DNA of 64,000 bases, taken from positions 111,230,001 through 111,294,000 of the forward strand of contig NC_058368.1 in assembly GCF_018350175.1 (NCBI RefSeq). The letters run 5' to 3'. A program made the position numbers and the translations under genes. The first letter of the stretch is position 1. Each line of letters opens with the position of its first letter. Below are positions 1-64,000 of this stretch, in pieces. Under the pieces are notes generated by a model that had not been told where the DNA came from, ran no database searches, and saw only the letters and a program-made list of their open reading frames with translations. The DNA comes from Felis catus (lineage: Eukaryota).

Positions 1-964
1 CTTCCCTTACCTCATGTGTTGTTCAAGAAGCATTCAAGATGGCTATATAAATGGGTTCTATAAACGTTGAGGGGATAAAATTCAGGAAAATGAAACCTTT
101 TAAAACCTGTGTAAATAATCAGATAAGTAACATATTTAGCTGCTTTTCATGAATATATTTAGCTTTCCCATTGGTGACTTCTCATTGGTGGTACCATTGA
201 ACAGTGGCCTTTCCCCTATGGCCAATTTTTTTTTGTCTTATCTTAAAATGATTCCAGGCCTAAAAGGTCACCATTTGAATACTTTAAGTACTTTTCCATT
301 GGATTACCATGGCATATGCACATTTATAAATCTGTTGCTTTCTTTGGGGTCTTAAGATAGAGATCAGTAAAAAAACAAAACAAAAACCCTAAATGTAAAT
401 AGAAAGGTCCAGAAATTAACCAGAAATGTTCTTATTGGAGACAGTGCCCCTGATAAGAGCCAGGACTAAATGGATTGGTTTAACTGTTCCTTCTGGTCCC
501 AGTGTTTTTGTTTCTTTTGTTTTGTTTTCTTATTTGGAAAGATGACTATGATTGGGATGGTTTTGGATTTTCTGATCTCCTAAATCCCCTACCTTGTAAT
601 TTAGCAGTTAAGTAAAAGGGAACCAAATCACATATTTGAGTCAGAATGGTGCCATACTGTGCAGGGTGACAGATTTAGTTTTGTGTTCAAAGAAGTTAAG
701 ATGATATTTTGATAATAAAACTTAATCTAATTGGTATCCTATGGTATGAAATGTCATATATATGCTTAAATATAAAGTGATCCTCCGAAAAGGCAATTCT
801 CCATTTTCCCAATGAGAAAATTTTCCCCTCTTCATTTTTCTTCAACTCACTTTGAAGTATGAAATTCTAGGGGTATGTATGAAATAAACAAATGACTATT
901 TGTGGTATTTGGTGTTTTATTTTATTAACATATGCATCTTTAAACTTTGTATTTAAAAAATATA

Positions 965-1588
965 CAGTAAAACCTTGGATTGCAAGTAACTTGTTCTGTG
1001 AGCGAGCGTTCCACAAGATGAGCAAACATTTCTGATAAATTGTAACTTGATAAACGAGTGATGTCTTGCAATACTAGTGGTACAAGACACCAAATGTCAC
1101 ATGATCACAACTGAGCCAATGGTTCCCCCTCTCTATCTCTCTTGCTGTGGGAGTGGATGATCATTGATGCAATGTCACATTTCCATAAAATTTTCAAAAG
1201 GAGGCAAAAGCAAATGTCATTGGATAGGTTCCTTGTTAAAGTTGCACGAAATGAAAAAGATTACATTGAATTACCAGTAGACAGCAGTGATTCCATTAGT
1301 GATAGTGAAAGTCATCCTACACAATAACCCTCCTCCTCTCTCTTGTCTCCCTCACACCAGCCACGAAGGTTTTCAAAGGTAAGTGCAGGTTAATTTGTTT
1401 ATTTTTCTTTATATTTTGAATTTATTATTTTGTATCATATTACAGTATTGTAATCATTTTTATGTGAATATTTTTGGGTTGTGGAACGATTCATGTGAGT
1501 TTCCATGATTTCTTATGAGGAAATTTGCTTTGATATACAAGTGCTTTGGATTACAAGCATGTTTCTGGAATGAATTATGGTTTTACTG
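965..1588 (+). mobile_element. TcMar/Tigger-type DNA transposon, internally deleted
   Basis: Terminal inverted repeats CAGTAAAACC (965-974) / GGTTTTACTG (1579-1588), TA on both flanks; internal ORF 1142-1327 resembles a pogo/Tigger transposase C-terminus (KRRQKQMSLDRFL). Confidence 0.8.
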
Positions 1589-1933
1589 TATATGTAAGGA
1601 GGGGCACCTGGGTGGCTCAGTGTGTTCAGCATCTGACTTTGGCTCAGGTCATGATTTCATGGTTCATGGATTCAAGCCCCATATTGGGACTCTGATCCTC
1701 TATCTCCCTCTCTCTCTGCCCCTCCCCCACTCTTGCACACATGTGCATGCGCACTCTCATAAATAAACATTAAAAAAAGATATATGTAAGGAAAAAATTT
1801 AAATACTATGTATTAGAAACATTCATTTTTTCCTTCTATACTTATGAAATCATTTTATTTAAAATCTTTAATGCACTTTTTTTAAAGGCTTTTTTTGTTT
1901 ATTTTAGAAAGAGAGCATGAGTGGGTGAGAGGA

Positions 1934-1966
<33 letters not shown>

Positions 1967-3214
1967 CTCAAGCATGCTCCCTGCTCAGCACGGAGCTCAA
2001 TGAGGGGCTTGATCACATGACCCTTGGATCATGAGCCGAGCCAAAATCAAGTGTTGGATGCTCAACCAACCGAGTCACCCAGGCACCCCTTTAATGCACT
2101 TTTTGATTTTAAAATGCTTATTGTGAAACACACTTACACTTTATATAAAACACATATGCACAGTTTATTTATTTATTTTTAAAGTAATCTCTGTGCCCAG
2201 TGTGGAACACAAACTCACGATCCTGAGATCAAGAGTCACATGCTCTACTGACTGAGCCAGCCGGGTGCTCTGCATATGTACAGTTTATTTGTTTGTTTAT
2301 TTATTTAAAATATTTATTATTTTGAGACTAATGGTCTTTGGCTATTAAATGTGTTAATTGAAGTCAGCTGACGGAGTGACTTTACCATATGCATTTATTA
2401 GACTCAAAGATGAGGATTTTCATTGTAAATGCATATTTAAAGAGGAACTTTCAGTCTTTACTGAAAATTATTCATTAAGCCATTTTGTATTGTATGGTAA
2501 ACTGTTACAAGGTAGAATTGTAAAGGCATATGTTTGCAACCGCTAATCTGCTCCAAGTTGTTAAGAACAACATGCATAGCCACCTCTCCTGAGTTAGAGA
2601 TATCAGATAAAAAGACTCCTTGGCCTATATAGATAAACAAATATTATTAACTAATAGTAAAATAAATTTGGGAGTGGAAGGGCCTTAATGAGAGAAGAAT
2701 CATACTTGATTAACATAACAAATATGGATGTAGTGAATCTGTGGCTCAAGCCACTTGTCTGTGGCTCAAGCCTTTCTTGTCTGAGTTGACATACTTTACG
2801 TTAAACCTAACCTTACAGAAAAATTGAACTTTATGTTAAAATTTGCTTAGAGAGCAAGTAAGAAACAAACAGAATCAAAGGGATACAGGATACTTTACTT
2901 CCAGATCAGAAAGAACATATGTATTATCCTGGCAGTGTTTTATTAAAATAAAATCAATGTCCAGTATTTTTTAAAAAAGGAAATAGGAGATGAGACCAGA
3001 AAGGAAGCCAGGGATAGAGGGTCCAACAAGCTAAGATAAGGACTTTGGAAGTTTTGAGCAGGGAAGTTGATACGATCCATGTTTTAAAAAGGTGATACGA
3101 TGTGCAGGGAATAAATTATAGAGGGATAAGCGTTGCTGCAAAAGTATCAGTTGGTCAAGTGCTTTTCAGACTTTAACTGTGATCTACAATAAAAAAATAC
3201 ATTTTAAGTAGTGA

Positions 3215-3216
<2 letters not shown>

Positions 3217-3258
<42 letters not shown>
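3217..3258. repeat. (TA)n microsatellite
   Basis: Pure TA run. Confidence 0.95.
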
Positions 3259-3262
<4 letters not shown>

Positions 3263-3552
3263 GAAACCACAATATTTGTCTTTAATTACATGTAATGTAC
3301 TGTGATGTTTGCCATTCTTTTTTTTTTAAGTTTATTTATTTATTTTGAGGGAGACAGAGACAGCATGAGTGGGGGAGAGACAGAGAGAGAGGGAAAGGGA
3401 AAGGGAGAATTCCAGCAGGCTCCCAGCTGCCAGCACAGAGCTTGATATGGGGTCTGAACTCGTGAAACTGTGAGATCATGACCCGAGCCGAAACCAAGAG
3501 TCAGATGCTCAACTGACTAAGCCACCCAGGCGCCCCTATATTTGCCATTCTT

Positions 3553-3769
3553 TTTTTTTTTTTTTTCAACTTTTATTTATTTTTGGGACAGAGAGAGACA
3601 GAGCATGAACGGGGGAGGGGCAGAGAGAGAGGGAGACACAGAATCGGAAACAGGCTCCAGGCTCTGAGCCATCAGCCCAGAGCCTGACGCGGGGCTCGAA
3701 CCCACGGACCGCGAGATCGCGACCTGGCTGAAGTCGGACGCTTAACCGACTGCGCCACCCAGGCGCCCC
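3553..3769 (-). mobile_element. Young feline Can-SINE
   Basis: GGGGCGCCTGGGTGGCGCAGTCGG head on - strand, CpGs intact, (CT)n and A tail; TSD TGCCATTCTT at 3543-3552 and 3770-3779. Confidence 0.95.
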
Positions 3770-4639
3770 TGCCATTCTTAACTAATGTCTTCTGTTTGAT
3801 GACAAAAAGGATAGTTTGTAACTCATTGATTTTATAAGTCATTTAATATGTTGCTACTCACAGTTTGATAAATAGTATTAATCCACTAGTATAAAACATT
3901 TTTGTACAATGAGAACCTTTGTAGAGACTCATATAAGATGACTTCTGTTTTGAGAAATAAGTTTTAAGGAAAAATCTCACCTTATAATTGGGTGTTTATG
4001 GTACTTTGAAAAATCAATAGCATTTTAACTAATAAGAAATAAAATTAAATATTCTATCATAACTATTTACGAGGTAAAAAATATTTAGTAGCAAATTAGC
4101 TAAATTTAGTTTCTTTTTTTTTCCTCTTTTTTTGGGAGTGGAGATAGAGTGCGTGCGTGTGCACATGGAGGAGGGACAGAGGGAGAAAGAGAGAATCTTA
4201 AGCAGGCTCCATGCTCAGTGTGGAGGTGATGCAGGTCTCGATCTCATGACAGTGAGATCATGACTGAGCTGAAATCAAGAGTCCAATGCTTAACCAACTG
4301 AACCACCCAGGTGCCCCTAACTAGGTTTAGTTTAAATAAGTTACAATATCTTAATGAAAAAAGCATGAAATATAGTTGGAAGATACATGTTTGAATAAAT
4401 GTAGAGATATACCATGTTTGTAAATGGAAAAACTTTCTATCATAACAATATCAAGCTATCTAAAACTAATACATACATCAAATGTGATTCTAGTCATTTT
4501 ATTTTGTATGTGTAGGAATCTGCATAAAGGGTCTTACATTTTTGTGTATGTTTGAAAATTTTCATAATAAAAAGGTTTATAAGAAGGTATCTTACCTTTT
4601 TTTAATAACTTCCTTTTTCTCTTAATATTCTTTTTTAAA

Positions 4640-4780
4640 CTTAAAAATTTTTTTAAGTTTATTTCTTTATTTTGAGAGAGAGAGCAGGTGAGCAAAGGAG
4701 GGGCAGAGAGAGAGAGAAAGGGAGAAACCCAAACAGGCTCCGTGCTATCAGCACAGAGCCCGATGAGGGACTCGAACTCA
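4640..4780 (-). mobile_element. 5'-truncated Can-SINE joined to POLR3K fragment
   Basis: Begins at the B-box region TGAGTTCGAG on - strand, with (CT)n and A-rich tail; head is missing. Confidence 0.85.
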
Positions 4781-4783
4781 GTA

Positions 4784-4910
4784 ACTTCGGATTTGTTACC
4801 TTGTGAGTGATGTTGCACATGTAGCAGCAGGTGTTGCAGGCAAAGTGCTAGCAGCGCTGTCCCTCCTCCATGATCATCCCATTCCCACAGCTCAGGCAGA
4901 AAAGCAGCAT
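4784..4910 (-). pseudogene. POLR3K: Processed pseudogene fragment of RNA polymerase III subunit RPC10/C11
   Basis: Minus-strand translation from ATG 4910: MLLFCLSCGNGMIMEEGQRC*HFACNTCCYMCNITHKVTNPK, matching recalled POLR3K MLLFCPGCGNGLIVEEGQRCHRFACNTCPYVHNITRKVTNRK; in-frame TAG at 4850-4848. Confidence 0.9.
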
Positions 4911-5014
4911 GGCAGCCAACTTTCTTATTTCCTTTTATTGTCTAATTTTAGGGATAGAAATAACAGTTTATTCCTGGGTAGGAGAAATAATTCTCAGGAT
5001 TTTTTTTTTAATAT

Positions 5015-5840
5015 AACAGCTTTAAAGTGTACAGTTCAATGGTTTTTAGTGTATTCACAGAGTTTTGCTTCCATCAGTACTATCCGTTTTATAATATATT
5101 TTATAATTCTCAAAAGAAACTTTGTTCCCATTAGCAGTTATTCCCCATTCCCTCCTCCACCCAGCCAGGGGAACTGCAAATCTGTCTCTGTGTCTGTGAA
5201 TTCTCCTATTCCGGACATTTCATGTAAATGAATCATACATTGTACGTATGCCCTTTTGTGACCAGCATCTTTCACTTAGCTAATGTTTTCAAGGTTTATC
5301 TGTGTTAAAAAATGTCATCAATATTTCATTCCTTTTATGATCAAATAATATTCCATTGTATAGATACACCCCTTTTGTTTATCTGTTCATCAGTTGCTGA
5401 ACATTTGGGTTGTTTCCACTTTTTGGCAATTGTGAATAATGGTGTTATGAACATTTGTGTATGAGTTTTTATGCAGGGTAGGAGTGGAATTGCTGGATTA
5501 TACATTAACTGTTTAATACTTTGAGGAACTGCCAAAATGTTTTCTGCTGTAGTTGCACCATTTTACACTTCCACTAGCAATGTATGAGGCTTCCAGTTTC
5601 TCTGCATTCTTGTTAACACTAAAATGTTTACTGTCTTTTCATTTTAGTCATCTTACTTGGTGTCAGTGCCATCCTGTTGTGGTTTTGATTTCTATTTCGC
5701 TAGTGACTAATAATGTTGAGTGTTTTTTGCATGTACTTACTGGCCATTTGTATATCTCTTTAGAAATATATTTGAATGTCTAAATCCTTTGCTCATTTTT
5801 AATTGAGTTATATGTCTTTTTATTGTTGAATTGTATGAGT
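5015..5840 (-). mobile_element. Old L1 (L1M-type) 3' fragment
   Basis: Degenerate ORF2 C-terminal peptide on - strand (YNPAIPLL...FTIAKKWKQPKC) and L1M 3' UTR-like sequence. Confidence 0.8.
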
Positions 5841-5920
5841 ACCACATGTTGCACTGTATTTTTAGAAGTATTTTTATTGCTTTGTTTGCAAGACTAATTT
5901 TTTTCTCTTCTTATTGGAAG

Positions 5921-6409
5921 GTCCTGTCCAAAATACACTGATGTCTTCACAAGTATCAGTGAGCCAAGGATATAATTCTCAGCTTCCAGGATCCTACCCT
6001 CATCTAATACCAGCAAAGACTCTGAATCCCGTCTCTGGACAGTCTAACTATGGTGGTTCTCAGACTGTTTCTCCCTTAAGTAATTATCAGGGACCTGGGC
6101 AGACTCTTTATAGACCACTTGTGGCTTCTAATCCAGTGACAACTTCACTCCACGGTGGTTCTGTTCCCCGAATGCCACTACCTACTTCTCAGAACGCAGC
6201 TGCTACATCAATGCCTTCTGGTAGCTTTCTTCCTGGAGCCAGTGTACAACCACCTTCAAATTGGCAATATAACTATCCATCCACAGGATCCCAGACAGAC
6301 CATTGTCCTCGTGCATCATCCCAATCTCTGTCTGGGAATACAAATTTGACAACTCATCAATATGTTTCTTCTGGGGATCCTTCACTTCAAAACAGCTTCA
6401 TAAAATCAG
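5921..6409 (+). CDS. SEC24A: SEC24A exon 2 (Pro/Ser/Gln-rich N-terminal region)
   Basis: ttggaag|GTCCTG...TCAG|gtaaag; encodes GPVQNTLMSSQ...QNSFIKSG; 489 nt, phase 1-1. Confidence 0.95.
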
Positions 6410-6716
6410 GTAAAGTTCTTAATAGGAGTGCTTCATATGTAGAAATGAAGAAAGTTTTGCTTGTTTAGATGTTCTAATTAACATTTCAAGCCCTGAAACC
6501 ATATGGAGAACTATTGGTTTTTTAAATCATTGTTAATCTTTAAAGAAATTACTTTTCTAAACTTTGAGTTAACTTAAAATCATGGATTTGCTTCCTTCCT
6601 TTGAAACTATGCTCTGTGTTTCTTTCAGCCATGATATTTCAGGGAATCAGATATGCATACAGAACCACTTCCTTAAGGACTTGCCATTACTTTTTTTTTT
6701 AATGTTTTTATTTATT

Positions 6717-6763
<47 letters not shown>

Positions 6764-7169
6764 GTGTGTGAGCAGGGAAGGGGCAGAGAGAGAGAGGGAG
6801 GGAGACCCAGAGCTTGAAGCAGGCTCCAGGCTCTGATCTGTCAGCACAGAGCCCAATGTGGGACTTGAAACTCACGAGCCGTGAGATCATAACCTGAGCC
6901 AAAGTCGGACACTTAACTGACTGAGCCACCCAGGCACTCCATTGCCATTACTTTTATTAACTGGGTTCCATCTTGTAGTGTAGGAAGCTCAGTCCCTCTG
7001 ATCTGTCTTTGGTCTTGATCTGAAGAAGCTTGGATTATCTTTTTGTTGTAGCTTAGATAGTTTTGGTCCCCAGAAACTATAGTATCCTGTAGGGGTAGGT
7101 GAGAACAGACAGTAGCTTTTCTAGTGAGGAGTGTTATTGAGCAGAACTGCAGTTTTAGAAAACAGTGGG

Positions 7170-7650
7170 CAGAGATTTATATCTATGTTTTCTTGTGAAA
7201 GTTTTATAGTTTTAGTCCTTATATTTAGGTCTTTGATTGATTTGAGAGTTAATTTTTGTGTATGGTGTTAGGTAGGGATTCAACTTCATTCTTGTGCCTC
7301 TGGGTTTGCATTTAACCCAGGTCTATTTGATGGAAGGAATGTTGTTTCTTCCAATGAATGTTGTTGGCCCCCTTATTGAAAATCAATTGATCATAAATGT
7401 AAAGATTTATTTCTAGACTCTGATTTCTATTCTGTTGATCTATGTCTATCTTTATACCAGTATCAATTTGATTACTGTAGTTTTATAGTAAGCCTTGAAT
7501 TTGGCAGGTATAACTCCTCTAACTTTTTTTTTTTTTTTTTTTTAAGACTGTGTTGGCTGTTCTGTGTCCCTTGGCATTTCCATGAGAGTTTTAGTATTAG
7601 CTTGTCAATTTTTGCAAAAAAGACAGCTGGATTTTTGATAGGGATATCAG
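7170..7650 (-). mobile_element. Old L1 ORF2 fragment
   Basis: Antisense L1 ORF2-like sequence (gttttatagtttta...tttaggtctttgat...gattactgtagttttatagtaag). Confidence 0.75.
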
Positions 7651-8474
7651 TAATTACCTTGTATATGTATTTCTGGGTCTGTATACTACATACATTTCAT
7701 CAGGCTCCTGGAAATATTTTTCTTAGCCTCTCGTCAGTCATCAGCCCCAATGAACTCATTTTGCATTTTGGCCTATCAAGGTTAAAGCTGCTTCTAGGAA
7801 ATTAGTTTCTTTGTAAAAATCTGATCTGCTGTTAAAACTCAATCTTTCTGGTTGCTTTTATTCTTACTCATTTGGCACCATAAGTGAGGGTCAGTCACTT
7901 GAAATTAATGAATTTTCACCTTATTATTGATAATTCTAAAAACATTTATTGAATATTATTTTCCAGCACTTTACCAAACTTTTATATGTGGTATCTTATT
8001 TAATCTTCACACAGTCTCTTTTACAGATAAGAAATGTGAGGCTTGCATACTTTGCCCAAAGCCACAAGAAAATAGTTTGGGAAGAGATATAATTTAAAAC
8101 CTATTAAAGGGGCACCTGGGTGGCTCAGTCGGTTAACCTTCTGACTTCGGCTCTGGTCATGATCTTGCAGATCAGGAGTTTCAGCCCCCTGTCAGGCTCT
8201 GTACTGACTGTGTGGAGCCGACTTGGGGTTCTCTCTCCTCTCTTTGCCCCTTCCCCACTTGCACTCTTGCTCTCAAAATTAATAAATACATTTTTAAAAA
8301 TTAAAAAAAAAAGATAACTATTTAAGAGTACATGTAGCTTTTCATTAAAAAGGACATCATCAATAATCTGAAATTTTTTTGTCTGTAACAGAAGTCCTCA
8401 GGTAGAGGGCTACACCACAGATGTGGTAAAGGAGACATAAGCAAGTGTCAAAACTTATGAAGGTTCCCATATAA

Positions 8475-8688
8475 TTTTTTTTTTTTCAACGTTTATTTAT
8501 TTTTGGGACAGAGAGAGACGAGCATGAACGGGGGAAGGGCAGAGAGAGAGGGAGACACAGAATCTGAAACAGGCTCCAGGCTCTGAGCCATCAGCCCAGA
8601 GCCTGACGCGGGGCTCGAACTCATGGACCGCGAGATCGTGACCTGGCTGAAGTCGGACGCCCAACCGACTGCGCCACCCAGGCGCCCC
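8475..8688 (-). mobile_element. Young feline Can-SINE
   Basis: Perfect 18-nt TSD ATGAAGGTTCCCATATAA at 8457-8474 and 8689-8706. Confidence 0.95.
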
Positions 8689-11600
8689 ATGAAGGTTCCC
8701 ATATAAGAGAAGGAAAATGGGGTGTCTGAGTGGCTCAGTCAGTTAAATGTCTGACTTCTGATTTTGGCTCAGGTCATGATCTTACAGTTCATGAATTCGA
8801 ACCCCGCATGGGGCTCTGCACTGATAACTTGGAGCCTGCTTGAAATTCTCTCTCTCTCTGTCCCTTCCATGTTCTCTCTGCCCATGTTCCCTGTTCCCAT
8901 GTGCTCTCTTTCTTACAAAATAATAAATAAACTTTATGGGGTGCCAGGGTGGCTCAGTTTGGTTAATAATCTGGCTTTAGCTCAGGTCATGATCTCACGG
9001 CTCGTGAGTTCGAGCCCCGTGTTGGACTCTGTGCTGAGATTCTTTGTCTCCCTCTCGCTCTCCTCCTCCCATGCTCATGCTCTGTCTCTCTCTGTCTCTC
9101 AAAAATAAATAAACTTAAAAAAATCAGTAATAATAAATAAATAAACATAGAATTAAATAAATATATATATAAAATGAAAGAAGGATATATAAACTAAGAA
9201 TATTAACCTTAAATGTATTACTACTCTTTTCTTTTTAAGATATTTCTAAAAACTTCCTCATTTTTTACCTTTGTTTTTTCAACACATCATTGGCAATAGG
9301 TGCCTGATTATCTGATCTCAAAACTCTGTCTAGGTTATATTGTTTCTAGTCCACATATTAAATTTCTCTGACTTTTTTTTTTCTAATAGGCTATGTTTTA
9401 ACATCCTTACATTAACTTTAGGGATCTCAAAGGGCAGGTTTTAAAACTCTAGCTATTAGTGTTACAAATAAGAATTATTCAGTTTGTCAGGCACCTGGAT
9501 AGCTCAGTCATTTGAGCGTCTGACCCTTGGTTTCGGGTCAGATCATGTTCGCATGGTTTGTGGATTCAAGCACCACATTAGGCTTTGTGCTCACAGTGTG
9601 GGCCTGCTTGGGGTTCTGTCTCCCTCTCCCCTTCCCATGGTCAAAATAAATAAATAAACTTTAAAAGAAAAAAATAATTATTCAGTTTGAAGGGCGCCTG
9701 GCTGGCTCAATCAGTGGAGTATGCAACTCTTATCTCAGGTTTCTGAGTTTGAGCCCCATATTGGGTTTAGAGATTACTTAAAATCTTTAAAAAATTATTC
9801 AGCTTGACAAAATATCTGTTTTATGAAATGTAGCATATTGTGGTTTCAATTTTTTTTCCTTAAAGTTATGAAAAATCTCTACGCTTACTAGTATTTTGTT
9901 AAACATTAGTTTGTTACCTCTTTGTGGTCGGATATATCATACATTCTTGCTCATGCTGAGTTGGTAGTGTACCTTGTCCTTTTGTTCCTTTGACTTGTCT
10001 GTATTGCCTTGGATATGTGTCAGTGTTGCTTTGATAAGAGAGTTATATGGCAGTAATCTTTGTCTTCCCTTGTCAGCAGGGCACTGATTCATCTTGTTGG
10101 GGCTACAAGGTTCAATAATACGATCATTTTTCATTTGGCTCTGAAGATTTGAACAATATTGAAGAACCATTGAAAATTTTCATGTCTGGGGGCGCCTGGG
10201 TGGCTCAATCAGTTAAGTGTCCGACTTTGGCTCAGGTCATGATCTCACATTTGTGGGTTCAAGCCCCTCATTGGGCTCTGTGCTGACAGCTGAGAGCCTG
10301 GAGCCTGCCTCAGATTCTGTGTCTTTCTCTCTCTCTCTCTCTGCCCCTTCCCTGCTTGTGCTCTCTCTCTGTCTCTGTTTCCCAAAAATGAATACATGTT
10401 CAAAATAATTAAAAAAAAAAAAAGAATACAAAGAAAATTTTCATATCTGGGTATCTTTATTCTCGTTAAAAAATACAAGGTTTTACAAAATACAGGTAGA
10501 ATATTAGCAAAAATGTATTACCTATTTCACTTACAAATTCAGAGGATTAAAAAAAGTCCTAGAATGAAAAAATTAAATCATATTCTTACCAGCCATGTTT
10601 CATCTTCTTTGTAGACTTTGTTCTTCCTCTGGTAAATGAGCAGGTGGGAACAATGTTCTTGACTTGAATGAACAGGTGGTATGAGTTTTGGAACTTTAAA
10701 AACAAATTTTTTTTTAACGTTTATTTATTTTTGAGACAGAGAGAGACAGAACATGAACAGGGGAGGGTCAGAGAGAGAGGGAGACACAGAATCGGAAACA
10801 GGCTCCAGGCTCTGAGCTGTCAACAACAGAGCCTGACCCAGGGCTCGAACTCACGGACCCCGAGATCATGACCTGAGCCGAAGTTGGATGCTTAACCAAC
10901 TGAGCCACCCAGGTGCCCCATGGAACTTTTGATATCATGGAGAAGAGTTTCCCCAAAAGTAACTGACAGTGTTTTTACACTTATCAAAACTTACTGTCCT
11001 GATAGAAAACTGGTAAAATCAAGGCAGGGAGATACAAGGAGATACAAGAACAAATACCATGTTATTCTTAGTTTTGTTTGATGAGTACTTTTTTCTTTTT
11101 TTTAATGTTTTTATTTATTTTTGAGACAGAGAGAGACAGAACCTGGATGGGTGAGGGACAGAGTGAGAGGGAGACACAGGATCCGAAGCAGGCTTCAGGC
11201 TCTGAGCTGTCAGCACAGAGCCTGACATGGGGCTGGAACTCACAAACTATGAGATCATGACCTGAGCTGAAGCTGGACACTTAACCGACTGAGGCACCCA
11301 GGTGGCCCTAGTTTGATGAGTACTTTTAAACCTCTTGGATATTAGTGTTTTATAAAGCATATACATAAACTTTGTATCGTTTCCTGATTTTTAAGCCTAG
11401 GGAATGTTCTTAATACAGTATATTTCAACCATCATTGAAACTAAACTACTTTTTTAAAAATATATATTTATTTTGAGAGAGAGAGGGAGAGAAAGAGCAG
11501 AGAAGAGTTAGAGAGAAGGAAAGAGAGAATCCTAAGCAGTCTCCATGCTGTCAGTGTGGGACTCGATCCGATTGAACTGTGAGATCATTACCTTAGCCAG

Positions 11601-12207
11601 AATCAAGAGTCAGTCAGACGCTCAACTGACTGAGCCACCCAGGTGCCCCAAAAGCAAACTACTTTTTATTATTATTAGCTAAACATTGAACAAGGTACAA
11701 ATTTATAATCCCATTCTGAAAGGTTATGGGCCAATTAAAATGAAGCAAAATGAAATAAAACTTGCAGAATTTAGAATAACCACAATAGTTTATAGTTTTA
11801 GAAAGCTGTCAACCTAATTGAATTAACTGACTGGCCTATATTAATAGGTTATTAATAAAATTTTATTCATGTTAATTTGTATCAGAATGTTTGACAAGAC
11901 CTTGTTGAAGCTCTATGACCAGGTTATAAAAAGTTAAACAGGGCATTGAAGTGATTTGATGCTTATTTTATATTTATACTACTTTAATAATTGATAAATT
12001 AAGAAGCATGTGAAAGAGACTTGGAAATGTGTAAAGCATGCATATAAATGAAGAATTCATAAGCCTGAGCAGGTAACCTATTTCTGGTAATTTGGTACTG
12101 ATTTTAATTAAAATGTAAATTTAGAAGTTACTCAAATTTGGTAAAAGGCTGTTTTGCCCTTTTTCTTAAGTACGTAAGTGACTTGTGAAAAAACAATATT
12201 TCTATAG

Positions 12208-12378
12208 GTTCTGCACCCCCCTTAGTGAATCCACCTCTGCCTACCACTTTTCAACCAGGAGCTCCTCTTGGGCCCCCTCCAACTGGAGGACCACCTCCAT
12301 TGAGGGTGCTCACTCCTCAGAAATCATCACATAGAGGTGTACCCCAGCCCTCATTTAATTCAGCTGTCAACCAAGAAG
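12208..12378 (+). CDS. SEC24A: SEC24A exon 3
   Basis: ctatag|GTTCTG...GAAG|gtaagc; SAPPLVNPPLPTTFQPG...SAVNQE. Confidence 0.95.
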
Positions 12379-14030
12379 GTAAGCAAGGCAAGCCAAGTCA
12401 AGTCCTAAAGTTTTGACTTAGGTTGGAAGGGTGAATGTTTTTTTGAATTCTGTGCATTCAGATAATATTTTTTCCAGAAAATCTAGTTGTTTTGGTTAGG
12501 GACGGCCTTCAGGAATTTAGGGTTTTAAAAAGGGCTCCTTAGAATTCTACTACCCTGTGCTGGGCTGTTGCCTAGCATTTGAGAACCACTGCTGTTAACT
12601 TTTTTGTTGCCATGCAGATTTTAATAATCATGGCTAAAAAGTTAGGTGCCTTTTGGAAGAGGAAGGCGAGAAGAGAACTTTCACTTTTCTGGGCATGGTG
12701 TTAGAATGATTCTTTTAATATATTGGCTCTTTTCCATGGAAGCAGTATTTTGATTTCTGCTATTAAGTATTAACAAATATTTATGAACCTAAATAAAAAG
12801 TAAAATATGCAAGCGTTTTGAAGTTTTATATAAATAATAAAGTGTTTTAAAGCATTGTTTTCAGTTATTAGTTTAAACAATATATTTTGGCAAGTAAGAA
12901 AATTGATTTTAGCAATAACCTAACCATTAATAGCAACATGTGGAAATGGGAAAACAAGAAGAGGGGAATAATTGTTGACTATACCCGACTACTGAATACA
13001 ATTAATGTTATCATTTTTGTTTTTTCTTGTAGCATTTCCTTTTTTATTACTATAGGTAGGGAAAAGACTGATCTGTGAATATTTTGAAAAGAATGGTGTT
13101 AACAATGAGTAACAAAATGATAATGTCCCACTGTTTGCCTCATTATAACTTTTAAAATTGAGCTACAATAAATATTTAAAATTTTAAGCAACTAAAAATA
13201 TGCCTAATGTTTTTGTTTATTTTTACAAACACTTTTCCCAAGGTTTTCAGTATCAACTCATGGCTAAACTCATGGTGGCCTTCAGAACTGGAAAGAAGTT
13301 AACTAATTTTATTGAAACTATTAAACTTACCTATCTGGTGTTAAAATGATTATTAAAGTTAGCACCTTTGTACTTAGAAGCTAGAGGTTGATACTATTCA
13401 TTAATTTTAGCTTCTTCTATATCTGAGTTAGAGTTCATAAATAGCAGAGGCACCTAGAAATAGATTTTAATTCTTCATAAGCAGATGTCCCTGGCATTTA
13501 TCTTTTAAGTCTTTAAACTGGGGGGCGGGGAGGGACAAACCAGATTTTTATTTTATTTTAGTGATTGTTCTCTAGACTAAAGCATTCATTCTTTAATTTA
13601 TGTCACCTTGAAATTAATTCTAGATTCCACTTTGTTCCATACTTTGAAAAAAAAGGTTTTTTATCCTCATAATTTAAATTTTCTTTAAATAGTATTGATT
13701 TGGGTGATTTTTTTTTTCAGTGTGTACTGCTCTTTAGAGGTTTTTAATGCTGCTCTTGACTTCTGAAATCTCAGATAGTATATAATTTTATAACGTGCAC
13801 AAAGGACCATTCATTTTAGAAGTTCATAAAAGTATTTGAAACTTAGATGTGTTCTGTATATTTAAAAACTTGCATTATATGAAATTTTTATTTCAACATT
13901 TGACATTTTTCCTGGGCTGTGGATTAAAGTGTTTGGAAAGTTACCTTAAATTTCAGATACCAGCTCAAATTTTTCAGAAATTGTAATGATTGTTCTAGTT
14001 TGAATATTATTAATAAACTTCCTTTTTTAG

Positions 14031-14108
14031 GTATTACACCAAATACCAATAATGGATCTATGGTGGTTCACAATAGTTATGATGAAATTGAAGGCGGTGG
14101 CTTTTCAG
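14031..14108 (+). CDS. SEC24A: SEC24A exon 4
   Basis: ttttag|GTATTA...TCAG|gtgaga; ITPNTNNGSMVVHNSYDEIEGGGFS. Confidence 0.93.
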
Positions 14109-14698
14109 GTGAGATGCTATGAAAGTTGTTTTTGTTTTCCTTTGTTTTGCTTTTTTTTTTTTTTTTTTTTTTTCTTTTTAGTATGTGTTCATTATAGGAA
14201 ACAGTGGAGAAAATTTGATAATCATGTCACACAACAGTACCTCATGTTAGCATTTTTGGTCTCCATACCTTTAGATTTTTTGTTAGTTTTTTTTTCCTTT
14301 CAGAATTGGGATCATGGGCTTTATTATTATGTTACAGCTATAGAGTATTTGTATCAATTAGATCTACTCAAATGTATTTAACCAGTTTAACATTTAATAT
14401 CTTTTCATTGAAATTGCTTTGAATTAGAATTTTAGTCTGAATATAAAGTTTTGGAAATGATATGGAAGTAAATTAATCATACCAAGCTTATATAGTCTAC
14501 ATTAACTTGATTTTAATCATTGCAGTTGCTTTGTTAGCAGTGTTTGTTAGCAATGTTTATTTGTCTTACTTTGCAAAATTGATGGATGAAAGTATTAAAT
14601 TACCCAGTGGATTTTAGAGTTATAATTCATTGGGTGGATGTGTGTATTTAAAGTATTCTGGAATATAAAACAGAACTTAAAAGTTACCTTGTTTCTAG

Positions 14699-14859
14699 CA
14701 ACACCACAGCATACTAATAAGAATCCCACAATGAACCGAAGTGTTGGGTATTCATATCCCTCCTTACCACCTGGTTATCAGAACACAGCACCACCTAGTA
14801 CAACTGCAATGCCACCTTCTTCCTTGAATTACCCAAGTGGGCCACAGGGCTTTAATCAG
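14699..14859 (+). CDS. SEC24A: SEC24A exon 5
   Basis: ttctag|CAACAC...TCAG|gtaaac; TPQHTNKNPTMNRSVGYSYP...GPQGFNQ. Confidence 0.95.
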
Positions 14860-15168
14860 GTAAACTTTTTGGTGTTTTGTTTTTGCTTTTGTTTTTGTTT
14901 TTTACTATTTTTCCATCTTTTGATTTAAATTGTGTAGACATAAAAAAGTTTTAGGAAGGTGTAATGAATTTTTTAACCAATTGGAATAATGGATATTTCA
15001 TAAGACTCATGTTATATTATATATTTCCAGAACCAAAATATTGACCAGGAAATCTAGATTATAGTTTTGTTATTTAGAGTGAAATTAAGTAACCAAGTCC
15101 TTATACACTTCTGTTTTCACCTGAAGACATTATAAAGGCTGTTTACTTTGAAATTATATTATCTTTAG

Positions 15169-15341
15169 ACTCCCTTAGGTGCTAATCATTTAACTACAAG
15201 CATGAGTGGATTAAGTCTCCATCCAGAAGGGCTAAGAGTTATCAATCTTCTTCAAGAAAGAAACATGCTTCCATCAACACCTTTGCAGCCTCCTGTTCCA
15301 AATTTGCATGAAGATATCCAGAAACTCAATTGTAACCCAGA
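15169..15341 (+). CDS. SEC24A: SEC24A exon 6
   Basis: ctttag|ACTCCC...CCAGA|gtaagg; TPLGANHLTTSMSGLSL...QKLNCNP. Confidence 0.95.
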
Positions 15342-15771
15342 GTAAGGCTTCAGATAGCATTTCTTATTAAATATGACATTTATTCTAGAAGTTTAAGATT
15401 TTTTTGGAGTTTCATGTATTATAAACATTGTATAAATGTTAATTTTTGAAAATAGTTTTGCATACAGAAAAAACCTTAGGAAATTGCTTACTTTAATTGA
15501 TATCTGAAATGTTCTAACTCAAGAAATAGAGTTGTAACTTACAAGCTGATTACTGCTCTTATCTGCTCTACTGGGACTCTGATACTCATTATCATTGTGG
15601 TGAACAAGTCCAAAGTATGGGGATTTGATTCTACATAATCCTTCATTTGCTCTCATCTTAAATTGTTTTTGTATAGCAAACAGAATTATGATACTCTTTT
15701 CTCCCTTCAAATGGATCATTAGTTTAAATGTATATGGTAACAACTTTCTGATAAATTGAATTTTGTTATAT

Positions 15772-15843
15772 CTATTATTTTTTTATTTAAGGTGTTTTTA
15801 TTAAAGCCTGGGTCCAGGACCCATGGACAGAAAGAGCTGCCGT
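15772..15843 (-). mobile_element. Short polyadenylated LTR-R-like retrocopy (copy 1)
   Basis: 39/51 ungapped identity to 45908-45958; AATAAA then A-rich tail; flanking direct repeat ATTTTGTYATAT at 15760-15771 and 15844-15855. Confidence 0.6.
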
Positions 15844-16696
15844 ATTTTGTCATATTAAAAAATTTTTTTTAATGTATTTTTGAGAGAGAGTAAGAGAGTG
15901 CATGCGTGCACACACACGGGAGGGGCAGAGAGAGAGGGAGACACAGAATCCAAAGCAGGCTCCAGGCCCTGAGTTGTCAGCACAGAGCCTGGTTCTGGGC
16001 TCAAATCCACAGACTGTGAGATCACGACCTGAGCGGAAGTTAGACGTGTAATCGACTGAGCCACCCAGGCACCTCACGAATTTTTTTTTTCTTTTTTTAC
16101 ATTTATTCATGTTTGAGAGACAGAGAGACAGAGCACAAGTGGGGGAGGGGCAGAGAGAGAGGGAGACACAGAATCCGAAGCAGGCTCCAGGCTCTGAGCT
16201 ATGAGCACAGAGCCCAATGCGGGGCTCGAACTCATGAACCGCGAGATCATGACCTGAGCTGAAGTCAGAGGCTTAACCGACTGAGCCACCCAGGCGCCCC
16301 AAATTTTGTTATTTTTAAATAGTCTTTTTAGAACGTTCAACAAAACAAGTCTTTTCAGTAATAAATTTAAGTTTGCATTTGCATATTTGGGTCATCACCT
16401 TGTAATTCCAGTGTAATATAGATTTATATAAAGGAAAATAAGTCATCTGTTAGTCTGAACTGTCTTATGCACAAGCCAAGCCAAAAAGAGACTTTATTTT
16501 AGTTATATAATAGTTGTAATTTTCTACCCTCTCTTTCTGAATAGGACTTAAATATTTAAATGGGACAACATTTGAGAGGACCTATTGAAGTGTTCTTTGT
16601 AATTTGATCCAGTGTTAAATGTACCTTTTGGAGTTTTTTTTTTTATCCAAAAATAATCATAACAACAACTGACACATGATTTTTACTTTGATACAG

Positions 16697-16799
16697 GTTA
16701 TTTCGATGCACGCTGACTAGCATTCCTCAGACTCAGGCCTTATTGAATAAAGCCAAACTTCCTTTGGGACTGCTGCTTCATCCTTTCAAAGACCTAGTG
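16697..16799 (+). CDS. SEC24A: SEC24A exon 7
   Basis: atacag|GTTATT...AGTG|gtatgt; LFRCTLTSIPQTQALLNKAKLPLGLLLHPFKDLV. Confidence 0.96.
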
Positions 16800-18042
16800 G
16801 TATGTTTCACTAGTGAAAGTAAATGTTTTATGGGAAATTAACTTGATGGTGAGGAATTTTCTACAGTAATGCGAGAATCACTTGTAGAATTTATTTGAGC
16901 TATCTTTAGGAATTTGACCACTGAGAGGTTCTTTTATTTGTAATTCAACCAGCACTTTTATTACCAAACACTTGAAAATGAGGTAAAATAAGTTGAATTT
17001 TAAAAAAATTCAAGAGGAACTGAATAGAAGTACTAAAAGAAAATAAATAAATCAACCATGCTATTTTAAAAAGTTGTAAATTATTTGCCCATTTAAAATA
17101 CTTTACCCAGTCTTCCAGTTGTGCCATTCTGGGAGTAAATTTGTTCCTTGAGGAAGCTGTTCCCTCTGCTAAAAGGGAAAAACAGAGAAGATGTCCACTT
17201 TTATCCTAAGGCTCTGAGACCTTGACATATGGACCTTGACGTGTTTCAGAGGATTAATACATAAGTGAAGTAACTTTCCCAAAACGAACTTATATTCAGG
17301 CTTTAGAACTTTTAATATGTAGGATAAACTTTAAATAGGAGCGTAATTGGAGAGTTTGAGTTTTTAAATATAATTTACTCTTACCTTACTTTGTCACAGT
17401 AATTTTATGAGAACTTGGTAAGCCTCTTAATGTAATATGAAGAAATCCTAATAATTTCCTTGGTCATTTCATTGATCTTAGAATGTTGATCCTTACTTTA
17501 CCATCCATGTGAAAAATACACTGGATATTTACTATGTTTGATTTATAATATAAATACCTAATGAGAAAATAAATACTTAAAAATTTTTTTAATGTTTATA
17601 TATTTTTGAGAGAGAGAGAGACAGAGCAAGCAGGGGAGGGGCAGAGGGAGAACGGGAGACACAGAATCTGATGCAGGCTCCAGACTTCAGGCTCTGAGCT
17701 GTCAGCACAGAGCCTGACGTGGGGCTTAAACTCACCAGCTGCGACATTATGACCTGAGCTGGAGTTGGATGCTTAACTGACTGAGCCATCCAGACACCCC
17801 AAAATAAGTACTTGTTAAAGGCAGAATTTAATGAGAATGCTGCTGGAACAAACCAGTAGTTTTTAAAATTAGTACATTTCATCTACATAATTTTTTTGTG
17901 TGGCAGTTTGAACACTTCTTTTTACCTTTGTTTTTTTCTCCAAAATTATAGTATTCCAGAAGTTACCTGGAAGGTATGGATTAATGTTTGGCCTTTAGAC
18001 GTAATGATCACTCCCTTTAAAAAATTTGTTTTGTTTTTCTAG

Positions 18043-18169
18043 CAATTGCCTGTGGTTACCTCCAGTACAATTGTGAGATGCCGCTCATGCAGGACATACA
18101 TCAACCCTTTTGTCAGCTTTCTTGATCAAAGGAGATGGAAGTGTAACTTATGTTACCGAGTCAATGATG
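18043..18169 (+). CDS. SEC24A: SEC24A exon 8 (Sec23/24 zinc finger)
   Basis: ttctag|CAATTG...GATG|gtatgt; RCRSCRTYINPF...WKCNLCYRVND with CxxC...CxxC. Confidence 0.97.
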
Positions 18170-18866
18170 GTATGTTCTGGTTTTTTTTTTTTTTTTTTTT
18201 TTTTTTTGAAACTTTTTCAAATTTCTCCTTGCATTGTAGGGAAAGCCAATAAGACAAATGTAAAGTTAAAAAAAAAACAAAAACACAACCCCAAACCCTT
18301 TCTTACTTACCTGTAATCCTTCTACTCAGAGATAACTTCCATTAACTTTTTTCTGTGCATTTATACTTATATATAAAAAATTGTATACTTTTTGAACAAA
18401 AAGTGTGATAATATTCTGATACTTTTTTTTTACATTTATTATATTGGGTATATAATAAATGGCATATTTCATGGTATTATTTAAGCCTATAATTTAAGAA
18501 ATATTTTTATTTAGAAACTGTCCCATGCCTTTTCTCTAGGGTGAAAGAAATAAGTCCACAGAATAGCTGCCCTTAGCTTCATTCACTGCAATAAGGAGGG
18601 AGGTGGGCAGTGCTAGAAGGTTAGTTGAATGTAGTTTTTTCAGTAATTGAGGAAGAGGAGATCTCTTTCAGAAGCTGTTAACAGTTTATATTTAAGGAAT
18701 TTCATCTAACCAGTAACATTTTATTAGGATTAGAGAAGAAAAAGGGTATACTGCTATCCACATTGAAAATTAGGTCTCTGGTGTACCTGGCTGGCTCAGT
18801 CAGTAGAGCATGTGACTCTTGATCTCAGGGTCGTGAGTACAAGCCCCATGTTGGGCACAGAGCTTA

Positions 18867-18899
<33 letters not shown>

Positions 18900-19090
18900 A
18901 AGTAAAAAAAAGAAAATTAGGTCTCTGGAAGGAAATTTCATTAAGTATTGGCAAATGGAGAATTTAGGAGATTTTTTAAAACCATTTTTATTGTTTATAT
19001 TATTTAAGAGTAAAGGGAGGATAGTGTAAGAACGTTATTTTTATTCTCTAATAATTTAGAAAATGTATTTATAGTGTTTAGTATGTCTTT

Positions 19091-19320
19091 TTTTTTTTTT
19101 TAAATTTTTTTTTTTTTCAACGTTTATTTATTTTTGGGACAGAGAGAGACAGAGCATGAACGGGGGAGGGGCAGAGAGAGAGGGAGACACAGAATCGGAA
19201 ACAGGCTCCAGGCTCTGAGCGGTCAGCACAGAGCCTGACGTGGGGCTCGAACTCCCGGACCGCGAGATCGTGACCTGGCTGAAGTCGGACGCTTAACCGA
19301 CTGCGCCACCCAGGCGCCCC
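19091..19320 (-). mobile_element. Young feline Can-SINE
   Basis: TSD TAGTATGTCTTT at 19079-19090 and 19322-19333; CpG-rich body. Confidence 0.95.
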
Positions 19321-20043
19321 ATAGTATGTCTTTAAAATCTTATGTATATGGGCTTCATTATGTGAAATAAAATTATAATAAAGGTAGAAGTTACTTTAGT
19401 ATGCAGCTCAGACCATTTCATGAACTATGGCTTATCCTTTAACATATGTAGGAATTTGAGTTTCTAAACAGTTAATGGAATGATAATTTAGAAAATATTC
19501 TTTGAGCTCTAGTGTATAGGCAACTGATGTTCCATAAAGGCCTCATTAATTAATGGAAGTGACTGAACTGTTAGCCTTCATTTAGCTTTAGCCTCTCAGG
19601 TATTTGTGCCATAGTTTTCAAGGGGCAGCTGAAAGCTATGGGGCAGCCAGAGGCTGTACATTTCATGTCAGTGTTAATACTCGCATATGGTTATGAAATT
19701 TAACACAAGATTTTGTCTCACATGTAAGATAATTAGTATTCATTGAATTTTTATCATTCTTTTAAGCTGTTTTAGGAAAGCAGCTTTAGTGAGAATTGAG
19801 ACAAAGTGTAAATTAGAAGGTAGGAAAAGAAAAATCACAGTGATAGTAGCTGTAAAATCATACTTAGTACTATTAAGTATGGGGGAAACTTGAATAGAAC
19901 TCAAAAACAAAGTGTATTTATCCTTTAATTTTTAGTCCATATTGGCTTATTTATAAATCTTCAAAATAAGAAAACAGCTAAATACAAGATAAATTGACCT
20001 TAATCCTTTCAGTTGTATCATTGTATGTTGTTAACTTACATAG

Positions 20044-20153
20044 TTCCTGAAGAATTCATGTACAACCCTTTGACCAGAGTCTATGGAGAACCTCACAGAA
20101 GACCTGAAGTTCAGAATGCTACTATTGAGTTTATGGCTCCTTCAGAATACATG
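20044..20153 (+). CDS. SEC24A: SEC24A exon 9
   Basis: acatag|TTCCTG...CATG|gtaagc; PEEFMYNPLTRVYGEPHRRPEVQNATIEFMAPSEYM. Confidence 0.96.
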
Positions 20154-20418
20154 GTAAGCTAGCTTGCTTGCTTGCTTGCTTCCTTCCTTTCTTATTTTTT
20201 GAGAGAGAGAAAGCTATTGCGCACACGGTGGAAGGGACAGAGAGAGAGGGAGAGAGAATCCCAAGCAGACTCCACACTGTCAGTGCAGAGCCCAACGTGG
20301 GGCTTGATCTCACAAACCATGAGATCATGACCTGAGCCAAAACCAAGAGTAGGACGCTTAACCAACTGAGCCGCCCAGGCACCCCGCTTTCATTTTTTTT
20401 TTTTTTTAACTTTGCAGG

Positions 20419-21193
20419 TTTTTTTTTTTAATTTTATTTTTTATTTTTTAAAATTTATATCCAAATTAGCATCTAGTGCAACAATGATTTCAGGAGTAGA
20501 TTCCTTAGTGCCTCTTACCCATTTAGCCCATCCCCCCTCTCACAACCCCTCCAGTAACCCTCAGTTTGTTCTCTGTATTTTATTTTATTTTATTTTATTT
20601 TATTTTATTTTATTTTATTTTATTTTATTTTATTTTATTTATTTTATTTTTTTTATTTTTTATTTAAAAAAAATTTTTTTTACCATTTATTTATTTTTGA
20701 GACAGAGAGAGACAGAGCATGAACGGGGGAGGGTCAGAGAGAGGGAGACACAGAATCTGAAACAGGCTCCAGGCTCTGAGCTGTCAGCACAGAGCCTGAC
20801 GTAGGGCTTGAACTCACAGACTGTGAGATCATGACCTGAACCAAAGTCGGATACTTAACCGAGTGAGCCACCCAGGTGCCCCTCTCTGTATTTATGAATC
20901 TCTTCTGTTTTGTCCCCCTCCCTCTTTTTATATTGTTTTTGTTTCCCTTATGTTCATCTGTTTTGTCTCTTCAAGTCCTCATATGAGTGAAGTCATGATT
21001 TTTGTCTTTCTCTGACTGACTAATTTCACTTAGCATAATACCCTCCAGTTCCATCTATATAGTTGCAAATGGCAAGATTTCATTCTTTTTGATTGCCAAG
21101 TAATACTCTATTATATATATATACATATATATATATACTCTATTATATTATATATATATATAATATATATACACTGTGTATATTATATATGTT

Positions 21194-21241
<48 letters not shown>

Positions 21242-21480
21242 ACATCTTCTTTATCCATTCATCCATCGATGGACATTTGGGGCTCTTTACATACTTTGGC
21301 TATTGTCGATAGTGCTGCTGTAAACATTGTGGTGCATGTGTCACTTCGAAACAGCACACCTGTATCCCTTGGGTAAATGCCTAGTAGTGCAATTGCTGGG
21401 TCGTAGAGTAGTTCTATTTTTAGTTTTTTGAGGAAACTCCATATCGTTTTCCAGAGTGGCTGCACCAGTTTGCATTCCCA
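20419..21480 (-). mobile_element. Feline L1 3' end (5'-truncated) with nested SINE and microsatellites
   Basis: Reverse complement of the L1 at 52840-53460; ORF2 C-terminal peptide QPLWKTIWSFLKKLKIELLYDPAIALLGIYP; TSD ACCCYGCTTTCATTTTTT at 20381-20398 and 21481-21498; SINE at about 20655-20882 inside. Confidence 0.9.
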
Positions 21481-23207
21481 ACCCTGCTTTCATTTTTTAT
21501 ATGTTATTGTATAAAATTATATAAATAATATATTTTTATATAGTATATTATTACTTAGTACTAGATTTTAAATAAAACACTGTGTCATCTTTTACCAAAA
21601 TTGTATGCTTTTAAATTTTATATGTTGTTCATTATAAATGTGGTTAAGTATACAGGGGTAAATTTGAAAAGTAAAAGTGTAAAGTTTCACTTATATTTCT
21701 TGTGCATCAATCCAGAAATTTACAAGATAATATTGGGATCGTGTTTACTTTTAAGTCACTTCCAACTTTTTCCTGATAATGCCATGATAAACACTCTTTC
21801 GCAAGTACTATTATACATTTGTATGAATATCTAAAGTCTTGCATTTTTAAAATAATAATTATGCCCAAGGTTAAATTAGCACTTTACATTTTACAGAATA
21901 CTTACATTTAAAAACAATTTCTTTAGTGTTTTATTTTTTTTTGAAAGAGAATGCTAGCAGGGGAGGGGCAGAAAGAGAGGGAAACAGAATCTGAAGCTGG
22001 CTCCAGGCTCTGAGCTGTCAGCACAGAGCCTGAAGCAGGGCTCAAACCCACGAACAGTGAGATCATGACCTGAGTCGTAGTTGGATGTCCAGTGGACTCA
22101 GCCATCCAGGCGCCTTAGCACTTACACATTTAAACAAATTTTTTAAACGTTTATTTATTATTGAGAGACAGAGAGACACAGAGTGTGAGCAGGGGAGGGG
22201 TAGAGAGAGGGGGGGACACAGAATCTGAAGCAGGCTCCAGGCTCTGAGCTGTCAGCGCAGAGCCCGATGCGGGGCCCGAATTCACAAACCGCGAGATCAT
22301 GGCCTGAGCCGAAGTCGGTCGCTTAACCGAGCCACCCAGGCGCCCCAGCACTTAGGTATTTTTGATCATCACAAACAACAGTCTGAAATAAGCTAGGTGA
22401 ATGTTGTTCCTGTCTGTAAGGTAGGAAAACAAACTTCGGTTAAGTGACTTGCTAAATATCATTTAAGTAAGTGGGAGAGCTTGCATAAAAATCCATGGCT
22501 TTGATTTGGTTACTATTTCACCATGCCATAATTTTCTCTAAATAAAGGGAATATTAAGATAAGACTTAACATGAACTTTTAGTATTTTATTTTACCTTGT
22601 TATATTTTTGTAGGGTAATCTCCCTCTATTTGGGCAGTGGACGCCATTTTGGTATAGAAATTATGAGGGTGCATTTTCTTTTCATCACAGAAAAGTTCAG
22701 TGTAGAAGACAGTTTTGTGACATTTAAATGGTCAGTAATGGGGTGCCTAGGTGGCTCACTTGGTGGAACACCAACTTTGGCTCAGGTCATCATCTTGCGG
22801 TTTGTGAATTCGAGCCCTGCATTGGGCTCTGTGCTGATAGCTAGGAGCCTGAAACCTGCTTCAGATTCTCTCTCTCTCTCTCTCTCTCTGCCCCTCCCCT
22901 GCTCATGCTCTGTCTCTCTCTCAAAAATAAAATAAACATTAAAAAAATTAAGAAATAAAAAATAAATGGTAATAATTTTCTGTAGTATAGCTGTGTCTGT
23001 TGAATTAAAGCCAAAAAATCAGAAGCCTCTGTTCTTTTGAATTGCCCTCCCTAGGGCTCTTTTATCTCCCAGGTTTTACAAAAGTGGCTTCCTTTAAATT
23101 TGTAAACTTTCTTATTGTAAGATGTTTTGCTCCTTCGTCTCTTATCTCATAGGTGAGAGATGCTATGAATTTGGCAAGTGATCTGTGCATAAAAATATAA
23201 AAGTTAG

Positions 23208-23424
23208 GGGGCGCCTGGGTGGTGCAGTCGGTTAAGCGTCCGACTTCAGCCAGGTCACGATCTCGCGGTCCATGAGTTCGAGCCCCGCGTCAGGCTCTGG
23301 GCTGATGGCTCAGAGCCTGGAGCCTGTTTCCGATTCTGTGTCTCCCTCTCTCTCTGCCCCTTCCCCGTTCTTGCTCTGTCTCTCTCTGTCCCAAAAATAA
23401 ATAAACGTTGAAAAAAATATATAT
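23208..23424 (+). mobile_element. Young feline Can-SINE
   Basis: TSD ATATAAAAGTTAG at 23195-23207 and 23425-23437. Confidence 0.95.
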
Positions 23425-23549
23425 ATATAAAAGTTAGTATACCACATGCCCAGTTCTCATTGTGGTTTTTTGATGCTTTTTAGTGAATTGAAAACAAATC
23501 TTTAACTTTGGAATTTTTTATTTTATTCTATTCTATTCTATTTTATTTT

Positions 23550-23761
23550 ATTTTTCAACGTTTATTTATTTTTGAGACAGAGAGAGACAGCATGAACGAT
23601 GAATGGGGGAGGGCCAGAGAGAGGGAGACACAGAATCGGAAACAGGCTCCAGGCTCTGAGCCATCAGCCCAGAGCCTGACGCGGGGCTCGAACTCACGGA
23701 CCGCGAGATCGTGACCTGGCTGAAGTCGGACGCTTAACCGACTGCGCCACCCAGGCGCCCC
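23550..23761 (-). mobile_element. Young feline Can-SINE inserted in the tail of an older SINE
   Basis: Flanked by TATTCTATTCTATTTTA repeats; older SINE continues at about 23780-23939. Confidence 0.92.
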
Positions 23762-24466
23762 TATTCTATTCTATTTTAAATGTTTGTTTATTTTTGAGAG
23801 ATGGCACACACGAGCAGGAGAGGGGCACAGAGAGAGGGAGAGAGAGAATTTCAAGCGGTGCTTGATCTCACTGTGAGATCATGACCTGAGCTGAAATCAA
23901 GAGTCAGATGTTTAACCAACTGTGCCACTCAGGCACCCCTAAATTTGGAATTTTAAAATATAGTTGTACTTTTTTATGGATTTTAGCTGAAATGCATTGG
24001 TTAAGGAACCAGCTCTGGCTAACTTGAGAAATCAAGTCACAGCTATAATTTCCCTATATTGTGAAATATTGTGTACATATGGAAAAATCTGTAAAACATA
24101 AGTGTGTAGTTTACCAAATAATAAATACCTGTGTTAGTACCACCCAAGTCAGAATTGAGCATTGCCAGTACTCCCAGAATGCCTTCTGATCACATTTTCT
24201 TTTCTTCCTGTCCTAGAGAAAAACTCTTCTGACTAAGGGCAATCACATCTTCATTTTGTGTTTTATAAGTATGTGTCTCAAAAAAATAAAGTTTTGCCTG
24301 TTTTTAAAATTCTTGTTATTTTTGTATTGTTTTCTCAATCCATTATTGTTTATAATTGTCTTAATCTATAGATAATGTTTGTTGTTTTGCTGTAAGTGGG
24401 CCAGACAGATGATAAGTTTAGATTTAATCCTTTGAGATGATTTATTGAGATCTTTCTTTTCTTCAG

Positions 24467-24579
24467 TTACGACCACCTCAACCTCCAGTGTATCTCTTTG
24501 TGTTTGATGTATCTCACAATGCCGTTGAAACTGGATACTTGAATACAGTTTGCCAGAGTTTGTTAGACAATCTGGATTT
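24467..24579 (+). CDS. SEC24A: SEC24A exon 10 (start of trunk/vWA domain)
   Basis: cttcag|TTACGA...GATTT|gtaagt; LRPPQPPVYLFVFDVSHNAVETGYLNTVCQSLLDNLD. Confidence 0.96.
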
Positions 24580-26119
24580 GTAAGTATCTTAATTCATCTT
24601 AAATTTGAAACTAGCAAAATGAATAAGTAGTGTCAAAATAGAAAAAATGCTATATAATTGTGTTCTAAAACTCCATAAAATTGATTCGTTAACTTTAGAT
24701 CTCACTTTCTCTGAGAAACATAAATTTATTTTAACTTAAAAAAAAATATTTATTCATTTTGAGAGAGAGTGTGAGTGGGGGAGGGGGAGAGAGAGAGGGG
24801 ACAGAGGACCCAAAGCTGGTTCTGTGCTGACAGCAGCAAGCCTGGTGTGTGGCTGAAACCCACGAATCATGAGATCACGACCTGAGCTGAAGTCAAACCC
24901 TCAACCGACTGAGCCACCCAGGTGCCCCTTACTTTTTTTAAATGAAAAAATTTCAAACATGTAAATAGAAAGAATGTAGTGAACTTCCAGGTACTTATCC
25001 CTCACCTTCAATATTTTTAGCGTTCATCTGTTTTTGCTTCATCTAATTCCTCCCATACGTAAACACTTTTTTCCCCTTGAGTGTTTTTACTCAAACCATA
25101 GTCAGCATATCCTTTTAACTATAAGTACTTAGAATTATTTTTAACCCTAAGATTCAAGTATTACACTACACAAAATTCGCAATAGTTCCATAATATGATT
25201 TAATACCTGGTTCTAGTTTTGGTTTTGGTTGTCTCAGAAATGTCTTTTTACTGTAAGTTTGTTGACATAAGAATACAAACAGTGTGTACAAGTGGCATTT
25301 CATTATCCTATCTCTTAAGTCTCTTAAAATATCTGTATGTTAAATGGTTCCTTAGATACTTAGTGTAACCCATAAAAGCTAGTATGACTTTTCAGTGTAA
25401 TGAAACATAGTGCTCTTGTGTTGTGTGGAAGAATGTGAAGTATCAAATCATATCAGAAGTGGACTACTAAGTCCTTCACCTTGGTGAAAGGAGCCTCCTT
25501 GTTCTTTCTGGCATTTTTTTTTTTTTTAAGTTTATTTACTTGTTTTGAGAGAGAGAGTGTGTGCAGGAGCATGTGCAGAAGGGGCACACAGAGAAGGAAC
25601 GAGAGAATCTCAAGCAGGCTCTTGGCTGTCAGCCCAGAGCCCCATGTGGGGCCTGATCCCATGACCCTGGGATCATGACTGGAGCCGAAATCGAGAGTTG
25701 AATGCTTAACTGACTGAGCCACTCAGTGTACCCAGTATTTATATTTTTAATTTAGATTGTATATGGGGATTGTCTGTTGATGTGAAACTCCACTGACTCA
25801 TCTAAGCCTGAGCAACAAGAATGAAAACTAGTTTGTCCCTCTCCTTAAGAAACTATAGGTCAACACATTTAAGTTCTTAAAGACAAATCCTCCTGTTGCT
25901 CTTTTTTTTTTTTTTTTTTTAAGGTTTATTTACTTTTGAGAGAGAGTGAACAGGGGAGGGGCAGAGAGAGTAGGGGATAGAGAATCTGAAGTGGGCTCAG
26001 TGCCAACAGCAGAAAGCCTGATGCAGGGCTTGAACTCAAGAACCGTGAGATCATGACCTTAGCTGAAGTCAGACACTCAACAAACTGAGCCAGTGAGGTG
26101 CTCCTTACTGCTCTTCTTT

Positions 26120-26351
26120 TTTTTTTTTTTTTTTTATTTTTATTTTTTCAATGTTTATTTATTTTTGGGACAGAGAGAGACAGAGCATGAACGGGGGAGG
26201 GGCAGAGAGAGAGGGAGACACAGAATCGGAAACAGGCTCCAGGCTCCGAGCCATCAGCCCAGAGCCCGACGCGGGGCTCGAACTCACGGACCAAGAGATC
26301 GTGACCTGGCTGAAGTCGGATGCTTAACCGACTGCGCCACCCAGGTGCCCC
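26120..26351 (-). mobile_element. Young feline Can-SINE
   Basis: TSD CTTACTGCTCTTCTT at 26104-26118 and 26352-26366. Confidence 0.93.
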
Positions 26352-27057
26352 CTTACTGCTCTTCTTAAGACAAACAACATAAGAGATTTGGGTAACCTTT
26401 AAAAATTTTTTTAGTGTTTTTATTATTTTTGAGAGAGAGAGACAGAGTGCAAGTGGGGGAGAGGCAGAGAGAGAGGGAGACACAGAATATGAAGCAGGGT
26501 CCAGGCTCTGAGCTGTCACCCAGAGCCTGATGTAGGGCTTGAACTCATAGCTGTGAGATCATGACCTGAGCCAAAGTCGGACGCTTAACCAGCTGAGCCA
26601 CCCAAGAGTCCTTGGGTAAACTTTTAAAAGAAGTGCAGTACTTAATTTATATTTTGGAATTACCATTTATGGTAATTTTTTAAAACTATTTTTGATAAAT
26701 TAAAATCATCTACAAAGTTTTCACTACAGGAACATGAAAAGTTTTGTATACACTTTCAAGTATTTTTTATCTGCCACTTCCTGTGTGACTTATTTAACTT
26801 CATATAGGTGTAATGAGTTTTGGATTGCTTTATTATTGCTTGGTTTTGTTGATTGTTTGGCTTCTGCAGTGTTTTCACTTTGTGCAGGGTATGTTTTCAT
26901 GCTAATTAAACATTGAATGGGTTGAACATTTATGTTGGGACACTTCCCATAATACCAAAGTAGTTATTTGCATGTTAACTCTTCACAGATATTATATATA
27001 TATATATATATTTATATGGGAAAACTTGATGAAATCCTCTTCTGAATTTGTTTATAG

Positions 27058-27176
27058 GCTTCCTGGCAATACTAGGACAAAAATTGGCTTCATTACGTTT
27101 GATAGTACAATCCACTTCTACAGTCTTCAAGAAGGTCTCTCTCAACCTCAGATGCTAATAGTTTCAGATATTGAAG
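27058..27176 (+). CDS. SEC24A: SEC24A exon 11
   Basis: ttatag|GCTTCC...GAAG|gtatat; LPGNTRTKIGFITFDSTIHFYSLQEGLSQPQMLIVSDIE. Confidence 0.96.
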
Positions 27177-27499
27177 GTATATATTATACACTTTAAATTA
27201 TTGAAATGTCTTAGGAATTTTCAGTTTTAGAAATATCATGTTATATAGTGTATATGATATGACTCTATTATATTGAGGGAAAAGACCTGGAGTATAAAAT
27301 GATAAGCTTGTTGGAATTGTAAGAGTCCTTCAGTCTAATCCCTCATTTACAGAAGAGGAAACAGTAATAGAGGTAAAGTGAATTCTGGACAAGGCAACAA
27401 AAACAAGTTAATGTTCAAATTCAGATTAAATGTAGTTTCTTTTTCCCTCATTCATTCATTCATTCATTCATTCATTCGTTCATTCAAAAAGTATTTGAG

Positions 27500-30400
27500 A
27501 ATAGACATATAAGAGTAATGGAATAGAATAGAGGGCCCAGGAATAAACCCTCACATATATGGTGAATTGATTTTTGACATGGAAACCAAGGCCATTCAAT
27601 AGGGAAAAAACTGTCTTTTCAACAAATGATTCGGAGGAAAATGAGCATGCAAAAGAATGAAGTTGGACCCTTACTTAAAACATATAAAAAAATGGATCAA
27701 AGATCTAAACTCAAGGGCTAAAACTATAAAACTCTTAAAAGAAAACAGAGGAAAATGTTTATAACATTGGGTTTGGCAGCGATTACCTGGGTATACATCA
27801 AAAGTAGAGGTAACAAAAAATAAATTGAACTTCATGAACACTAAGACCTTTTGTACATCAAAGAACATTTTCAAAAGAGTGAAAAGAGGACTCACAAAAT
27901 TGGCAAAAATATATGCAGATCATATGAATGATGCAGGATCAATATCTAGAACATGTAAAGAACTCCTCAACTCAATGATTAAAAAAAATGGCACAATTCA
28001 AAAATGGGCAAAGGACTTAAATGGACATTTCCCCAAAGAAGATACATGAATGGTCAATAAGCACATGAAAAGAAAAATGCTCAACATCATTAGTCATTAG
28101 AGATATGCTTCTCAGCAATAGCCAAACTACGGAGAGCCCAAATGTCCATTGACTGCTAAATGGATAAGGAAGATGTACAATGTATATACAGTGGAATATT
28201 ATTATCCATCAAAAAGAATGAAATCTTTCCATTTGCAATGACGTGAATGGAGCTAGAATGTGTGATGCTAAGCAAAATAAATCAGAGAAAGACAAATACC
28301 TTATGATTTCACTCGTGGGAATTTAGAAACAAAACAGATGAACATACGGGAATGGGGGGAAGAGAAGAGAGGGAGACAAACCATAAGAGACTCTTAATGA
28401 TAGAGAACAAACTATGAGTTGACAGAGGGAAGTGGGTGGGTGATTGGCTAGGTGGGTGATGGGTACTGAGGAGGGCACCTGTTGTGATGAGCACTAGGTG
28501 TTGTATGTAAAGTGACAAGTCAATAAATTCTCCTAAAACCAATATCGCACTGTGTTAACCAAGTAAAATTAAATAAATAAACAAACAAACAAACCTCTCA
28601 AAACCAAAAGAAAAAAAAAGAAACACGAATCACAACCACAGTGAGATACAATTTCACATCCATTACAGTGGCTATTATCAAAAAAATAGGACATGATAAG
28701 TTTTGACAAAGATGTGGAAACCCTGGAACTGTCATGCATTACTGATGGGAATGTACAATGGTACAGTGCTATGGAAAACAGTTTGGCAATTCCTCAAAAA
28801 AGTTAAACACATAGTTGTCATTATGATGTAGCAGTTCTACTCCCAGTATATACCTAAAATAATTGAAAGCAGGCTCAAACCAATACTCATACCAAGGTTC
28901 ATAGCAACATTATTCACAGTAGCCAAATATGTAAACAATTCAAGTATCCATCAACAGATGGTTGGATAACAGATGAATGGATAAACAGTGTGGTATATAC
29001 ATATACTCAAGAATGAAATTCTGTTGCATGCTATAACACGGATGAACTTTGAAAACATGCGAAGTAAAATAAGTTAGGTGCAAAAGCACAAGGATCGTAT
29101 GATTCTGCTTATATGAGATACTGAGAATAGGCACATTCATGGAGATAGAAAGTAGAATACAGGTTACCAGGGGTTAAGGAGTTACTATTTAGTGAGTACA
29201 GAGTTTGCGATGATGAAAACATTCTGAAAATACATAATGGTGATGGCTATACAACATTGCGAATGTATGTACACTTAAAAATTGTACACTTAAAAATGGT
29301 TAAGGTGAGGGATGCCTGGCCGGCTCACTTGGTAGGGCATGTGACTCTTGACCCCACATATTGTGTATATTTCATAACCACAGTTAAGAAAATTAACTCA
29401 AAACTCATAGACTGGAGTGTGAGATTAAATTTTTTTTTTAATGTTTATTTATTTTTGAGAGACAGAGGGCATGAGCGGGGAGGAGCAGACAGAGAGGGAG
29501 ACACAGAATCTGAAGCAGGCTCCAGGCTCTGAGCTGTCAGCACAGAGCCCGACGTAGGACTTGAACTCATGAACTGTGAGATCATGACCTGAGCAGAAGT
29601 CAGATGCTTAACTGACTGGGCCACCTAGGTGCCCTTTGAGTATGAGATTAAAATAGAAGAAAACAGAAGTAAATCTTTGTGACCTTGGATTGGTTGATTT
29701 CCTAGGTATAACACCAAAAGCACAAACAACAAAAAATAGAAAAATAGAAAAAATAGGCTGGCTGGCTCAGTCGGTAGAGCATTCAACTCTTGATCTCAGG
29801 GTCATGAGTTTGAGTCTCACATTGGATGTAGAGATTAGTTTGAAAAAAGAGAGAAAAGGATAAATTTGATTTCTTCAGAAACTTCGTGTTTCAAAGGATA
29901 CCATCAAGAAAGTGAAAAGACTGTCCAGAATATGAGAAAATATTTGCAAATCATATGTCTGATCAGGAATTTATATCCAGATTATGTAAAAAAGCCCTAC
30001 AACTTAACCTGAAAAGGACATCTTGATTAAAAAGTGAGCAAAATATTTGAATAGACCTGTCTCTATTCAATACACAGTGTTCAATGGCCAATAAGCACTT
30101 GAAAAGATGCTCCATATCCTAAATTATCAGGGAAATACAAATGAAAACCACAATGAAATGCTACCTTACACTGACTAGGAAATTCAGAACTCAATTTTTT
30201 TTTTTTTTTGCTGCTGTCAGCATGTCTATAAATGGCCATAGAAGCATCATGAGTATTGGTTTTGTGGTTACAAATAAATTTTACTGAGTAGGCAAATTGG
30301 CAAATATAGAATCCACGAATAGTGAGGATTCACTGTACATCTTTAAAAGGTAGTAGTTGAGGAGAGCTCCCTTCTGTCTTGGTTATTCTAAATCTCACAA

Positions 30401-31200
30401 AAAATCAGCTTTATTTCCTAACCTGTTTACCCAGATACTTACTTCATTGTTCGCTGAACAGGTGATTCTGATGATGGGCCAAATTGTGAATTCAGTGATG
30501 TGGTCCAGCCTCTCAATTTTATACATAAGCTGATAGATGGAATGTCCCTTGCTGTATGTCACATAGCAGGGATTTAAAAAAAGACAGTAACAAAGTATTT
30601 TCAAGAAAGTGGAGAAATTACAACTCTCATATACTGCTGTTTGGAACGGAAAATGTTGCAGCCACTACAGAAAACAGTCTGTCACTTCCTCCAGAAGTTA
30701 AACATAGAGTTACCATATGATCCAGCAATTCTACTCAATATTTATATACTCAAAAAAATTAAGACTATGTGCATGTGAATGTTCATAGCAACATAGCCAA
30801 AAAAGTAGAAACAACCCTAATACCCATTAGTTGATGAATGTGTAAACAAAAAAATGTATCTATACAATGAAATATTTGTCAATGAAAGAGAATAAAGTAC
30901 TGATAGATGCTACCACATGGGCAAGCCTTGAAAACATTTTGTTGTGTAAGAAGCCAGTCACAAAGGACCTCATAGTGTGACTTTGTTAGTACGATGTGTC
31001 CAGCGTACACAAATCCAGAGACAGACTGGCAGCTGCCTAGTGCTGTGAGAGTTGTCAGGGTCATGAAGAATGGCGGCTAAGTCATGTGGCATTTCTTTTC
31101 AGGATGATGGGAAGGATCCGGAATTACTGGTGATGGTTGTGTAATTTTGTGAACATATTAAAAAATTACTGAATTGTATCTTCTACGAGGGTGAATTCTA
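27500..31200 (+). mobile_element. Mosaic of old L1 ORF2/3' UTR fragments with nested carnivore L1 3' end (~28110-28620), SINEs and a Tigger-like fragment (~30190-30337)
   Basis: Degenerate ORF2 peptides (IQKWAKDLNGHFPKED) and multiple L1 3' UTR-like blocks; boundaries approximate. Confidence 0.8.
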
Positions 31201-32319
31201 TGTTTTATGAATTGTTGTTTTTTTTTTATATTACATTTCTTTATTTTTGAGAGGCAGAGAGAGACATAGTGCAAGTGGGGGAGGGGCAGAGAGAGGCAGA
31301 CACAGAATCTGAAGAAGGCTCCAGGCTCTGAGCTGTCAGCACAGAGCCCGACGCGGGGCTCAAACTCATGAACTGTGAGATCATGACCTGAGCCAAAGTT
31401 GCACACTCAACCAACTGAGCCACCCTGGCGCCCCCATGTTTTGTGAATTGTATCTCTGTAAAATTTTTATTAAACATTTTTTAGTTCTAAAGAAAAAAGA
31501 AGAAATCTAAACAGAATTTTTATATGACAGGTCAAGTAAATAATGTTTCACATTATTTTTTTGGTATTACTTTTTACAAAGATTGTAATGAGCCTTTTTT
31601 TAAAAAATCACAAACAGTACCAAAATGTAGAAAGTGAGACTTCTCATAATCCGTCACCACCACCGACATTTCCCTTCCCCATTTGCTCCCTTTTTAAGGA
31701 AGAGAATTTAATTCCTAAGTAACAATAAATTTGAATCCTGAGGAGCTCATCTGATGTGGTCAGTTAGCCTATCTTCTGATGTAATTGATTTTGTAGTTTC
31801 AGAAGTATAGGCACTGGTGGGGGCCTCATTTATGAGAGTATCTCCTTTTTGAATGACAGAGCAGTTGGTGGACTATGTGACTTCTTTGTAAAGACAGCTT
31901 TCTTGTATGTCATCTTATTCAACATTTTTTTTTTTTAATGATAAGAATGCTGGCTTTCAGGTCTAAGCAAGAATGTAAAGTAGCATTCTAAACTGTGTCT
32001 TTAACCTAAGAAGCAGAGCACTTCTGCAAACCCTTACTGAGTGCTTATAGATCAATATTTTCTAATATGATCTAATATGATCTAATATTTTCTAGGAGGC
32101 TATTTACCTTATACATGGTAACAGATAAGTTGCAGTAAATACCTAAATAAATGCTACTTTGGTGGCTTTTTGAACATGGGTAGACACTGCTGTATATGTA
32201 ATAGTAGAGAAGGTGGCTTTTCTTTAAATATGGAGGCAGTTAATTGTATCAGTGTTAAGTATTTGGAACATCTTTAACAATTAAGTTTTGTTTAAAAGAA
32301 ATATTTATTTATTTTTCAG

Positions 32320-32375
32320 ATGTTTTTATACCTATGCCAGAGAACTTATTAGTAAATTTAAATGAAAGTAAAGAG
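32320..32375 (+). CDS. SEC24A: SEC24A exon 12
   Basis: tttcag|ATGTTT...AGAG|gtaagg; VFIPMPENLLVNLNESKE. Confidence 0.95.
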
Positions 32376-32755
32376 GTAAGGCACATTTTCCTATCTGACA
32401 TACTTAATTATAATATTGAAGGATTATATTTTCAAAATGAACTTTAAGTAAAGTTTTGTTTGTTTCTGAGGTATTTTTAAGACGTGTAACATTTTATATT
32501 TGCTGTTAGTTAAAATTCATCAGATGAACAGCTCTTGAGTTTACCCTTGAACTGATGGCTTTTAAGTCTAATATAGCAAGATGCTTGTAATAGGGTAGAA
32601 GATAAGCCTATTGCATAAAGGAGGAAAACCTGAAGGAAACCTGCCTTGCCAGCCATTTGGGAAATTGGGAGGGTTGCTCAGATAAGCTTCTGGTCACTAC
32701 ATAGAAGCACTTTAGCTAGGCTGCTTTCAGTGCCCTTTGCTTTTCTGATTCACAG

Positions 32756-32824
32756 AGTGTCATTGGGGTCAGTTCAGAAGAAACTTATTACCTGCCTGGA
32801 AATTGCCATGACATAATACAGTGA
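32756..32824 (+). CDS. SEC24A: Candidate alternative last exon of a short SEC24A isoform (coding part)
   Basis: Acceptor ctttgcttttctgattcacag|AGT in phase 0 with exon 12; SVIGVSSEETYYLPGNCHDIIQ*; AATAAA at 32992-32997. Confidence 0.6.
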   Translation, partial: SVIGVSSEETYYLPGNCHDIIQ

Positions 32825-32991
32825 GAGGTGAACAGAATGTGTCTGAAGGGGGGATGTTGTCTACCCTGTACATGCATATATGCCGTAGGGGTAACATTTT
32901 AACTAGCAAGTCTATGGTCTTAGCTGTTGGCAACAGTGACTTCACCATAGTGTGAAGTACATTTTTTCCCTTTGACTCTCCTTATTTGTAC

Positions 32992-32997
32992 AATAAA
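32992..32997 (+). terminator. Intronic polyadenylation signal
   Basis: TGTA at 32987-32990, AATAAA, then GT/T-rich downstream element (gtagttgtttttcattttgtttt). Confidence 0.6.
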
Positions 32998-33473
32998 CCT
33001 GAATAGGTAGTTGTTTTTCATTTTGTTTTTCTTTTGTAGTGGTATTACTAGTTGGCAAATTTACTGGCTATCTTAGACTTTTCAATAGGGAAGAGTTAAA
33101 CTTGCTTTGGAACTGAAAAGAATAATGTGTGTAGAGGTGATTGAGAAGGCCATGTTTCATGGCATTAAAATAAAACAAATCTCTAACCTGTGATGGTTCT
33201 TTTGGATACATTTTGGACTTATAGTCTTGCTGGACTACTGCATGTGCAAGAACTGTAAGGCCCCAATTTTGATTTGTCTTGCTTGCCAATTTATAATGTT
33301 GACTTAAAATGGCTTTCTTGTCATTTGACCAACTTCATTGTTTACTGTACTGTCTGTAGATTCTCTGACCATCATCACAACTCGGTGTCTTGTCTACTGT
33401 ATTAGTTACTGATTTTTTGTGAAAAAAAATTTTACTTGTAACACCTTTGAGTTTTCTTGCTTTATTTTACAAG

Positions 33474-33680
33474 CTTGTTCAAGATTTACTGAAAACTTTG
33501 CCACAAATGTTCACCAAGACCCTGGAAACGCAGAGTGCCTTGGGTCCTGCACTTCAGGCTGCCTTTAAGCTGATGTCCCCAACTGGTGGTCGAATGTCTG
33601 TCTTTCAAACACAACTTCCTACTCTTGGAGTGGGAGCCCTGAGACCGCGAGAGGAGCCCAACCAAAGGTCTTCTGCTAAG
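33474..33680 (+). CDS. SEC24A: SEC24A exon 13
   Basis: tacaag|CTTGTT...TAAG|gtgagg; LVQDLLKTLPQMF...PREEPNQRSSAK. Confidence 0.96.
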
Positions 33681-34993
33681 GTGAGGGTGTCATCACATGT
33701 ATGTTACTGTACATGGTGGTGTTCTGCTCTGTCCCTTTGACCACAAAGCTTGTTTCTCATTTACTTTTCAGTTGTGGAGAGTAGGGAGTATAAGGAAATA
33801 GGTAAAGCATTTCTCTTTTATGTCATAATTTCTATTTTATTACATTTTCTACCTGATTGACTCTTACTTTACTGTTGGATATTTGGCATGCTACTCACAA
33901 TGCAGCCTGCCTTTGATGAGAAAGTCTGGCAGCTAAGGAATATGCTTCTAGGGACAAAGTAGAACATGGATAAACACTAAAACGTAGTCATAGTTTGGTA
34001 TACTGACTGCCATAGAATTGCTTTTAACACCTTGTATGTATAAACTTAATTTGAGATGAGTATTTTTCAAAAGATGATGAGAGTTGCCATGTGCTACAAT
34101 TATGGTGTCAGTCCTGGAGTCTGTCTCCCTAAATTCTGCTTTTTAGGTGTATGAACTTGAGTAGTTAATTTCTTTGCCCTTCTCTTTCCTTATGTTTATT
34201 TATAAAGTGAAAATAATGGTAGTTACCTGCTTCTTATAGTAGTTCAAAAGGCTGAATGGATAATACACATGAATTGTTTAGAACAGTTTCCAGCATAGTA
34301 AACGTTAAATCGATTACCGAAATTAGCATAATAGGTATACTTCTTTTTAAAAGTAAAACAAAATAGGGGCACCTGGGTGGCTCAGTTAAGCTTCTGACTT
34401 CAGCTCTGTCATGATCTCATAGTTTATGAGTTCAAGCTCTGCGTTGGGCTCTCCGTTATCAGCACAGAGCCCACTTCCATCTTCTCTCTCCCTCTCTTTC
34501 TGCCCCTCCCCAGCTCACTTTCGCTCGCTTACTTGCTCTCTCTCAAAAGATAAAAAATAAAGGTAAAACAAAGTAGAAAATAGTTAAGCAGTACATGTTT
34601 TTTTACTGAAAAAGTGAAAAAATATTACAAAAATAAAGGATTTTTTTAGACTACCCCCCAAGGCTACTGTTAACATCTTGGTATATATAGATAGATTTTA
34701 AAATTTTATGACAATTTAGAGGCACCTGAGTGGCTCATTTAGTTAAGTGTCCTACTCTTGATTTCAGCTTAGGTCATGATCTCACAGTTTGTGCGTGGGT
34801 TCAAGCCCCACATTGGGTTCTGTGCTGACCTTGTGCAGCCTGCTTGGAATTCTCTGTCCCTCTCTCTCTGCCCCTCCCCTGCTCCCTTGAGCTCTCCCTT
34901 TCAAAATAAATGAATAAATAAAGTTTTAAAAAACATAAAAATTTTATGACAATTTAATTTAAATTTTTTCTTTATATAATTTATTATTAATAG

Positions 34994-35114
34994 GAAATTC
35001 ACTTGACACCATCCACTGACTTCTATAAGAAATTAGCCTTGGATTGTTCTGGTCAGCAGGTAGCCGTTGACTTATTCCTTCTTAGTGGACAGTATTCTGA
35101 TTTGGCTTCTCTGG
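34994..35114 (+). CDS. SEC24A: SEC24A exon 14
   Basis: taatag|GAAATT...CTGG|gtaagt; EIHLTPSTDFYKKLALDCSGQQVAVDLFLLSGQYSDLASL. Confidence 0.96.
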
Positions 35115-35430
35115 GTAAGTTCTTCCTCATGACTATTTTTTTTCAAATGAATGTGAAAGTGGTATTTATATGATGATATTCCAAATAGAGGACAAAGTGA
35201 AGGGATTTTTATTCCTTTGGGAGAGTTAATCAGTCTACTATAAACCTTTTGGTCTTCTACTCTAAATATTTATAATAGAGACTTTTTTATACTATTTAAA
35301 AGAATGAAATTTTCTTTTCTGATAATACTTTGGGAGGCTAAGGAAGAATTGATTCAAATACCAGTAGTTTTTTTGGTGCAGTCATAGCACTTAATGGCAG
35401 GATTTTTTTAAAGTGTGTGTTCTCTTCCAG

Positions 35431-35589
35431 GTTGTATTTCTCGGTATTCAGCAGGTAGTGTCTATTACTATCCCTCTTACCACCATCAGCAGAACCCAGT
35501 ACAAGTACAGAAATTACAGAAGGAACTACAGAGATACCTCACTCGAAAGATTGGCTTTGAGGCAGTCATGAGGATTCGGTGCACGAAAG
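35431..35589 (+). CDS. SEC24A: SEC24A exon 15
   Basis: ttccag|GTTGTA...AAAG|gtggga; CISRYSAGSVYYYP...GFEAVMRIRCTK. Confidence 0.96.
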
Positions 35590-37239
35590 GTGGGACTTTT
35601 ATTTTTTAACATATGCATAGAAATGTTGCTTTTGATACCAGTAAATACACATTTTCAGCTAGTCTTATTTCATGTTTGCTCTTCTAAGATATTTTACTTA
35701 CACTGATGGAATATGCAGTTAATAATAGATAAGGGGTGCCTTGCTTGTTCAGTCGGTAGACCATGGGACTCTTGATCTCAGGGTTGTGAATTCAAGCCAA
35801 CATTGGATGTGGAGCCTAGGTGAAAAAAAAAAGAATGGAGAAGAAACATTATAAAATGGGGACTCTTTTGAATATACCAAAAGCCACTGAATTGTACACT
35901 TTATGTATAATTTTTATAAATTTTTTAGTGTTTGTTTTTGAGAGAGAGAGGGCGGGAGGGAGGGAGGGAGGGAGAGATTGTGAGTAGGAGAGGGGCAGAG
36001 AGAGAGGGAGACACAGAATCTGAAGCATGCTCCAGGCTCTGAGCTGTTAGCACAGAGCCCAAGGTGGGGCTCGAACTCACAAACCGTGAGATCATGACAT
36101 GAGCTGAAGTTAGAGGTTTAACCAACTAAGCTATCCAGGCACCCCTATGTGTAATTTTTATGGTATGTGAATTATATCTAATTTTAAAAAATCATATCCC
36201 TCCTCTCCCCCTCCCCCCACCAAAAATAGGCATGGATTTTTATTCCATGTCTTGAACAGAAACAGTAGTAGTGAAAGGTGTTTTTTTAATAAAACAATTA
36301 TTTTTTTAATTACAGTAAATATTCATAACAAAATTTTTTATTTAACCATTTAAAAGTATACAGTTGAATGGCATTAAGTACATTTTCTTTTTTTGTTGTT
36401 TTGTTTTGTTTTGTTTTGAAGTACATTTTCATTATTGTGCCACCATCCCCACCATTGATCTTACAAGTAGGAGATCTTTTTATTTGTGCTCTTCTCTATC
36501 TGCACTGCTACTAACCTTGCCTCAGTGTTGCTTTGGAAATAGTCTGAAAGTTTCAGAATGCTTTAATCCAGTGTATTTTTCAGGATAAATGCCTGTGGCT
36601 GCTAAATGATAATAACTATTCTCTTAAGAAAATGGGAAATAATTCCAGATATTTTATTCCTTCACATTATCAACCTGGTTCTAATCTTTAAAATAATGCT
36701 GTTCTTTAAGAGGTGTGAAGCAATCATTTTTTTAACTTATTTTTTTTTAATGTTTATTTATTTTTGAGAGAGAGAGACAGAGTGTGAGTGGGGGAGGTGC
36801 AGAGAGAGAGAGAAACACAGAAACCAAACCGGGTTCCAGGCTCTGAGCTGTCAGCACAGAGCCTGATCATGACCTGAACCAGAGTCAGACGCTTAACCGA
36901 CTGAGTCACCCTGGACTCAATCTTTTTTTTTTTTTTTTTTTTTTCCAGTGGAAAGATTATATGAAATATGTAGCCAAAAAGAAAAAAAAAAAAAAAAGAT
37001 ATCAAAAGATAAGGATCCACAACCTGTCCACTAGATAGATGTTGAAATCTGTTGGTCAAACCATTTGCCAAATGGAGTTCTGTATTATCATTGTAATAAA
37101 AAGAAAAAATGATTGAGTGAAACAACTGGTAATAAAACATAAGTAACATCTTAAGTAAAGTATCATATAACACTTGTATAAGGCTGACACATCTTCAAAC
37201 AACTCAGGTATTAGTGTCACTCATAACCAGTTAGTTACC

Positions 37240-37906
37240 ACAGTAGCTTCTTTGGGTTTCTGTTTATTTTTGTGCTCTGATTGGCTGGCTATAGATTGGA
37301 GGTTCCTAAAACCCTCTCTTTGGGTTCAATTTATTTGCTACAGAGCAGCTTACAGAACTCAGAGAAACATTTTATTTACTTGATTGCTGGTTTTTTATAA
37401 AAGAATATAACTCAGGAACAGCCAAATGGAAGAGATGTGCAGGGCAAGGTATGGAGAAGGCAAAGGGCATGGAGCTTCTGCAGCTTCCATGTTCTCTCTG
37501 AGTGCTACACTCCTCCCAGATCTCCATGTGTGCACCAATCCAGATGCTCTCCGAAGGACCCCATCCTTTTGAGTTTTTATGAAGGCTTATTTACATAGTC
37601 ATGATTGCTTAGATTATTGGCAGTTGGTGACTGTATCATCCTCTAGGTCCTCTCCCCTCCCTGAAGGATGTTGGTGGGGTAGGGGTTGAACTGAAAGTTC
37701 CAGCCTTCTAATCACATGGTTGGGTCCTCTGGTAACCAGCCCCCATCCTTAGGTTACCTAGGTTCTTGCCAAAAGTCACTCCATCAACATAGCAAGAGAC
37801 ACTTTTGTGACTCTCATCACTTAGGAAATTCTAAGAGTTTAGGAGCTCTCTGCCAGAAATGGGTGAAGATCAAGTATATATTCTTATCATAAATCACAGT
37901 ATCACA
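37240..37906 (+). mobile_element. LTR remnant, MER21-like
   Basis: Recalled MER21 motifs (cagaactcagagaaac...aactcaggaacagccaaatggaagagatg...) ending ...aaatcacagtatcaca; 5' boundary and strand convention uncertain. Confidence 0.7.
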
Positions 37907-38009
37907 GTATCACAGTATTAAACCTTTAGATTTACTCTCTGCCAGTCTGATAAGTGACAGGGATAAAATGAAAATATATAAACGATTTTGATAAAGTTTT
38001 CTCTTCTAG

Positions 38010-38183
38010 GTCTTTCCATTCATACCTTCCATGGGAACTTCTTTGTTCGGTCAACAGACTTACTGTCTTTGCCTAATGTAAACCCAGATGCTGGGTATGC
38101 AGTACAGATGTCAGTGGAAGAGAGTCTTACTGACACTCAGTTGGTTTCCTTTCAGTCTGCACTCTTGTATACATCCAGCAAAG
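38010..38183 (+). CDS. SEC24A: SEC24A exon 16
   Basis: ttctag|GTCTTT...AAAG|gtaagg; LSIHTFHGNFFVRSTDLL...FQSALLYTSSK. Confidence 0.97.
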
Positions 38184-39245
38184 GTAAGGTGGGGTGTTTT
38201 GAGGGGGAGGGGAGGTGTGGATTGTTGTTGTTGTTTTTGTGGCAAAGACATATAACATGAGATCTATGTTTTAAGAGATTTTTAGGTCTACAATCCAGTA
38301 TTGTTAACTATAAATACAATGTGTTGCAGCAAAGGGAAATTTTTAAAATTTGGTCACGTATTCATTGGCTTAGAATAATCTCCCTTACTTTTGGAGGTAC
38401 TCATTTCTCTTAAACCAAAAGAATATATTTCTGATCTTAAGAGCTTTGTTGCTATCCTTGGTAAAGCCAAGATGTGTCATATTTATTTACCAATCGTATT
38501 TAACAGATATTTATTGAGAGTCTACTTAGTGTGAGGCTTACTGTTTAGAAAAAATCTTGGTATTTCCACGTTGCTTTTCAGAAAGATGTTACCAATCTCT
38601 GGTCTTACCAAGTGCCCTTTTCATTTTAGCCTTTGGTGTGTGTGTGTGGTGTGTGTGTTTAGTTATTGTTGCTGATATGATAGGCTAAACATTATATGTT
38701 TTCTTTTGGCTATCATTATTCTGGTCTAGAATAGAAAATCTAAGCAGTGTTGCCCTTTATTGCAGATAGTTCTTCTTTCTAAAAGTAATTTGTATGAGCT
38801 CCTTATATGTACCTGTTCATTGGTCTTCATGTGTCCATATAGGTTGTAATATGGATATCATCTCTAGTTTTTTTATTTGTTCTTTTACTTTAGTGTTCCA
38901 GATCTTGCTGATTAGAAAATTTTTAAAAATTAGCTTGATATTTGATGCTTCCCAAAAGGTTTTCATTTTTATTTCTGTATTTATTGATTTTTATTATTGT
39001 GGGTAATAATTACCAAAAAAAATATATTAGTCGATTTCTTTTAAATTTTTTTCTGTGGTTAAAGAGGAAAGTATAAGATTTCTCTAGACTTTAAATATCA
39101 AAACAGGCTCTAGAATACATGTGGAAGGTAGTGTTTTTTAAGTTTATTTTTGGGAGAGAGAGAGAGCATGAGCGAAAATGAAGGGGGGGGGGAGACAGAG
39201 AATCTGAAGTGGGCTCTGCACTGGCAGAGAGGAACCTGCTTGGGA

Positions 39246-39291
<46 letters not shown>

Positions 39292-39643
39292 CCCTTCCCC
39301 ACTTGTGCTCTCTCTCTCAAAATAAATAAATAAACTTAAAAAAAAAAGAAAAAAGAAAGAAAGTAACCAAAAGGTTTAGAAAAGAAATTTTTAAGAAGCG
39401 AACATGTTACCATAATTTATGATTCCTTTTGAGTAATAACTTGAACAAAAAGAATTTTATAGTCAAAAAATGAAAGAAATAAAAGTTAATGAGCTTTTAC
39501 TCATTAAGGCTTTGAAACTATTTCTGCTTATTAAATAATCTTTTTGGTTCTAAATTGAAAAGAAGTGATTTTTCCAAGAGACTTGCATACAAGTTTTTAA
39601 ATATAAGTTGTCCCTTACTGTCATTTATATGTTTTCCCCAAAG

Positions 39644-39754
39644 GTGAAAGAAGAATTCGTGTTCATACTTTGTGTTTGCCTGTAGTTTCAACTCTGAATG
39701 AAGTCTTTCTTGGAGCTGATGTTCAAGCAATTGCAGGGTTATTGGCCAATATGG
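39644..39754 (+). CDS. SEC24A: SEC24A exon 17
   Basis: ccaaag|GTGAAA...ATGG|gtaaga; ERRIRVHTLCLPVVSTLNEVFLGADVQAIAGLLANM. Confidence 0.96.
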
Positions 39755-42700
39755 GTAAGAATTGTTATCACCTATTGTAAATATTTCACAAATAATAACA
39801 TTAGAAAAATCTGGAGAGTTTTATCTTGCTTTAAATTTTTTTCTTAAATTTACTTTTAGAGAGAGTGAGCGTAAGTGGTGGAGAGTGACAGAGGGAGAGA
39901 GAGAGAATCCCAAGCAGGCCCCACACTCAGCAGGGAGCCCTGTGCAGCGCTCATCTCATGACCCTGGGGTCATGACTTGAGTCAAAATCAGCAGTCAGAT
40001 GCTGAACCGACTAAGCCACCCAGGCACCCCTTATTTTTCTTGAAATAATTAGCTTTAGGGGCATCTGTGTGGCTCAGTCAGTTAAGTGTCCGACTTCGGC
40101 TCAGGTCATGATCTCCTGCCTAGTGACTTCAAGCCCTGTGTCAGGCTCTGTGCTGACAACTTAGAGTCTGGAGCCTGCTTGGGATTCTGTGCCTCCCTCT
40201 CTTTCTGCCCCTTCCCTGCTCACGCTCTTTGTCTCTCTCTTAAAAAAAAATAAACATTAAAAAAAAATACTGGGGCGCCTGGGTGGCTTGGTCGGTTGAG
40301 CGTCCGACTTCGGCTCAGGTCATGATCTCACGGTCCGTGAGTTTGAGCCCCGCGTCAGGCTCTGGGCTGATGGCTCAGAGCCTGGAGCCTGTTTCAGATT
40401 CTGTGTCTCCCTCGCTCTCTGCCCCTCCCCTGTTCATACTCTGTCTCTCTCTGTCTCACAAATAAATAAACGTTAAAAAAAAAAAAATTAAAAAAAATAC
40501 TTAACTTTAAAGGTTTCAGTGTTTTGGATTCTGTGTATGCCTCCTAAGTAACTACTTGAATGAAAGGAACTTTTTTTTTCCTTTATTTAAGCAGCTTTAT
40601 TAAGATATAATTTATGTGCCATATCACTTAACCTATTTTAAGTCTGCAACTCTGTTATCTATGATATATTTGCTGAATTGTATGGCCATCACCTCAATCT
40701 AATTTTAGAACATTTTTATCATCCCAAAAAGAACCTCATGCCTATCAGCAGTAACTGCCCACTTCCTCTTTTTATCCCTCACCAGCTTTAGGCAACTACT
40801 AAACTGCTTCCTGTTTTATAATCTGCCTGTGGTGGATTTAAATAACCATATTTTACTAAATGTTCAATACTAAAGGTTAATAGCTTTCTTGTGAGGTCTG
40901 TAACTTGGATTGCAAGAGACAGTGAAGTTATGTAAAGATCATTATTCTTGGAGTCATGGAATTTGAGATTGAAAACCAGTTTACTTTTCACACATAAGTT
41001 TGCATTCTTGGCCAGATCACCTGAGCTAGAATTTATTTATTCATACCTTCAGTTCTTTACTTCTGTCTCAGACATAGTTTAGTTGCCTCCTTGATTTTTT
41101 GTTGTTGTTTTTACTTTTTTTTTCTCCTTGAGGAAAGATGTCGTTCGGTCCATTTACTTCAAACTCAAATCTGCCTATGATAAGGGTGATTACTTTTTTT
41201 TTTTTTTATTTCCTATTGGTAAATTCTTTTTTTTTTTTTTTTTAAGTTTATTTTGAGAGAGAGAGAGTGAGCACGCCTGAGCAAGGGAAGGGCAGAGAGA
41301 AAGGGAGAGAGAATCCCAAGCAGGCTCCGCACCATTATCAGGAGCCCATCTTATGGCTCTAGCTCATGAACCGTGAGATCATGACCTGAGCCAAAATCAA
41401 GAATTGGATGCTTAACTGATTGAGCCACCCAGGTGCCCCAGCAAATTTTTTCTTTAATGAAGCCTGATGAAGGCCAAACCCATTTTAGTTAGTCTCATAT
41501 GCTGTTGAAAGTTAAAGATTGTGGGGGTGCCTGGGTGGCTCATTCGGTTGGGCGTCCGACTTCAGCTCAGGTCATGATCTTGCAGTCCATGAGTTCGAGC
41601 CCCGCGTCGGGTTTTAGGCTGATGGCACGGAGCCTGGAGCCTGCTTCCGATTCTGTGTTTCCCTCCCTCTCTGCCCCTCCCCTGTTCATGCTCTGTCTCT
41701 CTCTGTCTCAAAAATAAATAAACGTTAAAAAAAAAAAAATTAAAAAAAAAGAAAGTTAAAGATTGTGACCTAAGAAATTTGAGGGTCATTGCCTTTATAT
41801 TTTGTTCAACTAATACTTTTTAGTAACAGTATGATCAATATTATCTTTATTGTCATCAGCAAGAACTATATATTAGGTGGTATTTGTAGGTCTGAAAAAA
41901 TCTGCACAATGGTTTGCTTCACAAAAAGTATTGGTTTTGTTACTAAATTCGGTTGATAGCATTATGAACATTTTTTCACATTTTATAAATTTTTTAAAAA
42001 ATTTTATAAATTTTTTTCACATTTGATAAAGATTTTATCAAAATCTTTAAAATCAGGATGTCTTCAATTGAAGTCTTAAGAGTTAACTGTTGATCAGGTT
42101 GGCTATATACAAATTTGGTTATAGCAGTTAATAACATCACTTTATTGATTGTATTTTTTTTAATGTTTATTTTTGAGAGAGAGGGAGAGAGGCCAGGAGT
42201 GGGGAGGGGCAGAGAGAGAGAGAGAGAGAGGTAGAGAAAGAATCCCAAGCAGGCTCTCTGCTGTCAGGGCAGAGCCCGATGTGGGGCTTGAACTCACGAA
42301 CCGTGAGATCATGATCTGAGCCAAAGTTGGACGCTTAACCAGTTGAGCCACCCAGATACCCCAGTACTGATTGTATTTTTGATATCACATGAATTGACGT
42401 TTTTTTTTTTTAAGCTTATTTATTTTGAGGGAGAGAGAGCTCAAGGAGTAGGGGCAGAGAGAGAGAGGGAAAGAGAGGATCCCAAGCAGGCTCCATGCCA
42501 TCAGCACAGAGCCCCACGCAGGGCTCAATCTTAAGAACCGTGAGATCATGACGTAAGCCGAAATCAAGAGTCAGATGCTTAACCGACTGATCCATCCAGG
42601 TGCCCCAACATAAATTTAGTTAGTTAGTTAGTTAGTTAATTAAAATTTTTATTATTTTTTAATGTTTATTTACTTAGTTTTGAGAGAGACAGAGTGTAAG

Positions 42701-42883
42701 TAGGGGAAGGACAGAGAAAAAGAGAAACACAGAATCCAAAGCAGGCTCCAAGCCCCAAGCTAACAGCACAGAACCTCATGCAGGTTTCAGACACAGGGAC
42801 CACAAGATCATGGCTTGAGCTGAAGTTGGACGCTTAACCGACTGAGCCACCCACATGACCCTTAACTTTTTTTAATGTTTATT

Positions 42884-42920
<37 letters not shown>

Positions 42921-43801
42921 AGAGAGCGAGCCAGAACATGAGCAGGGGAGGGGCAGAGAGAGAGAGAGGGAGGCCCAGAATCTGAAGCATACTTCAAGCT
43001 GTCAGCACAGAGCCTGATGCAGGGCTCAAACTCACAGCCGTGAGATCATGACCTGAGCCGAAGTCGGACATTTAACTGACTGAGCCACCCAGGTGCCCCA
43101 TGAATTTAGTTTAGTTGTAGTTTAAGAATTCTCTAAAACAATTATATGCTTTTAGTGTTTAAATTTTTCTTCAGGGGAAAAATTTTTTTTCCAGTATGCT
43201 GAAATGCATGTAAACAGAGTGGCATGACAGGTGATGAGAAGCATCTAAGTAGCTAAGAGCTCTTGCAATAAATATAGGGTAAAATTCTCTGTGAAGAAAG
43301 CATGTGCTTTAGTTGCAGACTTTTTTCTTTTTCTGTAGTATGTAGATAAAATGGTGGATTACTACTAATAACATCTTAGATTTGGGGTACCTGGGTGGCT
43401 CACTTGGTTGAGTTTGTAACCCTTGATCTCCAGGTTATGAGTTCAAGCCCCACATTGGGAGTAGAACTTATTTAGAAAGAATATTTCAAAATAACATCTT
43501 AGATTGAACAAAGAACAGTTTTCCCATTTTACAGGTAAGGAAACATACTCATGAAGGTTAGATTCCTTGCCATATTGTCTTACAGTTAGGAAATAGAGAA
43601 GCATTTCAGCCAACTTTGATTTGACTCTTCAGACGATGTGCTTTGAGCTGCTATGCTTGTCTCCTTGTGTATGTGATACATTGGAGAGGGAATATGTATA
43701 ATAAAAAAAAATACATCTCTTCTATCTGTAACAGTGGGATTGAAGTGGGATAGCTAAACTTCTATCTTCTCTCTTGTTTGTTCCTGCCTTCCATCTGTTA
43801 G

Positions 43802-43977
43802 CTGTTGACAGGTCTGTGACTGCCAGTCTGAGTGATGCTCGAGATGCCCTAGTGAATGCTGTCATAGATTCTCTTTCAGCTTATCGTTCTTCAGTCCTAA
43901 GTAACCAGCAGCCTGGACTCATGGTTCCTTTTTCTTTGCGGCTTTTCCCACTCTTTGTGTTGGCTCTCCTTAAACAG
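43802..43977 (+). CDS. SEC24A: SEC24A exon 18 (helical domain)
   Basis: tgttag|CTGTTG...ACAG|gtaaga; VDRSVTASLSDARDALVNAV...FVLALLKQ. Confidence 0.96.
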
Positions 43978-44959
43978 GTAAGAGAGTTAAACCCAGAAAC
44001 TAACACAATAATGTCATTAGCCCAAGTTTTTATCCTGTAAACCACTAAACATTGTATGTATAACTTTAAGCCAGTTAAGTTTTCTAAGCACAGGGATCCT
44101 GGCTTTTATTGGAACCTTGAAAAAATTTGTAACCCAAAAAAGTTTAAAAATACTGATTTAAAGCGTGTGCCTTATTTGTAAGAGATGAAGGTATTCACTT
44201 AAGTTATCAAAGATGTAAGTGATGTAAGTAATGATCAGTTTTCCAAAACAATCTTTTATTGCTAGAGCAAGGAGTGACACATGAAACTCTTCTTTGGTTT
44301 TTTCCTGCTCCCTACAGTATCTCAGCCACATACTACTAAATCTTAGCTATGCCTTCTCATACCTGTGCCATGGGCTGCATTGCACTTTCCTCTTACTGTG
44401 TTTGAGCTCAAATGTTATCTCTCTAGCAGTTGCCTTTCCTTCTATGGTCCTGTAGAGTTTTTCATTTGATATTGTTATTTAATGATCTCCCCTGCCTGCC
44501 CTTTATCCATACCACTGGCTCCCCCTGCCCCGCTCTCCAAAAAAGAAAGGAAACTCTGGGCTGGTGAAGGAGACTTATTTTTCCAGGGTACAAAATCCAA
44601 TGTCCAAGCTTATGTACTTACTGTAACTTTCCCTTGTAAGTTTTATTAAAAAGCTCATGTTAATAAATCACTTAGGGTTACATCCTAGATTTCAAAACTG
44701 ATCAAAACTACTCTGGATCTTGTCAATTTGTATACTTTTCTGAACTCCAGGATCTACCTGTCTGGTGTATGTCATCTCTTCTTAGGTGAGAAGGGTAACC
44801 CACTTAACCTAATAGGATGGCTTTTGGATCAGCTTCTAGTTTCTTTAACTCAAATTATGCATTTCTACTTCTGAATATAATCTAAATACATAGAAATTAC
44901 ATAAATACTTAAATTTTAACATTTAAAAATCTGAGCTTTTCCCTCTTCAGGTCTTTCCT

Positions 44960-45263
44960 TAATGCTGTCCTTTCGCTGAGGCCTGTCTTCCCTTACCTCC
45001 CCATTTAGTGTGCAACACTCTGTTACCATTCTAACCTACATTCTTTATCTGTCTTCCCTCCCTTATTTTTTCTCTAAAGCATTTAACACTGACATATCAG
45101 TATTTTGCTTATTTATTATTTACTTTTCTCTTACTGGGATTTTTTAGTTATAAGGACAGGGATTTTTATCTTTTTTGAAAAGTTTACCACTTTGTTTCAG
45201 CACTTAGAACAACAGTTCTTAGTACATAACAGGCTCTCAGTAGTTATTGAATCAATAAATGAA
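44960..45263 (+). mobile_element. L2 3' fragment
   Basis: Ends cagcacttagaacaacagttcttagtacataacaggctctcagtagttattgaatcaataaatgaa, typical of the L2 3' terminus. Confidence 0.65.
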
Positions 45264-45907
45264 ATTTCCTTCTTCCATTTCCCATAATATTCTTTTTTTC
45301 TTTCTTAGTGACTATCAACATACTAATTTAAAAAATCTTGAGGCACCTGGCTGGCTTAGTTGGCGGAGTATGCAACTCTTGGTCTCATGGATTTGAGCCC
45401 CACAGTGGGCACAGAGCTTACTTTAAAAAATCTTAAGAGCCTTGGAGTGCCTAGGCTGGTTCGATCAGTAGAGCATGTGACTCTTGTTCTTGGGGTTGTG
45501 AGTTGAAGACACACTTTGGGTGTAGAGATTACTTCAACAACAACAACAACAACAACAAAAAGCCTTAAGAGCCTTTCTGATCTTCAGCTTCCTTTGTTTA
45601 TAGTTAGTACACTTGTTTTATGGCATAATCTCATTGCTCCTAGCTCTCTGCCTCTTTCTACTACTTTCCATCAATAGGAATGCTTACAACCTTTTTTTTT
45701 TTTAAACATTTTATTTTTTTAAGTAATGGCTACACCCAATTTGGGGCTTGAAATTAGAATCCTGAGATCAAGAGTTGCATGCTCCTACTGACTGAGTCAG
45801 CCAGGTACCCCAGGAATGCTTAAAACTTTACCTCGAAACTTTTAGTATTCTCTATGAAGCTAATAGATCAGTTACAATTCACTACAATAAGAACCAGTTA
45901 CAACTCA

Positions 45908-45983
45908 GCAGTTCTTCCTGCCCACGGATCATGTCCCTGTGCTTTAATAAAATCACCTGTGGGAAAAAAACAAAAACAAAAAA
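45908..45983 (+). mobile_element. Short polyadenylated LTR-R-like retrocopy (copy 2)
   Basis: GCAGTTCTTCCTGCCCACGGATCATGTCCCTGTGCTTTAATAAAATCACCT plus A-rich tail; flanked by CAGTTAMAACTCA at 45895-45907 and 45984-45996. Confidence 0.6.
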
Positions 45984-46528
45984 CAGTTAAAACTCATTAC
46001 TTATTAACTTTATTTTGCTAAGTAACTGTCCTCATTTGCATTATTGTATTATTATTTTTCCTAATTGATTTGTAAGCTTTATTGTGTTGTTTATATAACT
46101 GAAGGAGAAACAAGGATAGTTAACCACCATTAGTCATCACCCAGCATTTATAAAACACAGGTCTTTGGTCCTTCATTTGTGTTTTCATTTTTTCATCTGC
46201 AATATAACCTTACCCTTCTCATGGTATTATTTAGATTTTTATGTCACCATCATTGTATGGTAGAGTGTTTAGATCCATTTCACTGATTAGGAAACAGAGA
46301 GATCCAGTGACTTTGCCATGGTCAGGTAATTAATTTCTTCCAGGTGGGGCTATAACCACAATTTAATAGATTTGTGTGACTTCTTAAAGGATACTTTTAA
46401 AAGAATAATTAACAGTAAATTTGCTAATTCTGTCTGAAGATACTCTTTTAACATCTGAGTTGGAAAGCTTTGTTTATATTTGTTATTAAATACCCATTTT
46501 TTGGATGGGGGTTGGTTTTTTGTTATAG

Positions 46529-46666
46529 AAATCGTTTCAGACTGGGACAAACGCACGTCTAGATGAACGCATTTTTGCCATGTGTCAAGTGAAAAATCAG
46601 CCATTGGTCTACCTTATGCTCACAACTCATCCCAGTTTGTATAGAGTTGACAATCTTTCAGATGAG
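46529..46666 (+). CDS. SEC24A: SEC24A exon 19
   Basis: ttatag|AAATCG...TGAG|gtaaga; KSFQTGTNARLDERIFAMCQVKNQPLVYLMLTTHPSLYRVDNLSDE. Confidence 0.96.
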
Positions 46667-47193
46667 GTAAGATTGATTACTTTTTTAGTGGCTTTTTCTT
46701 GGAGGTTTATAAGCCTAATTATATTGAGTCCATTGTAGAAATGAGGAAAGTTTTTATTGCTTCGCTAAGTCTGTGTAAGGAAATTTTGGTTTGGGGAAGC
46801 TCATGAGATAGTATCTCTTTTCTTACTAAATTATTATTTAAGATATTGAAGTAATAAATTTCCTTAAGTTTGTTTAAGACAAATCTGTAAAGGGGCATCA
46901 GGGTGGCTCAAGTCGGTTAAGTGTCAGACTTCAGCTCAGGTCAGGATCTTGCAGTTCCTTACTTCGAGTCCCATGTTGGGCTCTGTGCTGACAGTTTGAA
47001 GCCTGGAGCGTGCTTCAGATTCTGTGTCTGTGTCTCCCTCTCTCTCTGTTCGCTGTCTCCCCCTCCCCCCTCTCCAACCTCCCGCTCTATCTCTCAAAAA
47101 TAAATAAACATTAAAAATAAAAATAAAAAAAAAAAGACAAATCTCTAAAGCAAATTTCCTAAATGTAGAGCTTATCTGATTTACTTATTTAAA

Positions 47194-47406
47194 TTTTTTT
47201 TTTCAACGTTTATTTATTTTTGGGACAGAGAGAGACAGAGCATGAACGGGAGAGGGGCAGAGAGAGAGGGAGACACAGAATCGGAAACAGGCTCCAGGCT
47301 CTGAGCCATCAGCCCAGAGCCTGACGCGGGGCTCGAACTCCCGGACCGCGAGATCATGACCTGGCTGAAGTCGGATGCTCAACCGACTGCGCCACCCAGG
47401 CGCCCC
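47194..47406 (-). mobile_element. Young feline Can-SINE
   Basis: Perfect 19-nt TSD TCTGATTTACTTATTTAAA at 47175-47193 and 47407-47425. Confidence 0.95.
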
Positions 47407-48632
47407 TCTGATTTACTTATTTAAACAAATTGATCTGAAGGGAGTGTCCTGAGGGCGAAATTATATCTGAAAACCCCAGGTCAGTGTTTAGTGCAGCAAT
47501 ATTATTGATTTAAAAAATAATTTAAGTTGTAACATTATTTGTCCTTTTTTTTTCCCCTTTCTTTCTTTTGAAGTTCCCACTGAGATATTATTATTTACCT
47601 GAGTTAAAGTCAGATGCATGAAAATATCAAATCATAATCTTTCTTTCTAAAATTGTGATCAAGTTAGGATATATATATGTACACACACACACATATATGT
47701 ATATATATGTGTATATATATGTATATATATATGTGTGTGGGTGTGTGTATAGGAAGCAATATTTTGCTTAAAAACCTTTCAAAGCTTAAAGAATTTACGA
47801 TCTTGCATATATAAAGGACAAATTGCATATGAAATTTGAGCAGTCTTTGCATTGCCTCATTCTTTCATATGGGCCTTTACTTAGAAGACTAGAAAACAGA
47901 GCCACTGATAGCTTCTTTTCTTTCCCACCAGAAAAAAGTCAAGATTATTTTTTTCTTTTATATTTGAAAACCTCTAGAAATTTCTAAATAGCTATATTGA
48001 GGCAGTGCACGGTCTTTCTCCTGCTTTTCACATGCCCTAAGGCAAGAAGTCTTAAGGTAATATGGTTAATAGTCCCTGTTAGAATTAAAGCCTCATGGCT
48101 AGAGGGGAAATACCTCTTGGTAGGTCAGTATTTTATTTACTTCCTGCTTCTAAGGTTTAATCAAGTACCTAGATAAAATGGTTAAAAATTTTTGGGTCAA
48201 AAATTAAGTTATGAATATTTAAAGGTGTGTTTGTGTTTTCAGATAACAGTATGTCTTTTAGAAATGAGAAACTTCCATTTCTGGCCTTAATAAATAAAAG
48301 ATATGTCAAACTGATAAGAACTATTAAGATATCATTTGCATTGGGCTTTTAATCCTCCCTCATTATGTACACATGACTTAAGCCACACAATCAGCCATTA
48401 TTATTAACTAATTATACATAGATATTAGTTGCATTTATTGTATTTTATAATAGTTAAAATCAGAAGTTAATTTGGTTTTATTGGAATTCACAATGGGGTT
48501 TTTTTAGATAAGTGATAAATATTTCTTCATCTTCTTTATATTTAAATACGAATAACTGATTTACCTAAGTAAGTTTCAAAGTCTTGGAATTAACATTGGA
48601 ATTAAAATTTTAATTGTGACTCCATATTACCA

Positions 48633-49007
48633 TGTCAACAAAAATTCTTGGAATTCAAAGGTTTGGTCAGAGGCCAGGGAAAGCTTTAGTGTTAAACATT
48701 TTACAAACCAGGAGATGCAGCCTTCCTAACAGAAGTACACTCTGAAGGAGGAAGGATTTCAGCTCAGGGTTACGTAGGCAGAAACTGCAAGTTCTGGGTT
48801 CTTATTAGGAGTTGGTCAGACTGAGGTCCCAAACTGCGACTTCAGGAGCAGGTTGACAAGCAGGATACAATTTAGTGTTTCTGGTAGCAGCTTCAGGATA
48901 TGGCAGCTGCTGGAGGGTGTGATAAGATTTGTGGCAGGGTCAGCAAATTTTCCTGAATTTTATGTGGGCTTGTCAACTCAGGCTGTGTTGACTGGTTTTG
49001 TTCCTCA
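48633..49007 (-). mobile_element. Possible solo LTR
   Basis: GC-richer ~375-nt block bounded by TG...CA in AT-rich intron; no clear TSD, family not identified. Confidence 0.35.
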
Positions 49008-49409
49008 ATGATCATTTGGCCTGATAAAAATTTTAGCTTTTCTGGGATGCTTGGGTGGCTCATTCGGTTAAGTGTCTGATTCTTGGTTTTGTGTGCTCTC
49101 TCTCCCTCAAAATAAATAAACTTTAATGAAACAAAATAAAATTTTATCTATTCTCCTTTGACATGAAGGAACCCATCTTGTCTGTTAGCCGTTGTCTAAT
49201 TATTGGGGTATTTTGTTCTCAATTATTATCTAGGAAAAGCTTTAACTTTTGGGAGCACCTGGGGTGCTCATTTGGTTAAGCATCTGACTTCAGCTCAGGT
49301 CATGATCTCATGGCTCTAGAGTTCAAGCCCCGTATGGGGCTCTGTGCTGCCAGCTCAGAGCCTGGAGCCTGCTTGGGATTCTGTGTCTCTTTCTCTGCCC
49401 CTCTTCTGC

Positions 49410-49456
<47 letters not shown>

Positions 49457-49532
49457 AATAAATAAATGTTAAAAAAATAGTCTTTTAAATAATAAAAAAT
49501 AAAAGCTTTAACTTTTCTGTCTAATTTCTCAG

Positions 49533-49637
49533 GGAGCACTCAACATCAATGATCGCACCATACCTCAGCCGTCTATTCTTCAGCTTTCCGTGGAGAAGCT
49601 CAGCAGGGATGGAGCTTTCCTCATGGATGCAGGCTCT
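49533..49637 (+). CDS. SEC24A: SEC24A exon 20 (gelsolin-like domain)
   Basis: tctcag|GGAGCA...CTCT|gtgagt; GALNINDRTIPQPSILQLSVEKLSRDGAFLMDAGS. Confidence 0.96.
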
Positions 49638-50203
49638 GTGAGTTAGTCTGACTGATCTGGATCATTCCCTCCATGTACTAGTACACATTCATTCCCTATA
49701 ATATCTTCTTTTTGGGGGCAGATTATATGCTATTTAATCTCTATTTTTGTGTGAGCCACATTCTCCCTTCATAGCCTCTTCTCATGCCAAGCATAAAATG
49801 TCTCATTATGCTTAAAACTGATTATTATTAGTTCATTTGAAGTCAGTACAGTTTCACTAAACATATTTATTATTTTGATCTTTTAAATCATACTCAGTGC
49901 TAGGAGTGCCTGGGTGGCTCAGTCGGTTGAGCCTCCAACGCTTGGTTTTAGCTCAGGTCATGATCTCACAGTTCCCTGAGTTCCAGCCCCACATCTGGCT
50001 CTGTGCTGACTACCGAGTCTGCTTAGGATTCTCTGTCTCCCTCTCTCTCTGTCGCTCCCCTGCTCATGCTCTCTTGCTCTCAAAATATATAAATAAACTT
50101 AAAAAAAAAAACACACACACACAAAAATATACTCAGTGGTAAAGGTGAGTCAGCAGCAGACTGTTAAATGCACATCTCAAAATAATTTTCTTCCTGTCCC
50201 CAG

Positions 50204-50296
50204 GTATTGATGCTTTGGGTTGGAAAAAATTGTGGACAAAATTTTCTCAGCCGAGTTCTAGGAGTTCAAAACTATGCATTAATTCCACAAACTATG
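50204..50296 (+). CDS. SEC24A: SEC24A exon 21
   Basis: ccccag|GTATTG...TATG|gtaaga; VLMLWVGKNCGQNFLSRVLGVQNYALIPQTM. Confidence 0.96.
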
Positions 50297-51544
50297 GTAA
50301 GAATTTATTAGAGTGATTATAGTAGACTTAAAGGGCATTTCAAATGTGGCAAAATCATGAACATCCCATTTTAAATCAGTTTTTCCAGAAAATAAAATGG
50401 TGCCACAGATTATGTTTCCCTTCTAATTGGGAACATAAAATAGTCATTTTATGTTTTAAAGGCATTCTTTGGGTTATTTTGCATCAATGACTTAGTTCTT
50501 ATGTGTCTATGACAATAGACTATTTTAGGAAGAAAGTAATGAATTTAGTTAATGCCCCCCCCCCCAAAAAAAAGAAATAGTTTTCTAGAATTAGTGTTAA
50601 TGTTGTAGTTTTTGTGTTTTTGTGTTTTTGGCAAGTGATTTCATTGATGACAAGGTCCTTTTAACTGCTGCTTTAGAGTAAGAACTGATCTAATTGCCAC
50701 ACAAGCAAATAACTTGTGATCAGTGTCAGTTGGATTAATATTTACTATTGAAGAAAATAACAATAAACTCTGTCAATAGCTCTGTCACCTTGTCAAGTCA
50801 CTAACAGCCTTATCCGTAAAGTAAGAATATTGTTGCCTATGGAGGAGTAACTGAAATGATCCATGAGAAAGCATTTGTTAAGCTATAAAGCATTTGGATA
50901 AGTTTCAGTTTTAAAGTTAGAATTAATTATAACATGGTATTATTTAGTGTCATATTTTTCAGACTCTACTATCTGTTTGTCCCAACTTTGGAATATGTAT
51001 TTTATGTCAGTGCTTTTTCACATTTATGGGTTTAACTCCATTCACAGAAGTCATCGAGAGATTCATGTATTTAAAAGACCTATCTGGGGCACCTAGGTGG
51101 CTCAGTCAGTTAAGTGTCTGACGTCGGCTCAGGTCATGATCTTGAGGTTTGAGAATTTGAGCGCCACATTGGGTTCTGGGCTGATAGCACGGAGCCTGCT
51201 TCAAATCCTCTGCCCCCCTTTCTCTCTGCCCCTCCCCTGTTGCGCTCTCTCTCAAAAATAAATAAACATTAAAAAAAAAAAAGATAATATCTCTCAGAAT
51301 TAATGCTGGGATAAGCTCTAGCTTTCAGGGTTTAAAATTACTGCTCTGGTTGACTAGGCATTTTAAGTAATGAGATAAGAAATTGGGGCACCTGGGTGGC
51401 ACAATTAAAAAAAAAAAGAAAAAACACTGACAAAAAAAGAAATTTTCATATTTGTAATAACTCCTGAATGAATCAATTAATTCTAGATGCCATAATAAAA
51501 TGAAGAGGGGAGGTAGGATGTTCTTCTGGATCAGGACTCAATAG

Positions 51545-51728
51545 AGTGTGCCAAAGAGGGCCTGCCACCTGTTTTTGTTTTACTGGAACATAGCTATGTC
51601 CATTCACTTATGTATGGTCTGTGGCTACTTAGTGGAACATTGGTAGGGTTGTGTATTGCAAAAGAGACCAAATGACCTGCAAGCCAAAAGTATTTATTGT
51701 CTGACCTTTTAAGAAGTTTGTGTACCCC
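51545..51728 (+). mobile_element. MER58A-like hAT-Charlie MITE
   Basis: Recalled motifs gggcctgccacctgtttttg...ttttactggaacatagc...agagacc...aaagtttg. Confidence 0.7.
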
Positions 51729-51943
51729 TAGGGGAGCCTGGGTGCTCAGTCAGTTAAGCATCCAATTCAGCTCAGGTCATGATCTCACGGTTTGTGAGTT
51801 AAAGCCCCACATCAGACTCTGTGCTGACAGCTCAGAACCTGGAGCCTGCTTCGGATTCTGTGTGTACCTCTCTCTCTGCCCCTCCCCAGTTTAGACTCTG
51901 TCTCTCTCTCTCAAAAAATAAACAAACATTTAAAAAAGTTTGC

Positions 51944-53469
51944 GGAACCAGAAAAGACCCCAAATAGCGAAGACAATCTTCGAAAAGAAAACCAAAGCAG
52001 GAAGCATCACAATCCCGGACTTCAAGCTGTATTAGAAAGCTGTAATCATCAAGACAGCATGGTACTGGCACAAAAACAGACCCTCAGATCAATGGAACAG
52101 AATAGAGAACCCAGAAATGGACCCACAAACGTATGGCTCATCTTTGACAAAGCAGGAAAGAATATCCAATGGAATAAAGACAGTCTCTTCAGCAAATGGT
52201 GCTGGGAAAACTGGACAGCGACATGCAGAAAAATGAACCTGGACCACTTTCTTACACCATACACGAAAATAAACTCAAAATGGATGAAAGACCTAAATGT
52301 AAGGCAGGAAGCCATCAAAATCCTCGAGGAGAAAGCAGGCAAAAACCTCTTTGACCTCGGCCTCAGCAACTTCTTACTCAACATATCTCTGGAGGCAAGG
52401 GACACAAAAGCAAACATGAACTATTGGGACCTCATCAAAATAAAAAGCTCCTACACCACAAAGGAAACAATCAGCAAGACGAAAAGGCAACCGACAGAAT
52501 GGGAAAAGATACTTGCAAACAACATTATTAGATAAAGGGTTAGTATCCAAAATCCGTAAAGAACTTCTCAAACTCCACACCCAAAAAACAAATAATCGAG
52601 TGAAGAAATGGGCAAAAGACATGAATAGACACTTCTCCAAAGAAGACATCCAGATGGCCAACCGACACGTGAAAAAATGCTCAACATCACTCATCGTTAG
52701 GGAAATACAAATCAAAACCACAATGAGATACCACCTCACACCTGTCAGAATGGCTAACATCAACAACTCAGGCAACAACAGATGTTGGCGAGGATGAGGA
52801 GAAAGAGGATCTCTTTGCATTGTTGGTGGCAATGCAAGCTGATGCAGCCACTCTGGAAAACAGTATGGAGTTTGCTCAAAAAATTAAAATTAGAACTACC
52901 CTACAACCTAGCAATTGCACTACCAGGTATGTATCCAAGAGATACAGGTGTGCTGTTTCGAAGGGGCACATGCACCCCAATGTTTATAGCAGCACTATCG
53001 ACAATAGCCAAAGTATGGAAAGAGCCCAGATGTCCATGGATGGATGAATGGATAAAGAAGATGTGGTATATCTATACAATGGAGTATTACTCGGCAACCC
53101 AAAAGAATGACATCTTGCCATTTGCAACTCCGTGCATGGAACTAGAGGGTATTATGCTAAGCGAAATTAGCCATTTGGAGAAAGACAAATATCATATGAC
53201 TTCACTCATATGAGGACTTTTAAGAGACAAAACAGATGAACATAAGGGAAGGGAAGCAAAAATAATATAAAAACAGGGAGAGGGACAAAACATAAAAGAT
53301 TCTTAAATATGGAGAACAAACAGAGGGCTACTGGAGGTGTTGTAGGAGGGGGGATGGGCTAAATGGATAAGGGGCATTAAGGAATCTACTCCTGAAATCA
53401 TTGTTGCACTATATGCTAACTCACTTGGATGTAAATTTAAAAAAAATAAATGAAAATACAAAAAAGGAA
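51944..53469 (+). mobile_element. Feline L1, 5'-truncated (~1.5 kb: ORF2 C-terminus, 3' UTR, A tail)
   Basis: Frameshifted ORF2 peptides ([55 protein letters not shown]); TSD AAAAAAGTTTGC at 51932-51943 and 53470-53481. Confidence 0.95.
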
Positions 53470-53650
53470 AAAAAAGTTTGCCTAGCTCCTACTAGAAAAT
53501 TGTGGTATACACACTCCCAGACCCCTTCCCTGAGACTTCCGAAATCAATATGTGCAGTTCAGCACAGGTGATTCATATACATGATAAACTTTGAGATGCA
53601 TTAGATATATGACTCAGGTAAACTGTATATTGCTGATTTTTGTTTAATAG

Positions 53651-53754
53651 ACAGACCTTCCGGAGCTTGATACACCAGAATCTGCCAGAATAATAGCATT
53701 CATCTCTTGGCTTAGAGAGCAGAGACCATTATTCCCCATACTTTATGTGATAAG
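53651..53754 (+). CDS. SEC24A: SEC24A exon 22
   Basis: taatag|ACAGAC...TAAG|gtaagt; TDLPELDTPESARIIAFISWLREQRPLFPILYVI. Confidence 0.96.
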
Positions 53755-54197
53755 GTAAGTTGAATTTTTCATTTACTAATAGTGAAACAATGTGTTTAGC
53801 TTTGCAAGGACCTGTCTTGAATCATAGTTAAATGTGACCTATTGCTTACGCAAACCCTTTAGAAAAGAAAAAGAATTTTCAATAAATATTACTAAATTAT
53901 GCTTTATATCCAGTTACTAGTAAAAAGTATGTTAAGAGGCACCTGGGTGTTTCAGTTGGTTAAGTTGGTTAAGTGTCTGACTTCAGCTCAGGTCACGATC
54001 TCAGGACCTGAATCCTGAGCTCAGGCTCGTGAGTTCGAGCCCCACATTGGGCTCTCTGCCCTCCCCCACTCGTGCTGTCACTCTTTAAAATAAATATACT
54101 TTTTAAAAAAGTGTGTTAAAAGCCTCACGACAAATCCACTGTTTATTTTACTATTACATTTTATCTAATGTATATATTTTTGTCTTTTATTCCTAAG

Positions 54198-54312
54198 GGA
54201 TGAGAGTCCAATGAAAGCAAACTTCCTTCAAAACATGGTAGAAGACAGAACAGAATCTGCATTATCATATTATGAATTCCTCTTGCATATACAACAACAA
54301 GTAAATAAATGA
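54198..54312 (+). CDS. SEC24A: SEC24A exon 23, coding part with stop
   Basis: cctaag|GGATGA...; DESPMKANFLQNMVEDRTESALSYYEFLLHIQQQVNK then TGA at 54310-54312. Exons 2-23 sum to 3203 nt in one frame. Confidence 0.97.
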
Positions 54313-57190
54313 ACAAATGAAGATATTTGACTTATTTTTAAGGAAATTCATGATAATGCCGAACACCTGAGAATGTGTAATACCTTCCTTTTCTATTAGG
54401 TTTGTGGACTAATGTGATGATTATATGTTCTCACTGTGATTTCAACCAACTATAGCAAATAAAGGACCACAGCAGAGAATCAAACATGCAACTCTGAAAT
54501 ACTGTATTTTTCAAATCAAAATACATCTACGTATATTTGATTGGATACTTTTTTCCTTTGCTGCCAATAATGTTTGAGTTGTTGTGGATTGAAATAAGAT
54601 GAGACAATATTGCAGAGGTGAAGTAAATTTTGTAAAATAAAGACTTCTGTGTTTCAAATACATTTTTCTCATTTTTTCCTGAAATTTTGGCTGCTACATT
54701 TAAAACTTCACAAGACTAAGTGTTGCAGGGACATTATAAATCCATTGATAATGATCTTTTTAACATCAAAAAAATTTTTCAGAAGTAAATACTACATAGA
54801 ACTAGAACCCATCCCCACACCTGTTTTTTTTTTTTTTGTTTTTTTTTAAGGAAAAAGGATCATCATGTTAACTAAAACTAGAGTGAACTAACTTCAGTCT
54901 AGTTTGAGAAAAAAAATATGAAATAATACAGTCAGGCTTTAAAATCTGTCAGTATTCTCTATGCTTGAAGAACAAAGTCACTTTGAAGTGAAATCTATAA
55001 TTAAGTGGTTTTCCGATTTGACTGCAGAAGACTTGGGTGGACACACTATCCTATTCTGCAGTGAAAAGAATCAGCTGTCTTCATAAATACACTGAAACTG
55101 ACAATGATAATAGGGAGATGAGAAACTTTGGTTGTCTTGATCCTTTAAGTAGGCTTTGTTTGGTACATTTCTGCTCTGATGTATAATAGAAGTGTTATAT
55201 TGGTGAAATGATGAATTAAAAGAAATTAAAGGTTTTTAAAAATTCTGTCTCAAATGCTTAAGTAACATTTTTCTAAGGAGTTTAATTTAATTGGAAGCCG
55301 CTCGTAAGATATTTATTCTTGGATATTAAAACTTATTAAAAGCATGAATGCTGCTGTTTGATTTGGTGGATATTAAGATTACACAAATTCACTACATTGA
55401 AGTTATGGTAGAAACTTGATTTCTCAACATGCTCAAGAGACTGCTTTTTTGATTGAGCCAGAGAAATATTATAGTCAAAACTATTAAGTGAATTTTGTTT
55501 ACAAATAGGTAAATTATACATTTGTATATTTAAAGTGCTGTGATAGGATGTCTTTAAAAGATTTGGCCCATTTTTCACTGATTCACCTTGTCTTGTATGA
55601 ACCTCTTAAAGTAAAAGTTCTTCATGTGTAATACTTGATGAAAAGATTTTTGTTTCTTTGTTTTAATGGGTTAGAAAAATGTGTTTACAATCTTGGTCTC
55701 ATGATCACCAATGAAATAGTAACTTTCAGGTTTACATCAGTATGAGCTGACTTTAACTCAGTTAAAGGGATAGGGAAGAAGCAGGTCCCCATTAGAGTAT
55801 ATACTACGGCTTGCCTGCTGGATCAGAGTAATTGGGTTTTATAAAAATATCCTCTCCCTTAAGCAGTATTAAGGTTTATCTTCAATATGCAAGTGGTACA
55901 TTGAACTGGAAATTTTCTTAAAAACTGCTTCATGTATTAGGAAGCAAGTTTCATGTTGTGGCAAATTATGATAAATTTATATTTTCCCCTCTTTTCAAGA
56001 AACAGAGTCATCCTTGTGCACTGATGTTTCTTAAAATAACTAAAATTCTCTTCTTAATGTGAATTGTAAATGTTGATATTTGTAGGTCCTTTCTTAAGAG
56101 TAGTGAAGAATCTTCCAGAGGGAAAAGTTAGTGCTTCTAGGGACAGTAATCTTCCTTGTGCCTCACTTCATCCCTAAATGGGTATGACTTGTTATTGCCA
56201 CATGCTTTGTTAGTATATTTCACAAATTTACTTTTTAAATTTTACTTTAAAAATTATTTTAGATAGTGTGTAATATGTGCAATCCAGAATAATTTTATAA
56301 TAGGCAGGTCATAAAAACGTAACTTTAGTTAAGATTCACAATATTTGTTCTCTGGATAATGAGGGAATGAATGAGCCTTTTGGAGATATTGATATTAAGC
56401 AATTATTTTTTGCTGTACTGAATGTGTTTGATTTTTTTTTTTTTTTGGCAGTAGAGCAGTACCTGCTATCTCATCTTGTATTACTTTTTGATGTAAAGCA
56501 ACTAATATTTACACTATGCCATATTTTTTTTATTGTAGTTGTAAATTATGAAAGATCCTTGAATTTTCTACAGATCTACAACTACTAAAGTAACAGACAA
56601 GGGCAATCTTGGTATTTAAATCTGAGCATGGCAATTCTACCACAAAAAGTACTCTATTTTTCTAATTTCTAGGATTTTTAAAATAACATTTCTGTACGTG
56701 ACATACTAATATTCGCTGAAGCTGTACCATTTTAGTTTGCATATATTTCATTGTTTTAATTTAATGTAATGTATTGAGTCTAACAGACTGTTTTACAATA
56801 ATTAGAATTAAAGATTTATTTCTTCTAATTAAAGATGCATAACAGCTATTATCTAGGGGACCATCAAATGTGATTTCAAGATTTTGTTAACTATTTCAAA
56901 TAAAATCCTTCTATAGAAATTTTAATTTTGTAAAGTAGTGTATAATATTGTAACATTAAATTCTTGTTCTCAAATTCACATATGTATTGATCTTCAATGT
57001 GCTGTGTTAAATCTTGCATCTCTTAAATATTAGAGACAAGATTTGTCTTCCTTTTTACAGTTTGTAATTTTCACTGTTTTATTCCTGTAAAAAAAAAAAA
57101 GTCATTTGTAACCCATGCAAATAATCGTTTGAAATGTGCTAACTTATCAATTTGGCTATTCAATAAAGTTATTGAAAAAGCTTATATATA
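54313..57190 (+). other. SEC24A: SEC24A 3' UTR (long form)
   Basis: AU-rich, SINE-free for ~2.9 kb, ending near AATAAA 57162-57167; SINEs resume at about 57323. Confidence 0.75.
57162..57167 (+). terminator. Distal polyadenylation signal
   Basis: AATAAA at the end of the repeat-free UTR block. Confidence 0.7.
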
Positions 57191-59447
57191 GTGACTCGTC
57201 ATTTAAAGAGATATGGATAACTTGCCAGTTACTGAATTGTGTTATGTTGTACACCCAAGTCATTGGAAGGCTATGGCTGAAAGTGGTTTGAATCTAATCT
57301 GGTGTTACAGTGGTCATAAGCCAGGTGCACCTGGGTGTCTCAGTTGGTTAAGTGACCAATCTCAGCTCAGGTCATGAGAGCCTGGAGCCTGTTTCAAATT
57401 CTGTGTCCCACTCTATTTCTGCCCCTACCCTGCTTGCTCTGTCTCTGTCTCTCTCAAAAATAAATAAAAACTAAAAAAGAAATTATAGAGTGGTCATAAA
57501 CTTAATTCTTGATGCTCACTCTTCATAGATTTAAAGTTGGTGGTTTTTTTTTTTTTTTTAATTCTTGACAGGTTTCAAGTACTACTCCACTGACTTCTGG
57601 ATCCTTTGGTTATCAGTAAGATGCCTACTGTTAATCTAATTGTTACTTTGAAGATAATGTTAGCTTTCATGATTTTTCTTTTATCCTTAATATTCCTCAG
57701 TTTGGCGACTCTGAGTGTATTGTTTATCTTGCTAATTTTTCAGAGCACATTTTAATTTGAAAATCTTTGTATATCTTGATTTATGGAAAATTCTCTATTT
57801 TATTTATTTCTTTAATTGAAGTATGATTGACATATAAAGCTATTTTCTTTTAAAAATATGCTTGTCATTTTCTCTATTCTTTTTTACTTCAGAATTCATA
57901 CGAGACGTATCTTTTCACTAATTCCTCTTTTGACTATGTCCAGGTTGGACTTTTCATCTCATCTCATGAATATTATATCTGCATACCTGTATTTTTCATT
58001 TCTAAGATTAATTTTTTTAATACCCGTCTGGTTTTGGTTGGTTTCTTCCTGTTTTTGCTCAGTAATGTATTCAGACTGTTCTATAAAATTCTTTCTGGGG
58101 AAATTGGCAATTTTTTAAGTTTTAATTCCAGTTATTTAACATACAGTATAATATTAGTTTCAGCTGCACCATACAGTGATTCAACAATTACATACATCAC
58201 CCAGTGCTCATCACAGGTGCCCTCCTTTTCCTCCTCTTCCTCTTCTCCTCCTCCTCCTCTCTCCTCCTTTTTTTTAAAAAAAGTATTTTTTTATTAGTAT
58301 TTTTTTAAGTAATCTCTACCCCCCGTGTGGAGCTTCATCTCAAGACCCCAAGATCGAGAGTCGCATGTTCTTCCGACTGAGCCAGCCAGGTGCCCCTCAA
58401 CAAGTGCACTCCTTGTCCCCATCACCTATTTCACCTATACCCTCACCCCCCACAAATTCCAATTTTTTATTTGGTTGGCAGAATTTATTTTTTTTTCATT
58501 AATTCATGTATTTTGAGAGAGAGGGAGAGAGAGCAGAGGAGGAGCAAAAAGAGAGGGAGATAATCCGAAAAAGGTTCTGCACTATCAGCACAGAGCCCAA
58601 CATGGGGCTCAGACCTTCAAACTGTGAGATCGTGATCTGAGCCAAGATCGAGTTGGACATGTAACTGACTGAGCCACCCAGGTGCCCCTGGCTGGCAGAA
58701 TTTAAATGTAGTATTTATTCATGTTTGTTAGAATTTGAGTTTGTAGGTTACTGGAGTGGGAGAATTTTTGTTTTTGTTTTAGCTTATCTCTGTCCAAGTT
58801 CTCCATCCCTTCCTGCCCATCTAAGGGGTTTTTTAGTTGAATTTTCTGGCCCCTTCCCCAAGACTAGGGGTCATGGTAGTGTCCTGCAATGATTTGGGGC
58901 TATCGCCCACCAGCAGTGGGAAGACTAGTTGTCCTCTCTTCTGCTGAACTTAAAAGCTCAAGTTCAAGGCTATGTGGGTCAATAGCAAATGATATTTTGA
59001 ATAATTTTTGGAGGGAAAGCTTACCTCAAGCAGTGAGTCCTATTTGTCCCTATGTGTTTGTTATGTGAAGCACTTCCAGTGCTTTTTAGCCCATGGAATG
59101 TGCTACTGTTGCCTGCTCATGGACCTGCTGCCCACCAGGCCCAATGTTAGCTCTGCAACGCTGCGTTTTGGTCTGCTGTTTCTCTTGTTTTTGAGTCTAG
59201 TTATTTGTTTTTCTCCCTTGACATTTTTAGCTGTTATTTCTGTGTGGAGTGGAGAGGAGTCCAAGGATCAACTTACTGCCTAAATTTATCCCCCGGAAAC
59301 TGAATTCCAGTTTTATCACTTATGACTCAATCTTTTCAGCTGTGTATCTACATTTTATCAATCAAGTATTATTAGTAGCCCGCCTAAACAATGCTTCTAG
59401 CATCAAATAAAAATTATACATAAGACTCATTGAAAATGCCATGTTTT

Positions 59448-59667
59448 GGGGCGCCTGGGTGGCGCAGTCGGTTAAGCGTCCGACTTCGGCCAGGTCACGA
59501 TCTCGCGGTCCGGGAGTTCGAGCCCCACGTCAGGCTCTGGGCTGATGGCTCAGAGCCTGGAGCCTGTTTCCGATTCTGTGTCTCCCTCTCTCTCTGCCCC
59601 TCCCCCGTTCATGCTCTGTCTCTCTCTGTCCCAAAAATAAAATAAAAAACGTTGAAAAAAATTTTTA
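59448..59667 (+). mobile_element. Young feline Can-SINE
   Basis: TSD AAAATGCCATGTTTT at 59433-59447 and 59668-59682. Confidence 0.95.
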
Positions 59668-62230
59668 AAAATGCCATGTTTTGGGGCACTTGGGTGGCTC
59701 AGTCGGTTAAGCATCTGACTTCAGCTCAGGTCATGAACTCTCGGTTCTTGAGTTCGAGCCCCACACCGGGCTCTGTGCTGACAGCTCAGAGCCTGGAGCC
59801 TGCTTCAGATTCTGTGTCTCCCTCTCTGTTCCTCCCCCGGTCACACACACACAGACACACACACACACACACACACAGACACACACACACACACACACAC
59901 TCTCTCTCTCTCAAAAATAAATAAAGATTAAAAAAATTTTTTAAAAATGCCTTCTTTTGACACTTCCTCTAAAAGAAAAATTTCTGCAACTATTCACGTA
60001 AGTGTAATCTAGTGCTGTCAGTGCTAGATTTGTGGCAAAGTGGTAAGTTTTTTAAAGTTAATTTATGTATTGTGGGAGGAGGGGCAGAGAGAGGGAGAGA
60101 CAGAGTCCCAAGCAGGCTCTTTGCTGTCAGCACAGAGCCCGACATGGGGCTGCAATCCACAAACACTGAAAAAAATCAAGGCAGACGCTTAACCCAGTCA
60201 CCCAAAGCGCCCAAAATGGCAAAGTTTTAAAGAATGGATTTGTCCTTGTAAAGTCCATAGTGAGGGAGATAGAAATTAATATAAGAATCTTAAGTATGTG
60301 AGGCACCTGGGTGGCTCAGTCAGTTAAGTGTCCCACTCTTTTTTTTTTTTTTTTTAACATTTTTTAAATTCATTTCTGAGAGAGAGGGCGTGAAATAGGA
60401 GGGGCAGAGAGAGGAAGAAGGATCCAAAGGGGCTCTGCCCTGACAGCAGAGAGCCCAATGTGGGGCTTGAACTCATGAGGCATGAGATCATGACCTGAGC
60501 TGAAGTCAGAAGCTTAACTGGCTGAGCCACCCAGGCACTGAGCCATCTAGGTACCCTGTTTCTGACTTTTGATTTCAGCTCGGGTCATGATCTCTGCATT
60601 CCTGAGTTCAACCTCCATGTCAGGCTCTGCACTGACAGCAAGGAGCCTGCTTGGCATTCTGTCTCCCTTGCTCTCTGCCCTTCCCCCACTCTCTCTCTGT
60701 CTCAAGAATAAATAAATTTTAAAAAATCTTAAGTACGCACATCATTTGTCAAAGAATCACTTATACCACTGACAAGTACTAGGAAGTTTAATAAATAAAC
60801 TGCAGAAACCCGTAGATAAATGGTTCCTCAGGAATGAGAAAGTATGTGACATAAAATCTTCACATTTCTAATTCTTATCTAACTAAAGGGGCCATCATGC
60901 ATCTAAGGAGACAAATTTTTTATTTGGCTTTCTATAGGCCTTCTTAAGTGAAAAAAATATTGTTTATCCTAGAATTGTATTTGGTTTCAATTTATTAGAA
61001 CTATACTTCATTAAGTTCTGCACATTTATTATACTTAACAATTACTTCAGTTTTAGAATTTTTTAAAGACACTATTGGGGACTCAGATATAGGTCTGTAC
61101 ACAAAGGCAGGGGAACCGTTTCTAATGCTTTGTAATTATTAACCAGGGCATGTCCTTGGGACTTAGCTTTCATTCCATCAAGGGAGAACATCCGCATTTA
61201 TTTATATTTTTATTTTTTAATGTTTATTTATTTTTGAGAGAGTGTGAGTGGGGGAGGGGCAAAGAGAGGGGGTGAGCAGAGGATCTGAAGCAGGTTCTAC
61301 GCTGACAGCACTGAGCCCAATGTGAGGCTTGAACTCTTGAACTGCAAGATCATGACCTGAGCTGAAGTCAGATGCTCAACTGACTAAGCCACCCAGGCAC
61401 CCCTATTTCTAAACAAACAAACAAACAAACAAATAAATAAATGTTTATTTATTTTGAGAGAGAAAGAGAGCATGGATGCCAGCAGGGGAGGGGCAGAGAG
61501 GGACAGAGAGAATCCCAAGCAGGCTTTGCGAAGTGAGCACAGAGCCCAAGGAGGGGGTTCAATCTCCAGAACCATGAGATCACAACTTGAGCTGAAAGCA
61601 AGAGTCCTAGGGCACCTGGGTGGCTCAGTTGGTTAAGCCTAGAACTTTGGCTCTGGTCATGATTTTGTGCTTCCTGAGTTTGAGCCCTGTGTTGGGCTCT
61701 CTGCTGACAGTTCAAGAGCCTGGAATCTGCTTCAGTTTCCAGTTTCTGTCTCCTTCTTTCTCTTATCTTCCCGGCTTGAGTGCTTGCGCTCTGTCTCAAA
61801 AAACAAACAAGCAAACAAAAACCAAAAGAGTCCCATGCTTAACCCACTCAGCTGCCCAAACACCCCAAAATCCGTGTTTATATCTCAGCTCCTCATGTTA
61901 TTGAATCCAAAAGATAAATTGTTAGATTTTTTTTTACACTTTTTTTCTTAAACTTCTTATCTGTTTGGAACAGAGTCAGGTGACTAATGGTTAAATACAG
62001 TATTTCATTACTTTCTGTTTAGGGAGGATTTCACCTGCTTCCTAATTTTGACTATGAGTTTGACTCATTCTGGTTTCATTGCAGGGGACCCACTAGATAG
62101 CCTCACCCTCTGGAGCCTCAGGTGCGAATCGGCCACAAGGCCTCCTCAGCAAGCGTTGACGGATGATTCGATTCCTTCGTTCTTTTACTCATTCACTTTA
62201 TCTTTATGATTAACAGCTGCATACCAAATG

Positions 62231-62481
62231 CAGGGCTGCGTTATGACTTTTGTATGCCCTACACACTTTTCTTTCATGGGCTCCTTCCTCCATACAGGCA
62301 TTATTAAATCGTATTTTAGGACTGTGTTAGCAAAGGATGACTATAATCCAGGTCAGATTATTATATATTAATTATTATGCTTTTCTTCTGACTTTAAAAT
62401 AAATTAAAATTAAAACATTTTCTCAGGCTCCTAATACTATTGTGGACCTCAACACTGCTTTAAGGCTTTAAGCGGGCCCCG
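62231..62481 (-). mobile_element. MER96B-like hAT MITE
   Basis: cagggctgcgttatgacttttgt...taatccagg...ttttcttctgactttaaaa...gggccc resembles the recalled MER96B consensus. Confidence 0.6.
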
Positions 62482-62809
62482 CTGAGCGCTCACATTGTTC
62501 CAGGAGTTGCAGTTGCGAACAATATACAATGCTGGAGCCTACATTCTAGCTGGTGAGAAACAGACATAAACAAAGTAAGTACATTTATCTTGCGAATCGG
62601 TTACAAGTGTTAAGAAAAAACAAAAAGGAGAACGTTACGGAGTGTTGAGAAGGGTGGCAATTTAAACAGAATGGACAGGACAAGCATCACTAGGCAAGCC
62701 TTGAAGGAAGATGTGAACAAGGCCTGGAACACGACAGGTATATACTTGGGGAAAAAAGACCATTAAGGAGAAAGTCTCAGCCACAAAAACAAAACCTAAA
62801 AGCAACTCT

Positions 62810-63290
62810 CCCCAAAGCGTCGCTCCTCGAGTTACGTATTTCCGTAATCTATTAGCGAGGTCGCAGAAGGTCATTGGAAACAAGTGCCTGCCGCAGCAAC
62901 CTCCATTTTGCTTTTGGGCACAAGCCTAAGCTACGTATGGGCCTCATCTGTATTCCTTTACCGCTCGTTAGTTTGGGGGTTCGCTTTTCTTCATGTCCTC
63001 GTGAAGAGCAGAGAACCCTGTCGACGGAGGAGAGGAACATTGGTAGTTAAAACAGGCAGGAGGAACCAGGGCGGCCCACTCTGCCCTCATTCAAAATGGT
63101 GGCGCGAGACTCGCGCTTTGTCCGGTCGGGCGGCGCGCATGCTTAGCCAGCCTCTCCGGCTTGGCGTTCTGGAGGGGCGGGCCTACGGCGGGGGAGGCGG
63201 GGGGCTCGCGCCCTGCGGCCTGGCCTGAAGTCATCTGCGCTGCCTCTGCTACCTGCAGCACCACCTTCATCCTTCCCTACCTATGGAGGG
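62810..63290 (+). promoter_or_regulatory. CAMLG: CpG-rich CAMLG promoter / 5' UTR
   Basis: Sharp CpG enrichment; YY1-like CAAAATGGTGGC 63092-63103, NRF1-like GCGCATGC 63135-63142, GC box GGGGCGGGC 63174-63182. Confidence 0.85.
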
Positions 63291-63294
63291 GAAG

Positions 63295-63466
63295 ATGGAG
63301 CCTGTGACCGTAGCGACAGATAGCGGGGACCGGCCGGGGGCTCCAGCGGGCTCAGGCCTGTCGGCTTCCCAGCGTCGGGCCGAGCTGCGGCGGAGGAAGC
63401 TGCTTATGAACTCGGAACAGCGCATCAACCGGATCATGGGCTTTCACAGGCCCGGGAGTGGCGCAG
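63295..63466 (+). CDS. CAMLG: CAMLG exon 1 (calcium-modulating cyclophilin ligand / GET2 homologue, TRC40 receptor)
   Basis: aagATGG strong Kozak; [57 protein letters not shown]; donor GCAG|gtgaga. Confidence 0.96.
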
Positions 63467-64000
63467 GTGAGAACCTCCCATCTCCCTTCAGCTCCCGCCC
63501 ACCTCTTTGAGTCTTGAGGATCGTTCTTGCTTTCTCTCCAACGCCCCGCTGATCTTTTTGACAAAGCTCTGCTCTCTGACCTCCCCTCTGTCCCTGCTTT
63601 TTAGGTGATGTCTCAAGTTCTCACTTCTTAATCTCTGGACGTTTCTAGTACCTGTCTTCAGTTTTCCGTAGGTTTCGCTCTCAGATTTTCCCTGTTCCCG
63701 CCCCAGGTTGTGAAACCTTGGCTCCTGAGCCCAATGGCATGGTGCCCTCTGCCCAGTTATGCTAGACAGCCCCTTGTTCCCCTTCTTTCCCCACGCCCTC
63801 CCCTCTTTTGAAGGGCGCACATTTTCCGCCCCGGTTACATTGCTCTCTTGTGCCCTTCAGGAAGAATACTTGGCTTTCTTTCCGTTCCAGATGCTTTCCC
63901 TTCTAGTGCCTTCCCTAGTATCTATCTTCCTTCTTTTGCTTTTCGCTGTTACTCTGTCGGCACAGGGGAGCTTGTGCTTACTGAACTGCCCCCCTAGTCC

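Follow-up and report, generated by a model that had tools for sequence, protein, structure and literature searches.

A POLR3K 5' mRNA fragment joined to the back half of a Can-SINE in a Sec24 intron, a probable retrotransposition chimera

The window analysed here, a 64-kb stretch of DNA, carries on its minus strand a chimeric unit in which a 5' fragment of the POLR3K (RPC10) mRNA is joined directly, and in the same orientation, to the back half of a Can-SINE (Table 1). The unit is inserted in antisense orientation within a Sec24 intron and is a dead, old fossil with no evident function or product. We regard it as probably a single retrotransposition chimera, which belongs to a known class and has a partner pairing that did not appear in the literature searched. 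As a whole it appears to bear the hallmarks of L1 mobilisation, a reading supported by its A-rich tail, a probable target-site duplication (TSD) and an AT/AAAA insertion site.

Table 1. Features of the chimeric unit and the neighbouring host exon (positions in the window)
Feature	Position	Strand	Remark
5' copy of the probable target-site duplication	4918..4934	-	flank AT/AAAAGG, best-scoring boundary
POLR3K 5' UTR remnant, 7 nt	4911..4917	-	last 6 nt = Ala-Ala before Met
POLR3K exon 1 coding part, codons 1-37, N-terminal zinc ribbon	4800..4910	-	decayed, CpG-depleted
Premature TAG, codon 21 (His in the parent)	4848..4850	-	
POLR3K exon 2 start, codons 38-42, without intron 1	4785..4799	-	one change from a VTNRK back-translation
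mRNA/SINE junction zone	4781..4786	-	per-column comparison with 54 SINE copies plus codon table
Old short-type feliform Can-SINE 3' half, consensus 74-201	4657..4780	-	B box, CT-rich tract, AATAAA; A box lost
Pol III B box	4769..4777	-	pattern scan
A/T tail, 33 nt (A run, T run, A run)	4624..4656	-	holds the 11-bp inverted repeat
3' copy of the probable target-site duplication	4607..4623	-	13/17 vs 4918-4934
Next host Sec24 exon, in open frame	5866..6468	+	insertion upstream of the frame, antisense

The initial annotation had described an ATG on the minus strand followed by 42 POLR3K codons with one stop, and both parts of this description hold. The ATG (4910-4908) opens 42 codons corresponding to RPC10/POLR3K residues 1-42, whose translation, with the stop read as X, matches the PDB entry 7fji_I with an E value of 8.7e-17 and the Pfam Zn_ribbon_RPB9 model with an E value of 2.5e-4, under the gathering score of the model. 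The single in-frame stop is a TAG at codon 21 (4850-4848). A leader is indeed found before the ATG, with 7 nt (4917-4911) and not the ~10 nt first proposed, and its last 6 nt give, together with the ATG, the Ala-Ala-Met also read in the fox and orca gene models (2 of the 5 compared), whereas those of camel and two other species differ. That this coding part is missing from the list of open reading frames is true but trivial, because the stop leaves an ORF of 20 codons. Compared with the fox protein, the copy shows at least 14 non-synonymous changes and differs at 12 of 78 fixed positions, and the 2 CpGs left in 4785-4917, against 17 TpG and 13 CpA, indicate a copy that is decaying neutrally. 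POLR3K coding sequence stops at codon ~42 of 108, the copy has no mRNA 3' end or poly(A) of its own, and tblastn found no further POLR3K coding piece within the window. Additionally, none of the 70 loci returned by a metagenome scan with the fox protein matched the POLR3K part at the DNA level, Rfam matched nothing inside the element, and a protein comparison of low sensitivity with the 83-aa read-through frame gave one match among 2 candidates (hamster RPC10-like) and none with SINE-derived sequence. The hamster RPC10-like UniRef entry (P0002), which is unrelated, has four substitutions in common with the copy (P6L, G7S, R36H and R41P); these probably represent parallel decay at mutable sites.

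The copy is intronless, as had been claimed, with codons 38-42 matching exon 2 straight after codon 37. The exon boundary was placed from the POLR3K of other species, and the junction after codon 37 (4800/4799), which the initial annotation had given, is supported by two kinds of evidence. An insertion exactly after K37 is present in 4 of 68 homologous proteins (donkey, a bird, a bat and a viper), and GT directly follows codon 37 in all 5 eukaryotic loci inspected (two of them near-identical), which were chosen from 70 because tblastn had split them near codon 37; other loci are split near codons 46-49, so that the codon-37 intron is not universal. Seven of the 68 homologous proteins diverge past residue ~66, in agreement with the start of human POLR3K exon 3 at c.200 (PMC11919171), and the excerpt of PMC6283457 does not give the exon 1 boundary. 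The 15 nt past codon 37 are one change away from encoding VTNRK, a closeness equalled by 4 of the 127,970 15-mers of the window, its own included. Since the boundary between codons 37 and 38 is crossed without an intron, the template of the POLR3K part was an RNA; the copy derives from spliced POLR3K RNA and ends 15-20 nt into exon 2. Two other readings of the letters after codon 37 were rejected: a decayed SINE, to which they match at 7/16 positions against one change from exon 2, and intron 1, because intron-retaining gene models read on differently.

The second half had been annotated as a headless SINE starting at its B-box region and ending in an A tail, and the alignment confirmed this. 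Against a consensus built from the short-type copies within the window, it aligns at 85% to positions 74-201, from the B-box region on; it begins at consensus position ~70-74 and the first ~70 nt are absent. A pattern scan of 4601-4940 detected the B box and no A box, and a rebuilt Pol III promoter was rejected for lack of the latter. This half contains a CT-rich tract, AATAAA and an A-rich tail, and a (CT)n tract and an A-rich tail are features of Can-SINEs (PMC13756887). From its SINEs, the source organism is judged to be a feliform. Feliform Can-SINE subfamily I, subtype IA, is diagnosed by a head motif, by CA and GGGA in the 3' tRNA-related part and by the lack of GGCTCGG; here CA is present, GGGA is matched at 3/4, the GGCTCGG block is absent and the head motif falls in the missing half. 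We tentatively suggest that the motifs of this now headless half resemble those of the oldest feliform Can-SINE subfamily, which has been dated to ~45-60 million years (PMC4084570). It differs from the window consensus at 16 of 124 positions, while the median for the 21 other copies is 17%, and the divergence of the two halves of the unit is alike (12/78 fixed coding sites vs 16/124 SINE sites, Fisher p 0.68). Other Can-SINE copies in the window have similar mixed A/T tails. The tail of the element includes a perfect 11-bp inverted repeat (4636-4661), and several other copies show an A run followed by a T run. An older Can-SINE copy (4131-4320) lies on the same strand ~300 nt from the element.

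The letters change from POLR3K to SINE within 4786-4781, where the two halves are joined either through 2-3 nt of microhomology or bluntly after a one-base insertion. If the letters are aligned with a 9-nt deletion instead (VTN---PKL), the parental breakpoint would fall at ~codon 46, still in exon 2. When the two parents are set in register, 9/18 letters are common, as in ~2% of 14,040 control pairs, and when the shared bases are left out, 7/16 are common (9%). There is no splice donor or acceptor in register at the junction, no A run and no middle copy of the target site. Splicing was therefore rejected as the origin of the join, with a breakpoint in the middle of exon 2 and no GT/AG in register, and a junction placed inside exon 2 without a splice signal makes the fusion neither of the SVA_F1 type nor trans-spliced.

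The degenerate direct repeats said to flank the unit are present, and the right copy (4918-4934) was correctly placed, but the left copy is 4607-4623 (13/17 identical) and not 4606-4622 (10/17). They are also weaker than had been implied, since about 3% of control pairs equal their score, and a repeat-finding program did not report the pair. By plain identity, 13/17 was reached by 8/43 and 6/43 control pairings; with composition weighting and gaps, the score was reached by 1/43, 0/43, 13/400 cross pairs and 14/300 shuffles. The boundary 4917/4918 was the best of the 42 tested (4908-4949) against the tail region, with 12.1 bits (10.7 for the next one), the 5' flank AT/AAAAGG has one mismatch to the L1 endonuclease site TT/AAAA, and 28 of the 43 intact SINEs of the window have better flanking repeats than the element. 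From these comparisons we propose, with moderate confidence, that the repeats represent a TSD, whose degeneration would be consistent with the age of the element.

The identity of both halves, the splicing, the common orientation, the direct join and the decay are established. A template switch from SINE RNA to mRNA in a single event, as proposed in the initial annotation, is the likeliest origin of the unit, although the single event is something that we infer, as are L1 as the enzyme and a switch in trans. The flanking repeats do not prove it, because an outer TSD is also expected after insertion of a SINE in the tail of a retrocopy followed by deletion. We give about an even chance to one L1-mediated insertion, primed on SINE RNA, with an internal switch to POLR3K mRNA. 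According to this proposal, L1 ORF2p would have nicked an AT/AAAA site in the Sec24 intron in the early feliform germ line, used the A tail of a Can-SINE RNA for priming and copied ~130 nt of SINE, to just beyond the B box. From there it would have moved onto another molecule, a spliced POLR3K mRNA, entering it internally at ~15-20 nt into exon 2 and continuing to 7 nt upstream of the ATG, and integration would have duplicated ~17 nt of the target. The product, with neither A box nor source promoter and with a stop at codon 21, would have been left to neutral decay.

Several observations favour one event. The join is direct and in the same sense and contains neither a middle copy of the target site nor an A run, unlike the SINE and L1 pair found at 51.7-53.5 kb; the unit as a whole is enclosed by the repeats (about p 0.03); the SINE body and the repeat are no more than 33 nt of A/T tail apart, and the window has no other POLR3K coding piece; the two halves are similarly diverged (Fisher p 0.68); and there are published precedents for internal switching (U5 and U3 as heads) and for a SINE as the 3' part (U6/Alu) (PMC4476161). 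Counting against it, the TSD is degenerate and would survive a two-step history too, the 5' part is cut at codon 42 of 108 whereas classical chimeras have a full-length one (PMC2104539), and snRNA/Alu chimeras have been called very rare and were not reproduced experimentally (PMC4476161). Two of the observations are ambiguous: the microhomology at the junction (9/18) fits a DNA deletion or a jump in cis equally well, and equal divergence cannot separate events that happened a few million years apart. The pair at 51711-53485 consists of a full SINE, starting at ~51731, followed directly by the 3' end of a 5'-truncated L1 of the same orientation. By eye, an AAGTTTG-type motif occurs at three places, before the SINE, between both elements and after the L1 tail; the pair was considered as a second chimera, but these three target-site-like copies suggest sequential insertion at one site.

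The same kind of sequential history could have produced the POLR3K unit in two steps and a deletion, which we consider unlikely, if far from negligible. A full processed POLR3K pseudogene, bounded by the outer TSD, would have received a full Can-SINE in or at its A tail and later lost at least ~270 nt (~200 nt of coding sequence and ~70 nt from the head of the SINE, together with the 3' UTR), from exon 2 to the B-box region. An intronless, decayed mRNA copy beside a SINE is indeed what a processed pseudogene with a later nested SINE looks like, and one site often receives several insertions in succession (PMC1687206); in the window, 6/43 intact SINEs start at most 45 nt from the end of another's body. 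In contrast to a nested SINE, the unit lacks a target-site copy in the middle, and each half is truncated where it faces the other, so that this history needs the extra deletion and three events in all. The element is old (13-15% diverged), which leaves time for such a deletion, and short homology at the junction suits a microhomology-mediated one, but the internal deletions seen in 3/54 SINE copies (14-29 nt), while showing that such losses occur, are about ten times shorter than the one required. Moreover, the SINE must have hit the last few bases of the retrocopy, as there is no 3' UTR or coding remnant past the tail, and the 33-nt tail shows neither a second TSD nor the length of a compound tail.

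Decidedly doubtful, in our view, is a jump in cis, an option absent from the initial annotation, in which a POLR3K transcript with exons 1 and 2 spliced would have ended at a sense Can-SINE of its own, located in intron 2 or the 3' region, by means of the AATAAA or A run of the SINE, and ORF2p would have jumped from the SINE to exon 2 of the same molecule. This would explain how an ordinary housekeeping mRNA came within reach; the SINE half carries an AATAAA, SINE-like matches make up 19% of the window, which makes a copy in POLR3K likely a priori, and the read-through step has been published for SVA (PMC12593883). On the other side, the proposal rests on a putative source SINE in POLR3K and needs an additional internal jump that is absent from the published SVA cases as excerpted, and the tail, mixed A/T as in ordinary Can-SINE copies, shows nothing indicative of polyadenylation of a Pol II transcript.

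We hold it very unlikely that the halves were fused at the RNA level before reverse transcription, either by splicing into the SINE (in the manner of SVA_F1 or by trans-splicing) or by ligation, with the 5' piece of an mRNA attached to the 3' piece of a SINE. Precedents exist: among the 17 human mRNA/L1 chimeras, 15 correspond to the beginnings of transcripts and 6 terminate at splice donors, and ligation of RNAs is recognised as one way in which U6/L1 forms (PMC13174262). Here, however, the junction lies 15-20 nt into exon 2, at neither the codon-37 donor nor the end of exon 2, and use of an AG-type acceptor, present in some SINE copies, would need a parental GT after codon 42, a place at which the protein sequence requires TAY; ligation and a template switch, for their part, leave the same sequence. 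Highly improbable is a small unrecognised feliform family of Can-SINEs with the Pol III head replaced by POLR3K first exons and mobilised more than once: nothing supports more than one copy, and the protein search, of low sensitivity, found no protein with the POLR3K/SINE junction. Such a family would have been made from a source in or beside the POLR3K locus, driven by the Pol II promoter of that gene, and would be a carnivore parallel of SVA_F1 formed without splicing.

Sequencing runs were searched in a set that listed one organism label plus metagenomes. Among the 24 runs listed, 16 hold 0.92-0.98 of the sampled words of 4330-5330, and 9 of these 16, which come from 6 studies, carry no mark as a possible source; the insertion thus appears to be widespread in the source organism. 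A collapse during assembly between a longer pseudogene and a full SINE is scarcely credible against these runs, in a window without N and at a junction outside any collapse-prone repeat, even though only ~3 of 101 sampled words span the junction and the best holders miss 2-4 words at places not shown.

The unit can be set beside several known classes of chimera. Template-switch chimeras described in PMC2104539 have a 5' part that is a full-length copy of a cellular RNA and a 5'-truncated 3' part with random truncation sites, joined directly in the same orientation within one pair of flanking repeats; simultaneous arrival of the two parts in the phylogeny is a criterion used in PMC13174262. The direct same-orientation join, the 5'-truncated, A-tailed 3' part and, probably, the outer direct repeats are shared with LINE chimeras such as U6/L1, U6/mRNA and U6/Alu and with the fungal WEIRD/Mg-SINE (PMC2104539). 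The unit differs from them in that its 5' part is a 3'-truncated protein-coding mRNA (42/108 codons) and not a full-length small RNA, and in that its 3' part is a tRNA-derived Can-SINE. Truncation of the 5' partner at its 3' end, which implies a switch to an internal position, is known from U5/L1 and U3/L1 (PMC4476161), although the partners there are a small nuclear RNA and L1 and here a Pol II mRNA and a SINE. The 17 mRNA-5'/LINE-1-3' chimeras of hg38 likewise have spliced sense first exons 5' of a retroelement and one TSD, the latter being probable for our unit, but their 3' partner is mostly a near full-length L1 and 6/17 junctions lie at splice donors, whereas we find half a SINE and a mid-exon junction (PMC13174262). 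SVA_F1 (MAST2 exon 1/SVA) and SVA exonic 5' transductions also replace the head of a non-autonomous element with 5' gene exons, and a switch between mRNA and SVA has been described; these fusions arise by splicing or read-through, and SVA_F1 was amplified into a family, in contrast to the single known copy without a splice signal reported here (PMC12593883).

The initial annotation had called the arrangement unusual, which agrees with our finding no published mRNA-5'/SINE-3' case, but its list of known chimeras (U6/L1 or snRNA/mRNA) was too narrow, as mRNA-5'/L1-3' (PMC13174262), U6/Alu and truncated U5 and U3 (PMC4476161) and exon/SVA fusions (PMC12593883) are in print. Neither an mRNA-5'/SINE-3' chimera nor this locus appeared in the literature searched, although the primary catalogue of human chimeras (PMC169886) may list such a case; the excerpts of PMC9435743, PMC5470649, PMC1687206, PMC13756887, PMC2912911 and PMC7488140 contain no such case. 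If the single-event reading is true, reverse transcription begun on SINE RNA can jump mid-way into an ordinary spliced mRNA. One published survey argues that SINE-primed switching is very rare, and a pairing of mRNA and SINE would escape surveys that use small RNAs or L1 3' parts as bait; the unit suggests that whole genomes could be screened simply for headless SINEs with an mRNA 5' end in front of them. This particular locus would be useful at most as a feliform phylogenetic marker.

The host gene is identified as a Sec24 gene by Pfam matches to Sec23_trunk (33423-33737) and Sec23_helical (43744-44037), and a Get2_like (CAML) match (63229-63507) stands at the end of the window; the frame at 5866-6468 has no Pfam match. 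By synteny with CAMLG, we take the host to be SEC24A. The insert creates no splice acceptor for the host gene (none with at least 15/20 pyrimidines). Elsewhere in the window, two to four SINEs stand head to tail, each in or near the tail of another, at 42123-43115, 25882-26628, 3289-3785, 15831-16315, 40050-40513 and 59432-59913, and two oppositely oriented pairs (60317-60757 and 61181-61647) have overlapping or abutting heads, one head being replaced by the inverted partner. Weak Rfam tRNA matches at 18785-18857 (plus strand, 35.9 bits) and 2194-2266 (minus strand, 29.3 bits) are probably tRNA-derived SINE heads.
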